In this document: positions 1-64,000 of the stretch, piece after piece
Position numbering within the stretch: the stretch's first letter is position 1
How the letters are laid out: each line of letters starts with the position of its first letter
Assembly: GCA_900316505.1 (NCBI GenBank)
Contig: ONDH01000005.1
Coordinates: 48,053-112,052, forward strand
Direction of reading: 5' to 3'
Origin: an uncultured Prevotellaceae bacterium
Lineage (GTDB): Bacteria; Bacteroidota; Bacteroidia; Bacteroidales; Bacteroidaceae
DNA: 64,000 nucleotides
The notes under the pieces: generated by a model
Told to the model about the DNA's origin: nothing
The model's database searches: none
What the model saw: the letters and a program-made list of their open reading frames with translations, nothing else
Made by a program: the position numbers and the translations under genes

Positions 1-412
1 GTGGAAAGCAGTCCCACCTTATGCCCCATGTAGCGAAACATCTCGTACAGCACAGTGGCAATGGTCGTCTTTCCGTTCGTTCCCGTCACACCCACCAGTT
101 TCATCTTGCTCGTCGGGTCGCCATAGAAAGTAGTTGCCACCTGTCCCACCACCTGTTCGGAATTCTTCACCTTGATGTAGGTGACATGCTCGTCAACCTC
201 TTCAGGAATCGCCTCACACAGAACAGCAGCTGCTCCTTTTTCCAATGCCTTTCCTATGTAATTATGACCATCGGCCACAGTACCTCTCACAGCGATGAAA
301 AGATGTCCATCAGCCACTTGACGAGAGTCTATCTGTACGCCACAAATGTCACGTTCCAAATCGCCCTTGACTTCAAGGACATCAATTTTGCTTACGAGAG
401 TCTGTAGTTTCA
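1..412 (-). CDS. murE: UDP-N-acetylmuramoyl-tripeptide synthetase MurE, N-terminal part (gene continues past the window start)
   Basis: Minus-strand translation from the ATG at 410-412 gives MKLQTLVSKIDVLEVKGDLERDICGVQIDSRQV...LVGVTGTNGKTT (Mur ligase P-loop). It lies 13 nt after ftsI, as in dcw clusters. The listed + ORF 21..407 is its antisense shadow. Confidence 0.85.
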
Positions 413-425
413 TAATTATCTATTA

Positions 426-2630
426 TCAATTCAGTTCCAATGTAATCGTCTGTCCCTTAGTCACCTTGCTTCCGCTTGACACACTCTGCCCCACTACTTT
501 TCCTCTACCCTTCATTCGCACTTTCATTCCTCGGTTGCTCAATGCGCAGACGGCATCTCTTGCACCCATGCCCAACACATTAGGTACAATATTATCGCTC
601 ACCTTCACGGGCTGAAACTCCACACACGAACTTCCTGCTGATGCCAGGCCCCATTCATAGCCCTTGCCCCCTTCTGATTTCAATCCCAGCTCATGCAACA
701 CATACTGTGCCGACACCACATTTCCATTCTTCACATCGGGCACATGCACAGCTGTAGAATCCTTTGCCAGATTGATGTCGGTGGTCACATTCTTCGAATA
801 GATACGTTGTGCAATCTTCGAGAACACGGGGCCAGCTTGACCACCACCACTTGCCACATAATAAGCATGGCGGATAGCCACGATACAAGTGTATTTCGGA
901 TCCTCCGAGGGATAGAAACCGCAGAAGCTGACGAGGTGCTCATTGTGTCCAGCCTTATAGCCGCCACCTGTTGCCACCTGCGCCGTACCAGTCTTGCCAC
1001 TCACATGGAAGTAAGGGTTACCTGCTCGTTTTCCAAGACCATCCTTGTCATTCACCACACGATAGAGAATGGCACGGATATCATCGAGTGCCTCCTGTCG
1101 ACAAATGCGTGGCTTGATGACTTCCACAGGGAACTCCTCCACCATCTCTCCATTCTTTGAGATGCCTTTCACAAAACGTGGACGCACCATCTTGCCGTTG
1201 TTGGCGATGGCATTATAGAAGCTGACCGTGCTGATGGGAGGTATCTGTGTTTCATAACCGATGGACATCCATGCCAAAGCGGTTGCTGACCAGTTGTCTG
1301 ACATCTTGTACCCACCCTTGCTGTCCTTATGCGGCATACGGATACGCGGATCGGCTGCACCATCGAAAGGCAGCCCCAACGGCGTACCAATACCCACACG
1401 GCGCAAACCCTCCACGAACTTCTCCGGTTGGTTATGGTAATACTTGTCAATCAGTTTGCTCACACCCACGTTGCTCGACACCATCAACACATGGGGCACA
1501 TCAATCGTTCCATATCCACCTCTGTGCCAGTTGTGGTCTTTCATCATCGCTCCATACATGTTGCAGATACCGCTTCCCGTTTCCACATAATCCGTAGGCT
1601 TGATGTACCCATCATCCAGTGCCACCAAGATGGAAGCCGTCTTGAATGTGGAACCTGGCTCCATCAAAGCTGCCAAGGCATAGTTACGTGCCTCATAATA
1701 TTCACCGTCGTCATAGCGCATCAGGTTCACAATCGCCTTCACATCGCCCGTCTTCACTTCCATCAGCACCACCACACCCATCTCGGCATTCAACTCATGC
1801 AGTTTCTCACGCAACGCGCTCTCACAGATGTCCTGCATGCTCACATCGATGGTGCTCACCAAGTCATAGCCGTCCACTGGTTCTTGATCCACAATGGAAA
1901 GGTATTTCGAAAGCACCTTCTTGTTGTGCACCTTACCAGGAACGCCCCTCAAAAGAGAGTCGTAAGCCAATTCCAAGCCCGAACGGGCAGAGTCTTTGGC
2001 ACCGAACATCTCACCCAACGTACGACGCGCCAATGAGCCGAAAGGCTTGTTACGGTTATTGCGCTCCTCTGCCACCAAACCGCTGCGATTGCGATTCTTC
2101 AAGTTGAAGATAGGGAGTTTCACCAACTGATTATACTGAATGAAGTTCAGCACAGTGTGCGGGCACACCTCCCAATAACGCTTGTGATTCTCCAAACCCT
2201 TAACAATGTGCGACTTATATTCCTCGAACGTGTATTTGGGACATATTTCCGCCAACCCACTGCAAATCGTGTCGAGGTTGACTCTCCACATCGAATCCTT
2301 CTCTGCCAACTGCACAGGGTCATACACCTTCTGCTTCTTGTTGACACCCAGCGAATCGTACCACCACTCTATGCCAGAAAGGAAGTCGACATACACCTTG
2401 TAGTCAGGAAGGCTGCTTGCCATCAACTGTCCGTCAGCACTCAAGATGTTGCCGCGGTTAGGCTTCAGCAGCATCGTGTCGCTCACACTCACGGCACCCA
2501 CCTTCTTCCATTTCCGGTTCTCCAGCGTGGCCGTCACGACAGCTTGGCCAATGATGGCAATCATCACCAGAGCTGCAATCACCACGATGCCCGTGATGCG
2601 TGTGTTGATGTATTTCTTGTCAAACTTCAT
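426..2630 (-). CDS. ftsI: Penicillin-binding protein (FtsI/PBP3-like transpeptidase)
   Basis: 734-aa ORF with an N-terminal TM anchor and transpeptidase motifs STFK (PGSTFKTAS), SSN (VSSNVG) and KTGT (SGKTGTAQ). It sits between the ftsL-like gene and murE. Confidence 0.9.
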   Translation of the reverse strand: MKFDKKYINTRITGIVVIAALVMIAIIGQAVVTATLENRKWKKVGAVSVSDTMLLKPNRGNILSADGQLMASSLPDYKVYVDFLSGIEWWYDSLGVNKKQKVYDPVQLAEKDSMWRVNLDTICSGLAEICPKYTFEEYKSHIVKGLENHKRYWEVCPHTVLNFIQYNQLVKLPIFNLKNRNRSGLVAEERNNRNKPFGSLARRTLGEMFGAKDSARSGLELAYDSLLRGVPGKVHNKKVLSKYLSIVDQEPVDGYDLVSTIDVSMQDICESALREKLHELNAEMGVVVLMEVKTGDVKAIVNLMRYDDGEYYEARNYALAALMEPGSTFKTASILVALDDGYIKPTDYVETGSGICNMYGAMMKDHNWHRGGYGTIDVPHVLMVSSNVGVSKLIDKYYHNQPEKFVEGLRRVGIGTPLGLPFDGAADPRIRMPHKDSKGGYKMSDNWSATALAWMSIGYETQIPPISTVSFYNAIANNGKMVRPRFVKGISKNGEMVEEFPVEVIKPRICRQEALDDIRAILYRVVNDKDGLGKRAGNPYFHVSGKTGTAQVATGGGYKAGHNEHLVSFCGFYPSEDPKYTCIVAIRHAYYVASGGGQAGPVFSKIAQRIYSKNVTTDINLAKDSTAVHVPDVKNGNVVSAQYVLHELGLKSEGGKGYEWGLASAGSSCVEFQPVKVSDNIVPNVLGMGARDAVCALSNRGMKVRMKGRGKVVGQSVSSGSKVTKGQTITLELN

Positions 2631-3283
2631 TGTCCTTCTGTTTTTTTCGTGTCTGAACTCTCTTCCTTCTTCTCTTCTTCCCCTACACTTTCAGTTTTCT
2701 TCTCCTCCTTCTTCACGGATTCTTCCTTCTCCGGTTCTTCCATCGGTGCCAATTCCTGCGAATCCACCAGCACCTCCTCTGGAGCTTGCTCTTCCGACGA
2801 GCCGCTTCCATCCCCCTTCTTAATCAGGAATGGCGGGGTGATGGAATTATGCAGCAGGCTGTCGGAAGTGGCTCTAAGCGCCTTCTCCACATTCGACTGC
2901 CGCGTCAGGTTCATCAGTTCACTCGACTGCGTGAGCACATTGTACTTCACTTCCTGCAACCGACCACGCAGACTGTCAATGAGGATGGCATCCTGCTGAC
3001 TGTCATAACGGTTGCCCGTATAGAGAATCGTCAGCAGCACGCAGAACATCACAAACATGATCTGCTTAATCATGAACTTGCTCATCAGAAAATCGCCACC
3101 AAGTATTGACTTGACCGATATTTCACCGATGTCGTCTTCTTCCTCATCGGTGAACTTCCTAATCGCCTCGATGGCTTCTTGTTCCTCTGTTTTCAGTTCT
3201 TCGTCTGCCCCAAAATCATCTGGAGGAGTCATCTTCGACTCTTCCAACTCTAATTTCCGTTTTTCTTCATTCTTACTTGACAT
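2627..3283 (-). CDS. FtsL-like cell division protein with long acidic N- and C-terminal tails
   Basis: 218 aa with a single central TM helix (IMFVMFCVLLTILYTG) followed by a coiled-coil-like segment. The ATGA overlaps the ftsI start, and the dcw position is between rsmH and ftsI. The call rests on context and topology only. Confidence 0.6.
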   Translation of the reverse strand: MSSKNEEKRKLELEESKMTPPDDFGADEELKTEEQEAIEAIRKFTDEEEDDIGEISVKSILGGDFLMSKFMIKQIMFVMFCVLLTILYTGNRYDSQQDAILIDSLRGRLQEVKYNVLTQSSELMNLTRQSNVEKALRATSDSLLHNSITPPFLIKKGDGSGSSEEQAPEEVLVDSQELAPMEEPEKEESVKKEEKKTESVGEEEKKEESSDTKKTEGQ

Positions 3284-3393
3284 ACAATTACGTTGGGGCT
3301 TTTTCTCAAAAACTTTCTTTTAAATAAATAATGTGTTACTCACTTTATCGCCTTTCTTTGGCGTGGATAATCTCTGTATTTTATTGATAATTT

Positions 3394-4314
3394 TCAGATT
3401 CTTTCTGCTATTCTCAACTTGGCGCTCCGGCTTCTCGGATTTCTCGCCATCTCCTCGTCGTCCGGCACAATCACCTGCCTGTTCACCAAACGGTATGGAG
3501 TGTTCACCCTGCCAAAGAAGTCCTTGTCTTCCTCTCCTTCCGCATTGCCCGTCTTCATCACATTCTTCACGATGCGGTCTTCCAACGAGTGGTACGTGAT
3601 CACCACCAACCTTCCTCCTGGTTTCAGCATCTCCGTTGCACCCTTCAACATATCACGCAAGGCATCCATCTCATGATTCACCTCTATCCTCAACGCCTGA
3701 AACACTTTCGCCAGCTCCTTCTTTTCCCGTTCATTACGGAAGAAAGGCTTGACAATGTCCAAGAAATCGCCGATTGTCTCCACCTTCTTTGTCTGTCTTG
3801 ACTTCACGATAGCGGAGGCTATCTTTCGGCTCTGCTTCAGTTCTCCATACAAATAAAGAACATCTGCCAATTGCTTCTCGTCGTATGTGTTGACCACATC
3901 AGCTGCCGTCTTGCCTGCACGTTGATTCATCCGCATGTCAAGTTTCCCTTCAAACCTGAACGAAAACCCCCGTTCGCTGTCGTCAAAGTGGTGGGAACTC
4001 ACTCCCAAGTCAGCCAGCAGCCCGTCTATTTGCTCCACTCCGTGATATTTGAGGAAGTTTTTCAAAAAGCGGAAATTGCTCCTCACAAACGTGAACCTCT
4101 CCGCATCAAACCCCTCCGCATTTTTCTCCGCATCCGCATCTTGGTCAAAACTGTACAGATGTCCGTTGGCATCTAATCTCGACATGATTTCCCTGCTATG
4201 TCCTCCACCACCAAAAGTCACATCCACAAAAACACCTCCATTACCGATGTTCAACCCATCCACACTCTCCTTCAGCAACACCGGCACGTGATATGTCATC
4301 TCTTGTTCAGTCAT
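3394..4314 (-). CDS. rsmH: 16S rRNA (cytosine1402-N4)-methyltransferase RsmH
   Basis: YHVPVLLKESV N-terminus and SAM motif VTFGGGGHSREI. The track ORF starts at a TTG (4338) inside a heptamer repeat. The first ATG is at 4314, with an alternative at 4299. Confidence 0.9.
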   Translation of the reverse strand: MTEQEMTYHVPVLLKESVDGLNIGNGGVFVDVTFGGGGHSREIMSRLDANGHLYSFDQDADAEKNAEGFDAERFTFVRSNFRFLKNFLKYHGVEQIDGLLADLGVSSHHFDDSERGFSFRFEGKLDMRMNQRAGKTAADVVNTYDEKQLADVLYLYGELKQSRKIASAIVKSRQTKKVETIGDFLDIVKPFFRNEREKKELAKVFQALRIEVNHEMDALRDMLKGATEMLKPGGRLVVITYHSLEDRIVKNVMKTGNAEGEEDKDFFGRVNTPYRLVNRQVIVPDDEEMARNPRSRSAKLRIAERI

Positions 4315-4328
4315 CCTCCTTTGGGTTT

Positions 4329-4370
4329 CAACTGTCAACTGTCAATCGTCAACTGTCAATTATCAACTCC
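4329..4370. repeat. Six tandem heptamers (CAACTGT-like, same as phase-shifted TGTCAAC/T) filling the mraZ-rsmH spacer
   Basis: The units read caactgt caactgt caatcgt caactgt caattat caactcc directly. The array overlaps the last mraZ codons. Confidence 0.9.
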
Positions 4371-4814
4371 CCCAAACGCTGCCTCCATCTCCTTACCGAG
4401 GTCTGCACTGTCATTCATCAGCTCATCCAACGCCTGCTTGCTCCAAATCTCGATTCTGTCCACCATCGCCAAAAAGCGCACATCAGCTTCAATCCCTGCA
4501 TATTGCAGTTTCCTCTTCGAAATCAGCAATCGTCCGTTACCATCCAGTTCAATGGGTTCCGCATCAGCCTCAAACTTTCTCAACATCATCTGCTGCTTGC
4601 TGTTCCACTGGTTCACCTGTCCACGCAACGCATCCAACTGCTCATTCCACACAGATTCAGGATAGAGCACCAGGCATTTCTGGAACACGTCGTTGCGAAG
4701 CACGAGACTCTTCTCGCCCTCCGCTTCGAGCACCTTCCTGAACGGTGCGGGCAAGAAAACCCTACCCTTCGCGTCAGTCTTGGCTCCGTAGTCACCGATG
4801 AATCTGTTTGTCAT
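4356..4814 (-). CDS. mraZ: Transcriptional regulator MraZ
   Basis: Two MraZ/SpoVT-AbrB-type repeats (DAKGRVFLPAPFRK and DGNGRLLISKRK). It is the first gene of the dcw cluster. The track start at 4826 is TTG, and the first ATG at 4814 gives MTNRFIGDY. Confidence 0.9.
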   Translation of the reverse strand: MTNRFIGDYGAKTDAKGRVFLPAPFRKVLEAEGEKSLVLRNDVFQKCLVLYPESVWNEQLDALRGQVNQWNSKQQMMLRKFEADAEPIELDGNGRLLISKRKLQYAGIEADVRFLAMVDRIEIWSKQALDELMNDSADLGKEMEAAFGGVDN

Positions 4815-4877
4815 TTCTCTTTCCAATTTGTTGGCGCTAATTTCAGTCGTTTTTGACCTTGCGCGTTAAACAATGTG

Positions 4878-4920
4878 CAAATATAAGTAATATTCCCCAC
4901 TTTTCCCCACACTTTTACAC
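4878..4920 (-). promoter_or_regulatory. Putative dcw promoter -7 box (TATATTTG, 4878-4885) with three 10-bp-spaced MraZ-type boxes (GTGGGG 4895-4900, GTGGGG 4905-4910, GTGTAA 4915-4920)
   Basis: The minus strand reads aaaGTGTAAaaGTGTGGGGaaaaGTGGGGaatattacTTATATTTGca. The spacing and GTGGG core match the E. coli MraZ operator layout. Confidence 0.5.
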
Positions 4921-5150
4921 TTTTTTTTCAAAAAACTTACCAAAAAGGCTATAATTCACCATTTAACCAACTGATTCACAAATAAAAACAACAATAATAA
5001 AAAAGTGGGGAACAAAATAGTCACACTACCCCATTTGACAACTCGACTTTACGATACTGCCACTCACGAAAGATGAAAAACAGACAAAATCGAGGAAATT
5101 ACACAATCACTCCCTCACAATCGCAAACAAGTGACTTCCACTCGCGCATG

Positions 5151-5217
5151 CAAGTGTTCCCCACAAACGAATGTAAGTCTTGCCCGTAAACGAACGTTAG
5201 TCTTGCCCACAAACGAG
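5151..5217. repeat. Three imperfect tandem 22-23-nt repeats (caagtgttccccacaaacgaa / tgtaagtcttgcccgtaaacgaa / cgttagtcttgcccacaaacgag)
   Basis: Read directly in the mraZ/OMP divergent intergenic region. The minus strand of each unit contains a GTGGG-like core. Confidence 0.7.
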
Positions 5218-5340
5218 TTGCAAATTGTAGAAAAGTCTACAAAATCACTTTTTTTATTGAAATATTTCCTTATTCCAAAAAAAAGTGTTTACTTTGCGAG
5301 GAAAATCATTTTACTCACATTCTCTAATTTTTACAAACGT

Positions 5341-6012
5341 ATGAAAAAGAACATTTTGAGCCTTGCTGTCATCGTAGCAGCACTCACTTTCGCATTGCCT
5401 TCTCAGGCACAAGTTAAGTTCGGTATCAAGGCAGGTCTTAACGTAAACAATTTCAGCGTGAAGAACCTCCCAGTTATGGACAAGAAGAACCGCAATGGTT
5501 TCTTTGCCGGTGTCACCGCTGACGTGACCATTCCATTGGCCGGTTTGGGCGCAGACGCTTCTCTGCTGTATGACAACCGTTGCATCGGTTTCGGTGCAAA
5601 TCCTGCCGATTTTGACGAAGACGCCGAGGATGGATATGAAAAGACACACAAGACTTTCCATTACATTTCACTCCCCATCAACGTGAAGTACACTATCGGT
5701 CTTAGCAGTATCGCCAGCGTCTATCTCGCAACTGGCCCTCAGTTCTCTTGGAACATTGGTGACCGTCATTGGAGAGCAGGTAGTCTCGACGACGTAGAAG
5801 ACTGGCAAGAGGGTTGGGAACTGAAGAGTTCACAGTTCAGCTGGAATGTAGGTTGCGGTGCCACAGTGTTGAGCCATGTACGTGTAGGCTACAACTACAA
5901 CATTGCACTTGGCAACACTGCTGAGATGACAGTTTGGAGTGCTGGTAAAGATGCCATCAAGGGCAAACTCAAGAACAACACCCACCAGATTTCTCTGACT
6001 TACCTGTTCTAA
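5341..6012 (+). CDS. Outer-membrane beta-barrel (porin-family/OmpA-like barrel) protein
   Basis: Signal peptide MKKNILSLAVIVAALTFALPSQAQ. The sequence shows alternating-hydrophobic beta-strand character and ends in the aromatic terminus ISLTYLF. The upstream part of track ORF 5131.. is a GTG-started extension across repeats. Confidence 0.7.
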   Translation: MKKNILSLAVIVAALTFALPSQAQVKFGIKAGLNVNNFSVKNLPVMDKKNRNGFFAGVTADVTIPLAGLGADASLLYDNRCIGFGANPADFDEDAEDGYEKTHKTFHYISLPINVKYTIGLSSIASVYLATGPQFSWNIGDRHWRAGSLDDVEDWQEGWELKSSQFSWNVGCGATVLSHVRVGYNYNIALGNTAEMTVWSAGKDAIKGKLKNNTHQISLTYLF

Positions 6013-6015
6013 TTG

Positions 6016-8034
6016 ATGTTTGCTGACATCACACTCCCTATACCATTCGACAGCTTCACATACCTCGTTCCTTCCGACTTGGAAACACGAGTGATGCGAG
6101 GCTGTCGAGTTGTTGTGCCCCTTGGCAAGAACAAGATATATACGGGTGTGGTGCTCCAAACACACAACAATGCTCCGCAAGGAGTGGAAATCAAAGCCAT
6201 CATGGAGGTGCTTGACGACCACCCCGTGGTGAACGAGCAGCAATTCAAGTTCTGGCAGTGGATTGCCCATTATTACCTCTGTCCATTGGGGGACGTGATG
6301 AAGGCAGGACTTCCCGGAGCAATGAAGCCTACTGATGAAAGAGCTTTGAAAGAATCTACGCGCAAACGGAAAGGAAGTAAAGCAACCCTGCCACCCTCTT
6401 CCATTAGCCCGCTCAACCCGCTCAATCCTGCCCAGCAGAAAGCGATGGACGAGATTGAAGCATCATTTTTTGACAAGAATGTCACCCTTCTGCATGGCGT
6501 CACCTCATCGGGCAAGACAGAGATTTACATCCACCTCATTGACAAGTGTTTACAGCAAGGAAAACAAGTACTGTACCTCTTGCCGGAAATCGCCTTGACC
6601 ACCCAAATCACTGAGCGTCTCCAATGCTTCTTTGGCGACAAGATGGGTGTGTATCATTCAAAGTTCACTGATGCGCAGCGATTGGAAATCTACCAACGCC
6701 AAGCGTCTGATCAGCCTTATCAACTCATTCTCGGCGTACGCTCCAGCATCTTCTTGCCCTTTCAGAATCTTGGACTCGTCATTGTGGATGAAGAGCATGA
6801 ACAGAGTTACAAGCAACAAGAACCTTCTCCTCGCTATCACGCTCGAAATGCCGCCATCATGTTGGCACACATGTTCAAGGCGAAAACCTTGATGGGCACA
6901 GCAACCCCTTCTTTCGAAGTGTACCATTGGGCACGCAAAGACCGCTACGGATACGTGCAACTCACGCAACGTTATCGTGACATGCAACTCCCTACCATTG
7001 AGGTGGTTGACACCAAAGAGGCGAAACGGAAACGTCTGATGAAGGGACTCTTCTCTCCCCGTCTCATAGAGGTGATGCGGGCAGCCCTTGAACGGAAGGA
7101 ACAAATCATCCTTTTCCAAAACCGACGAGGCTTCTCTTCCTTCATCGAGTGCAAGACTTGCGGATGGGTGCCACGATGCCCTCATTGCGATGTCACTCTG
7201 ACTTTGCACAAGAAAACGGGTACCCTCACTTGCCACTATTGCGGCTACACCACACGCATTCCCGAAAAATGCCCTGCCTGCGAAGAAAACAAATTCGTCG
7301 ATATAGGTACAGGCACTGAAAAAGTGGAGGAGCAGATTACCCAACTCTTTGAGGGTGCCACCACCCTTCGAATGGATCTTGATACTGCCACGACTCGTAC
7401 ACAATTTGAACGCATCATCAGCGATTTCTCAGCACACAAGGCAGACATCCTCATTGGCACTCAGATGGTCACTAAAGGACTTGATTTTGACCGTGTTTCG
7501 GTAGTGGGCATCCTTGATGCTGACACGATGCTCAACCTGCCCGACTTCCGCAGTTATGAACGTGCATTCCAGACACTCAGCCAAGTGGCAGGACGTGCTG
7601 GACGCAACAACACTGCAGGACATGTCATTCTTCAAACACGCTCAGCCGACAGCGACATCATTCGCCAAATCACCCAAGCCGACTATTGGCAGATGTTTTA
7701 CACACAAATGACTGAGCGCCAAATGTTTCACTATCCCCCATTTCGTCGCCTCATCTACGTTTTTCTGCGTCACAAGGACGACAAGCTGTTAGACCATCTG
7801 GCTGACGAGATGGCAACACGTCTGCGTGCTGTTTTCGGAGAAAGGGTGCTCGGTCCTGACCGTCCTCCTGTAGCACGCATCCACTCGCTGTATATCCGCA
7901 AGATGATGCTCAAGATTGAATCACACGCTAATACCGACAACGTACGGCAACATCTACTGGCTATCCAGCAGCAGATGCTCGCGATGCCAATCGCCAAAAA
8001 CCTCAATATCTACTACGACGTGGACCCGCTTTAA
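6016..8034 (+). CDS. priA: Primosomal protein N' (replication restart helicase PriA)
   Basis: Walker A GVTSSGKTEIY and DEEH box (VDEEHE). The Cys-rich zinc region is CKTCGWVPRCPHCDVTLTLHKKTGTLTCHYCGYTTRIPEKCPAC. Confidence 0.9.
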   Translation: MFADITLPIPFDSFTYLVPSDLETRVMRGCRVVVPLGKNKIYTGVVLQTHNNAPQGVEIKAIMEVLDDHPVVNEQQFKFWQWIAHYYLCPLGDVMKAGLPGAMKPTDERALKESTRKRKGSKATLPPSSISPLNPLNPAQQKAMDEIEASFFDKNVTLLHGVTSSGKTEIYIHLIDKCLQQGKQVLYLLPEIALTTQITERLQCFFGDKMGVYHSKFTDAQRLEIYQRQASDQPYQLILGVRSSIFLPFQNLGLVIVDEEHEQSYKQQEPSPRYHARNAAIMLAHMFKAKTLMGTATPSFEVYHWARKDRYGYVQLTQRYRDMQLPTIEVVDTKEAKRKRLMKGLFSPRLIEVMRAALERKEQIILFQNRRGFSSFIECKTCGWVPRCPHCDVTLTLHKKTGTLTCHYCGYTTRIPEKCPACEENKFVDIGTGTEKVEEQITQLFEGATTLRMDLDTATTRTQFERIISDFSAHKADILIGTQMVTKGLDFDRVSVVGILDADTMLNLPDFRSYERAFQTLSQVAGRAGRNNTAGHVILQTRSADSDIIRQITQADYWQMFYTQMTERQMFHYPPFRRLIYVFLRHKDDKLLDHLADEMATRLRAVFGERVLGPDRPPVARIHSLYIRKMMLKIESHANTDNVRQHLLAIQQQMLAMPIAKNLNIYYDVDPL

Positions 8035-8120
8035 TGCGAGCACTTCCCCGTTTTTGCACTCTTTTCGTTCTTTTGAGCATTAAAAATGCTTTAATTTATT
8101 GTGGAAAGGAAAAAATGTCG

Positions 8121-8128
8121 TACCTTTG
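8121..8128 (+). promoter_or_regulatory. Bacteroidota -7 promoter box TACCTTTG upstream of etfB
   Basis: Exact TAnnTTTG match about 84 nt upstream of the etfB ATG. Confidence 0.45.
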
Positions 8129-8211
8129 CATTTGCTAATATTTTGCCTTGTTTGAACAAGACTAACCAATAGCGGAAAAATCAATTCCAAAAACAATCAA
8201 TACATTAACTT

Positions 8212-9021
8212 ATGAGTTTGAAAATCATTGTACTCGCTAAGCAGGTGCCAGACACACGCAACGTCGGTCCTGATGCGATGACTCCAGAGGGTACAGTGAA
8301 CCGTGCTGCATTGCCAGCCGTGTTCAACCCCGAGGACTTGAACGCCCTTGAACAGGCTCTGCGCCTGAAGGACGCTAACCCTGGTTCCACCATCACCATG
8401 CTCACCATGGGTCTTCCCAAGGCTGCAGAGGTGCTGAAGGAAGGTATCTACCGTGGTGCAGATGAGGGCATCCTGATTTCTGACCGTCCTCTTGGCGGTG
8501 CTGACACCCTTGCCACTTCCTACACACTGGCTCAGGCCATCAAGAAGGTGGGCGACTACGACATTATTCTTTGCGGTCGTCAGGCCATCGATGGTGACAC
8601 TGCACAGGTAGGTCCACAGGTGGCTGAGAAGTTGGGTCTCACCCAGATCACTTACACCGAAGAGATTATCTCTCTCGACAAGGCTGCCAAGAAGATTGTG
8701 GCTAAGCGCCACATCGACGGTGGTGTCGAAACAGTGGAAGGTCCTCTTCCCATCGTTGTAACTGTGAACGGAAGCGCTGCTCCTTGCCGTGTGCGCAACG
8801 TGAAGCGTGTTTGGGCAAACAAGAACCGCGAGTTCACCACTTGGGGTGCTGCGGACATCGAGGCTGACCCAGCACAGATTGGTAAGGCAGGTTCTCCCAC
8901 CAACGTGAAGGCGGTGAAGAGCATTGTCTTCAAAGCGAAAGAAAACAAGACACTCACATCTTCTGATGCAGATGTAGAGAGCCTGATTGTTGAACTCATG
9001 GAAAGCAACACCATCGGATAA
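8212..9021 (+). CDS. etfB: Electron transfer flavoprotein subunit beta
   Basis: N-terminus MSLKIIVLAKQVPDTRNV... and overall ETF-beta sequence character. It is followed 2 nt later by etfA. Confidence 0.9.
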   Translation: MSLKIIVLAKQVPDTRNVGPDAMTPEGTVNRAALPAVFNPEDLNALEQALRLKDANPGSTITMLTMGLPKAAEVLKEGIYRGADEGILISDRPLGGADTLATSYTLAQAIKKVGDYDIILCGRQAIDGDTAQVGPQVAEKLGLTQITYTEEIISLDKAAKKIVAKRHIDGGVETVEGPLPIVVTVNGSAAPCRVRNVKRVWANKNREFTTWGAADIEADPAQIGKAGSPTNVKAVKSIVFKAKENKTLTSSDADVESLIVELMESNTIG

Positions 9022-9023
9022 AT

Positions 9024-10064
9024 ATGAACAACGTATTTGTATATTGTGAACTTGAAGGCAACAAGGTTGCTGACGTAAGTTTGGAGCTTTGCACCAAAGG
9101 TCGCAAACTCGCCAACCAGCTTGGTGTACAGTTGGAGGCTGTCCTCGTAGGCTACAACCTCGATGGCGTTGAAAAACAAGTGATTCCTTACGGTGTTGAC
9201 CGCGTACACATCTTCGACGCTGAAGGTCTTTTCCCATACACTTCTCTCCCACACACTTCTGCTGTGGTGAACCTTTTCAAGGAAGAGAAGCCACAGATTT
9301 GCCTTTTGGGTGCTACCGTCATCGGTCGTGACCTTGGTCCTCGTGTGTCTTCTGCACTCCATTCTGGTTTGACAGCTGACTGCACACAGTTGGAGATTGG
9401 CTCATTCGACATGAAGGTGAAGGATGCTGAGGGCAATATGGTCGACAAGCATTACGAAGACCAGCTCTATCAGATTCGTCCAGCTTTCGGTGGTTCCATC
9501 ATCGCAACCATCGTCAACCCCGAACATCGCCCACAGATGGCAACCGTTCGTGACGGTGTGATGAAGAAGGAAATCCTCGACGAGAACTACAAGGCAGAAG
9601 TGGTGAAGCACGACGTGGCCAAGTATATTCCAACCACTGACTATGTGGTGAAGGTGCTCGACCGTCATGTGGAGAAAGCAAAGCACAACCTCAAGGGTGC
9701 TCCCATCATCGTGGCAGGTGGTTACGGTGTAGGTGGTCCTGAAGGATTCAACCTCCTGTTCGAACTCGCTAAGGAGCTTCACGCAGAAGTGGGTGCCAGC
9801 CGTGCTGCTGTTGATGCAGGTTGGATTGACCACGACCGTCAGATTGGTCAGACAGGTACCACTGTACGTCCTAAGGTGTATATCGCCTGCGGTATCTCTG
9901 GCGCTATCCAGCACGTGGCAGGCATGAAGGACTCAGGTATCATCATCTCCATCAACAACGACCCACAGGCTCCTATCAACCAGATTGCCGACTACATTAT
10001 CAACGGAACCATCGAAGAGGTTGTTCCAAAGTTGATTAAGTATTATAAGAAGAACTCCAAGTAA
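9024..10064 (+). CDS. etfA: Electron transfer flavoprotein subunit alpha
   Basis: C-terminal FAD-binding region GASRAAVDAGW...QIGQTGTTVRPKVYIACGISGAIQH. Confidence 0.9.
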   Translation: MNNVFVYCELEGNKVADVSLELCTKGRKLANQLGVQLEAVLVGYNLDGVEKQVIPYGVDRVHIFDAEGLFPYTSLPHTSAVVNLFKEEKPQICLLGATVIGRDLGPRVSSALHSGLTADCTQLEIGSFDMKVKDAEGNMVDKHYEDQLYQIRPAFGGSIIATIVNPEHRPQMATVRDGVMKKEILDENYKAEVVKHDVAKYIPTTDYVVKVLDRHVEKAKHNLKGAPIIVAGGYGVGGPEGFNLLFELAKELHAEVGASRAAVDAGWIDHDRQIGQTGTTVRPKVYIACGISGAIQHVAGMKDSGIIISINNDPQAPINQIADYIINGTIEEVVPKLIKYYKKNSK

Positions 10065-10065
10065 T

Positions 10066-10239
10066 ATGAAGAAAAAAGTCTTGGTTTTAATTCTCTATGT
10101 TGCATCTGTTATATTTTTAATGTACCGTTCACTCCAGACAGACCATGAGTTGTGGCATAGATTATTAAGTGAAGTTTTTGCAATATATTTTGCTATACGC
10201 TTCTACGATACCTGTAAAGACTTTAAGAATAAAAAATAG
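10066..10239 (+). CDS. Possible small membrane protein (57 aa), not in the ORF track
   Basis: The ATG lies 1 nt after the etfA stop and the TAG lies 4 nt before the acyl-CoA dehydrogenase ATG. The translation is MKKKVLVLILYVASVIFLMYRSLQTDHELWHRLLSEVFAIYFAIRFYDTCKDFKNKK, with a hydrophobic N-terminal helix. No homology evidence. Confidence 0.4.
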   Translation: MKKKVLVLILYVASVIFLMYRSLQTDHELWHRLLSEVFAIYFAIRFYDTCKDFKNKK

Positions 10240-10243
10240 AATT

Positions 10244-11953
10244 ATGGCTAATTCCTATACAGATGTTCCTGAGATTAAATTCCACATGGAACACCCTTTG
10301 ATGAAACGCATCGTTGAGTTGAAGGAGAGAAACTATGCTGACTACGGTCAGTATGACTATGCACCCAAGAACTACGAGGATGCACAGGAGAACTATGACA
10401 GCCTGCTCGAAATCACAGGCGACATCAACGCCAACATCATCGGCCCCAATTCTGAGGATGTCGATGCTGAAGGTCCTCACTGCGAGAACGGCCGTGTGCG
10501 CTATGCCTCTAAGACCTACGAGAACCTCGATGCAACAATCAAGGCTGGTCTCTGCGGCATGACCATGCCACGTCGTTACGGCGGCCTCAATCTGCCCAAC
10601 GTGGTTTACACCGCTGCCAACGAAATCATCGCTGAGGGTGATGCAGGCTTCGAAAACATCTGGTCACTCCAGGATTGCATCGAGACGCTCTATGAGTTTG
10701 GTGACGAAGATCAGCGCAAGCGTTACATTCCCCGTGTTTGTGCAGGTGAAACCATGTCAATGGACCTCACAGAGCCAGATGCAGGTTCCGACCTCCAGTC
10801 TGTGATGCTCAAGGCCACCTTCGACGAGAAGGAGAACTGCTGGCGCCTCAACGGTGTGAAGCGTTTCATCACTAATGGTGACGCTGATATCCACCTCGTG
10901 CTGGCTCGTTCTGTGGAAGGCACTCGCGACGGTCGTGGTCTTTCCATGTTCATCTACGACAAGCGCAACGGCGGTGTGAACGTGCGCCGCATCGAGAACA
11001 AGCTCGGTATCCACGGAAGCCCAACCTGTGAGCTCGTTTACAAGAACGCCAAGGCAGAACTCTGTGGCTCTGAGAAACTCGGTCTTATCAAGTATGTGAT
11101 GGGTCTGATGAACGGTGCCCGTCTCGGCATCGCCTCCCAGTCAGTCGGTGCAGAGCAGGCAGCTTACGAAGAAGCCATCAACTACGCTCGCGACCGCAAG
11201 CAGTTCGGAAAGGAGATCATCCACTTCCCAGCCGTTTACGACATGATTGCCCGCATCAAGGCAAAGCTCGACGCAGGTCGTTCACTCCTTTACATGACTG
11301 CCCGCTATGTCGATATCTACAAGTGCCTCGACGACATCAGCAAGGAGCGCAAGCTCACTCCTGAGGAGCGCGACGAGTTCAAGAAGTACAGCAAGCTTGC
11401 TGATGCCTTCACGCCACTCGCCAAGGGTATGAACTCCGAGTTCGCCAACGAATCTGCATACGACTCCATCCAGGTGCACGGCGGTTCAGGCTTCATGCTT
11501 GAGTACAAGTGCCAGCGCGTCTATCGCGATGCCCGCATCATGTCCATCTACGAGGGTACCACACAGCTCCAGACGGTTGCAGCCATCCGCTACATCACCT
11601 CTGGCTTCTATGCTGGTGTCATCAAGGACTTCGAAGCAGAACCCGTTGCTGCTGAGTATGCAGCTTATGCAGAGCGCATCAAGGCAATGAACGAGAAGTT
11701 GACCGCAGCCATTGAGGCAGCAAAAGCCCCTGGCAATCAGGACTTCCTCGACCTCTGCGCCCGCAAGCTCTACGAGATGACTGCCTACGTCATCATGAGC
11801 CACCTCCTTCTTCAGGACACCCAGCGTGCTCCCGAACTCTTCGGCAAGTCTCTCGTAGTCTTCATGAACTACGCCGAGAGCGAAGTGGCAAAGCACAGCA
11901 ACTACATCAACGCCCTCGACGTTGACCAGTTGGCAAGCTACGTGCAAGAGTAA
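10244..11953 (+). CDS. Acyl-CoA dehydrogenase family protein (long form, ETF-linked)
   Basis: Acyl-CoA dehydrogenase sequence character, including the ARIMSIYEGTTQLQ region. The operon context is etfBA. The ATG at 10244 is preferred over the GTG at 10169, which overlaps the small ORF. Confidence 0.85.
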   Translation: MANSYTDVPEIKFHMEHPLMKRIVELKERNYADYGQYDYAPKNYEDAQENYDSLLEITGDINANIIGPNSEDVDAEGPHCENGRVRYASKTYENLDATIKAGLCGMTMPRRYGGLNLPNVVYTAANEIIAEGDAGFENIWSLQDCIETLYEFGDEDQRKRYIPRVCAGETMSMDLTEPDAGSDLQSVMLKATFDEKENCWRLNGVKRFITNGDADIHLVLARSVEGTRDGRGLSMFIYDKRNGGVNVRRIENKLGIHGSPTCELVYKNAKAELCGSEKLGLIKYVMGLMNGARLGIASQSVGAEQAAYEEAINYARDRKQFGKEIIHFPAVYDMIARIKAKLDAGRSLLYMTARYVDIYKCLDDISKERKLTPEERDEFKKYSKLADAFTPLAKGMNSEFANESAYDSIQVHGGSGFMLEYKCQRVYRDARIMSIYEGTTQLQTVAAIRYITSGFYAGVIKDFEAEPVAAEYAAYAERIKAMNEKLTAAIEAAKAPGNQDFLDLCARKLYEMTAYVIMSHLLLQDTQRAPELFGKSLVVFMNYAESEVAKHSNYINALDVDQLASYVQE

Positions 11954-12009
11954 GACATACACATATTATATAATGAAGGGCTGGCTCCGACGAGGAAGTC
12001 AGCCCTTTT
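11873..12009 (+). repeat. Copy A of a 137-bp repeat (last 26 codons of the acyl-CoA dehydrogenase, its stop and its terminator)
   Basis: Aligns by eye with 13281-13418, with about a dozen mismatches. Confidence 0.85.
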
Positions 12010-12010
12010 T
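11978..12010 (+). terminator. Rho-independent terminator of the etf-acd operon
   Basis: GGGCTGGCT...AGTCAGCCC stem followed by TTTTT. Confidence 0.7.
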
Positions 12011-12036
12011 ATGCCAAGGAAAAAACAAAGTCCATA

Positions 12037-13170
12037 TCAACTTCTTCTCAACCAAGTCGCCATGAATTTATCATAAAGTTCATAAACTCCTTGATAGTGA
12101 GTCAGCAATTGCTTGGCCAGAAGGATAGAAGCCGCTTTCTGCACACTGCTGGCAGAAGGCAGGTGATGACGTTTCAAGAAAGAAGACCCAGTGATTTGGC
12201 TTGCCTTCCCTTCCTTGCTGATAGCGATGAAGAGGTCACGCTGCTTAGTTGTGAGTTGGAAAAGCATATCCTTATAGGCTTCCTCATTCTGATGGACGAT
12301 TTGACTCTCAGCCTTATCAATGTCAGCAAGTGAGACGGTATAACCTTTCGGAGTAATGGCAAACAATTGATTGAGCATCTTCTGGATGTACCATGTGATA
12401 CCGTCAAAACGTTCGTATATCGTGCCGACCACCCCATCTGCTATCTCTTTCCCATAGTCCAGAAAGTGCTTCTTAGCAAAATTCTCATACGCTTCCAGCG
12501 GCACTGGTTTCAGAAACATCAGTGACACACTCTGGTAGAAAGGACGAGCGGGAGAGGAAAACATCTCACTCATCATACTTTGTTGTGAGCCCGAAAAGAC
12601 AAAGACCGCATTACGACACTGCTGAACGTAGGTACGGAGCATTGCCTCCACATTGCTCTCCTGATATTGAGAGATGGTCTGAAACTCATCTATAGCCACT
12701 ATACATGGCCTCTCCGCTGACTGAAGATAACTGAAAATCTCTTCCAGCGTGAAAACAGGAGATTTGATGTCACCAATGCCAAGATTCCAACTGGCATTGC
12801 CCTGTCCATCAAAAGAAATGCCTGTACGCAACGATGTGACCACTTGCAAAAACTTGTCAATAGCCGCCTGTCCACGAGGTTTCAGCCGCCTCACGATGCC
12901 GTGCCCCAACTGATACACCATGTCCTGCAACGTCTTGGTTGCATAGATGTCAATCAAGAACGTGTAGTAATGCTCACTCAAACGAGGATTGGCAAAACAA
13001 TGGCGAATCAGCCCCGTCTTTCCCATGCGACGAGGAGAAATCAGTGCTGTATGATTGCCATTCACAAGCAGAGACATCAGTTGTTCCGCCTCAGCCTCAC
13101 GGTCACAGAAATATTCTGGCGACTCATATCCGTAGGTGATGAAAGGGTTTTCTATCATGACCACAAGCAT
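12037..13170 (-). CDS. AAA-type ATP-binding protein (archaeal-ATPase/DUF234-like family)
   Basis: Walker A SPRRMGKTGL and Walker B-like CIVAIDEFQ. The size and sequence character match the ATP-binding proteins common in Bacteroidales. A second ATG at 13158 is an alternative start. Confidence 0.75.
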   Translation of the reverse strand: MLVVMIENPFITYGYESPEYFCDREAEAEQLMSLLVNGNHTALISPRRMGKTGLIRHCFANPRLSEHYYTFLIDIYATKTLQDMVYQLGHGIVRRLKPRGQAAIDKFLQVVTSLRTGISFDGQGNASWNLGIGDIKSPVFTLEEIFSYLQSAERPCIVAIDEFQTISQYQESNVEAMLRTYVQQCRNAVFVFSGSQQSMMSEMFSSPARPFYQSVSLMFLKPVPLEAYENFAKKHFLDYGKEIADGVVGTIYERFDGITWYIQKMLNQLFAITPKGYTVSLADIDKAESQIVHQNEEAYKDMLFQLTTKQRDLFIAISKEGKASQITGSSFLKRHHLPSASSVQKAASILLAKQLLTHYQGVYELYDKFMATWLRRS

Positions 13171-13280
13171 TAAATGTTATTTTCGCCACAAAAATACCGC
13201 TTTTCCCACAATCCAACAAACTTTTATCCAAAAAAGATAATCTCAAAAGGATAATTTACAAAAGAAAGTCCACAAATCAT

Positions 13281-13418
13281 GCCGAGAGCGAAGTGGCAAA
13301 GCACAGCAACTACATCAACGCACTCGATGTTGAGCAGTTGCCAAACCACGTGCAGGAATAAGATACACACATATTATAATAAAAGGGCTGGCTCCGATGA
13401 GGAAGTCAGCCCATTTTT
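13281..13418 (+). pseudogene. Detached, diverged copy (copy B) of the acyl-CoA dehydrogenase 3' end plus terminator
   Basis: Encodes AESEVAKHSNYINALDVEQLPNHVQE*, against AESEVAKHSNYINALDVDQLASYVQE* in the intact gene. It is followed by the same hairpin (13385-13412) and a T-run. Confidence 0.8.
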
Positions 13419-13419
13419 T
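13385..13419 (+). terminator. Duplicate terminator hairpin belonging to repeat copy B
   Basis: GGGCTG...CAGCCC stem followed by a TTTTTT run. Confidence 0.6.
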
Positions 13420-13777
13420 GTTCCTTTGAGAATTTTATCCAATAAAGACAATCCTTTCAGGATAATTATTTGGTTGGGGCAAAAAGAAAAAACAAACTTT
13501 TTCACAAACTTGTGATTCACAAAGTTGTGAAAAGGCGTGTTTTTTCTCTGTTACAGACTGAAAACCACCCTGTTCTTGGCAAATAAATCTTTTGTATGTT
13601 CAGTCAAAGGTGAGGTGTGGGAGGTTGTTGACGATGTCCACTGTTTGGGTGCTGACGTTGATGACAGCACGGATAATGTAATAGTTCTGATGGAAGGCAC
13701 ATCCTCCCAGGAAATGCATTCGTTTCATCATCATATACCATTAATTTCTGTTTCCTCCAGAATAGCTAAAAAAACGT

Positions 13778-15406
13778 TTACTGAAATATAGAATATTTCT
13801 CCACGTCATTATTGTTCACAAACCGATAACCAGCGACATCCATAACGGCATAAATGAATTTGTCAGTACAGAATAGTTTGTTCATGGCAGACTTCATCTT
13901 CTCTATTTTGTCAGGATGGAGTTCTTGGAAAACAGGGGAAACATAGATCATGAATGGTATTTTCTTGCCTTGTGCTTGCGATTCCTCCGTTGCTTTTGCA
14001 TGTCCAAAATAGTTGGGGTCGGTATCAAAAAGGTCTAATCCATGATCGGAGAAGTAGAATACAACAGCATCTTGCTCCTTGTATCTGTCCATGATGGAGT
14101 TGACGACGAAATCGTTGTAAAGGGTAGCATTGTCGTAGGCTGCCAAAATTTTTCTTTGATGTTCAGGACACTCCTCATAGTCTTTTCCGTTGAACTGCTC
14201 GTAATCATGCGGATAGCGCTCTTCAAACTTCTCGTGCTGTCCCATAAAATGATAGAAAACGACGTTCTTTCCTCGAGTCTTGGCAGATTCTTTTCCTATC
14301 AGTCCTCCGTCACACCTATCGGATTTCTTTTCATTCTCTAAGAAAAATTTCTCATCGCACAACTGAGCATGTCCACTGGGGAGATTGTCAAACATACCTT
14401 TTTCAGATTGGTTGGAAATCCATGCTGTATAATACCCGGCAATTTTCATCACTTCAATGATATTGGTATGTTCATACCACGGAAACCCATCTTCATGACC
14501 TATTTGATATGTGTTCAACAAATATTTGAAAGCCGCGGTAGTGTGAGAGCAGGGACTCGTTACCTGCTTATAGACGAACAGATTCCCGTCTTCCACTTGC
14601 TTTTTCAAAAGCGGATTCGTATTTCTTTTATATCCATACAAGGAACTATGGTTCAGTGAAAATGATTCACCCAATATAATGATAATCCGTGAAGGGTGAA
14701 TGCTATCACACTCTTCAATTTGAGGGTGAGTTGGGTGATTCTTCAAATCCACAACTTCTTCAAAGTTAAAAGTCCAACGCTCTTTGTCCACAAATTCTTC
14801 TTGGATGATGCCGGAGTTACGCCATATGGCACAGATAGAAATCAACAACATTCCACCTGCAACTATCCATAATTTTCCCCAACTCACCTTTTGTATTTTG
14901 GGAAGTAGAATAGCAATGACGATACTGAGGACAATGATAGAAAAGAACAAGGCAACTTGTTCCCATGAGATGAATGTATCAAAGTATTCTTTCGCCTCAT
15001 CTGGATTAGTGGCTGCCACGATTTGAATGAAATCATTAGAAAGTAGACATCCATATACATGATAGCAATAGAGATTCAATATGGAGAGTAATGTTGTCAG
15101 GATGAATACTATAGGCTTCAACACCCTTGCTATTTTCTGAAATAGATTGAGCACCACCACGATGATATAGGTAATGATGTAATACATCATGGCGAGATAA
15201 ATTGCATAAGTAGGATGTCCCAATTGTGAATAGCAATTGGGGAGAGCAATGAGCACCCACAACAATAAGAAATAGAACCAATCCTGTTGGAAAGGAAATA
15301 GAAGTTTTTCTTTGCAAAGTGCCAATATGGCACATACATTAAGACGTTTCGTGCCAGAACGCCTTGACTTAGGGGAACCATCCTCTCTTTTTAGATTCTC
15401 ATGCAT
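13778..15406 (-). CDS. Phosphoethanolamine-transferase-like membrane sulfatase-superfamily enzyme
   Basis: N-terminal multi-TM region, then alkaline-phosphatase/sulfatase-fold motifs IIILGESFSLNHSSLYGY, FYHFMGQHEKFEERYP and YFSDHG. Confidence 0.75.
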   Translation of the reverse strand: MHENLKREDGSPKSRRSGTKRLNVCAILALCKEKLLFPFQQDWFYFLLLWVLIALPNCYSQLGHPTYAIYLAMMYYIITYIIVVVLNLFQKIARVLKPIVFILTTLLSILNLYCYHVYGCLLSNDFIQIVAATNPDEAKEYFDTFISWEQVALFFSIIVLSIVIAILLPKIQKVSWGKLWIVAGGMLLISICAIWRNSGIIQEEFVDKERWTFNFEEVVDLKNHPTHPQIEECDSIHPSRIIIILGESFSLNHSSLYGYKRNTNPLLKKQVEDGNLFVYKQVTSPCSHTTAAFKYLLNTYQIGHEDGFPWYEHTNIIEVMKIAGYYTAWISNQSEKGMFDNLPSGHAQLCDEKFFLENEKKSDRCDGGLIGKESAKTRGKNVVFYHFMGQHEKFEERYPHDYEQFNGKDYEECPEHQRKILAAYDNATLYNDFVVNSIMDRYKEQDAVVFYFSDHGLDLFDTDPNYFGHAKATEESQAQGKKIPFMIYVSPVFQELHPDKIEKMKSAMNKLFCTDKFIYAVMDVAGYRFVNNNDVEKYSIFQ

Positions 15407-15876
15407 AGTTGGTCGGACGCTTTTGAAATCTAATTATTCATATAATTGGGCATAAGGAAAGCGTACCGCTTTCCGTGTTTCATTCCTGTACTCAGGTAGT
15501 GTCCGACCAAAGATTTAACCTTCTCACTGAAATGAAGAGAAAGGGTACGCCCAAACATGAGCGTATCCCGTTCCTCAGATTCAGTGATTTGTCTGGTCGG
15601 ACTATTTTTGAATACAGAACCTTCAGAATTGAATACGTTGATTCAATATACCCACAATGTCTGCGAACGAACGGCATGGGATGCCGAAAGCTTGCGAAGG
15701 CAAAAGTACGGAAAAAAAAGAAAAGCCAAAAAGGTTGGGAGGAGTTTTTGTAAAAAAGGGGGATGAATGGCGTTGAAAAGGGACTATTTTGATACTGAGG
15801 TAAAGAAAAAAGGAGAAAGAGTGAAAAGGAAGTGACGTTTCCTCTCTTTAGGTTTGCGAATGTCCTGCCGAATGCC

Positions 15877-15884
15877 TATCTTTG
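15877..15884 (+). promoter_or_regulatory. -7 promoter box TATCTTTG upstream of the HU-like gene
   Basis: Exact TAnnTTTG match, immediately 5' of the 14-bp inverted repeat. Confidence 0.4.
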
Positions 15885-15971
15885 TACCTCAAAAGGGGTG
15901 AGAGTCTCACCTATGGTATAGGTCAGAGTCTCACGTGTGGTATAGATGAGAGTCTTACCCCTTTTGAGGTA
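15885..15971 (+). other. 87-nt palindromic element: 14-bp perfect inverted repeat (tacctcaaaagggg / ccccttttgaggta) enclosing 2.5 tandem 24-nt units
   Basis: Arms at 15885-15898 and 15958-15971. The interior reads gagagtctcacctatggtataggt / cagagtctcacgtgtggtatagat / gagagtctta. Confidence 0.6.
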
Positions 15972-15989
15972 CTTAAAGAAAGGAAAGAC

Positions 15990-16391
15990 ATGTTAATCGT
16001 AAGGAAAGCAAAAAAGAAAATCGTGCGGCCTGACGGGCTGCACGAAGCGTGGGTGTATCAGTCACCCGCCCTGCCGCTCATCGCGTTCAAAGACGTGGTG
16101 AAGGAGTGTGCCGAATCGTGTGGTGAGCATCCCAGCAAGACGACGGGTGTGGTCGCCGCGCTGATGGATCGCATTGCGCATTATCTGAAAATCGGGCGTT
16201 CAGTTCGCATTGACGGTATCGGCACGCTCAAGCCAGTCATCAGTTCGGAATCTGCCGCCACGGCGGATGAACTGGACACCCCAGAAATCAGCATCAAGGG
16301 GGTGAAACTGCGATTCTATCCGCACCAACCCTTACAGCAGGCGATTGCGGAGAACGGGTACGAGTACCAGCCGGAACTGGATGACAAATAA
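15990..16391 (+). CDS. HU-like DNA-binding protein (Bacteroidales HU_HIG type)
   Basis: MLIVRKAKKKIVRPDG...VRIDGIGTLKPVI...GVKLRFYP, with HU-fold character shared with the ORFs at 35350 and 35841. The track start at 15882 lies inside the palindromic element. Confidence 0.75.
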   Translation: MLIVRKAKKKIVRPDGLHEAWVYQSPALPLIAFKDVVKECAESCGEHPSKTTGVVAALMDRIAHYLKIGRSVRIDGIGTLKPVISSESAATADELDTPEISIKGVKLRFYPHQPLQQAIAENGYEYQPELDDK

Positions 16392-16398
16392 GAGGGAG

Positions 16399-16716
16399 TC
16401 AGAGCATCGGCAGGAGGGTGTCGATGAGATAGACGATGATGCAGCAGATGAGGGCGACTGGAAAGAGTCCTAAACCATACCATGCGGCAATGAGACCGAC
16501 CACAAGGGCGATGACTCCTGCAAGAGGGGTGAGGGTGGTCTCAATGATGGCAGGGAAGGTCATCACGGCAAGAGTGACGTAGGGCACGTAATAGAGGAAA
16601 CTGCGCAGGAAGGTGTTGCGGATTGGACCTTTGATGAGCAGCATGGGCAGGACACGAATCAGGTTCGTGACCAGAATCGCCAATAGGATATAAAGAATGG
16701 GGCTATTCTGTTCCAT
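16399..16716 (-). CDS. azlD: Branched-chain amino acid transport protein AzlD
   Basis: About 105-aa hydrophobic protein from MEQNSPILYILLAILVTNLIRVLPML. It overlaps the azlC end by 14 nt. Confidence 0.8.
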   Translation of the reverse strand: MEQNSPILYILLAILVTNLIRVLPMLLIKGPIRNTFLRSFLYYVPYVTLAVMTFPAIIETTLTPLAGVIALVVGLIAAWYGLGLFPVALICCIIVYLIDTLLPML

Positions 16717-17452
16717 TTGATTCGCGTTTTTTGATAGGTCGAAGCCATGCCACGACAGATGAAATAAGAATGGTGAGCAGGATGGTGCGTGTGCCACTGC
16801 TCCATTGACTGACAACAGGAGCGACAGCGCAAATGCCACTCAGGAGAAAGCTGGCAATGAGGGCATAGAGCACATTGCGGTCGGCACGTGCTGGGGGCAC
16901 GATGATGGCAAGGAACATGCCATAGAGAGCCACACTGAGGGCTGAAACGATGTGGGTGGGCAGCATTCCACCTGCCACAATACCGATAGCGCAGCCAGAT
17001 GCCCAAAACAAGGAGGAGATGAGAGCAGCCGAATAGGTGTAGGCAGGAGGTGTGTAACCTTCGTGATTGACAGATATGCCAAAGATTTCGTCGGTGATAC
17101 AGCATGCCATGAGCAAACGATGAAGCCATGAGGTGGCAGGTGCGAGCTTCTGCGAGAGGGCTGCACTCATGAGCATATACCGAAGGTTGGTGACAAGACA
17201 CATGGCGATGAGTTCCACGTAGGTGGCATGGATAGCCACAAGGGTGTAAACGCCATACTCTCCTGCGGAGGCGCGGGTGAAGAAACTGCTGAAGAAGCCT
17301 AAAGGGGCGGTAAGTCCTGCCTTCTTGGCGATGATGCCCAAAGAAAAGGCTACGGCAAAATAGCCGAGGGCGATGGGAGTGCCATCGCGTAACCCCTCAG
17401 CGATGTTGCGCAGGGGTACATTAGATTCGTTCTTCACGGCAAAACCCTTCAT
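16703..17452 (-). CDS. azlC: AzlC-family branched-chain amino acid permease
   Basis: 249-aa polytopic protein with AzlC-like sequence character, paired with azlD. Confidence 0.85.
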   Translation of the reverse strand: MKGFAVKNESNVPLRNIAEGLRDGTPIALGYFAVAFSLGIIAKKAGLTAPLGFFSSFFTRASAGEYGVYTLVAIHATYVELIAMCLVTNLRYMLMSAALSQKLAPATSWLHRLLMACCITDEIFGISVNHEGYTPPAYTYSAALISSLFWASGCAIGIVAGGMLPTHIVSALSVALYGMFLAIIVPPARADRNVLYALIASFLLSGICAVAPVVSQWSSGTRTILLTILISSVVAWLRPIKKRESNGTE

Positions 17453-17458
17453 TCTCTC

Positions 17459-19117
17459 TTAGAACTGGAAATAAATGAAAGGCTGCACATCGCTGGATTT
17501 GATTTGAATGACAATCCAAACGAGAATGACAATGAGGAGTGCCTTAACCACCAGCGGGCAACGAGTCACAAAATCTTTTGCTTTGACAGAGAGGGACTCT
17601 GGCATGAAGTGGAGCACATAACCCACCAACATAAGAAGAGCGACTGCCTTGTAGGAAGTACACCACTGAAGGAAAATCTGTGGTTCGAACTTATAGAATA
17701 TCTGGTGGAACACTTGTTCAGCAATGCCAAATGAGGAGGCACGGAATAGCACCCAACAGGCAGCTACAAGGTGGAAGGTGATAATTCCACCCACTAGTAC
17801 CACAAACCAGTTCTTGGTCGGATTGGGATTGTGCTTGCTCGGCAAATAGGTCAACGGGCTGAGCACCTTGCAGACGGAATGCCACATCTTGTCAAGACAT
17901 AGGAGCACACCGTGAATGCCACCCCACAAGATAAAGTTGAGGGAAGCGCCATGCCAAAGACCACCCAAGAGCATCGTCATCAGCAAGTTGAAATATTGAC
18001 GGATTTTACCGTGCCTATTACCCCCAAGAGAGATATAAAGATAGTCTTTGAGCCATGAGGAAAGACTGATATGCCAACGACGCCAAAACTCAGTGATGGA
18101 GGCTGACTTGTATGGGCTGTCGAAGTTCTTAGGGAATTGGAATCCAAGCAAGAGGGCAATACCTATTGCCATGTCAGAGTAACCAGAGAAGTCGCAGTAA
18201 ATCTGGAGTGTGTAGCCATAGACGGCGAGGAGGTTTTCGAGTCCGCTGTAGAGGTCTGGCTGGTCAAATATACGTTCCACAAAGTTGATGGAGATATAAT
18301 CGCTGATGACGGCTTTCTTGAAGAGTCCGGCAATAATCAGGAAAATGCCCGTTCCGAGCATTTGGTCGGAGACGAAAAGTGGACGGCGAATCTGCGGGAT
18401 AAAATCACGGGCACGCACAATAGGACCCGCCACCAACTGGGGGAAGAAACTCACGTAGAATGCATAGTCAAGCAAACGGTTGAGGGGTTTGATGTTGCCT
18501 CTATACACATCGATGGTGTAACTCAGCGATTGGAACGTAAAGAAAGAGATGCCGACAGGCAGAAAGATGTCGCGTGGCTGCCACGTCACACCTAAGAGAT
18601 AGGAACCACTGATGGCAGAGGGTATCTGGATGCCCCAATTCGTCAACAAGGTGCAAATTGTTTCTCCAAGGAAATTGGTGTATTTGAAAAACACGAGCAA
18701 TCCAAGATCAAGCACCAAGGAAAGAGCAACAAGGGTCTTTTTAAAATGAGGAATGAGGAATGAGGAATGAGGAATGGAATGTTCTGCAGTTGAGGGAGTA
18801 TCAATTCCTAATTGGCTACGCCGAGCTAAAGGTTCCTCATTCCTCATTCCTAATTCTCCTATCGCCTTTGCGATGAAGTAATCTGAAATGGTGACCAATG
18901 CCAGAAGCCAGAAAAAGAGACCGCTGGACTTGTAATAGAAGTAGTAGGAAAAGAGGGTGACAAAAAGAATGCGCAGGGTATCTGCCTTGCCCAGCAGATT
19001 ATAGATAAGCGTGAAGGCAAGAAACAAGAACAAGAAGATGCCCGACGAGAATATCATCGGAGAGTCGGGCTGATAGAGCAATTGTTCTATAAGACGTGAA
19101 AAATCAATGTCAAACAT
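17459..19117 (-). CDS. MBOAT-family O-acyltransferase (AlgI/DltB/PatA-like)
   Basis: Polytopic protein with MBOAT signature regions WRRWHISLSSWLKDYLYISLGGNR and LWHGASLNFILWGGIHG. Confidence 0.85.
   Translation of the reverse strand: MFDIDFSRLIEQLLYQPDSPMIFSSGIFLFLFLAFTLIYNLLGKADTLRILFVTLFSYYFYYKSSGLFFWLLALVTISDYFIAKAIGELGMRNEEPLARRSQLGIDTPSTAEHSIPHSSFLIPHFKKTLVALSLVLDLGLLVFFKYTNFLGETICTLLTNWGIQIPSAISGSYLLGVTWQPRDIFLPVGISFFTFQSLSYTIDVYRGNIKPLNRLLDYAFYVSFFPQLVAGPIVRARDFIPQIRRPLFVSDQMLGTGIFLIIAGLFKKAVISDYISINFVERIFDQPDLYSGLENLLAVYGYTLQIYCDFSGYSDMAIGIALLLGFQFPKNFDSPYKSASITEFWRRWHISLSSWLKDYLYISLGGNRHGKIRQYFNLLMTMLLGGLWHGASLNFILWGGIHGVLLCLDKMWHSVCKVLSPLTYLPSKHNPNPTKNWFVVLVGGIITFHLVAACWVLFRASSFGIAEQVFHQIFYKFEPQIFLQWCTSYKAVALLMLVGYVLHFMPESLSVKAKDFVTRCPLVVKALLIVILVWIVIQIKSSDVQPFIYFQF
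18745..18855. repeat. Palindromic heptamer-repeat element embedded in frame in the MBOAT gene
   Basis: Left arm aatgagg x4 (+aatggaa) at 18745-18779. Right arm cctcatt cctcatt cctaatt at 18835-18855. It encodes ...GMRNEEPLARRSQLGIDTPSTAEHSIPHSSFLIPHF.... Confidence 0.85.
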
Positions 19118-19123
19118 TTTTTC

Positions 19124-20062
19124 CTAAAATCCTTTTACCGTTTTGTAAGGTTTTTGTTCCTTGGGGGTAGAGCCGTGCATCATGCGCGTCTGGCTACCAG
19201 AGACAGCTGTGCCCAGATAAGCCTTGTAGATGGCCTCACCGAGCAGTTTGCCCTGCAAAGTGTAACCTGCAGCAAGGTAGTGAATACAATCAGTGTTCAT
19301 CAATCCAGCATTGCGCCAGTTGGTGAAGGCAGAAGACGAACCTCCTGCAATGGTGAAGATGTCCCAAACCGCCATATGGTGACTGCGACAGAAGTTGACA
19401 ATGCTGCGCGCCACATTGGCAGTATTCATGTTGGGCACTTTTGTAGTGTTATAGTGTGTACGGCGACGACGCCCCACACCTGTAGTGTAACTGCCCGTAC
19501 GCTGGGAGATATAACTGCCTGGTGGTGTGGTGAACAGGAAACACACACCCGGACATCTCTCGTTGATGCGGTCGGTGAGGGTCTTCATCGTCTCAGCATG
19601 TACACGCTCATCAATCGTGTTGCCGTGTGCCTCGTTGGTGCCAAAAGACACAATGACCAAATCAGGACGTTCTGCCGCCACACGGTTTATCATATCCTGC
19701 TCATAGAACCTGCGTGCCCATGCACCATTCATGCCATAGTAAGTGAATTCCATCTGAGGGAAATACTTCTCCAATGTGCTTCCTAACGTACGAGGAAGGA
19801 TGTTTCCCTTCACGTGCGAGTCACCTATCTGCATCACCTTGACAGTTTTATGCTGATGTATCTTCTTGAACATTGGTGCCAAGGCAGCACCGTCAATAAG
19901 CTCGTTGGTGCGGGTGTTACGGAAAGTGGACGGGAACGGTGTGGTAAGAGACTGAGCATGGGCTTCGTCTCCACCAAATGAGACGAAGAGCAGTGTCCAA
20001 AGCACCCACCCGATGATATGTCTAAACTTACCGTACACGATTATCGTAATTACTCTTACCAT
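19124..20062 (-). CDS. SGNH/GDSL-family hydrolase (putative O-acetyl-transfer partner of the MBOAT)
   Basis: Signal peptide, block I GDSH (MQIGDSHVKG), GTNEA, and block V DCIHY. Confidence 0.7.
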   Translation of the reverse strand: MVRVITIIVYGKFRHIIGWVLWTLLFVSFGGDEAHAQSLTTPFPSTFRNTRTNELIDGAALAPMFKKIHQHKTVKVMQIGDSHVKGNILPRTLGSTLEKYFPQMEFTYYGMNGAWARRFYEQDMINRVAAERPDLVIVSFGTNEAHGNTIDERVHAETMKTLTDRINERCPGVCFLFTTPPGSYISQRTGSYTTGVGRRRRTHYNTTKVPNMNTANVARSIVNFCRSHHMAVWDIFTIAGGSSSAFTNWRNAGLMNTDCIHYLAAGYTLQGKLLGEAIYKAYLGTAVSGSQTRMMHGSTPKEQKPYKTVKGF

Positions 20063-21545
20063 TCATCAACACATCGAACATGAGTTCCGCCAAATGGCGC
20101 CCTCCTGCAAAATTGATGTGCGTATAGTCAAGGTTTGCCTGTTTCTTTTCAGTCATTTTCGCCAGACTTCCATCACCACCCATGGCTTCATAAAGGTTCC
20201 AGAATGCCACATGGTGGTCACTTGCCATCTTTCGCTCATAGGACACCATCTCCTTCACACCACCCATCGTGTGCATCTGTCCGTCAGGACCGCGTTTGTC
20301 ACGGTCACCCATGCTGACCACAAGGATGCTGGCATGTGGATAGGCTTGCTTCATCATATCGATGACCTTACCGAGCTGACCTGTGTAGCCACCATAATCT
20401 TTCTGCTTCTCATTCGCCACATTGAGACCATAATGAAGGATAATCAAGTCATAGGGACGGACAGAGGCAAAACTGCGGAGGGTTTCAGCAGGAATACCTC
20501 CAAGATGCTGGCCTCCACTGCCTCGCAAGCTGAAATTGTCCACAGCAATTCCATGATGGCCATCCAGTGCCACACCATAGAAGCGTGAACCATGTCCTCC
20601 CGTCACTTTCATGTTGAAGCGGTTGATATTTCCACTCACACTCTTTGCCACCACATTACCCGCTCCTTGCTGAGCCGTCTCGACAGTGCGTGTGACAGTC
20701 TTATAACTGACGGTAGAGTCAGAGTCCATCACCTCAACCATCTCGTCGTATGTCTGGGGAGCACTTGCCGTACCATTGGAAAAGAGTGTCTGACTTTCGC
20801 CACCATTGAAAGAATAATCAATGTTGAGTCCACTGCCGGGCGTGAAGAAAACAGTAGCCTCATCCACTTCTCCTAAAAGATTACCATACACATTCGTCTG
20901 ACAGCGCAATTCGTAGGTAGCCGTACCTGAAGGGATGAAGTAGCTGCCAGCCATACTCTGCAGGCTGGCTTTAAAGCCGCGTCCTCTCTCATTGGCATGA
21001 TAACGACTCCAGTTGCTGCGACGGGAAGTCACAGAACGACGGAAATCAGAGGACACGCACGCAATCTCCACGAAACCAACACCTTTGCCACCAAACTTCT
21101 GTTGCAGCAAACCACGCAAATCCATCGTAAGGATATCTCCTTCTATGTAGGAATCGCCGAAATATGCCACACGAACGGGGCGATTGTGTGCCTCACCCAA
21201 AGCAGCATAGAACTTATCCATCTCACGGTGCAAGCCATCAGCAGCAAAGTCTTCTATTGCCACCATGCCTTTCGGCACCGTATCCACATAAGCAAGCTGC
21301 TTCACGCGGATGGCTGCTGAATCAACGCCCTTCTCTACATAACCGTCCAAGGAATCTGCCACCACTTCAGCTACGATATTGCCGTCCTTGTCACGGTGCT
21401 GAACATCACTCAAGATGTTCACACGGCGCAAATCGTTACCGAATAGATTCATGCGGGGCAGATAGAAAAGCCCTATCAGCACTGCAACGACGACGAGCAC
21501 CAAAAAGAATGTCTGCCAAACCTTATTTTTCTTCTCTGTTTTCAT
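20028..21545 (-). CDS. SGNH/GDSL-like protein with an N-terminal membrane anchor
   Basis: N-terminal TM helix, YFGDSYIEGD and DYTHI motifs. It overlaps the downstream SGNH gene by 35 nt. Confidence 0.65.
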   Translation of the reverse strand: MKTEKKNKVWQTFFLVLVVVAVLIGLFYLPRMNLFGNDLRRVNILSDVQHRDKDGNIVAEVVADSLDGYVEKGVDSAAIRVKQLAYVDTVPKGMVAIEDFAADGLHREMDKFYAALGEAHNRPVRVAYFGDSYIEGDILTMDLRGLLQQKFGGKGVGFVEIACVSSDFRRSVTSRRSNWSRYHANERGRGFKASLQSMAGSYFIPSGTATYELRCQTNVYGNLLGEVDEATVFFTPGSGLNIDYSFNGGESQTLFSNGTASAPQTYDEMVEVMDSDSTVSYKTVTRTVETAQQGAGNVVAKSVSGNINRFNMKVTGGHGSRFYGVALDGHHGIAVDNFSLRGSGGQHLGGIPAETLRSFASVRPYDLIILHYGLNVANEKQKDYGGYTGQLGKVIDMMKQAYPHASILVVSMGDRDKRGPDGQMHTMGGVKEMVSYERKMASDHHVAFWNLYEAMGGDGSLAKMTEKKQANLDYTHINFAGGRHLAELMFDVLMNGKSNYDNRVR

Positions 21546-23601
21546 AATCCTCTCCCAATTCTGGATAAGAAATACGGGTATGATATATCGTCTTCAACTT
21601 ATCTTTCAACACCATCTTTGCTGTGGCAATGTCTTTGAATGTGATGGAACATTCGCTGAAGAAACCTTCTGCCACCTGATTATCTATGATTTTATCCACC
21701 AACTGATTGATGCTGTCTTCCGTATATTCTGGCAAAGAGCGGGAAGCAGCCTCAACTGCATCGCACATCATCAGGATTGCCTCCTCCTTCGTGCTCGGGT
21801 TGGGACCTGGATAGGAGAATACTTTCTCATCAATCTTCTCATCCGGGTGCTCATTTTTATAAGTGATATAGAAATACTTAGCCTTTCCTAGTCCATGATG
21901 GGTGGTGATAAAGCGTTTAATGGAATCTGGAATATGATTCTTGTCAGCAAGCGCCACGCCATTCTTCACATGGGCGATAATAACTTCTGCACTCTTCAAT
22001 GGAGTAAGATGCTTATGAGGTGAAACACCATTCTGGTTCTCCGTAAAGAAAGCGGGACGTTCCATCTTGCCTATATCATGGTAAAGGGCACCTGTACGCA
22101 CCAACTGCGCCTTACCGCCTATCTTATTCGCCACCTCGGCACTCAGATTCGCCACCTGCATGGAGTGCTGGAACGTACCAGGAGCCACCTCCGTCATACG
22201 TTGCAAGAGCGGATTGTGCACATTACTGAGTTCTACAAGTGTCACATCGCTGGTGAAGCCAAACATCTTCTCCAACATCCAAAGGAGCGGATAAGTGAAG
22301 AGCAACAACACACAATTAACAGTGAAACATACATACATCCATGTATCCATCTTGATGTCATTCTCATGATGGAGAGAATAACCCGTATAGAATATCACAT
22401 ACACCAAGAAGAGGATGAACGCCGTACGCACAATCTGTGAACGCTGTGACAGCTCACGCAGCGTCTGTATCGCCACCATACCAGCCACCAACTGCACAAT
22501 GATAAATTCATAATTGTTGGTCAACATCATGGAGATGATGAGCACCATGCCGCAGTGGAACATGAAGGCAGTACGTGAATCCATAAACACACGGATCACA
22601 ATCGGCACCAAACAGCACGGCAGCATGAACACATTCAGAATCTTATGCGACACCATCAGCGAAGCGACGACACAGAAAAACACGGGCAAGGCAAAGAGCA
22701 ACGTCACATTTCTCACATTCTCGAAATAGTCAACACGGAACAAGGACAAATACGTAATCAGCGACACAAAAATCACCAACACAAAGATGGTTTGTCCTAT
22801 CGACCTATAAGGTATCTTCGTTTCGATGGTGTTACGACGTTCATAATCCTTCTCATAAGAGCGCAGAATGTCATACACCTCATCCGTCACAGTCTCACCG
22901 CGGTCAACAATCTTCTGACCTGCCTGCACAAAACCATTATAACTGGAAATGTTCTGCAAATTCTCATCCAACTCCGTCTCCGACTTCAGTTTGTCATACG
23001 TCAGGTTCTGCTGGATAAGTTCATTGATATTAAATTGACGAAGCACCAAGCTGGAATACTGAGAGGCGTCCTCCGTGATGATATAATCATAAGCAGAACG
23101 AAGAGAGAACACGCGGCTCAGCGGAACCGACTCTGCCTCGTTGTCCTTCACAATGCGAATGCTCTTGTGATGCTCATCATCTTTCATCCGTGCATAATCC
23201 TCTCCCGACAGCACACCGCGCTTATATATCGTGTCCAACAATGCAGCGATATGGTGTACATAGACGGTGGAGTTCTCTCCCTGCCACTCCATCGCTGCCT
23301 CATTATACAACCTGTTCATCATCGTATCCCTCACAACCTTGTTGTAGTTGTAATAAGGTTGGAAATCACGCATGGTAGTTTCCTTCTCCTGATGAATCAA
23401 CGAGTCATTCTTCAGGATTGGAAACTTCGTGTTGGCTATCAGCAAGCCATAATTCCAAGGTCTGTTCAGCTCATACTTATAGCCAAATTCATCACCACGA
23501 GGCATGAAATAGACAATCAATGCCGTCGATACGACCACCAAAATCGCCTTCATGAAGAAACGAGTCAGATTGGTGCGTTTTTTCTGCTTGATGGTTTTCA
23601 T
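21523..23601 (-). CDS. 7TM-receptor-with-HD-domain phosphohydrolase (HDIG, PgpH-like)
   Basis: Extracytoplasmic N-domain, 7 TM segments, and an HD domain (HSMQVANL...LYHDIGK...THHG). Confidence 0.85.
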   Translation of the reverse strand: MKTIKQKKRTNLTRFFMKAILVVVSTALIVYFMPRGDEFGYKYELNRPWNYGLLIANTKFPILKNDSLIHQEKETTMRDFQPYYNYNKVVRDTMMNRLYNEAAMEWQGENSTVYVHHIAALLDTIYKRGVLSGEDYARMKDDEHHKSIRIVKDNEAESVPLSRVFSLRSAYDYIITEDASQYSSLVLRQFNINELIQQNLTYDKLKSETELDENLQNISSYNGFVQAGQKIVDRGETVTDEVYDILRSYEKDYERRNTIETKIPYRSIGQTIFVLVIFVSLITYLSLFRVDYFENVRNVTLLFALPVFFCVVASLMVSHKILNVFMLPCCLVPIVIRVFMDSRTAFMFHCGMVLIISMMLTNNYEFIIVQLVAGMVAIQTLRELSQRSQIVRTAFILFLVYVIFYTGYSLHHENDIKMDTWMYVCFTVNCVLLLFTYPLLWMLEKMFGFTSDVTLVELSNVHNPLLQRMTEVAPGTFQHSMQVANLSAEVANKIGGKAQLVRTGALYHDIGKMERPAFFTENQNGVSPHKHLTPLKSAEVIIAHVKNGVALADKNHIPDSIKRFITTHHGLGKAKYFYITYKNEHPDEKIDEKVFSYPGPNPSTKEEAILMMCDAVEAASRSLPEYTEDSINQLVDKIIDNQVAEGFFSECSITFKDIATAKMVLKDKLKTIYHTRISYPELGEDYENREEK

Positions 23602-23663
23602 TTTCTTTGGAATTTATGAATACGATAATGAATGCTATCTGTACAACGCCTCTTCCAGCGTCA

Positions 23664-24965
23664 TCACTCTGCCATCAGGAACTGCTTGAAATCGGCAAAA
23701 TCCTTCGACATCGGAACGCTCTGTTTCGTACCCTTCATAAAGGCTTGCAGTTTGGCAGGTATCTCTATGTCACCACCGAGAATGCGGTCAACTGTATCCT
23801 TAAACTTGGCAGGATGTGCAGTCTCCAAGAAAACACCCACCTCACCTTCTTTCAGTCCTTCCTTCAAAGCGCGGTAGCCACAAGCACCATGTGGATCACA
23901 TACATAACCCGTCTCAGCCTTCACCTCCTTGATGGTCTCGGCAATCTGTTCGTCTGTGTAAGTTGCGCCACTGATGTCAGCACAGATGGCGTTGTGGTTT
24001 TTGCCATAGAGTTCATACACACGGGCAAAATTGCTGGGGTCACCCACATCCATCGCATTGGCAATGGTCTGCACCGATGCTTTCGGCTCATACTTTCCTG
24101 TCTGCAGATACTTGAAGAACACATCATTGGCATTGTTGGCTGCAATGAAACGCTTCACGGGCAGTCCCATCCTCTTGCCAAAGAGTGCCGAACAAATATT
24201 ACCAAAATTACCAGAAGGCACACAAACCACGAATTGGTTGGCCAATCCCTTCTTCTTCATCTGAGCATACGCATAGAAGTAGTAGAATGCCTGAGGAAGG
24301 AAACGTGCAACATTGATGGAGTTAGCTGATGTCAACTGCATGTGCTCATTCAGTTCCTTGTCGATAAAGGCATTCTTCACCAGAGCTTGGCAATCGTCAA
24401 ACACGCCATCCACTTCCACTGCCGTGATGTTCTGTCCCAGCGTCGTGAACTGGCATTCCTGAATAGGACTTACTTTCCCTTTCGGATAGAGCACATACAC
24501 ATGGATGCCATCCACACCGAGGAAACCGTTTGCCACTGCGCTGCCCGTGTCACCTGATGTTGCCACCAGCACGTTCACCTGTCCTGCTCCCTCTTTCTTG
24601 AGGAAGTACTGCAGCAATCGAGCCATGAACCTTGCACCCACATCCTTGAATGCCAATGTTGGGCCATGAAAAAGCTCCAGAGAATAGATAGTGTCCGTCA
24701 CTTTCACACAAGGGCAATCAAATGCCAACGTGTCATAAACGATACGTTTCAAGTCCTCAGCAGGCACATCCTCTCCGAAGAAGGCATCTGCCACCTTGTA
24801 TGCGATTTCCTGAAAAGAAAGGTTCTCTATATTGTCAAAAAACTCTTTAGGTAGGGGCTTGATGCGCTCTGGCATATAAAGTCCTTTGTCCTCTGCGAGT
24901 CCTTTCACCACCGCCTTTTCCAATGTAGCGATAGGTGCTTGTCCGTTTGTACTGTAAAATTGCAT
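23664..24965 (-). CDS. thrC: Threonine synthase
   Basis: PLP-lysine region GPTLAFKDVG and overall ThrC sequence character. It is the last gene of the thr operon. Confidence 0.9.
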   Translation of the reverse strand: MQFYSTNGQAPIATLEKAVVKGLAEDKGLYMPERIKPLPKEFFDNIENLSFQEIAYKVADAFFGEDVPAEDLKRIVYDTLAFDCPCVKVTDTIYSLELFHGPTLAFKDVGARFMARLLQYFLKKEGAGQVNVLVATSGDTGSAVANGFLGVDGIHVYVLYPKGKVSPIQECQFTTLGQNITAVEVDGVFDDCQALVKNAFIDKELNEHMQLTSANSINVARFLPQAFYYFYAYAQMKKKGLANQFVVCVPSGNFGNICSALFGKRMGLPVKRFIAANNANDVFFKYLQTGKYEPKASVQTIANAMDVGDPSNFARVYELYGKNHNAICADISGATYTDEQIAETIKEVKAETGYVCDPHGACGYRALKEGLKEGEVGVFLETAHPAKFKDTVDRILGGDIEIPAKLQAFMKGTKQSVPMSKDFADFKQFLMAE

Positions 24966-24994
24966 TTTATTTCTTTACGATTAATCATTCAAAC

Positions 24995-26224
24995 TTATTC
25001 GACAGACATCAAAGCCTTGATGAATCCGTCCTTTTCCAACTGTCCATAACTACCTTGCTTGCATGCCACCTCGTCAAACGTCTCCACCTTGTCTGCCTCC
25101 ATGCCCGGGGCATAAATGAGGAAGGGGATGGGTTCGTTCGTATGAGTGCGATGTGCCACAGGGGTTGGATGGTCAGGCAACACAGCGATAGCAACATTCT
25201 CATTCTTCACCGCCTCATAAATAGGCTTCACAATGCGGCTATCCAGATATTCGATAGTCTTCAGTTTCAGTTCCAAATCACCGTCATGTCCAGCCTCATC
25301 CGAAGCCTCCACATGCACATAGACGAAATCGTCTGTCTGCAGTGCCTCGATAGCTGCCTGAGCCTTACCCTCATAGTTTGTGTCTGCCAATCCAGTAGCA
25401 CCTGGCACATCAATCACCCTCAAGCCAGCCAAAGTGCCTATGCCACGAATCAAATCAACAGCAGTAATCACCGCACCTCGCTTGATTTGCGGGAAAGTCT
25501 CTGTAAGTGGCACCATGTGGGGGCGGTACCCTCCTGCCCATGGCCAGATACTGTTTGCCTGACGTTCACCACGCTTTGCCTTCTCCACATTGTAGGGATG
25601 CTTGGCAAGCAGCTCCTGCGAACGAAGTATCAGGTCATTGAGCAAGTCTGCCGTTTCCTGAGCAGTCATCTCGTTGTCTTTGGGTGCATCAGCCTGAGCT
25701 GTCACAAGCAGCGGACGCCAAGGTTCGCCGGGATGGTCGTGTGGCGGTTGGCACACCACATGCTTGTTACCACCTTTAATAACCAACAAATGACGATACT
25801 GCACACCACAATAGAACCGCACCCTATCATTGGCAAGATGCTCGTTGAGGTAGTCAATCAGCACTGCGCCATCCTCCGTTTGGAGGTTGCCACCATTGTG
25901 TGTGACGATGTTTCCGTCCTCCAACGTGATGATGTTGCAACGAATCGCCATATCGTCGGGAGCCAAGTCCACACCGATGCTGGCGGCCTCCAATGGGCCA
26001 CGGCCCTCATACACCTCATTCTGGTCATAACCGAGAATGCTGCTGTTCGCCACCTCGCTGCCAGGATGAAAACCATCCTGCACCGTCTTCAGCATGCCGC
26101 AACGTCCCATTTTTGCCAACTTATCCATATAGGGAATGTTGGCATATTGCAGCAACGTCTTATTTCCCAGCGACTCCACAGGCCAGTCAGCCATTCCGTC
26201 GCCCAATATGATGATATGCTTCAT
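24995..26224 (-). CDS. Cofactor-independent phosphoglycerate-mutase-like protein (ApgM family), probably the homoserine kinase of this operon
   Basis: Alkaline-phosphatase-superfamily motifs (IILGDGMAD, EASDEAGHDGD). It lies between thrA and thrC, where thrB would be expected. Confidence 0.8.
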   Translation of the reverse strand: MKHIIILGDGMADWPVESLGNKTLLQYANIPYMDKLAKMGRCGMLKTVQDGFHPGSEVANSSILGYDQNEVYEGRGPLEAASIGVDLAPDDMAIRCNIITLEDGNIVTHNGGNLQTEDGAVLIDYLNEHLANDRVRFYCGVQYRHLLVIKGGNKHVVCQPPHDHPGEPWRPLLVTAQADAPKDNEMTAQETADLLNDLILRSQELLAKHPYNVEKAKRGERQANSIWPWAGGYRPHMVPLTETFPQIKRGAVITAVDLIRGIGTLAGLRVIDVPGATGLADTNYEGKAQAAIEALQTDDFVYVHVEASDEAGHDGDLELKLKTIEYLDSRIVKPIYEAVKNENVAIAVLPDHPTPVAHRTHTNEPIPFLIYAPGMEADKVETFDEVACKQGSYGQLEKDGFIKALMSVE

Positions 26225-26252
26225 ATTCTTAACTCCTTAACTCCTATAGCTT

Positions 26253-28742
26253 TTATATATTCGCGATACTCATAATATCCGCGAACACACCAGCGGCAGT
26301 CACAGAGGCACCTGCACCATATCCCTGAATGAGCATCGGGTACTGATTGTAACGTTCGGTAGTGATGAGAATGATGTTGTTGGAACCTTCGAGGTCGTAG
26401 AACGGATGGCGTTCCCCCACTCTTTCCAGCGCAACAGAACCCTTGCCGTTCTCCAGCTTTGCCACAAAACGCCAATGCTGATGAGCAGCCTCCACTTCCT
26501 GACGCTCTTTCTCGAACTGCGCATCCAGCGAGGGCAGATTCTTCCAGAAGTCCTCCAACGAGCCTTCAAAGAACGACTGTGGAATGAACAGATGCTTCTC
26601 CACATCCTCCTGATTCATCTTGTAACCTGCTTCACGAGAAAGGATGACCAACTTGCGAATCACATCCTTACCGCTCAGGTCAATACGTGGGTCAGGCTCT
26701 GCATAACCCTCCTCCTTCGCACGGCGCACCGTCTCGCTGAAGGGCACATCGGCAGAAATCGTGTTGAAGATGAAGTTCAGCGTACCACTCAGCACTGCTT
26801 CCAACTTCAGAATCTTGTCACCCGAATTGATGAGGTCGTTGATGGTATTGATGATAGGCAGACCAGCACCTACATTCGTCTCGAAGAGATACTTCACACC
26901 ACGCTTGCGTGCCGTCGCCTTCAGTCTTGCATAATTATCGTAGTCGCTCGATGCAGCCACCTTGTTGGCAGCCACCACCGAGATGTTGTTGCTCAGGAAG
27001 GCTTCATACAGCCCTGCCACATCAGCACTTGCCGTACAATCCACAAACACGCTGTTGAAGATGTTCATGCCAATCACCTCTTCCTTCAGACGCTCCAAAT
27101 TGCTGGCTGGTGCAGTCTTCAGGTATTCACGCACTCGCTGAGCAACTCCTAACTCCTCACTCCTAACTCCTAACTCAGAAAGGTCTATGCCGTTCCTGTC
27201 AAACATGGCATTGTGACCACTCGCAATGCCCACCACATTGATTTGCAGATTGCGCTCCTTCATCAGCTTCTGACGCTGACCGGCAATCTGTTCCAGCAAA
27301 CTGCCACCCACCGTGCCTACACCACACAGGAACACGTTCAGCACCTGATACTCCGACAGGAAGAACGAGTCATGAATCACGTTCAGGCTCTTCCTGAGGC
27401 TCTTCCGCTCCACCACAAACGAAATGTTCGTCTCGCTCGCACCTTGTGCACAAGCAATCACGCTGATACCATTCCTTCCCAACGTACCGAAGAGTTTACC
27501 TGCAATGCCAGGCGTATGCTTCATGTTCTCACCCACAATGGCAACAGTAGCCAAGTCGCGCTCCAGCTTCATCTTGTACATCGCGCCCATCTCTATCTCC
27601 TTGGCAAACTCCTTGTTCAGCACTTCGCAGGCACGGTCTGCATCGTCATCTGTCACACCGATGGACGTGCTGTTCTCTGAACTTGCCTGACTCACCATGA
27701 ACACGCTGATGCCATTCTCTGCCAACGTGGTGAAGATGCGACGGTTCACACCAATCACACCCACCATCGACAGACCGCTCACCGTAATGAGGCTCGTGTT
27801 GTTGATGGACGAGATGCCCTTGATGGCACGTCCCTCATCCTCCTCCACCACATTCGTGATGATGGTGCCCTTATCCTCAGGACGGAACGTGTTCTTGACC
27901 CAAATGGGGATATTCTTGATGCACACAGGGTAAATCGTGGGAGGATACACCACCTTCGCACCGAAGTTGCACAACTCCGTAGCCTCCACATAGGACAGAC
28001 GCTCAATCGGATATGCCGTGTTGATGACACGAGGGTCTGCCGTCATAAAGCCCGACACATCCGTCCATATCTCCAGCACCTTCGCATCCAACGCCGCAGC
28101 AAGGATGGCAGCCGTATAGTCCGAACCACCACGTCCAAGATTCGTCACCTCGCCCGTCACACTGTCGGTAGAGATGAAGCCACCTGCCACACACACCTTG
28201 TGGTCAGCAGTGCCATTCCTGAAACTCTTGAACACATCCAAAATCAAGGGATTGCTCACAGAATTGCTGAACAAATTCCTTCCCTGCTTATGTTTGGTCT
28301 TGATAAATTCCAATGAGTTATACCACTTTGCACCCTCAATCAGCGCAGCCACAATATTGCTGCTGATGCGCTCTCCATACGAAACAATCACATTGCTCGT
28401 CTTCTCGCTCAAATCGCCAATCAGGAACACACCCTGATAGATGCTCTTCAACTGTCCCAACAAATCATCCACTGTAGCCAGCAAAGTGTCCTTCTTCTTT
28501 GTGTCTGTGATGATGGCATCAATCATCTGATGGTGACGTTCCACCATTTCCTCGTATGATGTCAGATATGTGGCATCACCTGCCACAGCAAGTTTCGATG
28601 TGTTAATCAACTTGTCAGTGATGCCACCCAATGCTGACACCACCACAACAACAGGTTCCTGTTGTCCTTCCACAATATTCTTCAAATTGAGAATACTCTC
28701 CACGGAACCTACGGATGTTCCGCCAAACTTTAATACTTTCAC
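26253..28742 (-). CDS. thrA: Bifunctional aspartokinase / homoserine dehydrogenase
   Basis: GTG start giving (M)KVLKFGGTSVG. The 829-aa protein has an aspartokinase half, ACT-like middle region and homoserine dehydrogenase half. Confidence 0.9.
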   Translation of the reverse strand: MKVLKFGGTSVGSVESILNLKNIVEGQQEPVVVVVSALGGITDKLINTSKLAVAGDATYLTSYEEMVERHHQMIDAIITDTKKKDTLLATVDDLLGQLKSIYQGVFLIGDLSEKTSNVIVSYGERISSNIVAALIEGAKWYNSLEFIKTKHKQGRNLFSNSVSNPLILDVFKSFRNGTADHKVCVAGGFISTDSVTGEVTNLGRGGSDYTAAILAAALDAKVLEIWTDVSGFMTADPRVINTAYPIERLSYVEATELCNFGAKVVYPPTIYPVCIKNIPIWVKNTFRPEDKGTIITNVVEEDEGRAIKGISSINNTSLITVSGLSMVGVIGVNRRIFTTLAENGISVFMVSQASSENSTSIGVTDDDADRACEVLNKEFAKEIEMGAMYKMKLERDLATVAIVGENMKHTPGIAGKLFGTLGRNGISVIACAQGASETNISFVVERKSLRKSLNVIHDSFFLSEYQVLNVFLCGVGTVGGSLLEQIAGQRQKLMKERNLQINVVGIASGHNAMFDRNGIDLSELGVRSEELGVAQRVREYLKTAPASNLERLKEEVIGMNIFNSVFVDCTASADVAGLYEAFLSNNISVVAANKVAASSDYDNYARLKATARKRGVKYLFETNVGAGLPIINTINDLINSGDKILKLEAVLSGTLNFIFNTISADVPFSETVRRAKEEGYAEPDPRIDLSGKDVIRKLVILSREAGYKMNQEDVEKHLFIPQSFFEGSLEDFWKNLPSLDAQFEKERQEVEAAHQHWRFVAKLENGKGSVALERVGERHPFYDLEGSNNIILITTERYNQYPMLIQGYGAGASVTAAGVFADIMSIANI
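27144..27178. repeat. Five tandem heptamers (AACTCCT-like) inside thrA
   Basis: The units read aactcct aactcct cactcct aactcct aactcag and are translated as ...SELGVRSEELGV.... Confidence 0.85.
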
Positions 28743-29011
28743 GATGAAAAATACAAGTTAAAATTGTTACTAAAACGAAGCATGCAGGCTCTTGGCACGT
28801 AGGCAGACATACAACATCCGCGTGACATGTTACGCACCATGCCATCGCGCACACCTCAAAAATCGGGTACAAAGTTACTACTTTTTCACCGTGTGGCAAA
28901 AGAAAAAGCCCTAAAGTCGTTTGGACTTCAAGGCTTTTCACTTATTTGGAAGGATTTTTGGCTTTTCACCCTCACAAATCATGGAGGGTTGAGGGGCGTC
29001 TGCATCTTTTC

Positions 29012-29638
29012 CTACCTGATGAAATTCATCGGGTTCCACGCTTCCCTTTCAGGATACTGAGGAGCACCCTCGGCATGGAGTTTCCTCAACAGGAAAGCCA
29101 TATTATCTGCCAAGGTGCGCATGGTTTGCATGCCTTCTGCATCCTGTGCTGCCTCGCCAGGATCACGCCCATAAGCGATGTTCCAATACTGCGATGTCAC
29201 CACAGGCATGTTCATCATCATGAAGGGCATGTTCATCGTCTGGAAAGCTGCCGTAGCACCACCACGACGACACACGGCAATGGCTGCAGCGGGTTTATTC
29301 ACAAACAACGGACCTGCCGAGAAGAACAGACGCTGCACCAACGATAAGGCTGCACCCGTTGGTTGTCCATAATACACAGGTGAACCAATGATGAAGCCAT
29401 CACACGTCGCCATCTTCTCCACAATGCGATTGCACACATCATCATCGAAAGCACAACGTCCCAAACTCTTCGCACGACATTGTCCACAAGCGATGCAACT
29501 GCGCACAGGCTTCACACCCACCTGCACAATCTCAGCATCCACCCCATTCTTTTCCAACTGCTTGGCCACCTCACTCAATGCAGCCATCGTGTTGCCCTCC
29601 TTATGAGGACCCGCATTCACTAAAAGCACTTTACTCAT
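29012..29638 (-). CDS. Flavodoxin-fold NAD(P)H-dependent FMN reductase / iron-sulfur flavoprotein-like protein
   Basis: MSKVLLVNAGPHKEGNT..., the Cys cluster CIACGQC...C, and GFIIGSPVYYG. Confidence 0.75.
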   Translation of the reverse strand: MSKVLLVNAGPHKEGNTMAALSEVAKQLEKNGVDAEIVQVGVKPVRSCIACGQCRAKSLGRCAFDDDVCNRIVEKMATCDGFIIGSPVYYGQPTGAALSLVQRLFFSAGPLFVNKPAAAIAVCRRGGATAAFQTMNMPFMMMNMPVVTSQYWNIAYGRDPGEAAQDAEGMQTMRTLADNMAFLLRKLHAEGAPQYPEREAWNPMNFIR

Positions 29639-29664
29639 AATTCTTTATATTTGTATTTAATTAT

Positions 29665-29790
29665 TCAAGTTTCTGAAGTTATCGCTACGCTCTGGAGTTA
29701 AGCCATTACCTATATCCGGACGTTTTCCACCAGCCTGAGTATCGGCTTAACCACTTAACTACTGACTACTTAACTACTTCAGAAATTTGA
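29665..29790. repeat. Intergenic palindromic element with short-tandem-repeat arms and a GTTATCGCTNCGCTC core
   Basis: Outer inverted repeat tcaagtttctgaagt (29665-29679) / acttcagaaatttga (29776-29790), 14 of 15 matching. The core is at 29678-29704. The right arm reads cttaact actgact acttaac tacttca. Confidence 0.8.
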
Positions 29791-29796
29791 GTCTTT

Positions 29797-30696
29797 TTAT
29801 TTGTCTTCCACAACCTCCGCTCCATCTTCTTGTTCATAATAATAAGAATAGTCGATACCCTTCATAAACAGTTCGCGGTCATCAATACGATCAGTCAGGG
29901 CTTGTTGGAGCAAATGCTTGATGGCATTGGCATCTGCCACACTTCTGCGCATCGCTTCAAGGTATTCCTTCTTGTCTATCTTGCTCCAATCCACACACTT
30001 CTTCAAACGTTTCTTAAATATCAAATCAAGCCAGATGCGTGTAGAGCGTCCATTACCTTCCATGAAGGGGTGAGCCACGTTCATCTCCACATACTTGTTG
30101 ACAATCTCCTCGAAAGTGTTCTCTGGCATCTGCTCAATAGCCCTTAGATTCCTTGACAGCAATTCCGCACGACAGAACAGCGTACCATCCTTCCAAATCG
30201 TCTTTGTCCGTATCCGACCTGCAAAGTCGTAAAGCCCACCAAAGAGGTAGGCATGTATCTGTTGCAGAGCCTTTACCGTCCCAGGTTCCATGCTGTCAAG
30301 TATTCCACTCTCTATCAGAGTATAAGCCTTCTTCTTGCTCTGCCCGTCAATACTATTGTCGCTATAAACAAACCAGTCGAGGAAGGCAGTAGCACGATTG
30401 TTGGGAATCGCTTGTGCAAGCAAGGTAACACTCTTTTGATCAACAACATCTGTCATACGTTTCTTGCCATCAGGAGCAGTTAGTTTCAACTGGTTAGTGG
30501 CACTAACCACTTCATTCTGTTCCTTTTTCAGTTTCGTTTTCAGATATTTCCAGTAGTTGCGGTTTTTCTGATAGTCGTCTTGTTCATTGATGGCTCCAAC
30601 AATATCAAGCACAGAGAACCACCACTTGGAATGTTCCTCATCCCAAATGGCTCGCACCTCATAATCCTTATAAAAACGAATAGACTGCTTACTCAT
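29797..30696 (-). CDS. Bro-N-like domain fused to a Fic (AMPylase-type) domain
   Basis: The N-terminus resembles Bro-N/DinD proteins (YEVRAIWDEEHSKWWFSVLDIVGAI...). The Fic motif is HPFMEGNGRSTR, and the C-terminus contains SYYYEQ. Confidence 0.8.
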   Translation of the reverse strand: MSKQSIRFYKDYEVRAIWDEEHSKWWFSVLDIVGAINEQDDYQKNRNYWKYLKTKLKKEQNEVVSATNQLKLTAPDGKKRMTDVVDQKSVTLLAQAIPNNRATAFLDWFVYSDNSIDGQSKKKAYTLIESGILDSMEPGTVKALQQIHAYLFGGLYDFAGRIRTKTIWKDGTLFCRAELLSRNLRAIEQMPENTFEEIVNKYVEMNVAHPFMEGNGRSTRIWLDLIFKKRLKKCVDWSKIDKKEYLEAMRRSVADANAIKHLLQQALTDRIDDRELFMKGIDYSYYYEQEDGAEVVEDK

Positions 30697-30706
30697 ATTC
30701 TTTTTG

Positions 30707-30714
30707 CAAAGGTA
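30707..30714 (-). promoter_or_regulatory. -7 box TACCTTTG only 11 nt upstream of the Bro-N::Fic ATG, abutting the stop of the upstream gene
   Basis: The plus strand reads caaaggta at 30707-30714. Confidence 0.4.
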
Positions 30715-30715
30715 A

Positions 30716-31468
30716 TCATTTTATTTCAAACATTTGTAACAAATATATTTCAGTCTCATTTGTATATATTGGAGAAACTCGCTTTTTACTGTGCATAACA
30801 ACATGTGTGACATTCTCTCCAGGATTTATCCTTGCGTTATAAAGTTGATTTCCTTTGAGTTGACAACATGAAAAGCAGTACCGTTTCTGCTCGCTAAAAC
30901 ACCTTATACGACTTAGAAAGTTCGCAAATCTTCCCCATCTCGTATGAACAGGATTAAGAATTATATCGACATTATCAAGCACTTTAGAAAAACGTCGCTT
31001 CAAATCCGAGCGATTACGCAAGCGAAACTCCGCACTTCCAGTGCTGCCTTTCAATATATTATTTTCACCACATTGGATTATTAGAAAGCGCTTTCCTGAC
31101 ACTTCAAATTGTCTGTGTTGTTCCAGTTCTTCAATGAGATTCCCTATGTTTTCTTCCGTTGCTTCATTTGTTGTGGAGAACACTTGATTTGTTTCAAGGT
31201 CTATAATACGATTGTTATGCAACAAATATAATTTATTGCCATCTAAACCTTGATGTTCATTTAGTTCAAACAGTGCGCTAATCCGCTTGTGAGCGACACT
31301 TTCACCTATTTTGTACAAATCCTCTGGACTCTTTAATATATGCTCACTAAACATTACGAAATCAGCGCTCGTTTCATTAAGGATGTTCGATATGGCATTA
31401 ATACGGAACTCCCGTTCTTTACCCGACAGGCGAGAATATTCAGGAAATGATACTAACAGTATTTTCAT
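30716..31468 (-). CDS. Hypothetical protein (250 aa) with no confidently recognisable family
   Basis: Clean AT-rich ORF with its own -7 box (TAAGTTTG, 31499-31506). It weakly resembles the nitrilase-superfamily layout (FVMFSEH, LIIQCGEN, VDIILNP) and has a C-terminal Cys cluster CFSEQKRYCFSCC. Confidence 0.6.
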   Translation of the reverse strand: MKILLVSFPEYSRLSGKEREFRINAISNILNETSADFVMFSEHILKSPEDLYKIGESVAHKRISALFELNEHQGLDGNKLYLLHNNRIIDLETNQVFSTTNEATEENIGNLIEELEQHRQFEVSGKRFLIIQCGENNILKGSTGSAEFRLRNRSDLKRRFSKVLDNVDIILNPVHTRWGRFANFLSRIRCFSEQKRYCFSCCQLKGNQLYNARINPGENVTHVVMHSKKRVSPIYTNETEIYLLQMFEIK

Positions 31469-31498
31469 GTTCTTTTTATATTTTTCGAAATCCTATTG

Positions 31499-31506
31499 CA
31501 AACTTA
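31499..31506 (-). promoter_or_regulatory. -7 box TAAGTTTG upstream of the 250-aa orphan gene
   Basis: The plus strand reads caaactta, 31 nt from the ATG. Confidence 0.4.
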
Positions 31507-31648
31507 ATCTTTTAAATTCAAACCTGCTAATATTTTATCATCCTGGTCAAGGTTGAACCACTGCGTCTATCCTTTCAGCCCCATCTGAATACGCGATTCT
31601 ACATCAAAAATTTGGCATAATAATATTTGTCCTTTACCTTCGTTTATG

Positions 31649-32431
31649 TTATTCTTTTTTTATTTTAAGATTCCATCCCTGCTTCTGAATGAAGCGTATG
31701 AGGTTCATAACATTTACAATACTCCATTGGTTGGATACAACAAATTTGACCCCATCACTACTTTGCAGAATAAATTGCCGTTTCACCTGATGCCTGTATG
31801 AGCCTGTAATTATTTTCAGTCTTTTTGCATTCTCAATATTTTCTTCTAACATTTTCCATTGATTCCAGTCGCCCAACAAGTCATCATTGAAAATTTTCTT
31901 TAGAGCAAGCATAGTGGTTTGTGGATGTACGTTGAGATATTCTTTTACAACATCAAAACCTAATCGACTCTTATAAGACACTTTGCCATTTAGGATGATA
32001 CTGATTTTTCCAGCCATGTCCTCTATAGTGAAATCTTTTTCTTTTACATCTGTTGGAGGAGCAACATTTTTTGGAGATGAAACAATCGTTTTTTTTCTAT
32101 GATAGACTTTAATCTCAGCATCATCAAGGAGCATAGCAACATCTTGAAAAATCTCAAGGGCTTCTTCTGGCTTGACATTAAAGAACTCACGGTTATTACG
32201 AATACGACGATTTGTGAAACGTTCTATAGAATGGTGAACATGTTTCTCCGCCTCGTTATATTTTGTGGTTTTCATTGTGGCAAATATCACAAAGGGAAGG
32301 GGGACAGATGTATTGTCAAGTTCCTTGCTTCTCACATCCACAGGACGCGAGCTCTTTCCTATCTTCACCCAATCTTCACGGAAACTGGGATTGGTCAGTA
32401 TATATACGTATCCTGGTTCTTTGTTTGCCAT
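31649..32431 (-). CDS. GIY-YIG-like (T5orf172/MUG113-type) domain protein with an uncharacterised C-terminal domain
   Basis: N-terminus PGYVYILTNPSFREDWVKIGKSSRPVDVRSKEL...REFF. The C-terminal half was not recognised. Confidence 0.7.
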   Translation of the reverse strand: MANKEPGYVYILTNPSFREDWVKIGKSSRPVDVRSKELDNTSVPLPFVIFATMKTTKYNEAEKHVHHSIERFTNRRIRNNREFFNVKPEEALEIFQDVAMLLDDAEIKVYHRKKTIVSSPKNVAPPTDVKEKDFTIEDMAGKISIILNGKVSYKSRLGFDVVKEYLNVHPQTTMLALKKIFNDDLLGDWNQWKMLEENIENAKRLKIITGSYRHQVKRQFILQSSDGVKFVVSNQWSIVNVMNLIRFIQKQGWNLKIKKE

Positions 32432-32442
32432 CTTATTCTTAG

Positions 32443-32525
32443 GTTTTGGATTTCATCGCAAAGGTACGAACAACTCATCACAATACAAAATATAAGTGGA
32501 TGTTTTTTCTTTCCTTATCTCATCC
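32443..32525 (-). repeat. Promoter cassette copy 1 (-7 TACCTTTG at 32459-32466, -33 TTTG at 32486-32489), upstream of the GIY-YIG gene
   Basis: About 65 nt are nearly identical to 33556-33621 and 34684-34749. Confidence 0.8.
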
Positions 32526-32589
32526 AACACTTTCCCGTTATACGAGAAATACTTGGCACCTTGATACGCACCAGAGGTGTTGCGATGCT

Positions 32590-33447
32590 CTATTTCTTTG
32601 GCAGTTTCGATTTATCTTTCAACATATCCTTCTCATCTTTTGCTACACGACGTTCCACCTTCTTGATGTTTTCTGCAGGTGGCAGTTCCTCTGGTTTTAT
32701 GCCACGCTGGCTTAACATGCCACGAACGCTGCGGTTATTCTGTACATGTTCAGCTGTGATATTGGCTTCGCCATAGAGGTCTTTCTGCTCTACGTTATAA
32801 TTGGTCATTTCCGTAGCAAGATTCTTGGCGGCAATCGTCAGTGTAGGCAGATAATCAGCCAAGGCACCGCTCTTGATGCCAAGCCTCTGTTTCATCTGCT
32901 CCGTTGAAAGCCCTCCAAACAGGGCATAATCCCCTTTGGAGCGAATACGTCCAAAGCCTCTATCATCCACTCCACGCTGATAAATATTGCGACTTAACTG
33001 TTTTTCAGAGGCACGCAAGCGTTCACGGGTATTCAAACGAGCCAACTCGTTCAAACGTTCTTCTATGAGTTCCGCCTTACGAGTCTGAACGGCGAAGTAA
33101 CTTTGTGCAAAGGCTACTTCTTCTTTCTTCGGGTCACCGTTCTGTGCTATCAAGTAACAGGCATAACGGGTAAGCATAAAGTCCTGTACTTCACGCTGTG
33201 CGCCTTTAGCTAAAGCTATCATTTTCGTGGTCTCACGAAAATGATCATCCACATTGATTCCCAATGTCTTACATGATTCAATCGCACGACCAATCGCCAC
33301 CACGAAATTCTCCCAACGGGCATAGCCTAACACCTGTTGCAGTTCACGTGCATACCATACTTCGATGGTATTGCCTTCGTCATCATTGATGCTCTTTGCT
33401 ATCAAATCAAAGACTGATTTATATTCCTCTATTTTCGTTATATCCAT
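32590..33447 (-). CDS. dinD: DNA-damage-inducible protein D homologue (Bro-N family)
   Basis: Strong similarity to my recollection of E. coli DinD, for example MLTRYACYLIAQNGDPKKEEVAFAQSYFAVQTRKAEL against [37 protein letters not shown]. Confidence 0.8.
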   Translation of the reverse strand: MDITKIEEYKSVFDLIAKSINDDEGNTIEVWYARELQQVLGYARWENFVVAIGRAIESCKTLGINVDDHFRETTKMIALAKGAQREVQDFMLTRYACYLIAQNGDPKKEEVAFAQSYFAVQTRKAELIEERLNELARLNTRERLRASEKQLSRNIYQRGVDDRGFGRIRSKGDYALFGGLSTEQMKQRLGIKSGALADYLPTLTIAAKNLATEMTNYNVEQKDLYGEANITAEHVQNNRSVRGMLSQRGIKPEELPPAENIKKVERRVAKDEKDMLKDKSKLPKK

Positions 33448-33530
33448 ATTGTTCTTGGGTGGTTCTTTTATTCAGGTCCGTTGGTAGTCATATTGCAGTT
33501 TTACACCAAAATTATCGTCGATGTCCACCT

Positions 33531-33690
33531 TTTTCCTGCTTCATGACTTTTTTGTTTTCAATCGCAAAGGTACGAATAAGTCATCACAATACAAAATATA
33601 AGTGGATGTTTTTTCTTGGCATCTTCTTTCACCTTTTCTCTCCTTATCCTTTCCCTTCAATCACTTCCCAATGCCCCGTCTTTTTGCTTC
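33531..33690 (-). repeat. Promoter cassette copy 2 (-7 at 33565-33572, -33 at 33592-33595), flanked by a Fic 5' remnant and the real Fic 3' end
   Basis: About 150 nt match 34657-34815 with only a handful of mismatches. It contains the remnant start MKQEKGGHRR* (33512-33544). Confidence 0.85.
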
Positions 33691-34672
33691 CCACACGTTT
33701 GATGATGCCCTCTTCTTTCAACTCACCGAGGCGACGTTTTACCGTTGCTTCAGAAGCATCGATGAGGGCAGCATATTCGGCATAGTTGAGAGTTGCATCT
33801 TGCTGAATAGCTTGATATAGGCGCCCTTTTATCGGGTCAGCGAATGATTTTATCGGGTCAGAAGAAGCTTTTATCAGGTCACCCTCTTGTGTCTTCTTGT
33901 ATTCCTCTATCTCCTTACTGATGTTGCGGATGTGCTCTTCCATCATAAATGCGCGGAAGGGGGCAAGCGATTCCTGTTCCCTTGAGTCTATCAGGGCTTG
34001 GATATATTCTGCTTTGTCTTCTTTGATGATTTTCACGGGCACAAGCCCAAATTCATATTGCAATTGATTCATCACGAGGCGAGACATGCGCCCATTGCCA
34101 TCCACCCACGGATGAATGGTCACCAACTGGTAGTGTGCATCGAAACTCAGCTGGTATTTGGCTATCATGTCTTCCGATTCCATCAGTTGATGGCGATTCC
34201 GATTGAGTTGTTCGCAAAACTCTGCTAACTTGCCAGGAACTTTCTGATAGTTCATATAAGAACGCCCACCTGTGCCTGCTGTCACCCCGACCAATCGGAG
34301 GTCGCCTTTCGAAGCATCAAAAGAGCCTTGTGCAGTATTGTACATGGCACCTGTATTCTTCATCACCAGGGCAGACAGGCTTTTCAGCATCTCTACGGAG
34401 AAGTCTGCATGCAAACGAGCCAGCTGCATGGACTGTTCATAGGCTGCTTTCAAGTCGAGATTCATCATCTGTTCTTGCAGGGTGCGTCCCTTGGCTGTGA
34501 TGCCCTCATCAAACAGGAGTTGATTCTCTATCTCCGTCACGGTACTGCCTTCAATGGCTGTTGAATGGGTAATAAGCGAATAGAGATAGAACTTCTGGTA
34601 GTCTATCTGCTCGGCGATGTCCAAAGAATGATGCTCTTCAAGTAGCCTCAACAATTTTTCTTCCTGCTTCAT
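33644..34672 (-). CDS. Fic-family protein with a C-terminal winged-helix domain
   Basis: Fic motif HPWVDGNGRMSR and N-terminal inhibitory-helix motif STAIEG. The C-terminus reads ATVKRRLGELKEEGIIKRVGSKKTGHWEV. Confidence 0.85.
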   Translation of the reverse strand: MKQEEKLLRLLEEHHSLDIAEQIDYQKFYLYSLITHSTAIEGSTVTEIENQLLFDEGITAKGRTLQEQMMNLDLKAAYEQSMQLARLHADFSVEMLKSLSALVMKNTGAMYNTAQGSFDASKGDLRLVGVTAGTGGRSYMNYQKVPGKLAEFCEQLNRNRHQLMESEDMIAKYQLSFDAHYQLVTIHPWVDGNGRMSRLVMNQLQYEFGLVPVKIIKEDKAEYIQALIDSREQESLAPFRAFMMEEHIRNISKEIEEYKKTQEGDLIKASSDPIKSFADPIKGRLYQAIQQDATLNYAEYAALIDASEATVKRRLGELKEEGIIKRVGSKKTGHWEVIEGKG

Positions 34673-34815
34673 GACTTTTTGGTTTTCAATCGCAAAGGTA
34701 CGAATAACTCATCACAATACAAAATATAAGTGGATGTTTTTTCTTGGCATCTTCTTTCCCCTTTTCTCTCCTTATCCTTTCCCTTCAATCATTTCCCAAT
34801 GTCATGTCTTTTTTT
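34657..34815 (-). repeat. Promoter cassette copy 3 (-7 at 34693-34700, -33 at 34720-34723), plus a roughly 50-nt remnant of another Fic-wHTH 3' end
   Basis: The remnant at 34760-34815 reads KKT*HWEMIEGKG*, against KKTGHWEVIEGKG* in the intact gene. Confidence 0.85.
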
Positions 34816-34847
34816 CATTCCCTCATTCTTTCATTTTATAGAGTGTT

Positions 34848-34905
34848 GGCTTAACTCCTGAGCGGAGCGATAGCTCCCTTAACTCCTTTAACTCCAATAA
34901 ACTAA
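34848..34905. repeat. Partial copy, inverted, of the GTTATCGCTNCGCTC-core element, followed by TTAACTCC short repeats
   Basis: ggcttaactcctgagcggagcgatagc (34848-34874) matches the reverse complement of 29678-29704 at 24 of 27 positions. Confidence 0.7.
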
Positions 34906-35021
34906 GGCTCGCAAGGGTTGAACAAGAAAGCCTGTGTTTCGGCAACGCCAAGATATGTCTTTCGTTATCTCAAAAGCACGAGTGGAATCATCTCTGCGAT
35001 GCGTTGCCGTATATCACTAAA

Positions 35022-35153
35022 CAATTTGGCTTGATTACAACTTTCAATTTGGCTTGATTACAACTTTCAATTTGGCTTGAATACAAAACTCAATTTGGCT
35101 TGAATACAAAACTCAATTTGGCTTGAATACAAAAAGGTGTCTTCAAGCCAAAT
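35022..35153 (+). repeat. Iteron-like array: five tandem 23-bp repeats (CAATTTGGCTTGAWTACAA...) ending in a 12-bp inverted copy
   Basis: Units at 35022, 35045, 35068, 35091 and 35114. atttggcttgaa (35116-35127) is mirrored by ttcaagccaaat (35142-35153). Confidence 0.9.
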
Positions 35154-35179
35154 GAAAAAGAGTATTCAAGGTAAATAAA

Positions 35180-35211
35180 TTTGTGTAATCAGAATAAATC
35201 AGTTAACTTTG
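35180..35211 (+). promoter_or_regulatory. Canonical Bacteroidota promoter (-33 TTTG at 35180-35183, 20-nt spacer, -7 TAACTTTG at 35204-35211) for the HU-like gene
   Basis: Both elements and the spacing were read directly. It lies about 140 nt upstream of the ATG at 35350. Confidence 0.55.
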
Positions 35212-35349
35212 CACGGCAAAGCACTTTTGAGACATGCTCGCACAGTTCGATGTGAAGACTCAACAGAAGGAGCCGTGGAGATGTTTGAGGGAAAGTTATT
35301 CTGAATCAACGTTAGATTAAACATAAAAACAAGAAAGGAGAACAAGATT

Positions 35350-35754
35350 ATGGGACTACGCTACAGAGTGAAGAAAGTGAATCTTGACTTGTACAAAAGG
35401 AAAGTGGATGGGTATAAGGTGCAGTTTTTGAACCACACCACCATCACGGAAGAGAGTTTGGTGGAATATATCTCGCGTTCGGCAGGTATCCCCAAGAGCA
35501 TGGTGAAGGCTTGCACGATGGCAATTGCTGATGCCATCGGTTTCTATGTCATCAATGGGCACAAGGTGTCATTCGGCAACTTCGGGAAGTTTCACCTGAA
35601 GGTGGAGAACACGTGTGTAGATACGCCTGAGGAATGTCTGGCTGACACGGTGAAAAGGACAACACTGCATTTCACCCCCAGCAAAAGCATCAAGAATGTG
35701 CTGGAAGGTGTCGAACTGGAAGAGTACAAGTCTTTAAGTGTCAAAAAGGATTGA
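35350..35754 (+). CDS. HU-like DNA-binding protein (HU_HIG type)
   Basis: 134 aa. The sequence ...ESLVEYISRSAGIPKSMVKACTMAIADAIGFYVINGHKVSFGNFGKFHLKV... shows HU-fold character. Confidence 0.75.
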   Translation: MGLRYRVKKVNLDLYKRKVDGYKVQFLNHTTITEESLVEYISRSAGIPKSMVKACTMAIADAIGFYVINGHKVSFGNFGKFHLKVENTCVDTPEECLADTVKRTTLHFTPSKSIKNVLEGVELEEYKSLSVKKD

Positions 35755-35801
35755 GCAAGAGATTATTCACTCAAATTATCTGAATTATCAAAACGAAAAC
35801 T

Positions 35802-38672
35802 ATGCAAATATCATCATCAGGACCAAGAGGGGCTATCACGATGTACCCCGAAAAGGTGAAACTCAACTATTTGGAGGGAAAACCAGAGAAGTATCGTCTG
35901 CATTGGGCAAAAGGCCCGGTCATCAAGGACGAGGACATCACTCACTATGCCGCACAAGCTTCGTGTGTGCCAGAGAGCGCCATTGTGCTGGCTCAGGAGG
36001 CACTTTTCGATGCCATCAATTATTTCTGCGCCAATGGACATTCGGTGCAAGTGCCTTATCTTGGCACGTTCAGCGTGAATCTGAACAGCAAGGTGGTGGA
36101 GGATGTTGAAGACGCCAATGCCAACAGCGTGATGCGTCGTCGTCTCCGCTTCTACCCGAAAGGACGACTGAAAGCGGCATGCGACAAGAAGAATATCCGC
36201 ATCGACATTGTCAAGCGGCTCAGCGCCTTGATGGTGACATGCCTGATGAGCGTGGTGCTGTGGGGACAAACCAGTTTCACGGAGGCGACAAAGGTGTTTT
36301 TGATGCACAGCAGTGGCAACCATCTGGAGATGGGCACCGATGGGGGTGGATGGATTGAGTCACCAACGAAGAGCAATGCTCAGCAGATGACGTTCATCCC
36401 TGTCGGACAGGGCTATTACAATATTCAGGCAGGTGAGGAGAAGCGATTCCTCTCGTATGCCAGCCCTTGGAACTCCAAGTTCATCAGCGATGCTTCGGGT
36501 GACGAGGCGAAGTTTGCCATCGAGCCTGCTGCGGGACAGTTCGTGAAACTGCGCTGCAAGGCGAACAACCAATATCTGGGCACTGACAGCAATGACGGGC
36601 ACGTGAAGGTTTACACCAACAAGAGCGGTTCGGAACTTAAGCACCAATGGTATTTTGGCAGCAAGGCGAACGAGGCTGCACCTGCCAGCGAATTCCACTA
36701 TATGGTCAATCCACTGGTGGTGCGTCAGCATTTTGACGGATGGGGCGTTTCGCTCTGCTGGTGGGCAGGACAGTGTGGCAAGTGGTCGGACAAGAAGATT
36801 GATGAAATCATCACATGGCTGGTCAGTCCTACTGGGCTTAACTACAGCCATTTCCGCTATAACATAGGTGGTGGAGATGACCCCAAAAACACCCATTGCA
36901 ACCTTCACCACATGGGTAACGGAAAGGGCTTGAGGGCTGAAATGGAGGGCTTCAAAGATTCGAGCGATGACACCTATCATTGGGAGCGCGATGCTGCTCA
37001 GCGGAAGATTATGCTGAAGATTAAGGAGAAGCGTCCCGATGCCGTGTTTGAGGCATTCAGCAATTCATGCCCTTACTACATGACCTACAGTGGATGCGTG
37101 AGCGGCAGCGTGGATGGAGGTTCCGACAACTTGCGTCCTGAATACTATGAAGAGTTTGCCCACTATCTGGTGGATGTATGCAAGCACTATAAGGATGAGT
37201 ATGGCATCGAATTCAAAACGCTCGAACCTTTCAACGAATCGGTGACGGGCTTCTGGTATGCCAACGGAGCACAGGAGGGTTGCCACTTCGACTATGAGTC
37301 GCAAATCAAGTTTGTGCGTGTGTTGGCACCCATTCTCAAGGCTTCGGGCCTCAACACGGTCATCTCTGCTGCCGACGAAACAAATGTGGGGCTGGCTGTG
37401 GAAGGATTCAAACAATTCATCAAAGCCAATGCCGACCAATATGTGGGACAATGGAACACGCACACCTATTCGGGCAACAATGTGGACAGGGCACGTTTCA
37501 GCCAACTGGCACACGAGACAGGCAAGGACTTGTGGATGAGCGAAACGGGTTCTGGCGGCAATGGCATCGGAGGCAACTTGAGCATGACACAAAGGCTCTT
37601 CGACGATATGCGCTACATTCAACCCGACGCATGGATTGACTGGCAATATATGGAGGAGGCAAATGACCAGTGGTGTACCATCCGTGGCAGTTTTGCCAAC
37701 CAGACTTACAACAAAGTGAAGAACTACTATGTGAGACAGCAGTGCTCGCGCTTCATCAAGCATGGATATGACATCATCGCATCGCCGTGTCCACAGTCAC
37801 TTGCGGCAATCAATGCAACACGCGACACACTGGTGGTTGTTGCCCTCAACGAAGGGTCTTCAGCCACTCACTACATTGACCTTTCACTCTTCCAGGAATT
37901 GCCTCTGCGCTCAAACATCCGCGCTTACCGGACATCAGAAAACGAGAATTTGGCCAACGCTTTGAGCAGTGTCAAACTGGATGGCACAACGCTGACCTTG
38001 AGCATGCCTGCCCAAAGCATCACCACATTGGTGATTCCTGTCCGTGCAGCGAATGTGGAACCTATGGCATTGCCGCAAGATGGGGATGAATACCTCATCA
38101 TTCCACGCCAGGAAACCACCAGAGCCTTATCAGCATCTGTCAGCAAGGTGACGCTGGAAGATATTGATTATGGAGAGGCACAGCGTTGGACAGTGAAAGA
38201 TTTGGGAAACGGCACCTACAGTTTCCAAAACGCATTAGGGCTCAAGTTGACATCGCACCGAAGCAGCAACAGTTCATCGCTCACGGCGCAGAAGAACCAA
38301 GCGAATGAGCAGGCATTCCGCATCGTGCCAATTGACTTTGCCAACTATAAGATTATGGTTGCCAACTACCCCACCTATGCCTTCGACCTTTCAAACACCT
38401 CTTCCGATGCTGGTAATACCATCGGCACGTGGACGTATGCAGATGGCAACACCACACCCACACATCGGCAATGGATGCTCTTCCCTCTCACAGCGTCACA
38501 AGTGCTTGACGGCATTGAGGAAGTGAAAACAGAGAGCCTCATGAGCACATCTGTAGATGATTCGGGCATCTATGACCTCTCCGGACGACGTGTGGCAGAT
38601 GCCTGCAATGGAACTTCTGGTTTGGCTAAGGGCATCTACATCATGAACGGAAAGAAAATAGCGGTGCAGTAA
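35802..38672 (+). CDS. Continuous ORF: second HU-like domain, then a signal-peptide-like helix, a beta-trefoil domain, a GH30-family glycoside hydrolase, a ricin/CBM13-like domain and a T9SS C-terminal sorting domain
   Basis: HU-like part from the ATG at 35841 (MYPEKVKLNY...HSVQVPYLGTFSVNL). KRLSALMVTCLMSVVLWGQ lies at about 36213-36270. GH30-like catalytic regions are LEPFNES and LWMSETG, and QxW-type repeats are present. The T9SS CTD is GIYDLSGRRV...GIYIMNGKKIAVQ. No stop codon separates the HU-like part from the hydrolase part. Confidence 0.7.
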   Translation: MQISSSGPRGAITMYPEKVKLNYLEGKPEKYRLHWAKGPVIKDEDITHYAAQASCVPESAIVLAQEALFDAINYFCANGHSVQVPYLGTFSVNLNSKVVEDVEDANANSVMRRRLRFYPKGRLKAACDKKNIRIDIVKRLSALMVTCLMSVVLWGQTSFTEATKVFLMHSSGNHLEMGTDGGGWIESPTKSNAQQMTFIPVGQGYYNIQAGEEKRFLSYASPWNSKFISDASGDEAKFAIEPAAGQFVKLRCKANNQYLGTDSNDGHVKVYTNKSGSELKHQWYFGSKANEAAPASEFHYMVNPLVVRQHFDGWGVSLCWWAGQCGKWSDKKIDEIITWLVSPTGLNYSHFRYNIGGGDDPKNTHCNLHHMGNGKGLRAEMEGFKDSSDDTYHWERDAAQRKIMLKIKEKRPDAVFEAFSNSCPYYMTYSGCVSGSVDGGSDNLRPEYYEEFAHYLVDVCKHYKDEYGIEFKTLEPFNESVTGFWYANGAQEGCHFDYESQIKFVRVLAPILKASGLNTVISAADETNVGLAVEGFKQFIKANADQYVGQWNTHTYSGNNVDRARFSQLAHETGKDLWMSETGSGGNGIGGNLSMTQRLFDDMRYIQPDAWIDWQYMEEANDQWCTIRGSFANQTYNKVKNYYVRQQCSRFIKHGYDIIASPCPQSLAAINATRDTLVVVALNEGSSATHYIDLSLFQELPLRSNIRAYRTSENENLANALSSVKLDGTTLTLSMPAQSITTLVIPVRAANVEPMALPQDGDEYLIIPRQETTRALSASVSKVTLEDIDYGEAQRWTVKDLGNGTYSFQNALGLKLTSHRSSNSSSLTAQKNQANEQAFRIVPIDFANYKIMVANYPTYAFDLSNTSSDAGNTIGTWTYADGNTTPTHRQWMLFPLTASQVLDGIEEVKTESLMSTSVDDSGIYDLSGRRVADACNGTSGLAKGIYIMNGKKIAVQ

Positions 38673-38706
38673 AAGAGAAAAGGGTGTAAAACGTGAAAAG
38701 TGAAAA

Positions 38707-38765
38707 AATTGCTACCGCAGCAGTTGGTCATTCAGTTGACTTACCCGTGCGGTAGCAATTTTTTT
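38707..38765. terminator. Bidirectional terminator between the convergent GH30 gene and gldN
   Basis: 12-bp stem aattgctaccgc / gcggtagcaatt, flanked by an A-run on the left and a T-run on the right. Confidence 0.75.
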
Positions 38766-38786
38766 CACTTTTCATTGTTCACTTTC

Positions 38787-39929
38787 TTAATGTCTTTGCC
38801 TTCTCACAGACACACGTGGGGCACCATTACCACCACCGGATGAGCTGCCACCCGACTTCTCTTTCTTGCTTGAAGAGGCTGCGCGACGGCTGGAACGTGC
38901 TGCTGAGGAGGAAGCCTCTGCTGCCTTCCTGGCTTTCTTACCCTTGAGATTGAGGGCTGCAATGGAATCACGACGTGCCTGTTCAACAGAGTCAACAGGA
39001 GTGCTCCAGATGTGCTCTTCGAAGTCTGTCATCTGCTTTTCAATGCGGTTCTGCTCCTTCTTCAGAAGAGAATCTGTGGCGCATAATTCCTGCAGAGACT
39101 TATTCTGCATGTTGTTGGTCATGTAGATATCACCTTTATAGTGGTTGGTGGAGAAGAAATCGTCCATGGACATGCGGGCAGCATTGTTGATGTTGCTGGT
39201 CATCACATCCTGACCACTGAGGTAATTCTTGACGTCATCGTATTTTACCCAGAAGAGCGGGAACTTCTGAACGTTCTGGTTCTGCGCATTATCTTCCTCG
39301 TCTTCACTCACGTAACTTCTGACATAAAATTCGTCGGGAGCACGATGCAACACAGGGCAAAGCGCCACGATGCGGCTATGATAGGTTGCCGTGTTCTGGT
39401 CGTAGTAAGAACTTTCCTTCACGTAGTAGCTGAGCACCTCTGCAGAAGGAATGTCAGCTTGATTCACCTTGATGCTATTGCCGTCCACCTCGTATAAGAT
39501 TTTCTGACGGTCGAGCATATCCTTGAAGTGCATGCGATTGCTCTGCTGGAAGTTCTCAATACCATCAAGTTGATACTCGTAGGCTGGAATCTTGCCAGTA
39601 TTGAGCAACTTGAAGAGGAGGGTGAAGAGATTCATCTGTCCTCCCTGTGGCTCCACTGGGTAGTAGAGTGCTGCATTCTCGTCCTTAGTGAGGTCGATGG
39701 AACGGTAGATGTCACGTCGCCAACTGGGGTCTTCAGGCACATCGACAGCGGTGGGGAACATAAGGCTTGCACGATCCGTGCCCACAGCTGTTGAATTTGC
39801 ATTATTCCTGACAGCAGTAGGACGGTTATTGTTCTGCACTCGGCTCTTCTGTGGCTGGGCGTAGCAGTTGACAATTGACAGTTGACAATTGACAGCGATG
39901 AGCAAGGCTATGAGGTTTATTCTTTTCAT
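38787..39929 (-). CDS. gldN: T9SS/gliding motility protein GldN (PorN)
   Basis: 380 aa with a signal peptide and GldN-like sequence character. It is the last gene of the porPKLMN operon. Confidence 0.85.
   Translation of the reverse strand: MKRINLIALLIAVNCQLSIVNCYAQPQKSRVQNNNRPTAVRNNANSTAVGTDRASLMFPTAVDVPEDPSWRRDIYRSIDLTKDENAALYYPVEPQGGQMNLFTLLFKLLNTGKIPAYEYQLDGIENFQQSNRMHFKDMLDRQKILYEVDGNSIKVNQADIPSAEVLSYYVKESSYYDQNTATYHSRIVALCPVLHRAPDEFYVRSYVSEDEEDNAQNQNVQKFPLFWVKYDDVKNYLSGQDVMTSNINNAARMSMDDFFSTNHYKGDIYMTNNMQNKSLQELCATDSLLKKEQNRIEKQMTDFEEHIWSTPVDSVEQARRDSIAALNLKGKKARKAAEASSSAARSSRRAASSSKKEKSGGSSSGGGNGAPRVSVRRQRH
39867..39894. repeat. Four tandem heptamers (TGTCAAY on the minus strand) inside the gldN signal-peptide coding region
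   Basis: gttgaca attgaca gttgaca attgaca encodes AVNCQLSIVNC. The motif is the same as at 4329-4370. Confidence 0.85.
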
Positions 39930-39996
39930 AATCTGTATTTATTTTTATCGAGCCACTTACGGGGCAAAGTAAAAAATCGCCCAGCGCGTGGGCTGG

Positions 39997-41559
39997 TTAG
40001 TTTATAATGACCTCCACTGGAGTTTTCAAAGTTCGTTCGATGCCATCAGGACCCACTACGCGGATTTCACTGATGTTGAAAAGTTTGCCTCTTGAAAGGG
40101 AACGGATGCGGGCAAGCTGATTGGGGGTGAAGGAAGCAGAGTTGCTGACTTCTGGCACCACATTACCCATATTATCCATAAAGCGTGCCTGGAATCCTAA
40201 CACACGGAAAGAGATGTTGAGCAACCCGTCGTCAATAGCGGCTCCAATGCCACCAGCAGACACAAGGGCTTGCTTGGAGATACGTCCACCCCTGAAGCGG
40301 TTGGTGCTTCCCTTTCCATCAGGGACATCAATGAAGCCTGTTGGGTCGGGCAGTTTGCGTACATTGAACGTAAACTTACCCATCTCTTGTTGGCGACCTT
40401 CATTCTGTGCCGTGACAGTGAAAGTGACAGCATTCTCGCCTATTTGCGAAGGTACAGCCACATAATTGCCACCGTCCTTGTGGGTGAGCGTTCCGTTGTT
40501 CATGGAGAGGCTAATCTTGTTGGTCGGAATGCCTGGCACACTGACACTGATGGGGTTCTGATAGCCCGCATAGAGCACGTTCATCATGGTGGCACTCACC
40601 GTTGCCGATGGCTCCACCACCGTGTAGGGCTGAGAGAACTCGCGACGAATGGTCTCGCCATTACCGTTCTTCATCACAAGGTAACCTTTGAGGGTGAAGT
40701 CACCTGTGGAGCCACAAATGGTCTCATAGCGTCCATTCTCAGACTTCAGGAGGGTGTTGCCCACATAAATCTCAGGGCGTTGTGTGGTATCAACAGCCGC
40801 CATAATGATTTGAGCGGAGAATTTTCCACCACGCACAACTGTCTGTGCACTTGGAATCACCAATGCCTGAATTTCGTTCACACGCACATCCTTCACGTCG
40901 ATGTTGGCAACCAACTGATGAAGCATCTCGCCTTCAGCATGACGCACATCTGTCTGGAGCTTCGTGAGCAGTGTGACAGCAGCTGCCACGGGGGTGTTCT
41001 CGAACATATACTCCTGCCAGTTCTTGCCCTGCAATTTGGCTTTCTTAGGCACATCTGTAGAAAGGTTGGAACGGATTATCTTCTTCTGTCCCTCATCGTT
41101 AATCATGGCGGTGATGCCTTCACGATAGGTCTCTATCGCCTTCTTCAGCTGACCGCCTTTGCCCACACCCGATGCGAGCATGACATGGGTGGCAGCTTCA
41201 AGGTTGTCACGTCCTTCTATGTTATTGATGTCTGCATCGCTGCCATCAGCTTCACGCACAATCTCCCACTTCAAGTTCTCAGCAAGCGTGTAGAGCGAGT
41301 CGGACATCTTGCGTACCTGCTGAGCCTTCTCATACCACTGGCGTGTCTTCTCCGGATTCTGCTTCATGGCATCCTCCAGTTGCTTGTAAATCGCCTCGTT
41401 CTGTGTGGCAGAGTTTGTCTTGGTGCGATTCAGACCTTCGTCCACGAGTTTGAAGCCTTCGAGCACATCGGATGAGACGTTGAGCGCCAGCATTGCCATG
41501 AGCACAACGTACATCAGATTGATCATCTTCTGACGTGGAGTTAATTTCTTACGTATCAT
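39997..41559 (-). CDS. gldM: T9SS/gliding motility protein GldM (PorM)
   Basis: N-terminus MIRKKLTPRQKMINLMYVVLMAMLALNVSSDVLEGF, typical of GldM. 520 aa. Confidence 0.9.
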   Translation of the reverse strand: MIRKKLTPRQKMINLMYVVLMAMLALNVSSDVLEGFKLVDEGLNRTKTNSATQNEAIYKQLEDAMKQNPEKTRQWYEKAQQVRKMSDSLYTLAENLKWEIVREADGSDADINNIEGRDNLEAATHVMLASGVGKGGQLKKAIETYREGITAMINDEGQKKIIRSNLSTDVPKKAKLQGKNWQEYMFENTPVAAAVTLLTKLQTDVRHAEGEMLHQLVANIDVKDVRVNEIQALVIPSAQTVVRGGKFSAQIIMAAVDTTQRPEIYVGNTLLKSENGRYETICGSTGDFTLKGYLVMKNGNGETIRREFSQPYTVVEPSATVSATMMNVLYAGYQNPISVSVPGIPTNKISLSMNNGTLTHKDGGNYVAVPSQIGENAVTFTVTAQNEGRQQEMGKFTFNVRKLPDPTGFIDVPDGKGSTNRFRGGRISKQALVSAGGIGAAIDDGLLNISFRVLGFQARFMDNMGNVVPEVSNSASFTPNQLARIRSLSRGKLFNISEIRVVGPDGIERTLKTPVEVIIN

Positions 41560-41564
41560 AATAT

Positions 41565-41675
41565 CATTTACAATTTACCATGTACAATGTACGATGAACT
41601 ATGTACGATGTGGGCTAACGCGATGTACTCAATCCGCACGGCTCATCGTACATCGTACATCTTTCATGGTACATC
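41565..41675. repeat. Intergenic hairpin element with heptamer-repeat arms (NATGTAC x7 / GTACATN x4)
   Basis: Left arm 41565-41613, centre 41614-41647, right arm 41648-41675. The right arm overlaps the gldL stop codon. Confidence 0.85.
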
Positions 41676-42504
41676 AAGCTATCTTCATCTTCAAGGCTTC
41701 AACCATCTTGGCATAGACCTCATTGAGTTCCTGAAGCTGACCGGCAAGCTTGCGTGTCTGCTCGTTCACCTCGTCGATAGTGGCAGACTGTGTGCCAACG
41801 CTCTTGAGCTGCATCTCGTAGAAACGGTTGATACCCGTAAGGGTGCGGTTCATGTTCTCCATCTCCTCGGAGTCGCGAGTGAGACGCGCGCTCTGCTCTG
41901 CCACCTCCTTGAGGGTGTCGGTGAGTTCGGTCAGCTGCTCCACATAAGCCTTGGTTGCCTCCTGCATCTCTGGTGCCATGCTCTGGAACTGAGCTGAACG
42001 GAACACTGGAGCAGAAGAGATATTCTCTGCCAACTGAGCAGCATCGACTGGAGCTGAAGGCTTAACGCTCTCACCTGTTGACTCAGCATTACCAGAGCCG
42101 CCATTGATGACGATGGTGCCTCCAGCAGGCACGCCACCACCAATCACAACGGTGCCACCTGCAGGAGCATTCGCCATACCTGTAGCTGCATTTGCCAAGG
42201 CTGCAACAGTTTCTTCTGAGAGAGCCGTATTGGTTTGTGCTGCAATAGCTGCATTTTCAGCCACCTCCTCAGCCAATTCCTGTGCATCCATACTCTCCTG
42301 AGGTTCGAAACCTGCCAAGAAGAACACGATGACCTCAGTACCCATACCGAGCCAAAGCATGAAGTCTGCCCCATCCATATGGGTGAGCTTGAAGAGGGCA
42401 CCTGCAATCACGACGGATGCACCCCAGCTGTATGCATAATTCAAGAAAGTCTGACCACGCTTCGTACGGAGCCACTTCTGTATGCCTGTATATTGTGTTG
42501 CCAT
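41674..42504 (-). CDS. gldL: T9SS/gliding motility protein GldL (PorL)
   Basis: N-terminus ...FLNYAYSWGASVVIAGALFKLTHMDGADFMLWLGMGTEVIVFFLAGFEP, typical of GldL. Confidence 0.9.
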   Translation of the reverse strand: MATQYTGIQKWLRTKRGQTFLNYAYSWGASVVIAGALFKLTHMDGADFMLWLGMGTEVIVFFLAGFEPQESMDAQELAEEVAENAAIAAQTNTALSEETVAALANAATGMANAPAGGTVVIGGGVPAGGTIVINGGSGNAESTGESVKPSAPVDAAQLAENISSAPVFRSAQFQSMAPEMQEATKAYVEQLTELTDTLKEVAEQSARLTRDSEEMENMNRTLTGINRFYEMQLKSVGTQSATIDEVNEQTRKLAGQLQELNEVYAKMVEALKMKIA

Positions 42505-42505
42505 A

Positions 42506-42681
42506 AAGACCCCTCCCCCGCCTCCCCTGAATGGGAGGAGTAGAAAATTTATGGGGGAGAATTCTACTTACTATTAATTGACTATATTTATTATCTCTTA
42601 TTGACTATTCTTACTTTTCATCACCCAACACCCCGCATGGTCTTCCTCCCCATTACGGGGGAGGGCTGGGAAGAGGGTCTT
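42506..42681. repeat. Intergenic element with two CCTCCCC-loop-GGGGAGG hairpins flanking an AT-rich core
   Basis: Hairpins at about 42520-42539 and 42644-42664. Outer arms aagacccctcccc... and ...gggaagagggtctt. Confidence 0.7.
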
Positions 42682-42684
42682 CTA

Positions 42685-44118
42685 CTATTTCTTAGCCTTA
42701 GAAGCAGTACCCACCTGCGACCTCACGCAACGGAAACCCACGAAAGAACGTCCCACATTCTGATACTCATATGAGCGCCATGCACTCTTGATGAAACTTT
42801 CAGGGTCTTTCCACGAACCACCACGCACACTCTTCTTCTTCAGCGCGTATGGGTCTTCCTTCGCCGCATTGTAGGTCAGTGTCGGGTTCATGTCGCTCAT
42901 CGAGAGCACACCTGCCTCTGTATAGACAGTGCTCGTCCACTCTGCCACATTGCCCGCCATGTCATAAAGACCATTGGAGTTGGCGCTGTAGATGCCTGTC
43001 TTGGAGGTGATGAGGTTACCATCCTTCGTGTAGTTGCCTCGGTCGGGCTTGAAATTGGCATAGAAGCATCCCTTGTCGCTCGACACACCATCTTGCTGCC
43101 AAGGCAGTTCATTGCCATCCTTGCCACGAGCAGCAAACTCCCACTCTGCCTCAGTCGGCAGACGGTAACGCTGCACGAACTTCGCCTGTGGACCCAAGCC
43201 CTTCAACAGGAAGTCTGTACGCCAATTGCAGAATGCATTGGCCTGTTCCCAGTTCACACCCACAACGGGGTATTCGTTATAGTTGGAATGGGTGAAGTAA
43301 AGGCGCATATACACCTCATTCTCCGCATTCTGGAAATCGTTAATCCAGCAAGTGGTATCAGGATACACATTCACAATGTAGGTGTTGACAAAATCCCACA
43401 TACTGCTGAGCGGACGCGTGATGGTCTCACGGTGAATGATGCCATCATCGTCCACGTATGCCGTGTCCTTCGAAATCATCACCACCTCATTGGGGTCAGT
43501 CTCAAAATCCGTGTTCAGATTACGCTCATTAGGGTCAAGGCGATACTTGCGCTTGGCAGCCATCACATAATCGAACACCTCATAGCGATAGTTCAACTGC
43601 TTCACATCCAGCATCTTCTCCCCGGTCACAGGGTGATAGGTATAGACACTCTCCATGGCACGTTCCTGGTCTTCATCAGGATTGCGAGGCAAAGCCTTGT
43701 TCCAATTCAGATGAGGGGTGACTGGCTCACCATATTTATCCTCCTCAATCTTGTAGCTCTCGTCGCCCCCATATGCAGGGTCAGCCAGACGTTCACGAAT
43801 GATGGAGTCACGTACCCAATAGACAAACTGACGATACATGGAGTTGGTCACCTCTTTCTCATCCATCCAGAAAGCATCCACGCTGATGTCCCTCGTAGGC
43901 ACATCCTTGCCCCACAAGCTGTCTGTCTTTTCCGTACCCATCTTGAGGCTACCACGCTTCACTAACACCATGCCATAAGGTGCCGGTTCCGACATGGACG
44001 TGCCACCGACACCAGTCACTTCGCCACCTGACGCATTCGAACCTCCCTTGCTCGAGAAGCAGGAAGCCACCGCCAAGGCGAAGACTACTGTACCTATAGC
44101 AAACAATATTTTTTTCAT
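42685..44118 (-). CDS. gldK: T9SS lipoprotein GldK (PorK), FGE-sulfatase/SUMF1-like fold
   Basis: Lipoprotein signal (LAVASC) and C-terminus RGGSWKDPESFIKSAWRS...FVGFRCV. Confidence 0.9.
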   Translation of the reverse strand: MKKILFAIGTVVFALAVASCFSSKGGSNASGGEVTGVGGTSMSEPAPYGMVLVKRGSLKMGTEKTDSLWGKDVPTRDISVDAFWMDEKEVTNSMYRQFVYWVRDSIIRERLADPAYGGDESYKIEEDKYGEPVTPHLNWNKALPRNPDEDQERAMESVYTYHPVTGEKMLDVKQLNYRYEVFDYVMAAKRKYRLDPNERNLNTDFETDPNEVVMISKDTAYVDDDGIIHRETITRPLSSMWDFVNTYIVNVYPDTTCWINDFQNAENEVYMRLYFTHSNYNEYPVVGVNWEQANAFCNWRTDFLLKGLGPQAKFVQRYRLPTEAEWEFAARGKDGNELPWQQDGVSSDKGCFYANFKPDRGNYTKDGNLITSKTGIYSANSNGLYDMAGNVAEWTSTVYTEAGVLSMSDMNPTLTYNAAKEDPYALKKKSVRGGSWKDPESFIKSAWRSYEYQNVGRSFVGFRCVRSQVGTASKAKK

Positions 44119-44169
44119 CCTATTTATATGTTTTGTGTATATTTTTCCACTTAATAAACTCTAAACTCC

Positions 44170-45111
44170 CTACAGCCACCTCACACTCTGGTGCTTGTTC
44201 CTCCCCTTCTTGAACAGGTCGAGGTCTGTCTGGTAGCTCAACACCACCTCGTGGCTTCCGTGAACCAATCCCACTCCCGAGGTGTACATCTGATAGCTGT
44301 ATCCCAGATTGACACCGTGGAACATGCCTCCAACAAAGAAAGTTACTGAGACATTGGGGCTGTATCCCACACCACCATAGAACTTCTTCTCATCGCGTTC
44401 ATAAGCCACCTTGCACTGCACATCCTCCCTCCACGTATCCATATCCGACTGCACCAAGAAGGATGGTTGCAACGATAATAACGAATTTTTCAACTTAATA
44501 TTGCCTCCTCCCATCAAATAATATACTCTCGGCACTTCCACCTCATACCTTTGATCTAGCAAAAGCGTAGGTGCCAATAAGTGTTGCGACGAGGCTCCCA
44601 ACCATAGTTTGGGATGATAGTAGTAAAGACCAACACCCATATCAACCTTCGTGCCTTTCACCTCAGAAGAGGGAACAGCAGGGTCACTGTTGTCCTCCAT
44701 CTTCACACTTTTCATGCTCACCCGCTCGCTCATCAGCACTCCCTGCACACCCAGTGCTAACCTACCCCGCTTACTCAACTTCACATTGTAGGCATACTGC
44801 AACCCGATTCGGGTCGTATTGTACACACCCGCGTTGTCATTAAGAAAACTGAGTCCAGCACCATGATGAGGATTCAGAAAATACACAGGCATGTCTGCAC
44901 TCACATACAAGGACGCAGGCGCCTCGTCATACCCCATCATCTGCATTGAATACGTAGCAGCCACGTTCAAGTTACCATCAGTACCCGACACAGCAGGATT
45001 GTAAAACGACTTCAAGGCTGTGTAGTCCGTAAACTGCACATCCCACTGTGCTCTCACTTCCAGCATCACCGCTGTCAGGAGAGCGAACATCACGAGTGTT
45101 CGTCTATTCAT
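44170..45111 (-). CDS. porP: T9SS membrane protein PorP/SprF family
   Basis: The sequence after the signal peptide reads AQWDVQFTDYTALKSFYNPAVSG, typical of PorP/SprF. The ATG is at 45111 (the track start at 45114 is GTG). Confidence 0.85.
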   Translation of the reverse strand: MNRRTLVMFALLTAVMLEVRAQWDVQFTDYTALKSFYNPAVSGTDGNLNVAATYSMQMMGYDEAPASLYVSADMPVYFLNPHHGAGLSFLNDNAGVYNTTRIGLQYAYNVKLSKRGRLALGVQGVLMSERVSMKSVKMEDNSDPAVPSSEVKGTKVDMGVGLYYYHPKLWLGASSQHLLAPTLLLDQRYEVEVPRVYYLMGGGNIKLKNSLLSLQPSFLVQSDMDTWREDVQCKVAYERDEKKFYGGVGYSPNVSVTFFVGGMFHGVNLGYSYQMYTSGVGLVHGSHEVVLSYQTDLDLFKKGRNKHQSVRWL

Positions 45112-45261
45112 CACCTATAAATAACTCTGTTTTCCCCATTTTATTGTGCAAGAAAAGGAAAAGTTTACCCACAAAAAAAGGAAGCCCTGGATTCACATCC
45201 CAGACTCCCAACTAAAAAACAGAGTTAGTTAATATATAATAATAGGTACTTATGTAGATTG

Positions 45262-45269
45262 CAAAGGTA
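45262..45269 (-). promoter_or_regulatory. -7 box TACCTTTG upstream of the porP operon
   Basis: The plus strand reads caaaggta, about 150 nt upstream of porP. Confidence 0.4.
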
Positions 45270-45578
45270 AAGAATAAGATTCACATATCACTACGTCTTT
45301 CAGAGAAAAATCGAGATAAAGGGTGAAAAAATGCTCAAAAAATAGCTATTTTTCATTTTTCGAGTTTCATTCTGTCTTTTTCGTCGATTATATTCTCCCT
45401 TTCTTACCCAAACAACCATACCTATCATATATTGACACTCACTGATTTACACTAATCTTTTCCATTATGATTTATGTTGTGTTCTTTCTTCTAAATGGCT
45501 GTATGGTTACTCTTGAGTGCGTAAGTTCCAGGAACCACATTCCGAGAACCCACGCACTTAAGAACTAATTCGTTTCGT

Positions 45579-46121
45579 TTAGAAGCCGCCGAAGCCACCG
45601 CCGCCAAAGCCGCCGCCGCCGAAGCCGCCACCGCCGCCGAAGCCACCGCCGCCCATACGGCCGCCGCCCATGCCGCGCATCATGTTACCCATGTTGCCGC
45701 CCATCATGCTACCCATGCTAAGACGAGTGACAAACACTTGCGCTGCCTCAACTGGAGTGAGGAACTCGAGGAACTTTGGCAGGAATTCCTTGTCAACTGC
45801 CAACTGCTTCTCCTGTGCTGCGAACTGATCAGCAATGAGTTGGTTTGCTTCTTCGTCTGTCATCTTCTTCACATCTGGCAGGTCGCTGGTGAAATCAGCT
45901 GTAGAGCCTTGTGCTGCACGACGTGCATTCTGGTAGTCGACATAGAGAAGCTTAAAGGTTTCAGCCTTCTCTTTTTTCAGCTTCAACTGTTTAGCAAGAT
46001 TTTCCGCCATTGTTGTGTACATTTCGGCAGGATTCATACGTTGACGGTTACGGTTATTCTGAGCCGATGCCGCTACAGTTACAAGCACCAACGCCAGTGC
46101 TGTGATGAGAAACTTTTTCAT
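45579..46121 (-). CDS. Periplasmic Spy/CpxP-like (DUF4890-like) protein with a Gly/Phe-rich tail
   Basis: Signal peptide, helical basic/acidic middle region, and C-terminus GGGGFGGGGGFGGGGFGGGGFGGF. Confidence 0.6.
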   Translation of the reverse strand: MKKFLITALALVLVTVAASAQNNRNRQRMNPAEMYTTMAENLAKQLKLKKEKAETFKLLYVDYQNARRAAQGSTADFTSDLPDVKKMTDEEANQLIADQFAAQEKQLAVDKEFLPKFLEFLTPVEAAQVFVTRLSMGSMMGGNMGNMMRGMGGGRMGGGGFGGGGGFGGGGFGGGGFGGF

Positions 46122-46280
46122 AACGCTTATTTTTTATATAGGTTTTATATTATAAGTTTAGTAATTGGTAATCAAATGTGATTTACGCTTTATATGACTC
46201 ACAGGACTGAAAGATAGTTTAATGAAGAAATGTTAAAAAATGAAAAAGAAAGCAGAACGCATTATCTTTTTCATACAATA

Positions 46281-46307
46281 GAGGGTGTGTCAAATTGACA
46301 CACCCTC
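46281..46307. terminator. Perfect 13-bp palindrome downstream of the ompA-family gene
   Basis: gagggtgtgtcaa a ttgacacaccctc. There is no clear T-run, so terminator function is tentative. Confidence 0.4.
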
Positions 46308-46342
46308 TCTATATTATTCTATATTATAATATGACATTGATT

Positions 46343-47482
46343 TTACTTGCTCTGCTCGATGAACACTGCCACACGGTTCCAGTCGTTCTCGTCGAAGAGT
46401 TCGTCTGTCACACCAAGACCCTTATGAGTAAGACGGCTTGGAGAAATCTTGTAAACATTAACAAGCATATCATAAACAGCCTTAGCACGAGCATCAGAGA
46501 GTTTCTGGTTAAGTTCAGGGTTACCCTCTGGTGATGCATAACCATTGATGAGCACCTTGCTGGTTGGGTGGTTTTGCATATACTTGGCAATCATAGCAAC
46601 AGATGGCTTCTGAGAAGCATCAATAGTGCTCTTTCCAAGCTGGAAGATAACCACAGGAGCCAACTGGGTTTCTTTCACAATGGTCTTCTCTACAATCTTC
46701 TCAACAGGCTTTTCTACAATCTTCTCAACAGGCACTTCCTTGATGACTTCCTTTGGCTTCTTAGCCAATTCTGCATTAAGACGGGCAATCTCAGACTGCA
46801 TAGCACCCACATCGTAAGTCTTGAAGTGATGTGTACCGTTAGAAGTCTTGAAGTTAAAGATGTATTTCACACCGAGAGAAAGCTGTGCACCCTGTCGATT
46901 GAAAGCCAAATTGCCGTAGCTATTGCCTGGTCTGCTCAAGTTCCACATTACAGATGGCTCTACGCGAATGGTGCTTGCCTTAGTGCTACCCAAGTTGAAA
47001 TCGATAGCGAAGCCTGTCTTCGCGCCCAAATAGTTATTTGCTTTGTCGGACTCCTTAGGAGTGAAGCAATGTAACCAGCTAACGCCTGTCACCAAACTCA
47101 ATTCGACAGCACGTGGAGAGCCCTTGTACCCTCCAAAAAGATTGGAAAGGTTAGTTACACCATTCACACCCACAGAAAGAGCACGGAAAGCATTGAAGTT
47201 GCCATTAGCGTTCATGCCCCAACGAACTCCATTGGCTGTATGAGAACCAAAAAGAGCCGACCCGTCAGCTTCCAAAGCGAAGATGGGTGAAAATCTTTTG
47301 CCGACAGTGATGTCGCCCATTCCATTCAGAGGAAACATGGGGTCACAACTCAGGGGCGCTGACACACCACCACCAATGCCGAAATACCAGTTGTCGAAGA
47401 ACTTACTGCTCTCAATAGCAGTCTGTGCATTTGCAGCAACGCTGGATGCTGCAATGGCGATCACGAAAAGAAACTTCTTCAT
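46343..47482 (-). CDS. OmpA-family outer membrane protein (beta-barrel plus OmpA C-terminal peptidoglycan-binding domain)
   Basis: Signal peptide MKKFLFVIAIAASSVAANAQ. C-terminus INGYASPEGNPELNQKLSDARAKAV...NRVAVF. An alternative ATG is at 47488. Confidence 0.85.
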   Translation of the reverse strand: MKKFLFVIAIAASSVAANAQTAIESSKFFDNWYFGIGGGVSAPLSCDPMFPLNGMGDITVGKRFSPIFALEADGSALFGSHTANGVRWGMNANGNFNAFRALSVGVNGVTNLSNLFGGYKGSPRAVELSLVTGVSWLHCFTPKESDKANNYLGAKTGFAIDFNLGSTKASTIRVEPSVMWNLSRPGNSYGNLAFNRQGAQLSLGVKYIFNFKTSNGTHHFKTYDVGAMQSEIARLNAELAKKPKEVIKEVPVEKIVEKPVEKIVEKTIVKETQLAPVVIFQLGKSTIDASQKPSVAMIAKYMQNHPTSKVLINGYASPEGNPELNQKLSDARAKAVYDMLVNVYKISPSRLTHKGLGVTDELFDENDWNRVAVFIEQSK

Positions 47483-47542
47483 AATCATAATGATTTAATT
47501 GTTAATAAAAAACTCACTTATCAATTAGTAGGAATTGATTCA

Positions 47543-49639
47543 CTATTTTACGTTAAGATGCACTTCCATTGTAGCCCTGTACTGCTTTCCATCAGTATGA
47601 GTGTAGATGAAGGCTTGACGTATGGTGTAGGTTCTGCCTTTGGAAAGGCGGGAAGGATACTGTCCCAACTTACACACATAACTATCTGGATACATCTCGG
47701 CATAGATGGCAGCAGTATTGTCATAGCCCACCACATTCCCGGCAGTGGAGAACCAATGCCCGTAGCACGCATCGGAAGAAGTGGTCGTTGTTGTGTGATA
47801 ATTCAATCCCCCATTACCACTGACACCAGCAAAAACAACAGAACCTTTCGTCCCTGACGTGTTGCGCTTAACAGCCTTCATCTGTGCTGTACTTATTCCT
47901 AAAGCCTGACTGATAGCATCCATGTCATACTGGATGTTCACGCTTGAATAGTCATTCGCAGCTGCCAAGTTTGCTTCAATCACCACCGTAGTATCACGAC
48001 GCACATAGTCTTCAGGGTAATCGGCATATGTTCGAGTAGTACCTGTTGCTGCACAATTCTCGAACGCCACTTGATAGGGCCATTGTTCATCATCACTAGC
48101 ATCATCATTCCAAGGATGATGCCAATGCTCAGAGGGAGCACCCGTCACAACAAACCATGCCCGTTGGGTATTTTCCGGCAAAGTCAGTTCCGCTACGCCC
48201 TCTTTATCGCTATACATGTCACCATACACTCGACCGCCATCGTTCGTTTGTGCCACAAAACCATAACGCCAACCAGCCTTTGACACATTAATTCCACGAT
48301 AGCCTGCTGCACCAGCAACACCTTGAAATCTGGCTTTCACGGTCACGCCACCCCTTATTCCTTTCAGTGGAATGATATTGAATCCATAGTTTTGTGGACA
48401 GTCGTCAACATGAACAGCATAAGTGTTTTCTGAGCCTTCCAAATAAGTCAATCTAGTAGAAAACGAGTTTTGATGGTCTTTACCACGATCGCGAAGTCCA
48501 TCAATGTCCCATGTAACAGAACGGCAAGCGTAGTCAAACATCATCTTATTGAAATCGTCCTGAGTAGCACTATTCATACGTTTGTAAGTTTCCACAGGAT
48601 CCTCTGGACGCTTTGTCATGCGCCACATTTTCCCCACAAAATCCTTCCCATAAAGTTGGCACCAATAATACTGAATGAAGTAATTGGCATAACGATAGTC
48701 CTCATGTAACAAATTCTTATGGGAGGAGGATACATATTCGCCATAATAGCCATTGGTGAAAAGGGTGGCCGGGAACACATTGAAGGCTTGCCATTGGGCA
48801 CAACTCTCCCACCAGCCATTACCGCCATCGCCATTTGCAGCGAAGCCCCATCGCCAACCATAGTTCCATTCTGAGGTGTTCTTCACAACGGCATAGTCTG
48901 CACTGACAAGGTATTGGAACACATGACCTATCTCATGAGCTGCAGTATGTCCGCCTTCTGCGCCTGCCGCCCATGGATTGCAGTGGAACAGCCCCACTTT
49001 GTAGGCTTTGGATTTCTTGGTGCTGCCGTCATAGTACCAAACCGTACCGTCCTGCCCTGAACCGTCAGCTCGCCATTCTGTCTGATTGACGATGAACATG
49101 CAGATTTTATGGTCGTCGGTGAGTGATTCGCCTGGTTGAAGGAACCCCAATTCTTCCACATAACATTTCCAAATCTTCTCGGCATTGTTGAGAAGAGTCT
49201 TCACATTGATGGATGCGCCCCCCAAGGAGATGGTGTTGCTTTTGGAGAGTGTCAATCCCTTCTCCCAAAAACACACGAAATGTTCGGATTCCATTGACCG
49301 CTGGAAGCACCACTGCGAGGTCTCCTTGGTGAAATCGACTCCTGCATATCCTGATGGCTTGACCAGCGTGCGCTCGACTCCGTCAAGGCGATATACGCCA
49401 TTCTTTCGATAGTCGTGAGAGGTGGCCCTCACTTGGTCACGCGCAGCACTGTACTTGTACAATTTATAGCTTGAACGGGCAAAGCCTATAGAATCCACAT
49501 CCGTCAAATCCACCACTTCATTTTCGGTGAAACGGTCGTCGAACTGCACCCAAAGGGTATTTGGATGTTCTTGGGCATGAAGCATCAAGCTAATCATGCA
49601 GGCTGATAATGCTATCAGGATGGAGTGTCTTTTTCTCAT
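47543..49639 (-). CDS. Secreted HEXXH-motif protein (putative zinc-dependent hydrolase), function unknown
   Basis: Signal peptide and HTAAHEIGHVF. The 698-aa sequence is Trp/Tyr-rich, typical of Bacteroidales surface/secreted proteins. Confidence 0.6.
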   Translation of the reverse strand: MRKRHSILIALSACMISLMLHAQEHPNTLWVQFDDRFTENEVVDLTDVDSIGFARSSYKLYKYSAARDQVRATSHDYRKNGVYRLDGVERTLVKPSGYAGVDFTKETSQWCFQRSMESEHFVCFWEKGLTLSKSNTISLGGASINVKTLLNNAEKIWKCYVEELGFLQPGESLTDDHKICMFIVNQTEWRADGSGQDGTVWYYDGSTKKSKAYKVGLFHCNPWAAGAEGGHTAAHEIGHVFQYLVSADYAVVKNTSEWNYGWRWGFAANGDGGNGWWESCAQWQAFNVFPATLFTNGYYGEYVSSSHKNLLHEDYRYANYFIQYYWCQLYGKDFVGKMWRMTKRPEDPVETYKRMNSATQDDFNKMMFDYACRSVTWDIDGLRDRGKDHQNSFSTRLTYLEGSENTYAVHVDDCPQNYGFNIIPLKGIRGGVTVKARFQGVAGAAGYRGINVSKAGWRYGFVAQTNDGGRVYGDMYSDKEGVAELTLPENTQRAWFVVTGAPSEHWHHPWNDDASDDEQWPYQVAFENCAATGTTRTYADYPEDYVRRDTTVVIEANLAAANDYSSVNIQYDMDAISQALGISTAQMKAVKRNTSGTKGSVVFAGVSGNGGLNYHTTTTTSSDACYGHWFSTAGNVVGYDNTAAIYAEMYPDSYVCKLGQYPSRLSKGRTYTIRQAFIYTHTDGKQYRATMEVHLNVK

Positions 49640-49652
49640 GGTCTCTCTGTTT

Positions 49653-50105
49653 TTACTTCTTCATTACTTTCATGGAGGATTTGCCAGTACTTATCACATA
49701 GGTTCCTTTTTCCAACTCGTTCAAATGAACAATGATGTCATGGTCTGTCTTCTCCACCCGAACTTTCACTTCCTTACCATCAACCATATAAACCTTCACG
49801 TCCCTCACCGCATCGGCAGGAATGATGACCGTGTTTGCTGCCATGGTCACATCCTTTCCGGAAAGCAAAGAGTCAATGGCATTCGGGTCATCTGTTTCTG
49901 AGATGTAGAAGTTCTTGATGTCACTGAACTCATAAGCATCCTCATTGACCACCATCCTGCCTTCCTTGAAACGCAGAATCGGGTTTACACCTGTGGATAG
50001 TAAATAATAGACTTTGGTGCCATCGTTCATCGTGAACACGACACTCTTTGCCGAGACTCCCAAAGAAGTCATCAGCACCAGCGATAAACAAATCCATTTT
50101 TTCAT
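49653..50105 (-). CDS. Small secreted protein with a possible T9SS CTD-like C-terminus
   Basis: Signal peptide MKKWICLSLVLMTSLGVSA. C-terminus VKVYMVDGKEVKVRVEKTDHDIIVHLNELEKGTYVISTGKSSMKVMKK. Confidence 0.55.
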   Translation of the reverse strand: MKKWICLSLVLMTSLGVSAKSVVFTMNDGTKVYYLLSTGVNPILRFKEGRMVVNEDAYEFSDIKNFYISETDDPNAIDSLLSGKDVTMAANTVIIPADAVRDVKVYMVDGKEVKVRVEKTDHDIIVHLNELEKGTYVISTGKSSMKVMKK

Positions 50106-50134
50106 ATCTTCAAGTATAAAGATTCTTCGAAGAG

Positions 50135-50323
50135 TTAATCATTGTCGTGCCTGAGGATGCTTTTCACATTGAAGCCATACCAAACCATCGCAATGAGGAA
50201 CACTGCCATCATGACGATGGAAGTGGTGTCATGCAGCACGGTGTAAAGCCAAACGCTTGCACCAAAACCCACCACGATGAAGATGAGAGACAGTATCATG
50301 AACACCTTTTTCAGTTTATCCAT
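50135..50323 (-). CDS. Small two-TM membrane protein (62 aa from MDKLKKVF)
   Basis: Two hydrophobic helices. The internal ATG avoids an overlap with cysS. No homology evidence. Confidence 0.4.
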   Translation of the reverse strand: MDKLKKVFMILSLIFIVVGFGASVWLYTVLHDTTSIVMMAVFLIAMVWYGFNVKSILRHDND

Positions 50324-50343
50324 CACGCAAGAGTATTGATTGC

Positions 50344-51846
50344 TTACTTGTTCAATTTCCACGTAAAGCCGTCCTTGGTGTCCTTCACCTCGAAGCCGAG
50401 GGCTGCCAAGTTGTCGCGTATCATATCGCTGGTTGCCCAGTCCTTGTTGGCTTTTGCTTTAGCACGCTGCTCAAGGAGCATATCCACCACCTTGCCAAAC
50501 GCCTCTTCACGTGCCTCGTTGCCACCTCCATTGGAGGTCATTGCACCACCCATCTTGATACCGAGCAGGTCGAAGGCGAAGAGTTTAAAGGTTTCCTTCA
50601 GCGCATCAAGGGCATCGGGGGTGATGGTCTCTTTCTTGTCCACAATAGAGTTGATGGTCTTTGTGGCTTCAAAGAGATAAGAAATGACTATGGGAGTGTT
50701 GAAATCATCGTACATGGCATCGTAGCAATTCTGCTTGAGGACATCAACAAAATCCTTACCGACAGAACCGCCATCAACTGGTTGAATGCTTTGGAGCGCT
50801 TTCCATGCATCAAGAAGACGTTCGAGTCCTTTCTCTGCTGCCTGAAGGGCGTCATTACTAAAATCGACGGTGGAGCGATAGTGAGCCTGCAGGATGAAGA
50901 AGCGGATGGTCATTGGCGAATATGCGCGATCAAGCTTAGGGTGGTCACCACTGAAGAACTGTGGTAACGTGATGAAGTTGCCGAGCGATTTGCCCATCTT
51001 CTGTCCCTCGATAGTGATCATATTGTTATGAATCCAATAAGTCACCATCTGATCGCCCTGACTGGCTACAGCCTGAGCAATTTCACACTCGTGGTGAGGG
51101 AATATCAAGTCCATGCCACCGCCGTGAATATCGAAATGAGCGCCCAGATATTTTCTGCCCATGGCTGTGCATTCGCAGTGCCACCCTGGGAAGCCATCGC
51201 TCCACGGGGATGGCCAGCGCATGATATGTTCCGGTTGGGCCGCCTTCCACAAGGCAAAGTCGGCTTGATTCCGTTTCTCACCCACGCCTGCGAGGTCTCG
51301 GCTGGCATCTTTCACATTCTCAAGACTTCTGCCAGAGAGAATGCCGTACTTATGCACCTTGTTGTATTTCTCCACATCAAAGTAGATGGAGCCATTGCTC
51401 TCATAAGCAAAGCCATTGTCGAGAATCTGCTGCACCAATTGCTGCTGTTCAATGATGTGTCCTGTTGCGTGAGGCTCAATGCTAGGGGGCAGACAATTGA
51501 GAGCCTCCATTGCTTCATGAAAACGATTGGTGTAATACTGAGCCACCTCCATCGGTTCCAATTGCTCCAGCCGCGCCTTCTTGGCTATTTTGTCTTCGCC
51601 CTCATCGGCATCATGCTCCAAGTGCCCGACATCAGTGATGTTGCGCACATAACGCACCTTATATCCAATATGCTTGAGGAAACGGAAAACTATATCGAAA
51701 GTGATTGCTGGACGAGCATGTCCAAGATGAGCGTCACCATATACTGTTGGTCCGCAAACATACATGCCCACGTGTGGCGCATGCAGTGGGCGGAACACCT
51801 CTTTTTTTCTGGTCAGGGTGTTGTAAACGTAAAGTGCCTGTTCCAT
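50344..51846 (-). CDS. cysS: Cysteine--tRNA ligase
   Basis: HIGH-type motif HLGHARP, KMSKS-type motif KMGKS, and zinc-binding Cys residues. Confidence 0.92.
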
Positions 51847-51877
51847 TAATTCTTCTGCTTTTTACTGAAAAACAGCA

Positions 51878-51885
51878 CAAAGGTA
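51878..51885 (-). promoter_or_regulatory. -7 box TACCTTTG upstream of cysS
   Basis: The plus strand reads caaaggta, 32 nt from the ATG. Confidence 0.4.
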
Positions 51886-51938
51886 CGAAAAATTTGAAAA
51901 AAGACATTGCTTTTTATTGTTTTTAGAGAAAAACTCGC

Positions 51939-51946
51939 TAATTTTG
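51939..51946 (+). promoter_or_regulatory. -7 box TAATTTTG upstream of tatA
   Basis: Exact TAnnTTTG match, 23 nt from the ATG. Confidence 0.4.
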
Positions 51947-51968
51947 TGGCAAAATCATTCTTGAAGTT

Positions 51969-52169
51969 ATGATACAGCCCTTATTTCTCGGTCTCGGAGT
52001 GACTGAACTCATCATCATTCTTGTCGTTGTTCTTCTCCTTTTTGGAGCCAAGAAAATTCCCGAGCTCATGCATGGTGCCGGCAAAGGTGTCCGTGCTTTC
52101 AAAGATGGAATGAAAGAGGTCAATCTGGACGAAGAAAAGAACAAGGATGCCAAAGAGCAAGAGTCCTGA
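51969..52169 (+). CDS. tatA: Twin-arginine translocase subunit TatA/E
   Basis: 66 aa. The sequence [24 protein letters not shown] is followed by an amphipathic helix. Confidence 0.85.
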
Positions 52170-52219
52170 CATTCCACTTGTCAAATCGCCATTCGTATAT
52201 TGTGAAATCGTAATTCGTC

Positions 52220-52939
52220 TTGACTTTTTGGGATCATCTTGAAGAACTGCGCCGGGTGCTACTGCGATGCTTTATCGTTGTGGCAGTCTTTGCCACCCTC
52301 GCCTTTATTTTCAAAGACGAGGTTTTTGCGATTATCCTTGCCCCGAAGAATCCTAATTTCTTACCAGCCATCTTTGGTTTCTCACCTGACGTACAAATCA
52401 TTAACACCGAACTGACACGTCAATTCGTCGTCCACATGACGACCAGTGTTTATGCTGGCATTATCGTGGCTGCGCCTTATATCATCTTTGAGTTCTACCA
52501 TTTCATCTCTCCTGGACTATACGAAAAAGAGCGACGCTATTCCACGCCGCTCGTCATCTTGTCCTACTTGATGTTTATGGTAGGCATTCTTTTCTGTTAT
52601 TTCATCCTTTTTCCCATCACTTTCCGCTTCCTAGCCAACTACCAAGTAGATGAATCCATCCAAAACTTGATTTCCCTCGAAAGCTATATCGACACCTTGG
52701 TGTTTCTCTGCCTTGCGATGGGTTTCGTTTTCGAAATTCCCATTCTCTCTTGGTTATTAGGACGTTTAGGCATTCTACATCGGGGACAGATGCAGCAATA
52801 CCGTCGTCACGCCATTGTCATCATCCTCATCGTTGCTGCCATCATCACCCCCACATCCGATGCCATCACACTCTGCATCGTCAGTCTTCCGATGTATTTG
52901 CTTTATGAAGTAAGCATCCTGCTTGTGCCACGAAAGTAA
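52220..52939 (+). CDS. tatC: Twin-arginine translocase subunit TatC (TTG start)
   Basis: (M)TFWDHLEELRRVLLR, typical of TatC, with 6 TM segments. An in-frame stop at 52211-52213 leaves the TTG at 52220 as the only start. Confidence 0.85.
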   Translation: MTFWDHLEELRRVLLRCFIVVAVFATLAFIFKDEVFAIILAPKNPNFLPAIFGFSPDVQIINTELTRQFVVHMTTSVYAGIIVAAPYIIFEFYHFISPGLYEKERRYSTPLVILSYLMFMVGILFCYFILFPITFRFLANYQVDESIQNLISLESYIDTLVFLCLAMGFVFEIPILSWLLGRLGILHRGQMQQYRRHAIVIILIVAAIITPTSDAITLCIVSLPMYLLYEVSILLVPRK

Positions 52940-52945
52940 TCCTCT

Positions 52946-53662
52946 TTATAAAGCTGCAAGCCCTTTCATCACTAAATAAGGATCGAAAGTGATGGGGCAT
53001 TCGATGTCATCAGCGAAATGGAAGGTGTTGCCACCTGTAATAAAGACATGTAAGTCTGCATATTCTCTAGCAAACTGACGGATATAGCCCTCTATTTCAA
53101 AACGTGCACCATTGACTGCAGCAGAAAGCATATGGGTACGGGTGTCATATCCCAGAAGCATCGCCTCTGGTTCTGCCTCAATTTGTGGAAGTAAAGCGGT
53201 ATGTTCATGCATGGCATTGAGTCTCAACTGCACACCCGGAGAGATTGCCCCACCCAAGAGACGACCATCTGCTGAGAAAAGGTCGTAGGTAATACAAGTA
53301 CCTGCATCTATAATCAACAAGGTATGATCGGGGTCTTGGACAATGGCACCGATATCTGCCGCCCAGCGGTCTGCCCCATAAGTGGCAGGAACGTCCGCAA
53401 TGGGCTTGGCAGGACAAGGAACTGAGGAGGTAAGCCAAATCACTGGAATTTTAAGAGCCTCCAATGACGACTGCAACTCCAAATCTTCTTCTGCTACCGT
53501 GGAAAGACGCACATCATTAATAGGGAACATTGCCATGAGTCGAGCAAAGGTTTCCTTCCACGACTCATGACGACGTTCGAAATGCACGATGTCCGTACCC
53601 ATCACTGCCAACTTGGCGGATGTGTTTCCTATGTCTATCAGCAGTTTCATACCGTTCTCCAT
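52946..53662 (-). CDS. coaX: Type III pantothenate kinase
   Basis: KLLIDIGNTSAKLAV and ASKHA-fold sequence character. The first ATG is at 53662, with an alternative at 53650. The track start at 53668 is TTG. Confidence 0.85.
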   Translation of the reverse strand: MENGMKLLIDIGNTSAKLAVMGTDIVHFERRHESWKETFARLMAMFPINDVRLSTVAEEDLELQSSLEALKIPVIWLTSSVPCPAKPIADVPATYGADRWAADIGAIVQDPDHTLLIIDAGTCITYDLFSADGRLLGGAISPGVQLRLNAMHEHTALLPQIEAEPEAMLLGYDTRTHMLSAAVNGARFEIEGYIRQFAREYADLHVFITGGNTFHFADDIECPITFDPYLVMKGLAAL

Positions 53663-53680
53663 TGTCAACTGTCAGCTATA

Positions 53681-55621
53681 TTACCAGGAGCCGCCACCGC
53701 CTCCACCTCCGCCACCACCGGAGAATCCACCACCGCCGCTGCTGCCACCATGACTGGAACTGTCATGACTGACGACATTGATGGCACTCTTGGTGGAAGA
53801 AAAGAGGTTGTCAACCATGTGTGAAGTGAAATCATAACCATAAAGCGGAGTTGCGGTCTTGTACCACTCAGGCTGCTGCACCTCAATGTCCTTGAAGAGT
53901 TTTGTCCACTTGTTGGTAAGTCCTAACACCATCGCATAGGGCAGTATCTTATAGAAATATTCAGGGTCATCATTCTGCAAGGCTTCCAAGCGCGATTTCT
54001 CAGCTGTCTTGATAAATTCCTTAAAGCCTAAAAGGCGTCCTGCCATCTGCACCCGATAGTCGGTATCAACATTGAATCGCCCAATGAATTCGCCCAAGAT
54101 GAAGCAAACAACGAACATGGCGATAGAAGCCTCCATCCCCATCGGAGCACCATAGGCCCGGATTTCTGCCACATAGAGCCAGCACAACAGCACCATCGTC
54201 ATCAACTTGACGATGAAAATCAGCACTTGTTTCCACTTGCTGCCAAAAAGATCTTTGTCGCTGTCATACAGACGGAAGCCAACACCCAATATAAAAGGAA
54301 CGCTCCATAAAAAGGCTGCCAAAATCCACTCATTGAAATCAAAGGTCTCAATAACGGAATTAGTGCCAAACACGCAAGTTGTGGACAGTAGTAGCAAGAA
54401 GTAGAAGAAAATTGGCAACTCATAGGAGGATAAAGACTTATCCCCTCTAAAGTTCTTTTTCAGTTCTTCCTTAAATTTGTCCACTGCAGAAGGGCTCTCT
54501 TTCATATGGCTTAGATTAACAGTCTGATTGTTCTTGAACAGCAAGTACATCATCTTCTTTTGATACTCGGGAGCATCATCAGGAAGATCCTTGAGTTTCG
54601 TCAAAACCATCTCCGTTCTCTTCAACAACGAACCTTTCTCCTTCTCCTCGATACTGATGTAGCCCTTGCCTGCAAACCAAGGAATCAAAGATGCCATGTC
54701 AACAGCATCCACACTATCATCAATAATAGTACCCACCTCCGCACTACTGATGCCTTCAGGAGGATAGAACTCAATCACCTTGACGGGTTTCTTCCCTTTC
54801 GTCTTGAACAAATAATAGACAATCAGTACAATCAGCATGACGGAAAGACCGAAGCTGATGTAGTGGAGCACATGGTTGGCAGACAACACGTTCTCATAAT
54901 ACCCTTCGGGAAGTTTCGCATAGAGAGTGACGCCATGGTTAGGTGGAATGTTCAGAGCAGCGCCACGAATAAAATTACGATTAGCCTTGACAATCAAACC
55001 CTCCACAGCATTATCCGTATTACCATAAGCACCGCTATACACTTCCAGTCGGTTCTGGATGTCGGCTGGCAATTGTTTCTCAAACTCCACTTTGAAACGG
55101 AAGGTGTCAATACGTTCATTGAAGTCTGTGCCTAAAATGGTGTGGAAAAGGTAGTCGTAATTGGGACGACGGTCATCACGATAGATGTACTTATAATGAA
55201 TCACATATCGATGGTCACCTGTCACCTCATGCCACTCACTGCCTATACGAATGACACAGTTACTGTCATCACTGTCTTCAGTGGTATAATCACCGCCTTC
55301 CACCTTTACACCTTCCACATCACTCCGATACTGGAAAGTTCTCCAATCTTGAACTACCTGCCCCTGAATCATTTTCGGGTCATTACCCTCATCAAGAGAC
55401 ACATCGTGTTGCAAAGAGAAGGATAGTGGTATGTAGCGATAGATACCATGGCGTGGTTCTTCGAAGAACACGTCTATAGTTTCTGTAATGTCCCAAACAT
55501 TATCTTGGTGCACCACAGCATCAACACGGAAACTCTTGTAGTAAAAACCACCTCTGTCCGCTCTTACTGCCATCGTGGCGAACAAGAGAGCCATCAACCA
55601 TATAAATCTGCTTTTTGTCAT
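53681..55621 (-). CDS. DUF2207-family membrane protein with a poly-Gly C-terminus
   Basis: Signal peptide, extracytoplasmic N-domain, TM segments, and C-terminus GGSSGGGGFSGGGGGGGGGGSW. It is adjacent to lemA, as is typical. Confidence 0.75.
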   Translation of the reverse strand: MTKSRFIWLMALLFATMAVRADRGGFYYKSFRVDAVVHQDNVWDITETIDVFFEEPRHGIYRYIPLSFSLQHDVSLDEGNDPKMIQGQVVQDWRTFQYRSDVEGVKVEGGDYTTEDSDDSNCVIRIGSEWHEVTGDHRYVIHYKYIYRDDRRPNYDYLFHTILGTDFNERIDTFRFKVEFEKQLPADIQNRLEVYSGAYGNTDNAVEGLIVKANRNFIRGAALNIPPNHGVTLYAKLPEGYYENVLSANHVLHYISFGLSVMLIVLIVYYLFKTKGKKPVKVIEFYPPEGISSAEVGTIIDDSVDAVDMASLIPWFAGKGYISIEEKEKGSLLKRTEMVLTKLKDLPDDAPEYQKKMMYLLFKNNQTVNLSHMKESPSAVDKFKEELKKNFRGDKSLSSYELPIFFYFLLLLSTTCVFGTNSVIETFDFNEWILAAFLWSVPFILGVGFRLYDSDKDLFGSKWKQVLIFIVKLMTMVLLCWLYVAEIRAYGAPMGMEASIAMFVVCFILGEFIGRFNVDTDYRVQMAGRLLGFKEFIKTAEKSRLEALQNDDPEYFYKILPYAMVLGLTNKWTKLFKDIEVQQPEWYKTATPLYGYDFTSHMVDNLFSSTKSAINVVSHDSSSHGGSSGGGGFSGGGGGGGGGGSW

Positions 55622-55625
55622 ATTT

Positions 55626-56174
55626 TTACAATTTCACATCCACGACCTTACGTTCTTGTTCACTCTCAACCTGATACATAGGCAATGCCTTAAAGCCAAA
55701 CACACCTGCGATGAGATTGAAGGGGAACATCTGACATTTGTTGTTGTACTCCCTGACACTGCCATTGTAATAACGACGGGAGAATGCAATTTCTTCCTCC
55801 ATCTTGGAAAGACGTTCCTGTAGGTCCAAGAAATTGGTATTTGCTTTCAAATCAGGATATTTCTCCACCACGACCAATAATGATTGGAGGGCATCACCAA
55901 TCTTCACTTCGCTGTCAATGGCAGTATTCAAGTCACCCTTTTGCGCGTTCACACGCATCTTGGTCACCTCCTGAAGCGTATCCGTCTCATGTTTGGCATA
56001 GCCTTTCACTATGTCCACCAAATTTGGTATAAGATCATATCGCTTCTTCAGATAGACATCCATCGTGGAGAAAGCCTCTTTCACCTTGTTGCGTAACTGA
56101 ATCAAGCTATTATATGTAACAAGCACTAAAACAAAGAGTACAACGACAACACCAATAATGATATACATAACCAT
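55626..56174 (-). CDS. lemA: LemA-family protein
   Basis: N-terminal TM helix plus LemA-like sequence (YNSLIQLRNKVKEAFS...RRYYNGSVREYN). Confidence 0.85.
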   Translation of the reverse strand: MVMYIIIGVVVVLFVLVLVTYNSLIQLRNKVKEAFSTMDVYLKKRYDLIPNLVDIVKGYAKHETDTLQEVTKMRVNAQKGDLNTAIDSEVKIGDALQSLLVVVEKYPDLKANTNFLDLQERLSKMEEEIAFSRRYYNGSVREYNNKCQMFPFNLIAGVFGFKALPMYQVESEQERKVVDVKL

Positions 56175-56193
56175 AATATCTATTCTTTTATAT

Positions 56194-57594
56194 TTATGAA
56201 TTCATATCTTTTTCTATAAATTGAATCAGCCGGTCTACTGCCTCTGCTTCTGGAATATTCTTCTCGATGCACAACTTCTTTTTGTAAAGCGAAACCTTAC
56301 CAACGCCTGCACCCACGTAACCGTAATCTGCATCAGCCATCTCACCCGGTCCATTCACGATACAGCCCATAATGCCAATCTTTAAGGTGGCAAAACGTTT
56401 GTCGGTCTTGGCGCGTTGACTTACTGCGGCACGTATTTTGGCAATGGTCTCCTCCAAGTTATACAACGTACGTCCGCAACCCGGGCAACTGATGTATTCT
56501 GTCTTCGTGAATTTGATGCGAGCTGCTTGTAAGATGGCATCTGCCAGCTCTGTCAACTTTTCATCGGTGAAACCGTTATTCTTGATGACCAGTTGATGTG
56601 CCAATTGATCGATGAAAAGAGCACCGACAGTCATGGCGGCCTTCAATTGCAAGTCTTCCCAATTCGTCTCATGAAACTCAACCTCAATTGTATCGTTGAC
56701 AATCGCATTCCTTGCCTTTTCACGAAGAATAGCACATTCCTCGATAGAATCGACCAGTTTCCTTGCCACTGGTATCTCCTTCTCTGGAGCTTCAGACAAA
56801 GAAACACGGATGGTGTCTCCGATGCCTTCGCAGAGCAAAGCCCCGATGCCCACAGCACTCTTGATGCGTCCGTCCTCACCTTCGCCAGCCTCTGTCACAC
56901 CGAGATGCAGCGGGAAAGCCATGCCTTCTTTCTCCATCTCCTTCACCAACAAGCGCACAGTACGCACCATCACCACGGTATTGCTCGCCTTGATAGATAT
57001 GACAACATCCTTGAATTGCTCCCGCACACAGATACGCAGAAACTCCATGCACGATTCCACCATCCCTTCGGGCGTGTCACCATAGCGCGACATGATGCGG
57101 TCACTCAGCGAACCATGATTCACGCCAATGCGAATGGCAGTGTGATGCTCTTTGCAGATGTTGAGGAACGGCACAAGACGTTCCTCAATTTTCTTGATTT
57201 CATCAGCATATTCAGCATCGGTATAGTCCAATTTCTTAAATGTGCGTGCGGGATCCACATAGTTGCCAGGATTGACACGCACTTTCTCGCAAATGGTGGC
57301 AGCTGTGTCCGCTACAGCAGCGTTAAAGTGTACGTCAGCCACCAGAGGCACCAAGTAACCATCAGCACGCAGAGCATCGCTGATATTGCGCATATTGAGG
57401 GCTTCTCGCTGTCCTTGAGTGGTGAAACGCACGATTTCACCTCCTGCATCCACGATGCGCTTCGCCTGTGCCACCGAACCCTCAGTGTCCATCGTCGAGG
57501 TATTCGCCATCGACTGCACACGGATGGGATAGGCACTGCCAAGCAGCACTTTGCCGACTTTCACCTCTATGGTTTTCCTTCTCTGATAAGCCAT
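56194..57594 (-). CDS. ispG: 4-hydroxy-3-methylbut-2-en-1-yl diphosphate synthase
   Basis: N-terminal TIM-barrel half (VRVQSMANT...). The C-terminal Fe-S half carries CPGCGRT and GCIVNGPGE. Confidence 0.9.
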   Translation of the reverse strand: MAYQRRKTIEVKVGKVLLGSAYPIRVQSMANTSTMDTEGSVAQAKRIVDAGGEIVRFTTQGQREALNMRNISDALRADGYLVPLVADVHFNAAVADTAATICEKVRVNPGNYVDPARTFKKLDYTDAEYADEIKKIEERLVPFLNICKEHHTAIRIGVNHGSLSDRIMSRYGDTPEGMVESCMEFLRICVREQFKDVVISIKASNTVVMVRTVRLLVKEMEKEGMAFPLHLGVTEAGEGEDGRIKSAVGIGALLCEGIGDTIRVSLSEAPEKEIPVARKLVDSIEECAILREKARNAIVNDTIEVEFHETNWEDLQLKAAMTVGALFIDQLAHQLVIKNNGFTDEKLTELADAILQAARIKFTKTEYISCPGCGRTLYNLEETIAKIRAAVSQRAKTDKRFATLKIGIMGCIVNGPGEMADADYGYVGAGVGKVSLYKKKLCIEKNIPEAEAVDRLIQFIEKDMNS

Positions 57595-57614
57595 ATTCTT
57601 TAATTATACAAAGA

Positions 57615-58124
57615 TTAGTTGCATTTATAGGCAAACTTCACCTCCTTCAATTCTGCATTTGCTTTCTCTATCTTCTGACGAAGTCCGTTCTTGTAAGCAG
57701 CGAACTTCTCTGCCAAAGCCTCATCGGAAAGTGCCAACATTTGTACAGCAAGAATTCCTGCATTGAGGGAACCATTGATAGCAACCGTTGCTACAGGAAT
57801 TCCAGGAGGCATCTGCAGCATCGAATAAACGGCATCCATACCATCCAGCACACTTCCTTTCACAGGCACACCGATGACAGGCAGTGTGGTGCTGGCAGCA
57901 ATCACACCCGGCAGAGCGGCAGCCATGCCTGCACCAGCAATGATAACCTTAATGCCACGCTCCTTAGCGCCCTTGGCAAAAGCCTCCACCGCATCAGGTG
58001 TGCGGTGAGCGGAAAGTGCGTTAATTTCGAACGGTATCTCCATTTCATCGAAAAACTTGGCAGCCTTTTCCATCACAGGGAGGTCAGAGGTGCTGCCCAT
58101 AATGATTGACACGATTGGTTTCAT
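57615..58124 (-). CDS. purE: N5-carboxyaminoimidazole ribonucleotide mutase
   Basis: SIIMGSTSDLPVM and AGMAAALPGV. The ATG is at 58124 (the track start at 58130 is TTG). Confidence 0.9.
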   Translation of the reverse strand: MKPIVSIIMGSTSDLPVMEKAAKFFDEMEIPFEINALSAHRTPDAVEAFAKGAKERGIKVIIAGAGMAAALPGVIAASTTLPVIGVPVKGSVLDGMDAVYSMLQMPPGIPVATVAINGSLNAGILAVQMLALSDEALAEKFAAYKNGLRQKIEKANAELKEVKFAYKCN

Positions 58125-58168
58125 ATTCAATTATCTTTACTAAAGTTTCGCATGCTTCACTTTCTTGT

Positions 58169-58291
58169 AGTTATCGAAGTTATAGAAGTTATCGCTTCGC
58201 TCGAAGTGAGCGACGTTTGTTATGTTTATGTCCTTCTCGTTGCCAGGTATCGTCGTTTACTTCGTTAACTCCATTAACTTCGTCACTTCCG
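58169..58291. repeat. Intergenic palindromic element with 9-mer-repeat arms and a GTTATCGCTTCGCTC core
   Basis: Left arm agttatcga agttataga agttatcgc (58169-58195). The core is at 58188-58214. Right arm tttacttcg ttaactcca ttaacttcg tcacttccg (58256-58291). Confidence 0.8.
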
Positions 58292-58317
58292 AAAGTTGAG
58301 TTATTTTTATTAATTAA

Positions 58318-58941
58318 TTACATCCAACTGATCAATATAAATGTCATCGTACAAATATAACCTATACCAAAACCCACCAACACTTGTGCAAGACTATGCT
58401 GTCGCAATATGATTCGGCTGGTTCCCAATATTCCCGAAATGAGAAGTAAGGCACAAAATGGCCATATTGGATTGTAGAAAAAAAGAATGCTGAATGCGTT
58501 CAAGGCTCCAACCAATCCCCCCATTCCCACCATATGTGTACTGATTTTCCACCAAGCATTGATAACAACGCAGACAATCTGACATATCAGTGCAGACATC
58601 ACCACCCCACGAAAAAACATCGCCGTGTTCATCTTCGTCATGATGACCAGACATGCTCCATAACTCAACAAAGTGACAAGATAAGGCATATGACGGTGTT
58701 CACGGTGACTCAATTCCAAATGTGTCCATTTCTTGAACAGACGGAAAGTCGTAATTCCCAAGGTAGGCACAAACGCCGTAAAGAAATATACCAAACCGAG
58801 AATAAACAATTTATATCCCCATGGTAACATTCTCATATAACTGAACAAGAATAGGCCGAAGAACACCCACATTGGAGCGTACAACGGCATGAAAAGCGTC
58901 GAAAACACTTTCGCAATCTTAATCAGTTTTTTATTATTCAT
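58318..58941 (-). CDS. PAP2-superfamily membrane phosphatase-like protein
   Basis: Polytopic protein with PAP2-like motifs ISTHMVG and TSRIILRQHSLAQV. The ATG is at 58941 (the track start at 58959 is GTG). Confidence 0.6.
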   Translation of the reverse strand: MNNKKLIKIAKVFSTLFMPLYAPMWVFFGLFLFSYMRMLPWGYKLFILGLVYFFTAFVPTLGITTFRLFKKWTHLELSHREHRHMPYLVTLLSYGACLVIMTKMNTAMFFRGVVMSALICQIVCVVINAWWKISTHMVGMGGLVGALNAFSILFFYNPIWPFCALLLISGILGTSRIILRQHSLAQVLVGFGIGYICTMTFILISWM

Positions 58942-58969
58942 GAGCGTTATTATCCACACATTTATGCGT

Positions 58970-60478
58970 TCACCCTCGGCGGCTATTCACCGCAGGAATT
59001 CCCATCTCCGCACGATACTTGGCAACTGTACGACGAGCTAACGTCACTCCTTTTTGTTTCATCAGTTCCACCAATCTGTCATCAGAATATGGATTCATTT
59101 TGTCTTCTGTGTCAACTAATTCCTGCAACATCTCTCGCACTCTTCGTCCATCAATCTCTTCTCCTACCGCATTCTTACGAGTCAACTTGAAGAACTCAGA
59201 CAACGGATAAATGCGCCCATCCAATAAAGCACACTTGGAATTGCACACACGAGAAATCGTTGACACGTCATAACCAGACCTCTTGGCAACATCCTCCAAC
59301 ACCAAACGAACCTTATCATCCTCGTCTTTTGTCAAAATGAACGTACGTTGCAAGTCAATGATTGCTTTCATAGTCTCATAGAGTGTCCGGCGTCGCTGTT
59401 TCACTGATTCAATAAACATCTGCGCCGCCTCAATCTTCTGCCGAGTATAGGCCATCCCTTCTTTCTCACTGCGCGTCAACTTGGAAGGACGAGACTGAAG
59501 CACCCTCAATTGATGAATGTAATCGCCACTCACATGAAGGCGAGGAACTTCCCCACCATTCAACCGCATCTCGATATTTCCTTCGGGGTCAGTTTCCACG
59601 ATAAAATCGGGTATTTGTGTTTGCACACGGTCTGCTGTTGACTCACTGAGCGCAAAACCTGGATTCACATTCAGTTTTCTGATCTCCTCAAACAGCGCGT
59701 CCACTTGTATAGAAGAAATGCCAAGTTTATTCTTGAGTCTTTCCTTATTTTTATTGATGAACAAATCATAATGATGGGCAATAATCTCCCTCTCCAAGAG
59801 AAGAATCCGCTTTTTCAAATCGGAAACTGTTTTCTCCTCATTGTCCAATTGGCGATCTATCTGCAGGAGCAGACATTCTTGCGTTGAACGAGCACCAATA
59901 CCCGCAGGATCGAAGCTCTGTAAGATATGCAGAACTCTCTCCACCTCTTGTTCTGACACATAAAGATATTCCTTAAACGCCAATTCATCTGTTATTGTCG
60001 CTATCGACCTGTCAATAAAGCCCCTATTGTCCAATGAGCCTATCAAATATCGCAACATCTTCTCTTCCTCTTCACTCAAATCGTAATTCATCATCTGCGA
60101 CTCTAAATATTCAATGAAAGAGCCGCTGTCGCCGAGAGGCAATTCATTGCGTTCCGTTACTCCACTTCCTGAGGTATAGACTGGTAAATCATCATCACTA
60201 TACATCGACAAATTCGCGATATTCTCATTATCCATGTCGCTATAGGGGTCTATTCCAGTGTCGTTATTCCCCAATTCATCGACAGATTCGCCCACATTAT
60301 CCCTTTCTTCTGGTGCGCCCTCTTCCAATGCGGGATTATCCACCAATTCTTTTTTCACCTGTTGTTCAAATTCAGCAATAGGCATCTCCAACAACCTGAC
60401 CGCTTGAAGCTGCTGCTGTGATAGCCGAAGTTGCTGTTCCGTCTTCTGAGTCTGTATTTGAGTTAGTCTCTGCGACAT
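58970..60478 (-). CDS. rpoN: RNA polymerase sigma-54 factor
   Basis: Gln/Leu-rich N-terminus, an acidic region, and the C-terminal RpoN box ARRTVAKYR. Confidence 0.92.
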   Translation of the reverse strand: MSQRLTQIQTQKTEQQLRLSQQQLQAVRLLEMPIAEFEQQVKKELVDNPALEEGAPEERDNVGESVDELGNNDTGIDPYSDMDNENIANLSMYSDDDLPVYTSGSGVTERNELPLGDSGSFIEYLESQMMNYDLSEEEEKMLRYLIGSLDNRGFIDRSIATITDELAFKEYLYVSEQEVERVLHILQSFDPAGIGARSTQECLLLQIDRQLDNEEKTVSDLKKRILLLEREIIAHHYDLFINKNKERLKNKLGISSIQVDALFEEIRKLNVNPGFALSESTADRVQTQIPDFIVETDPEGNIEMRLNGGEVPRLHVSGDYIHQLRVLQSRPSKLTRSEKEGMAYTRQKIEAAQMFIESVKQRRRTLYETMKAIIDLQRTFILTKDEDDKVRLVLEDVAKRSGYDVSTISRVCNSKCALLDGRIYPLSEFFKLTRKNAVGEEIDGRRVREMLQELVDTEDKMNPYSDDRLVELMKQKGVTLARRTVAKYRAEMGIPAVNSRRG

Positions 60479-60496
60479 TCAGATGTTATTTTTTTG

Positions 60497-60504
60497 CAAA
60501 GTTA
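60497..60504 (-). promoter_or_regulatory. -7 box TAACTTTG upstream of rpoN
   Basis: The plus strand reads caaagtta, 19 nt from the ATG. Confidence 0.4.
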
Positions 60505-60548
60505 GACAAAAACAAGCATTAAACAACAAAAGGAATGAAAAAAATGAT

Positions 60549-60556
60549 TATCTTTG
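60549..60556 (+). promoter_or_regulatory. -7 box TATCTTTG upstream of dnaE
   Basis: Exact TAnnTTTG match, 18 nt from the ATG at 60574. Confidence 0.4.
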
Positions 60557-60573
60557 CACGAAAATAAGAGCAC

Positions 60574-63500
60574 ATGGAAGATTTCATACATTTACATGTA
60601 CACACCCAATATAGCATCCTTGACGGACAGGCTGCCATTCCCAAGTTGGTGGATAAAGCCATCAAGAACGGAATGCGTGGAATGGCTGTGACCGACCACG
60701 GCAACATGTTCGGCATCAAGGAACTATTCAACTACTGCAACAAGGTGAACAAGGGCAAATCAGACGAAGAGAAATTCAAGCCCATCTTCGGCTGCGAGGT
60801 ATATTGTGCACGTCGAGATCTTCATTCCAAGGAGAACAATGCCCTTGATAAGAGTGGTTGGCACTTGATTCTGTTAGCTAAAAACGAGGTAGGATACCAC
60901 AATCTGATCAAAATTGTTAGTGAGGCATGGGTTGATGGCTATTATCACCGACCACGTACCGACCACAAGTCTATTGAGAAGCACCACGAAGGAATTATTG
61001 CCTCTTCGGCATGCTTGGCAGGCGAAATTCCACGATACATCAAGAATGGGCAAATTGATGAAGCAGAAAAATCCATCGAATGGTTCAAAAGCGTTTTTGG
61101 TGACGACTTCTATATCGAATTGATGCGCCATGAGGTGAAAGACCCCATGCAACGTGCCAATCGTGACACGTTCAAAGAACAGAAGGCCATTGAGCCGACT
61201 TTGATTGAACTGGCACGCAAGCACAACGTGAAGATTATCTGTACGAACGATTCCCATTTTGTCGATGAAGATAATGCGGAAGCACACGACCGCCTGCTAT
61301 GCCTCTCCACCGGTAAAGACTTAGACGATCCCAACCGCATGCTTTACAGCAAGCAGGAATGGTTCAAGACTCGGGAAGAAATGAATGAAGTCTTCAAGGA
61401 TATTCCAGAGGCATTGAGCAACACGATAGAGATTCTCAACAAAGTAGAGACTTATAATATCGACCATGCCCCTATCATGCCTTTCTTTGCAATCCCTGAA
61501 GAGTTCGGCACAGAAGAGGAATGGCGTAAAAAATTTACGGAAGAGGACATTTTCAACGAGTTCACCCGCGATGAGAATGGTAACGTGGTACTGACTCCAG
61601 AAGAAGCAGAAAAGAAAATCAAGAAGCTCGGTGGAATTGACAAGTTGTATCGCATCAAGTTTGAAGCCGACTACTTGAAAAAGATTACCTATGACGGTGC
61701 CAAACGCCTCTATGGCGATCCCATCCCTGATGACGTGAAGACGCTGCTTGATTTCGAGTTACACGTCATGAAAACCATGGGTTTCCCTGGTTATTTCCTC
61801 ATTGTGCAAGACTTCATCAACTCTGCCCAAAAGGAACTAGGTGTATGGGTGGGACCTGGACGTGGCTCTGCCGCCGGAAGCGCAGTGGCTTATTGTTTAG
61901 GAATCACTAAGATAGACCCCATAAAATACGACCTGCTGTTCGAGCGTTTCTTGAATCCCGACCGTATTTCGTTACCCGATATTGATACCGACTTTGATGA
62001 CGACGGACGTGGAAAAGTGCTGCAATGGGTAACCGAGAAATATGGCGCGGAAAAAGTGGCTCACATCATCACGTATGGTACGATGGCGACAAAACTTGCC
62101 ATCAAGGATGTCGCACGCGTGCAGAAAGTCCCTTTAGCGACGGTGAACGCTCTATGCAAGGCCATTCCCGACAGATTACCCAACGGCAAAAAGATGAACT
62201 TGGCAAATGCCATCGAATGTGTGCCTGAACTAAAAGATGCCGCCACCTCACCCGACCCGCTGTTAAGAGACACGATGCGGTTTGCACAAATGTTGGAAAA
62301 CAACGTCAGAAATACAGGTGTGCATGCTTGCGGAACAATCATTTGCCGTGATGCCATTGACGATTGGGTGCCAGTAAGCACTGCTGACGACAAGGAAACA
62401 GGAGAGAAACTGCGTTGCACCCAATACGACGGTCATGTCATTGAGGAAACGGGTCTCATCAAGATGGACTTCCTCGGATTAAAGACACTTTCTCAACTAA
62501 AAGAGGCTGCGGCAAATGTCAAGGAGAGTTTGGGTATAGACCTTGATGTGAACCAATTCGACATTCAGGACCCTGCCACCTATCAGCTTTATTGCGATGG
62601 GCGAACAGTCGGCACATTCCAATTTGAATCAGCAGGTATGCAGAAATACCTTCGCGAATTACAACCGAATGTGTTCGAGGACTTGATAGCCATGAATGCC
62701 CTCTATCGCCCCGGTCCAATGGACTATATTCCCGATTTCATCGAAAGAAAACAGGGACGAAAGCCCATCGAGTACGATATTCCTTGCATGGAGAAATACC
62801 TCAAGGACACTTACGGAATCACAGTCTATCAGGAACAGGTGATGTTACTCTCCCGCCAGTTGGCAGATTTTACACGCGGTGAAAGCGATGCGCTACGTAA
62901 GGCGATGGGTAAGAAGAAGAAGGACATCGTTGATGCGATGAAACCGAAGTTTATTGAAGGGGGCGTAAAGAATGGGCATGACCCAAAGATTCTGGATAAG
63001 ATATGGAGTGACTGGGAAAAGTTTGCCTCGTATGCATTCAACAAATCGCATGCCACCTGCTACTCATGGGTGGCATACCAGACTGCATACATGAAAGCCA
63101 ATTTCCCTCCGTATTTCATGGCAGCTGTCATGAGCCGTTCACTCGACAACATCACCGAAATACGTAAACTCATGGACGAGTGCAAGCAGATGGGCATCAA
63201 CACCTTGGGACCAGATGTCAATGAGTCACGCCATAAGTTCTCCGTCAACTCCAAAGGTGACATCCGTTTTGGTATGGCAGCTATCAAAGGGGTTGGTGAA
63301 GCAGCTGTTTCCGCCATCATTGAGGAACGTGAAAAGAATGGAGCCTACACGTCCATCTTCGATTTTGTTGAACGCGTAAATCTCTCGCAGTGTAATAAGA
63401 AAAATATTGAGAATCTGGTCATCGCAGGAGCATTTGACAGTTTCCAAAACATTAGCCGTGAGAGCTTCTTCGCCCCATGTTCTCGCCAAGGTGAAACTTT

Positions 63501-64000
63501 CCTTGATGTGTTAGTACGTTACGGAAATAGTTTTCAGCAAGACAAGTATAAAGCACAGACTTCCCTTTTTGGAGGAATGGACATAACTGTCACACATCCC
63601 GCCCTTCCCAAGAACGTACCTGCATGGGGTAATTTGGAACGTCTGAACAAAGAACGTGAACTGGTGGGCATTTATCTCTCTGCACACCCACTCGACGAAT
63701 ACTCCATCATCCTCGATTATGTGTGCAACACAAAACTCACCCAATTGGAGAAGAAGGAGGAACTTGCCAAAATGGAAGAGGTGACGATTGGTGGTATCGT
63801 CACAGCTGTGAGGACTGGAGAGAGCAAGAATGGTAATCCGTATGGAATCGTCAAGATGGAAGATTTTGCAGGCAGTGGTGAAATTCCCCTTTTCGGTTCT
63901 GATTGGATGACTTACCGTAACTTCTTCATCGAAGGAACCTCTCTCTTCATCCGTCTCAAGGTCGAACCCCACAAGTACCGCCCCGGCATCTTTAACACCA
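60574..64000 (+). CDS. dnaE: DNA polymerase III subunit alpha, 5' part (open at the window end, absent from the ORF track)
   Basis: The frame from the ATG at 60574 gives MEDFIHLHVHTQYSILDGQAAIPKLVDKAIKNGMRGMAVTDHGNMFG... (PHP domain). The same frame stays open to position 64000 and includes ...GFPGYFLIVQDF... and LPDIDTDF. Confidence 0.92.
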   Translation, partial: MEDFIHLHVHTQYSILDGQAAIPKLVDKAIKNGMRGMAVTDHGNMFGIKELFNYCNKVNKGKSDEEKFKPIFGCEVYCARRDLHSKENNALDKSGWHLILLAKNEVGYHNLIKIVSEAWVDGYYHRPRTDHKSIEKHHEGIIASSACLAGEIPRYIKNGQIDEAEKSIEWFKSVFGDDFYIELMRHEVKDPMQRANRDTFKEQKAIEPTLIELARKHNVKIICTNDSHFVDEDNAEAHDRLLCLSTGKDLDDPNRMLYSKQEWFKTREEMNEVFKDIPEALSNTIEILNKVETYNIDHAPIMPFFAIPEEFGTEEEWRKKFTEEDIFNEFTRDENGNVVLTPEEAEKKIKKLGGIDKLYRIKFEADYLKKITYDGAKRLYGDPIPDDVKTLLDFELHVMKTMGFPGYFLIVQDFINSAQKELGVWVGPGRGSAAGSAVAYCLGITKIDPIKYDLLFERFLNPDRISLPDIDTDFDDDGRGKVLQWVTEKYGAEKVAHIITYGTMATKLAIKDVARVQKVPLATVNALCKAIPDRLPNGKKMNLANAIECVPELKDAATSPDPLLRDTMRFAQMLENNVRNTGVHACGTIICRDAIDDWVPVSTADDKETGEKLRCTQYDGHVIEETGLIKMDFLGLKTLSQLKEAAANVKESLGIDLDVNQFDIQDPATYQLYCDGRTVGTFQFESAGMQKYLRELQPNVFEDLIAMNALYRPGPMDYIPDFIERKQGRKPIEYDIPCMEKYLKDTYGITVYQEQVMLLSRQLADFTRGESDALRKAMGKKKKDIVDAMKPKFIEGGVKNGHDPKILDKIWSDWEKFASYAFNKSHATCYSWVAYQTAYMKANFPPYFMAAVMSRSLDNITEIRKLMDECKQMGINTLGPDVNESRHKFSVNSKGDIRFGMAAIKGVGEAAVSAIIEEREKNGAYTSIFDFVERVNLSQCNKKNIENLVIAGAFDSFQNISRESFFAPCSRQGETFLDVLVRYGNSFQQDKYKAQTSLFGGMDITVTHPALPKNVPAWGNLERLNKERELVGIYLSAHPLDEYSIILDYVCNTKLTQLEKKEELAKMEEVTIGGIVTAVRTGESKNGNPYGIVKMEDFAGSGEIPLFGSDWMTYRNFFIEGTSLFIRLKVEPHKYRPGIFNT

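Follow-up and report, generated by a model that had tools for sequence, protein, structure and literature searches.

In Pseudomonas aeruginosa, core defence hotspots are known that lack any obvious mobile element and for which homologous recombination via conserved flanks has been proposed (PMC10250203), and at E. coli hotspot #37 no mobile element is detectable in 68% of cases (PMC10121019). Regarding the proteins that will concern us here, SoFic is a toxic AMPylase causing abortive infection (PMC12249575). For SoFic, EF-Tu figures as the precedent for an AMPylation target. Deletion of PDC-S04 in one native host produced no defence phenotype (bioRxiv 10.1101/2024.12.20.629700).

Here, we describe a locus from an uncultured rumen Prevotellaceae or Bacteroidaceae species. 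With a probability of about 0.78, we read it as a defence/accessory-gene hotspot between core genes, composed of independently transcribed single-gene modules and turned over by homologous recombination.

A compositionally foreign gene island between core genes

In the 64,000-nt stretch of DNA analyzed here (the window), five minus-strand ORFs (g1 to g5, by increasing coordinate) span positions 29797 to 34672. As the first-pass annotation had stated, they lie between a flavodoxin-like and an HU-like gene. The former, conserved and the right-flank core gene, encodes a flavodoxin-like NADPH-dependent FMN reductase (FMN_red; 29012 to 29638, minus strand; Pfam PF03358, 95.7 bits). The latter, the left neighbour of the hotspot, encodes a HU-HIG family DNA-binding protein (35350 to 35754, plus strand; PF18291, 66.5 bits) and precedes an ORF of 956 aa in which HU-HIG, glycoside-hydrolase and RicinB domains are recognized; for this ORF, labelled GH30 in the first-pass annotation, Pfam returns only a weak GH59 match. 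One side of the hotspot thus holds T9SS genes, HU-HIG and a glycoside-hydrolase gene, the other the FMN-reductase gene and thrA.

The island had been judged by eye to be richer in AT than its flanks, and the numbers agree: mean GC is 0.419 versus 0.487 in the window's remaining 43 long ORFs, and GC3 is 0.427 versus 0.556 (Mann-Whitney p ~0.002). GC is uneven within the island, at 0.364 for g2 and 0.369 for g3 against a near-native 0.471 for g5; island composition is foreign, most strongly so in g2 and g3. Each gene was also correctly credited with its own TAnnTTTG box, present at most 130 nt upstream of 5/5 island genes over a background of 0.30 per kb per strand.

Four of the five proteins match PADLOC models

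All domains named in the first-pass annotation (two Fic, Bro-N, GIY-YIG/T5orf172, DinD and winged HTH) were recovered. It had been unable to match the set to a named defence system; PADLOC does match 4/5 island genes: g1 as PDC-S04 over its full length (529 bits), g3 as PDC-S57 (218.6 bits), g4 as PDC-S13 (378 bits) and g5, weakly, as SoFic (85.6 bits).

The two Fic proteins belong to different classes. The 299-aa g1 (29797 to 30696, minus strand) joins a Bro-N-like N-terminal domain (residues 1-110) to an NmFic-type class III Fic AMP-transferase domain (residues 114-289; Pfam Fic, 44.8 bits). It exceeds the cut-off of the NCBIfam NmFic equivalog (262; cut-off 230), with residues 114-289 aligning to NmFic 9-184 at 212 bits. 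Against Pfam Bro-N it scores 23.7 bits, slightly below the cut-off of 25.6, but its residues 1-109 reach 99.5 bits with a PADLOC PDC-S13 model. The Fic motif reads HPFMEGNGRSTR, and the C-terminal motif is SYYYEQ versus SYYYEG in NmFic. The 342-aa g5 (33644 to 34672, minus strand) is a class II Fic with a C-terminal winged HTH (Pfam Fic 53.7 bits, HTH_24 34.7 bits), an N-terminal inhibitory STAIEG motif and the active site HPWVDGNGRMSR; its closest solved relative is FICD. Catalytic and inhibitory motifs are intact in both g1 and g5.

The 285-aa g4 (32590 to 33447, minus strand) is a Bro-N-containing member of the DinD (DNA-damage-inducible protein D) family, scoring 347.8 against the NCBIfam equivalog NF008573 (cut-off 242) and 35.9 bits against Pfam Bro-N; a further match, at 155 bits, is to residues 14-268 of an HsdS-fusion model. 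The 260-aa g3 (31649 to 32431, minus strand) has an N-terminal T5orf172 (GIY-YIG-type) nuclease domain (Pfam T5orf172, 51.3 bits) and a C-terminal domain without an assigned fold. Residues G7-Y8-V9-Y10, K23-I24-G25, R34, E82 and N85 are invariant across 36 homologues, and the fold matches are weak, the best all being to the GIY-YIG nuclease Slx1 (E = 0.08).

The remaining protein, g2 (30716 to 31468, minus strand; 250 aa), had been called an orphan, which stands insofar as Pfam, NCBIfam, PADLOC and PHROGs return no match. It does not stand for the protein as such, which belongs to an unannotated family of ~250-aa proteins with 368 representatives at 50% clustering and whose AlphaFold2 model (pLDDT 95.9) has a predicted nitrilase-superfamily (CN-hydrolase) fold. 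With this model, Foldseek retrieves formamidase AmiF and nitrilase-family entries from the PDB (E = 6e-9, TM ~0.6), and the best viral match of g2 is a CN hydrolase. Invariant residues of the family include C133, E135, K140 and E68.

Gene content varies between strains

Contigs with a 100% identical FMN_red or DinD protein hold at least 11 gene contents at the hotspot position, the FMN_red protein being identical in all strain loci L001-L008. The site is empty in a closely related genome (L009) and reduced to a promoter remnant in a related one (L010). A number of configurations turn up in two or more metagenome samples, making assembly chimeras unlikely. The flavodoxin-to-GH30 interval in relatives, a comparison suggested by the first-pass annotation, is thus the opposite of conserved synteny. 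Judged from these gene contents, the empty site and the PADLOC matches, its candidate defence or abortive-infection hotspot is supported.

Three frame genes, g5, g4 and g1, recur in many strains, and g2 and g3 fill a hypervariable slot (30727 to 32504; GC ~0.37), delimited by homology breaks between strains. Most widespread is g5, found in L001-L006, L089 and L112 and missing from L009, L010, L092 and L095. The DinD gene occurs without g5 in L092, L095 and L111, and an identical DinD protein precedes at least six different cargo sets in other contigs; g1 occurs without g2 or g3 in L003 and L113. A g3-type gene lies at a different place in L093, and g2 homologues stand alone in L097 and L098. 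Since the island genes are found separately elsewhere, they are independent modules rather than one system.

In other strains, the slot carries a 711-aa protein with AbiH; ORFs of 604, 275 and 142 aa; ORFs of 162 and 401 aa; a 1302-aa type IIG restriction-modification (R-M) protein; a 535-aa TnpB/Cas12f-like protein (L005, L115); or a HigB-like/HTH pair (L004, L006). Further cargo comprises a KilA-N protein (PDC-S22), a DEDDh exonuclease with an FtsK-gamma domain and a PDC-S02 fragment. Since a toxin-antitoxin pair and a TnpB-like gene are also accepted, the slot is a general accessory-gene sink and not strictly defensive.

Such cargo could suggest that the locus is a neutral sink for horizontal DNA, unrelated to phage defence and filled by selfish addiction or stress modules that are hard to lose (self-inhibited Fic, a DinD-type SOS gene, HigBA-like pairs). 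Besides the HigB-like/HTH pair, this would fit the presence of NmFic-type Fic genes on hundreds of Enterococcus plasmids, the lack of a PDC-S04 phenotype in a native host and the neighbourhood of g2, which is not consistently defensive (it adjoins a defence system in 1/6 other contexts examined). We nevertheless regard this explanation as unlikely: the other cargo is mostly of proven defence classes (type IIG R-M, AbiH, SoFic-like protein), close homologues of g3 and g4 stand at the head of R-M operons elsewhere (L093, L111, L114 and plasmid pE2-28), and, as the inhibitor of class II and III Fic proteins is present in cis, these are not classical addiction pairs.

Repeated promoter/leader modules coincide with breakpoints

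The promoter regions of g3, g4 and g5 are direct repeats of one another, with 68 nt shared by three copies and 156 nt by two at 95% identity. Copy 1 (class F; 34658 to 34813, minus strand; direct repeats D2 and D3) drives g5, its TTTG-19 nt-TACCTTTG promoter having the -7 box 28 nt ahead of the start codon, and bears at its upstream end a 42-nt relic matching the 3′ end of a Fic-wHTH gene. Copy 2 (class F; 33530 to 33685, minus strand; the second 156-nt D2 copy) overlaps the 3′ end of g5 and drives g4; it holds a relic of the g5 start, the first four codons (ATG AAG CAG GAA), whose ATG is mutated to ATA in several strains. Copy 3 (32444 to 32511, minus strand; direct repeat family D3), part of the slot, drives g3 through a class T leader (...CCTAAGAATAAG-ATG-GCA) and has the same TTTG-19 nt-TACCTTTG arrangement, here with the -7 box 35 nt ahead of the start codon. 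A 27-nt core is 100% identical in 3/3 window copies, with 0 expected by chance.

Elsewhere, the class T leader precedes the TnpB-like gene of L005, the remnant in L010 and a T5orf172 gene at another locus (L093). With 1-3 copies per strain, the module precedes at least six unrelated ORFs. It occurs in eight metagenome stretches, in 7/8 at the hotspot locus, and has no matches in species-representative genomes or viral contigs. Rather than a selected device, it may be a local relic left by tandem duplication of Fic-wHTH.

The near-identical core common to g5, g4 and g3 could also speak for a single cooperative five-gene system in which, for example, the Fic-wHTH protein regulates DinD, nuclease, hydrolase and second Fic via the shared promoter; the DNA-binding wHTH of g5 and the gap of only 19 nt between g2 and g1 would agree with this. 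We consider it highly improbable, given that each gene is found without the others in other loci and that a short palindrome in the core (CATCCAC...GTGATG) is lost in the copies of L093, L094, L010 and L089. Obligate cooperation of the five genes is ruled out by their independent occurrence.

Five homology breakpoints recur, at window positions 33599-33633, 32504, 32426, 30726-30731 and 29662, the first three being promoter module edges and the last the point where between-strain homology resumes. In L001 coordinates, the slot breaks fall at 7135 or 7213 and at 8908-8913, equivalent to window 32504 or 32426 and 30726-30731. In L092 and L095, a single module without g5 takes the place of the window's g5 and its two flanking modules, the product expected from direct-repeat recombination. 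A relic of the g1 5′ end persists in L002, L004, L006 and L095. Breakpoint 32504 is also seen in strains without module 3, so many exchanges went via the frame genes and not the module.

These data partly show what we propose as the mode of turnover: content would be exchanged by homologous recombination, without a site-specific recombinase, through crossovers in the conserved flanks, the frame genes and the repeated 68-156-nt promoter/leader module. The module promoter is of the Bacteroidetes type (-33 TTTG, 19 nt, -7 TACCTTTG); because an incoming gene begins a few nucleotides downstream of the module, it would have a ready promoter on arrival.

Other repeats and the question of a mobile element

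Inverted copies of a repeat core had been noted at the island edges. The repeat is real: its 38-nt arms (29668-29705 and 34847-34884) are 82% complementary, with a local alignment score of 46, where none of 1000 dinucleotide shuffles exceeded 35. The left arm (34847 to 34884) contains the hairpin GGAGC-GATA-GCTCC; all strains that have this region keep it, upstream of their first promoter module. The right arm belongs to a 126-nt palindromic element downstream of g1 (29665 to 29790; inverted repeats I4 and I16), which also contains CTTAACTA repeats and, by Tandem Repeats Finder, an 8-nt array at 29746-29779; its RNA fold has -38.9 kcal/mol (z = -3.5). This element, right arm included, occurs only in strains with g1. 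The arm thus travels with g1, and the inverted repeat does not mark island boundaries in general.

Tandem Repeats Finder detects a 23-nt array of 4.9 copies (CAATTTGGCTTGAATACAAAACT; 35022 to 35134, plus strand) in the stretch separating g5 from the divergent HU-HIG gene, with partial inverted copies of the unit extending up to 35191. The HU-HIG allele differs in L002, L009 and L092 (~74% nucleotide identity), and strains with a different allele have a 23-nt array of other sequence in the same place. Both this array and the 68/156-nt direct repeats had been overlooked in the first reading.

An inverted repeat bracketing g5 to g1 could mark a decayed prophage, conjugative transposon or other integrative element, with Bro-N, KilA-N, T5orf172 and Fic as leftover phage "moron" genes. 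PHROG matches for all four annotated island gene families, DinD in Akkermansia phage Chantilly and Streptococcus phage Javan290, and the TnpB/Cas12f-like gene in the slot point the same way. Against this, as the first-pass annotation had observed, no called gene carries an integrase or transposase family in the Pfam table for the identical contig, and tRNA genes are absent from the window. The strain versions of the hotspot examined hold no integrase, structural gene, conjugation gene or tRNA. Single island genes are common on phages and plasmids, but any one such record covers at most 15% of the island. With the promoter module absent from viral contigs, the right arm tied to g1 and content replaced between strains cassette by cassette, not as a single block, we give a decayed element very little credence and favor the hotspot of independent modules.

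Possible function of the island genes

We infer anti-phage activity of the island genes, PDC-S04, PDC-S13 and PDC-S57 being candidates defined by PADLOC. By family precedent, g1 and g5 would be kept inactive by their own inhibitory glutamate and, on infection, would AMPylate an essential host target, leading to cell arrest. GyrB and ParE are AMPylation targets of NmFic-type enzymes. Sensing or DNA binding probably falls to the Bro-N-like domain in g1 and to the wHTH in g5. Likewise from their families, g3 may cut invading DNA, and g4 may be a DNA-binding or RecA-interfering accessory of the kind that frequently heads R-M operons.

Comparison with known systems

Of the named systems, SoFic invites the closest look. 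The architecture of g5 is similar, yet its score of only 28 against the NCBIfam SoFic equivalog is far under the cut-off of 550, and a search for an AS1-like small partner gene found none. As a chromosomal, strain-variable hotspot without mobile-element genes, the locus is of an ordinary, already known type; its recombination breakpoints are exceptionally legible.

A five-gene, AT-rich island between core genes

Five minus-strand genes, referred to here as g1 (29797-30696; Bro-N-like and Fic domains), g2 (30716-31468; 250 aa), g3 (31649-32431; T5orf172), g4 (32590-33447; DinD) and g5 (33644-34672; Fic with a winged helix-turn-helix, wHTH), were recovered as ORFs exactly where the first-pass annotation had placed them, and profile searches agreed with its domain calls (Fic, Bro-N, T5orf172, DinD, Fic plus wHTH). 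On its right, low-coordinate side the island borders on FMN_red, a flavodoxin-like gene, followed by thrA; on its left lie a HU-HIG gene, a 956-aa ORF with HU-HIG, glycoside-hydrolase and RicinB domains, and then gldN, gldM and gldL. The visual impression that the island is AT-richer than its surroundings is borne out by a mean GC of 0.419 and a mean GC3 of 0.427 for its genes, the corresponding values for the 43 remaining long ORFs being 0.487 and 0.556 (p ~0.002). The island genes are not alike in this respect: by GC, g2 (0.364) and g3 (0.369) stand out as clearly foreign, whereas g5 (0.471) is almost native.

Each island gene indeed has a Bacteroidetes-type TAnnTTTG box upstream. Also in line with the initial reading, neither an integrase nor a transposase family falls on any called gene in the Pfam table of the identical contig, and the window contains no tRNA gene. 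What had to be revised is the view that the set matches no named defence system, as four of the five genes have PADLOC matches. An inverted repeat, with 38-nt arms at 29668-29705 and 34847-34884, had been reported at the island edges. It is non-random (alignment score of 46 versus a maximum of 35 in 1000 shuffles) but does not mark an edge: we rejected it as an island boundary or att site, given that the right arm occurs only together with g1 and that the empty site of a species-representative genome, L009, has no copy. Since an Rfam scan of 28.5-36.5 kb, at E values up to 1, returned just two chance snoRNA-like matches, no known RNA accounts for the repeats. A scan for sigma-70 promoters and terminators showed no enrichment over shuffles, as expected in Bacteroidetes, and the TTTG/TAnnTTTG consensus was used in its place.

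Variable gene content points to a defence hotspot

Contigs of related strains were found in rumen metagenomes through the exact FMN_red protein; they share ~97% identity in the flanks and differ in their interiors. Further variants were found by promoter pattern and by the exact DinD protein. The source organism's lineage is one of MAGs from uncultured rumen Prevotellaceae or Bacteroidaceae. At least 11 different gene contents occupy this site in contigs that share identical flank or frame proteins (the frame genes being the recurrent g5, g4 and g1).

Between g5 and FMN_red, or at the equivalent position, the window and its identical contig L001 carry DinD, T5orf172, g2 and Bro-N-Fic. DinD and Bro-N-Fic also enclose a 711-aa protein and AbiH in L003 (12 of the 22 contigs read), as they do proteins of 604, 275 and 142 aa in L113. 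Elsewhere, DinD is accompanied by a 535-aa Cas12f/TnpB-like protein (L005, L115), by a 1302-aa type IIG restriction-modification (R-M) protein (L111, L112, L114) or by proteins of 162 and 401 aa (L116). Other contents are a KilA-N protein, matching the PADLOC phage-defence candidate PDC-S22 with 443 bits, and a 141-aa protein in L002; a HigB-like and an HTH protein in L004 and L006; a DEDDh-FtsK-gamma exonuclease, a 113-aa protein and a divergent Bro-N-Fic in L089; relics plus a type IIG R-M gene in L094; and, with g5 absent, DinD in L092 and L095. The position itself is conserved in L001-L006, L089 and L112, with FMN_red and thrA on one side and GldL/M/N and HU-HIG on the other. Two species-representative genomes show emptier states: L009, with an FMN_red protein that is 100% identical, has neither the island nor the glycoside-hydrolase gene, and in L010 the site holds just a single promoter module plus a stump (75 aa) of the TnpB-like gene.

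Recognised defence cargo (PADLOC/Pfam) comprises type IIG R-M, AbiH, a SoFic-like protein and PDC-S02, S04, S13, S22 and S57, next to non-defence cargo, namely HigB/HTH, the TnpB-like gene and unknown proteins. In a rumen survey, SoFic and PDC-S04 were among the abundant systems of rumen MAGs, mostly in Prevotella (PMC13356809). With its fixed flanks, variable content and defence-rich cargo, the locus is, judged from sequence, a core-gene-flanked defence hotspot that would serve phage resistance. A hotspot had been proposed in the first-pass annotation, with conserved synteny named as the finding that would speak against it; content varies, and synteny is not conserved.

That the island is instead a decayed prophage or conjugative element is unlikely, considering that no mobility genes were found in the strain versions examined, that at most 15% of it is covered by any phage or plasmid record and that its content changes cassette-wise. 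Every one of the five genes also occurs independently, which rules out an obligate cooperative system made of g1 to g5. The five genes might also be selfish or stress modules with no role in defence: PDC entries are single-gene candidates by association, not validated systems, and a native-host test of PDC-S04 was negative in the one host used (bioRxiv 10.1101/2024.12.20.629700). The company that these genes keep with R-M and AbiH genes argues the other way, and we consider such a defence-free role improbable.

Several recurrent breakpoints lie at a repeated promoter module

One promoter/leader module is copied upstream of g5 (copy 1, 34658-34813), g4 (copy 2, 33530-33685) and g3 (copy 3, 32444-32511), three times in a 68-nt version and twice in a 156-nt version (95% identity). 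Its core of 27 nt is found in three places, against 0 expected by chance. The module is laid out as TTTG, 19 nt and TACCTTTG, and ends 16-24 nt ahead of the start codon. Because the g4-side copy retains the first four g5 codons (ATG AAG CAG GAA, the ATG being changed to ATA in several strains) and the g5-side copy opens with 42 nt matching the 3′ end of a Fic-wHTH gene, the module appears to have begun as the junction of tandem Fic-wHTH genes. A short palindrome in the core was considered as an operator for the g5 wHTH and dropped, as it is not conserved in divergent module copies. At the module starts (34760-34813 and 33632-33685, minus strand) lies a polypurine tract of ~50 nt (GAAGGGAAAGGATAAGGAGAGAAAAGGGGAAAGAAGATGCCAAGAAAAAAC). 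Polypurine tracts can adopt unusual DNA structures, and those of the modules might favour recombination.

Breakpoints, taken as the places where homology ends in pairwise BLAST of strain loci, were mapped in window coordinates to 33599-33633, the 5′ edge of module copy 2; 32504, where the 5′ edge of copy 3 coincides with the end of the DinD cassette tail; 32426, just past the ATG-GCA of copy 3; 30726-30731, 30 nt upstream of g1; and 29662, just upstream of FMN_red. Their recurrence delimits a hypervariable slot (30727-32504) and three frame cassettes, one each for g5, g4 and g1. The slot is occupied here by g3 and g2, the island genes of lowest GC. The DinD cassette (32504-33633) recurs in L111 beside a different left neighbourhood, and T5orf172 together with its module is found at another locus in L093, ahead of a type I R-M operon. 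In L092 and L095, a single module stands where the window has two flanking g5, which is the expected product of direct-repeat recombination or could be the ancestral state. Relics persist as well, specifically the 5′ end of g1 in L002, L004, L006 and L095 and the 5′ end of T5orf172 in L094.

Content would turn over by general homologous recombination, a mechanism that we infer from the breakpoint positions, with crossovers in flanks, frame genes and promoter modules. By what route defence hotspots lacking mobile-element genes gain and lose their content has been left open in earlier work (PMC10250203); the many alternative contents on a near-identical background and the few recurring breakpoints make the recombination route experimentally approachable here.

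A bolder interpretation takes the module as a recombinase-free landing pad for genes spliced in by homologous recombination, and the g2 family and the unannotated slot proteins (711, 604, 368 and 141 aa) as new defence genes. The module patch of ~70 nt is nearly identical between copies, adjoins the long polypurine tract and stops a few bases before the start codon. Were this true, each incoming defence gene would be expressed at once, possibly co-regulated by the resident Fic-wHTH protein, and the question of how hotspots lacking mobile-element genes come to be built would have a concrete answer open to testing. An exact-pattern scan for the module gave 0 matches in species-representative genomes and likewise 0 in viral contigs, so the module is not a widespread cassette signal. 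As it is nearly confined to this locus, we hold the landing pad as a minority reading and regard it as doubtful.

The 535-aa protein found in the slot (L005, 7743-9350; L115, 1328-2935; stump in L010, 9781-10008) has a weak PADLOC match to Cas12f (E = 2.4e-10, residues 235-449) and no Pfam match. Its gene starts at the same module ATG-GCA as T5orf172 does in the window, and the 75-aa stump in L010 adjoins FMN_red. A second indel site lies in the gap between FMN_red and thrA (~28946-29008), where L003, L005, L007 and L008 have ~5.3 kb that is absent in the window and encodes a 166-aa protein and a 1543-aa Peptidase_C10/LRR protein.

What the locus adds is a compact, richly sampled hotspot with readable breakpoints, several of them at the repeated promoter; apart from that, the five island genes are of already catalogued types. 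The unannotated slot proteins (the nitrilase-fold family of g2 and the proteins of 711, 604, 368 and 141 aa) are reasonable candidates for new defence functions, sharing the slot with R-M and Abi genes in a phage-rich ecosystem poorly served by cultured models.

Two Fic proteins with predicted inhibitory motifs in cis

Pfam detects Fic in g1, as well as Bro-N at a score below threshold. The protein matches PDC-S04 over its full length (529 bits), which makes the Bro-N::Fic fusion an already catalogued subtype. Its residues 114-289 align end to end with residues 9-184 of NmFic, and its score of 262.1 bits lies above the NCBIfam cut-off of 230 for the NmFic equivalog. The Fic active-site motif HxFx(D/E)GNGRxxR is intact (HPFMEGNGRSTR); the C-terminal SYYYEQ, aligned to SYYYEG in NmFic, keeps the Ser and the inhibitory Glu and has Q in place of G. 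At 299 aa, g1 is unlike the single-domain proteins of the NmFic type (~190 aa), owing to its added N-terminal Bro-N-like domain. This domain scores 99.5 bits against a PDC-S13 model and has no BLASTP similarity to g4, on which ground the notion of g1 and g4 as paralogous Bro-N proteins was abandoned. Similarity between the Fic domains of g1 and g5 is confined to the active-site region; hence, neither pair represents a recent duplication.

The other Fic protein, g5, belongs to class II, with an STAIEG inhibitory motif, the active site HPWVDGNGRMSR and a C-terminal wHTH (HTH_24, residues 279-325). Its closest solved relative is FICD. The match to the PADLOC SoFic model is weak (85.6 bits), and the score against the NCBIfam SoFic equivalog is 28.3 bits at a cut-off of 550. 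We class g5 as a protein of SoFic architecture but not as a SoFic orthologue.

The AS1 antitoxin of E. coli H397 is 47 aa long (PMC12249575). A search for an AS1-like small ORF downstream of g5 yielded only TTG- and GTG-start ORFs of 24-39 aa, all within the repeated promoter module. A class I FicT/FicA toxin-antitoxin arrangement was rejected for both Fic genes, whose inhibitory motifs (putative in g1) lie in cis and which have no partner ORF. Both proteins are predicted to be self-inhibited, which would explain the missing antitoxin genes. By family precedent, g1 and g5 would arrest growth by AMPylation once inhibition is lifted, and by analogy they may share the targets of their relatives. 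NmFic-type enzymes target GyrB/ParE, and EF-Tu has been reported as a target of SoFic. Abortive infection is the reported mode of Sofic (PMC12249575).

A GIY-YIG-type protein and DinD

The g3 protein has a T5orf172/MUG113 domain (T5orf172, 51.3 bits versus a Pfam gathering score of 20) and matches PDC-S57 with 219 bits. All of its GIY-YIG catalytic residues are invariant (G7-Y10, R34, E82 and N85), and the weak fold similarity to Slx1 fits a GIY-YIG nuclease. Its N-terminal 110 aa show 80-90% identity across thousands of proteins with differing C-terminal domains, a pattern suggestive of a fixed nuclease head to which different tails can be joined. The C-terminal domain of g3 is modelled well (pLDDT 85-95), and a search with its fold gave no significant match; a PDB sequence search gave no matches for g3 or g4. 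For many of the 6048 matches to g3, query coverage is just 41-63%, and some of these homologues carry PF14088.

A full-length DinD is encoded by g4 (NCBIfam NF008573, 347.8 bits versus a cut-off of 242, residues 5-282 of 285), which matches PDC-S13 with 378 bits. One PADLOC model combines a homologous domain with HsdS in a fusion, and a DinD identical to g4 lies directly ahead of type IIG R-M genes in other strains; together, these associations point to an accessory role of g4 for R-M systems.

Small T5orf172/GIY-YIG genes and DinD genes repeatedly come first in R-M-type operons. In L093 (reoriented, 8535-13895), T5orf172 is followed by a type I methyltransferase, HsdS and an SpbK-like protein; plasmid pE2-28 of Prevotella sp. 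E2-28 (L103, 1-5892) carries HTH, GIY-YIG, WYL, AAA ATPase and methyltransferase genes; and in L111 and L114, DinD precedes type IIG R-M. Such operon-leading T5orf172 and DinD proteins may be R-M accessories or regulators, not stand-alone defences.

A family with a predicted nitrilase fold

True to its initial description as an orphan, the 250-aa g2 protein has no match in Pfam, NCBIfam, PADLOC or PHROGs. Its family counts 368 representatives at 50% clustering. The AlphaFold2 model (pLDDT 95.9) is an alpha-beta-beta-alpha sandwich for which Foldseek returned AmiF (formamidase), Nit2 and amidases (E = 6e-9, TM 0.59-0.62), and the top viral match is a CN hydrolase. We assign g2 a predicted fold of the nitrilase (CN-hydrolase) superfamily. 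The link is one of fold, and neither Pfam CN_hydrolase at E values up to 10 nor a PDB-sequence profile search connected the sequences. With regard to a putative Glu-Lys-Cys catalytic triad, C133 is invariant and sits at a strand-to-helix turn, and E68, E135 and K140 are invariant too; E42, the Glu expected after strand 2 as the canonical first Glu, is kept in only 31 of 45 sequences.

Genes of the g2 family are found alone at variable sites, with type I R-M adjacent in one of six contexts. A pairing of g2 with g1 or g3 was discarded, each being found without the other. Seven of ten longer relatives scanned combine the nitrilase-fold domain with a region weakly matching DUF7255 (PF23913), mostly below threshold; P0247, P0254, P0283, P0293, P0298 and P0340 are among these seven. 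These DUF7255 matches are weak and uninformative.

HU-HIG genes, tandem arrays and a second low-GC patch

Between g5 and the divergent HU-HIG gene lies a 23-nt tandem array with 4.9 copies of CAATTTGGCTTGAATACAAAACT (35022-35134). Arrays of 22-24 nt often precede HU-HIG genes (35022-35134 and 15897-15959 in the window; L002, 5707-5858; L009, 9608-9728; L097, 7092-7193), and their sequence differs from one HU-HIG allele to another: in L002 and L009, whose alleles have ~74% nucleotide identity to that of the window, 5-6.6 copies of GTATTCACGCTAAAGCCAATTGA stand in the same place. The array could be an allele-specific operator; HU-HIG proteins have been argued to be unlikely to be sequence-specific (Burroughs et al. 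2017). As a signature of HU-HIG genes the arrays were rejected, given that a 3-copy, 23-nt array at 5148-5216 precedes an outer-membrane beta-barrel gene.

In the 956-aa ORF (35802-38672), a HU-HIG domain is in frame with the glycoside hydrolase and RicinB. In L010, the hydrolase is a protein of 835 aa whose start lies downstream of the HU-HIG part; L009 lacks the hydrolase and encodes the second HU-HIG in a separate gene (144 aa). The ORF of the window is either a read-through fusion or a hydrolase with an internal start; the glycoside-hydrolase gene is itself accessory. Another low-GC patch (~0.40; 12037-16391) contains an ATPase_2 gene (12037-13170) and a gene for an EptA-like phosphoethanolamine transferase/sulfatase (13778-15406; GC 0.396). 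A third HU-HIG gene (15990-16391) adjoins it, so HU-HIG genes adjoin both AT-rich accessory patches.

Comparison with known systems

At the level of single genes, the likeness to PDC-S04, PDC-S13 and PDC-S57 consists of full-length, high-scoring matches (g1, 529 bits; g4, 378 bits; g3, 219 bits). With NmFic, the class III Fic AMP-transferase of Neisseria meningitidis (PDB 2G03, 3S6A, 5CGL), g1 has in common HPFxEGNGRSTR and the residues SYYYE of the putative inhibitory helix; it differs in the extra ~110-aa N-terminal Bro-N-like domain and in having Q, not G, after the inhibitory Glu. SoFic (PMC12249575; bioRxiv 10.64898/2026.07.09.737422) shares with g5 the N-terminal [S/T]xxxE[G/N], the Fic core and the C-terminal winged helix, but g5 is a distant relative (phmmer against SoFic chains, E ~8e-4) and has no AS1-like downstream ORF.

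The locus also recalls integron arrays, with head-to-tail single-gene cassettes of unrelated functions, a recurring junction and new genes placed for expression. In contrast to integrons, an IntI-type integrase is missing here, and the cassettes do not end in attC-like imperfect palindromes; what recurs at the junctions is a promoter, repeated in direct orientation and placed before the gene, and exchange looks like general homologous recombination. An integron was rejected, as no recombinase family falls on any called gene of the identical contig and the junctions are direct-repeat promoters.

Of the loci described so far, the island as a whole most closely resembles cDHS1 and cDHS2, core defence hotspots in Pseudomonas aeruginosa (Johnson et al. 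2023, PMC10250203), and hotspot #37 of E. coli (Hochhauser et al. 2023, PMC10121019). The present hotspot is smaller, at 0 to ~7 kb versus a median of 26 kb for cDHS1, and resides in uncultured rumen Bacteroidales. While the ssrA tmRNA gene borders cDHS2 and cDHS1 is described similarly (PMC10250203), the window is without a tRNA gene. An internal gene frame and a repeated promoter module with readable breakpoints set our locus apart, as we found no description of these for cDHS1, cDHS2 or #37. What it shares with all three is a fixed site with core flanks, strain-variable and defence-rich content, and GC below that of the surroundings, along with the frequent lack of a recognisable mobile element; transfer by homologous recombination via the flanks has been proposed (PMC10250203, PMC10121019).

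Follow-up and report, generated by a model that had tools for sequence, protein, structure and literature searches.

A strain-variable hotspot for single-gene candidate defence (anti-phage-type) systems spans 29.7-34.9 kb of the window, the 64,000-nt stretch of DNA from an uncultured rumen Prevotella(ceae) that was analysed here. The hotspot is bounded by two conserved housekeeping genes, encoding an FMN-reductase and an HU-family protein, and its content most likely changes through homologous recombination between promoter-bearing direct repeats combined with illegitimate deletions, not through integron-like site-specific exchange. For chromosomal hotspots without a mobile-element signature, the turnover of defence genes still lacks a good explanation. 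The present locus would offer a concrete and testable route, in which promoter repeats inside the island let general recombination move whole genes while their expression is kept. The elements of the locus are, in window coordinates:

29012..29638, minus strand: FMN-reductase gene, the conserved right flank
29660..29796, no strand assigned: palindromic element at the right edge of the variable region
29797..30696, minus strand: Bro-N + Fic protein, 299 aa, PADLOC PDC-S04 (E 9e-160)
30716..31468, minus strand: 250-aa ORF without family match, a member of the variable island with no repeat ahead of it
31649..32431, minus strand: T5orf172 (GIY-YIG-type) protein, 260 aa, PADLOC candidate defence family PDC-S57 (E 2e-65)
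32444..32511, minus strand: repeat copy 1, 68 nt, ahead of the T5orf172 gene
32554..32573, minus strand: terminator-like hairpin and T-run (consensus match only), directly 3' of the DinD-like stop codon and before copy 1
32590..33447, minus strand: DinD-like Bro-N protein, 285 aa, PADLOC candidate defence family PDC-S13 (E 5e-114)
33512-33544, minus strand: truncated Fic start MKQEKGGHRR*, a remnant
33530..33685, minus strand: repeat copy 2, ahead of the DinD-like gene
33644..34672, minus strand: Fic-wHTH gene, 342 aa, SoFic-like, start at 34672
34658..34813, minus strand: repeat copy 3, 5' of Fic-wHTH
35350..35754, plus strand: HU-family DNA-binding protein gene, the conserved left flank

Fic-wHTH is the conserved left-hand (first) member of the island and is present in all but the Fic-less variants. 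Its translation has a STAIEG inhibitory-helix motif near the N-terminus as well as the Fic motif HPWVDGNGRMSR, its Pfam matches are Fic and HTH_24, and its best solved relative is FICD. The PADLOC SoFic model (PDLC03963) matches residues 29-330, near full length, at E 1.1e-24, and the protein combines a Fic domain carrying HxFx(D/E)GNGRxxR with a C-terminal winged HTH, as is typical of the SoFic type. At the opposite end of the island, just the first 23 codons of the Bro-N-Fic gene are left in most other strains, fused to the right flank. The adjoining palindromic element folds better than its shuffles (z -3.06), and one of its arms, 29668-29705, has a pairing partner at the left edge (34847-34884).

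Three genes of the island lie behind copies of the same sequence. Searching the whole 64 kb for the 55-nt core TCGCAAAGGTACGAAnAAnTCATCACAATACAAAATATAAGTGGATGTTTTTTCT returned exactly three matches, at 32456-32510, 33562-33616 and 34690-34744, against a chance expectation of 0 and no match in any of 100 shuffled windows. A repeat search extended these to 68-nt copies (32444-32511, 33550-33617 and 34678-34745), each with 91% identity to the reference, and paired copies 2 and 3 over 156 nt (33530-33685 versus 34658-34813), which on alignment are 95% identical. An earlier note on this DNA had described a segment of about 65 nt used three times, before the GIY-YIG, dinD and Fic-wHTH genes, with copies 2 and 3 extending to about 150 nt with few mismatches, and both descriptions agree with these results. 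All copies are direct repeats of 68-156 nt that share one orientation. Copy 3 comprises a stop-interrupted Fic 3' remnant, the promoter block, the 5' UTR and Fic codons 1-5; copy 2 comprises the genuine Fic 3' end, the promoter block and a Fic 5' remnant. Copy 1 is chimeric, joining a Fic-type upstream half to the type of 5' UTR found before T5orf172 genes at other loci. An Rfam scan of the whole window gave no match.

The remnants record how copies 2 and 3 are related. Inside copy 2, the intact Fic end KKTGHWEVIEGKG* lies at 33644-33685 on the minus strand, and inside copy 3 its stop-interrupted counterpart KKT*HWEMIEGKG* lies at 34772-34813, also on the minus strand. Both the 3' and the 5' remnants that had been pointed out earlier are therefore genuine, the range of 34760-34815 given for the former being slightly loose. 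MKQEKGGHRR* had also been proposed as a uORF ahead of dinD. This proposal is not supported, since its start codon reads ATA in most other strains, with ATA in place of ATG in L002, L003, L005, L017 and L131; the sequence is a decaying remnant whose coding capacity is not conserved and for which no function is indicated. Beyond the 156 nt, similarity to Fic is confined to marginal local alignments (p 0.016-0.036), and a search for a Fic remnant at copy 1 gave no significant local alignment (p 0.15). Consequently, the former tandem array of Fic-wHTH units, which we infer as the origin of the repeats, is firm just for copies 2 and 3, whose remnants fit the array suggested in the earlier note.

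Every copy carries on the minus strand the motif TTTG-N19-TACCTTTG, at 34693-34723 (copy 3), 33565-33595 (copy 2) and 32459-32489 (copy 1), out of only 8 matches on both strands of the entire window. Judged by the Bacteroidota sigma-A pattern (-33 TTTG, -7 TAnnTTTG, spacing of about 19 nt), all three copies match on the coding strand, in line with the canonical promoter that had been read there before; the copies are thus predicted to act as promoters, a reading also favoured by the terminator-like site between DinD and copy 1. A scan with the sigma-70 consensus was uninformative, because counts were the same as in shuffles; Bacteroidota promoters differ from sigma-70. Contigs assembled from RNA runs cover both Fic and DinD and carry no 5'-end information. 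One metatranscriptome contig reads through the promoter, which may reflect DNA carry-over or read-through.

About 80 rumen Prevotellaceae species have a 32-nt promoter block of which the -33 to -7 block of the window is a local variant. Among 103 testable genes, 90 have this block, which differs from that of the window by 2-4 mismatches, on their upstream side, with a median distance of 30 nt to the start codon; it also occurs ahead of tRNA and riboswitch-like leaders. The family precedes more than 100 unrelated genes, sometimes in tandem units of about 88 nt with palindromic arms. The window-type repeat is distinguished from the generic block by GTGATGAG in place of GTGCTCAC and by an upstream CATCCAC. 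It is rare: the metagenome collection contains 10 stretches, the rest of the window has none, and the viral contigs scanned have none either, giving no sign of phage carriage. According to the earlier note, a generic promoter found throughout the genome would speak against a cassette interpretation. Such a description suits the -33/-7 block, which is widespread in rumen Prevotellaceae; it does not suit the full window-type repeat, which occurs seldom and in association with variable defence loci. This repeat was found at two chromosomal loci, namely the HU/FMN-reductase locus and one with DUF6078 downstream. Considered as a possible mobile element, the DUF6078 context has upstream genes in L132 that look housekeeping, as judged from sequence alone without a family search, and an adjoining VapE-like gene in L136. 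We found nothing specific in the literature on a described Prevotella promoter block. Rumen Prevotellaceae are a genetically poorly tractable group, and genetic tools for them may profit from the 32-nt block of about 80 of their species as a promoter that is strong and portable.

Related rumen assemblies hold at least 10 different gene contents between identical FMN-reductase and HU proteins. PADLOC and Pfam annotate defence-type functions among them, including PDC-S04, S13, S22, S57, SoFic, AbiH, type III RM and HigBA-like genes, a Cas12f-like protein with CRISPR-like repeats, a DEDDh exonuclease and type IIG fragments. Conserved flanks, variable content and an enrichment in known or candidate defence genes, the marks of a hotspot, are accordingly all present, as far as annotation of the sequences can tell. 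Across strains, at least six unrelated genes lie behind the repeat (Fic, DinD, T5orf172, Cas12f/TnpB-like, DEDDh exonuclease-FtsK-gamma and KilA-N), and the position at which repeat and gene are joined is different for each of the six. The cassette junctions of HigBA, AbiH, type III RM, the 250-aa gene and BroN-Fic are free of the repeat. Since most cassette boundaries at the locus lack it, the repeat accounts for part of the turnover only. Around the distant Fic-wHTH homologues P0091 and P0004, promoter duplication was not found, an HTH_3 gene or a single repeat being present instead.

Several of the differences between strains map to the repeat, and the variation in cassette number and content that one would look for in related strains is indeed found at this locus. 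The Fic-less strains L131, L134 and L135 show the order HU, 3' remnant, one repeat, 5' remnant, DinD, which is the product expected of a crossover between copy 3 and copy 2. In run X16, one contig connects 32511 with 33642, so that the order is Fic, repeat, T5orf172 and DinD is absent. Breakpoints between strains, given as island position counted from the HU end followed by the window coordinate, fall at 2156 (33599), within copy 2; at 3250 (32505), at the upstream edge of copy 1; and at 3329 (32426), just beyond the start codon behind copy 1. A GAGTT/GACTT marker changes copy position between strains, some copies, such as copy 1 of the window, are chimeric, and L131 is a mosaic with 91% identity to L002 at the left and 97-98% identity to L003/L005 at the right, the switch occurring within the repeat. 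Taken together, these differences suggest recombination at the repeat. The variants without Fic and without DinD may represent ancestral states instead of deletions; these data do not give the direction of change.

We consider it likely that duplication of a Fic unit, recombination between the resulting repeats and reuse of their promoters at a hotspot together explain the locus. Tandem duplication of the Fic unit would have multiplied promoter, Fic tail and Fic head, and the bodies of the extra units would afterwards have been lost or replaced. The promoter copies that were kept would now drive the DinD-like and T5orf172 genes and, in other strains, the Cas12f/TnpB-like, DEDDh exonuclease-FtsK-gamma and KilA-N genes. 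General homologous recombination between copies, presumably of the RecA type and either within one chromosome or with DNA from another strain, would delete, duplicate or exchange whole units, leaving a working promoter with each downstream gene after the exchange. Remaining changes would comprise illegitimate deletions and insertions, with gene-end remnants left behind, as well as replacement of the whole island through recombination in the conserved flanks. The rumen variants provide a series for tracing this route, with Fic-less and DinD-less forms, chimeric repeats and one mosaic strain. In the literature we found nothing specific on repeat-linked defence cassettes in Bacteroidota.

The arrangement had earlier been called integron-like, and a repeat acting as recombination site for a site-specific recombinase whose gene lies elsewhere in the genome, with cassettes travelling as circles, would fit the same-orientation arrays of mostly single-gene units, the differences in unit number between strains and the repeats at several unit boundaries. 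As a mechanism this label does not hold, and we regard it as highly improbable: on neither strand is the folding of the repeat better than that of its shuffles (z 0.45 and -0.44), so that the test for an attC-like hairpin is negative, each of six genes has its own downstream junction, the repeat is missing at most cassette boundaries, and a repeat that lies 5' of each gene with its own promoter is the opposite of an attC. Nor does the Pfam annotation, which covered all island ORFs and the called genes up to 10 kb away on both sides, show an integrase, transposase or invertase, consistent with the earlier remark that no recombinase is visible. Independent insertion of a small, MITE-like mobile promoter element before each gene, which we judge to be very unlikely, would account for the spread of the -33 to -7 block family, and a genuine MITE is indeed inserted in the Fic-repeat spacer of L002 (with 27-nt inverted ends). 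The window copies, however, have neither terminal inverted repeats nor target duplications, the window-type repeat has the rarity described above, and copies 2 and 3 share Fic coding flanks on both sides, which argues for segmental duplication and not insertion.

The copies might instead be kept mainly for co-regulation, with the winged HTH of Fic or another factor binding an operator in the repeat, so that neighbouring defence genes would switch jointly with Fic, and with recombination as a side effect. An imperfect dyad, CATCCAC-N14-GTGATG, created around the -33 element by the differences between window-type and generic block, fits such an operator, as do the winged HTH itself and the position of Fic as conserved first gene of the island. 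We nevertheless think this explanation unlikely: neither the T5orf172-type copies nor the Fic promoter in related species (L116, L083) has the dyad, Fic homologues with 83% identity have an HTH_3 gene ahead and show no promoter duplication, and Fic-wHTH is at most a putative binder of the repeat. Finally, repeats are a known source of misjoins, and the window either derives from the metagenome contig L001 or matches it exactly, which raises the matter of collapsed or chimerically joined repeats. That the locus is such an assembly artefact has almost no probability, since the three-copy layout also occurs in the independent assembly L005 and an identical copy of the locus in L001/L009; identical or near-identical three-copy and two-copy layouts recur in independent assemblies from different samples and assemblers, and diagnostic substitutions distinguish the copies.

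Homologous recombination between promoter-bearing repeats thus remains our preferred explanation, and a more speculative extension of it, to which we give a low but not negligible probability, is that the repeat family serves as a shared 'adaptor'. Defence genes circulating between strains and loci of rumen Prevotellaceae would carry a member of the promoter family at their 5' end, and recombination within it would place them behind a resident copy at either of the two loci named above, with expression. If this were true, the same recombination event would supply both insertion and expression, and the system would be a functional analogue of an integron that works by homologous recombination without a recombinase.

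The locus can be compared with several known systems. Fic-wHTH resembles SoFic-type Fic defence proteins in its near full-length match to the SoFic model and its intact catalytic motif; the likeness is one of sequence similarity, and a role in defence or in regulating the repeat is putative. Integrons consist of an IntI tyrosine recombinase, an attI site and arrays of attC cassettes, the attC sites being imperfect palindromes that form single-strand hairpins at the cassette 3' end. Like them, the island is a variable array in one orientation whose units, mostly single genes, are bordered by a recurring sequence; it differs in having no integrase, attC-type hairpin or fixed junction and in its many units without the recurring sequence, which here is a promoter 5' of the gene, whereas that of integrons is a recombination site 3' of a promoterless cassette.

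Putative mobile promoters have been defined by stretches of 50 nt or more that are 80% identical or better and lie upstream of non-homologous genes, in a survey that did not establish how promoters move (Nijveen, Matus-Garcia & van Passel 2012, PMC3575422). The 68-nt copies at 91% before Fic, DinD-like and T5orf172 genes fall within this operational definition, as do the six non-homologous genes behind the repeat across strains. Unlike such promoters, the copies here are clustered in one hotspot, are accompanied by remnants that reveal segmental duplication and coincide with strain-to-strain breakpoints. In the vsp/vlp lipoprotein loci of Mycoplasma, a conserved 5' promoter/leader cassette precedes each divergent gene, and recombination, partly by site-specific inversion, reshapes a locus of paralogous surface antigens. 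Clustered divergent genes behind one upstream cassette are common to both systems; the genes here are unrelated and of defence type, and no invertase is present.

Defence-island hotspots between conserved core genes likewise hold varying gene sets, which are swapped through homologous recombination in flanking DNA and need no mobility genes of their own. The minimal mobile elements of Neisseria are, in the account cited, gene sets located between the same conserved genes and exchanged by flank recombination (Saunders & Snyder 2002, cited in PMC1538595). Like these elements, as far as that account describes them, and like defence hotspots, the present locus holds different gene sets between the same two conserved chromosomal genes; what sets it apart from both, within the same account, is that its internal direct repeats would provide crossover points and a promoter supply at once.

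The repeat lies in a variable segment bounded by an FMN-reductase gene and an HU-family gene. Annotation using Pfam and PADLOC shows a small island of candidate anti-phage systems, each consisting of a single gene (PDC numbers are PADLOC candidate defence families).

Genes of the island and its flanks, listed from HU to FMN reductase
35350-35754, plus strand: HU-family gene (flank)
33644-34672, minus strand: Fic protein with winged HTH (Fic-wHTH); SoFic model, E 1e-24; motif HPWVDGNGRMSR; closest solved structure FICD
32590-33447, minus strand: DinD-like Bro-N protein; PDC-S13, E 5e-114
31649-32431, minus strand: T5orf172 / GIY-YIG-type protein; PDC-S57, E 2e-65
30716-31468, minus strand: 250-aa ORF; no Pfam or PADLOC match
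29797-30696, minus strand: Bro-N + Fic protein; PDC-S04, E 9e-160
29012-29638: FMN-reductase gene (flank)

The 250-aa ORF, which has a candidate defence gene on either side, is seen only in the window-type variant. Contigs assembled from RNA runs cover Fic and DinD at low depth.

The repeat is a real feature of this island. A 55-nt core is found upstream of T5orf172 (copy 1, 32456-32510), DinD (copy 2, 33562-33616) and Fic-wHTH (copy 3, 34690-34744), with no further match in the 64 kb and none in 100 dinucleotide-preserving shuffles. A repeat search of the window extends the core to three 68-nt copies with 91% identity (32444-32511, 33550-33617 and 34678-34745), and repeat search and alignment further extend copies 2 and 3 to a 156-nt pair with 95% identity (33530-33685 and 34658-34813). 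On its coding strand each copy carries the canonical promoter motif, TTTG, 19 nt and TACCTTTG; three of the eight matches to this motif on both strands of the window are the repeat copies. Translation confirmed the gene-end remnants described in the earlier note, namely the truncated Fic start MKQEKGGHRR-stop (33512-33544), the genuine Fic end KKTGHWEVIEGKG-stop (33644-33685) and the interrupted KKT-stop-HWEMIEGKG-stop, the last being located at 34772-34813 rather than at the slightly loose 34760-34815 previously given.

Copies 2 and 3 have in common 42 nt of coding sequence from the Fic 3' end, then spacer, promoter and 5' UTR, and lastly 15 nt of coding sequence from the Fic 5' end. A Fic 3' end ahead of the first promoter, together with a 5' end behind the second, calls for three or more former Fic units, or else a history of circle integration to the same effect. 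A former tandem Fic array is accordingly still the simplest reading for these two copies, but it does not extend to copy 1, where no significant Fic remnant was found (p 0.15). Similarity past the 156 nt is collinear and marginal (p 0.016 and 0.036). Copy 1 is chimeric: its upstream half is of the Fic type, and its 5' UTR, GAAATCCAAAACCTAAGAATAAGATGGCA, is of the type preceding T5orf172 at other loci, which have a different upstream half. This make-up suggests that copy 1 arose by recombination of a resident copy with a related promoter travelling with T5orf172. The truncated Fic start had also been proposed to act as a uORF ahead of DinD; its ATG is ATA in five other strains (L002, L003, L005, L017 and L131; L numbers denote other assemblies or metagenome contigs), and we therefore treat it as a decaying remnant.

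Variants of the hotspot were gathered by exact-sequence lookup of both flanking proteins, which returned many rumen metagenome contigs, and by a pattern scan of metagenomes. As the array reading had anticipated for related strains, the contents differ between the same flanks.

Gene order of hotspot variants (P, repeat copy; X16, a sequencing run)
Window, L001: P-Fic-P-DinD-P-T5orf172-250aa-BroNFic
L003, L011, L016 (commonest form): P-Fic-P-DinD-719aa-AbiH-BroNFic
L005: P-Fic-P-DinD-P-Cas12f/TnpB-like gene + four 36-nt CRISPR-like repeats
L004, L006, L010, L012-14: P-Fic-(truncated P)-HigB/HigA-like pair
L002, L128/L130: P-Fic-P-KilA-N (PDC-S22)
L015: P-Fic-P'-T5orf172 remnant-DUF1016-type III RM-DUF5131
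L018: P-Fic-79aa-274aa-HTH
L126: P-Fic-P''-DEDDh exonuclease/FtsK-gamma-113aa-BroNFic
L144: P-Fic-DUF723-BroNFic
L131, L134, L135: P-DinD-..., without Fic
Contig of run X16: Fic-P-T5orf172, without DinD

Neither the variants themselves nor the 10 kb adjoining the flanks contain an integrase, transposase or invertase. The third cassette of L005 (L005:7743-9770), under the same reused predicted promoter, is a 535-aa Cas12f/TnpB-like gene (PADLOC Cas12f, E 2e-10) followed by about 190 nt of non-coding sequence and four 36-nt direct repeats, GTTGTGGTTAACCCCAATA[T/A]AGATGGTAGATACAAG, with spacers of 29-30 nt. Lacking cas1 and cas2, it resembles a type V CRISPR-Cas-like unit in miniature.

In several cases the differences between strains coincide with the repeat. 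Island positions are counted here along the coding strand, beginning at the HU end (window coordinate = 35755 - position). In the HigBA variants, homology to the window stops at 2156 (window 33599), in copy 2 just before the -33 element; in L003 it stops at 3250 (32505), the upstream edge of copy 1, and in L005 at 3329 (32426), just beyond the ATGGCA start behind copy 1, after which L005 has the Cas12f-like gene in place of T5orf172. In the Fic-less variants a single repeat is left, preceded by the 3' remnant and followed by the 5' remnant, a layout that would be the exact product of a crossover between copies 3 and 2. A corresponding event at copies 2 and 1 would have removed the DinD unit from the X16 contig, where 32511 is joined to 33642. 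In the mosaic L131 the closest relative switches inside the repeat: its left flank matches L002 at 91% identity, and from the repeat onward it matches L003/L005 at 97-98%. The core marker GAGTT/GACTT differs in position among strains, belonging to the copy upstream of Fic in some and to the second copy in others.

The earlier note had likened this turnover to integron-like exchange, which the junctions argue against. Six unrelated genes follow the repeat across strains, each joined at a different position. KilA-N begins directly behind GATTGAAA and the DEDDh gene behind AAACCTAA; ATGGCA marks the join for T5orf172 and for the Cas12f-like gene, and about 70 nt of a decayed Fic start precede the join to DinD. 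There is thus no fixed junction, nor a hairpin, the secondary structure of the repeat being non-significant on both strands (z 0.45 and -0.44), and the repeat is positioned 5' of each gene, carrying the predicted promoter. Swapping at the shared spacer holds in part: several breakpoints fall within the repeat, but many cassette boundaries have none, and others are plain deletion scars. In most variants all that survives of BroN-Fic at the right edge is its promoter and first 23 codons (MSKQSIRFFKDYEVRAVWDEEKK-stop), fused to the flank with the FMN-reductase start about 95-165 nt further on (L002, L004, L015, L018, L134); L005 retains an internal BroN-Fic fragment. This stub is a second Fic-family gene-start remnant at the hotspot. 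In L002 the spacer separating the Fic stop codon from the second promoter copy holds a ~310-nt insertion (L002:7270-7581), which has 27-nt imperfect terminal inverted repeats, is flanked by duplicated AGAAGATG and looks like a MITE; the repeat itself carries no MITE-type inverted ends.

The island edges have sequence features of their own. Five tandem 23-nt units (CAATTTGGCTTGATTACAACTTT and variants; 34999-35136), which could be binding sites, lie between the island and the HU promoter with an inverted partner at 35138-35191; the L010 alignment is one unit out of register, suggesting an additional unit. At the right edge, where many metagenome contigs break, a ~130-nt palindromic element (29660-29796; single-strand fold z -3.06) has one arm with 82% complementarity to 38 nt at the left edge (34847-34884), so that inverted sequences containing GGAGTTAAGCC enclose the whole island.

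Alternatively, the core could be a generic promoter. A degenerate search with one genome per species returned 107 stretches, nearly all from rumen Prevotellaceae MAGs, in about 80 species as counted from assembly prefixes. All but three loci contain a 32-nt block, TTTTGTATTGTGCTCACTTATTCGTACCTTTG, 2-4 bases off the window block. An ORF start follows in 90 of the 103 matches with enough downstream sequence (median distance 30 nt), the remainder preceding tRNA or riboswitch-like leaders; this placement supports the promoter reading, and we infer promoter activity for the repeat copies. The -33 to -7 block is therefore not locus-specific, but the window-type repeat, taken together with its own flanks, is rare, with 10 stretches among the metagenomes and none among viral contigs. 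It occupies two chromosomal contexts, the HU/FMN-reductase locus and downstream of a DUF6078 gene. In the latter (L083, L116, L127, L132) it precedes Fic or T5orf172, followed by variable defence genes. The species-representative MAG CAMVIM01 has only a solitary repeat and, behind it, a 219-nt Cas12f-like stub at its FMN-reductase locus (L052:4549-4900) and a Fic-led island beside the DUF6078 gene on another contig (L083), placing one repeat family at two loci of one genome. The TTTTGTATTGTGCTCACTTATTCGTACCTTTG block, whose downstream genes are unrelated to one another, is usually preceded by GAAGGTACTTTCGTTCGACAATAAAAACAAAAAAA (L019-L125; e.g. L064:2644-2764, L079:693-814, L094:5767-5884) and sometimes forms two tandem ~88-nt units, the upstream arm approximating the reverse complement of the promoter arm. 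Conservation of its -33/-7 spacer goes far beyond what a promoter by itself would seem to need, and the block may represent a promoter-bearing repeat family.

The Fic-wHTH family is very large (at least 8000 candidates, E < 1e-20). One identical 343-aa member, 83% identical to that of the window and preceded in each case by a small HTH_3 gene, lies immediately left of three defence sets (L136-L143): Wadjet/Mks-like; helicase + PLD-nuclease; and DpnII/SLFN-AlbA/NUDIX. In rumen Bacteroidales, Fic-wHTH thus appears to be a recurrent anchor at the left of variable defence islands. These loci, on other rumen contigs, show no promoter duplication; the duplication is particular to the window's lineage.

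Taken together, turnover of this defence-gene hotspot is best explained by homologous recombination between promoter-bearing direct repeats, which would descend from a duplicated Fic unit, with illegitimate deletions and replacement through the flanks probably also contributing. No defining feature of an integron is found in the repeat or the island. Our literature search found no description of a reused promoter doubling as internal crossover point of a defence island. By the operational definition published for promoter reuse (PMC3575422) the repeat qualifies, and in its flank-based exchange the hotspot resembles minimal mobile elements (cited in PMC1538595).
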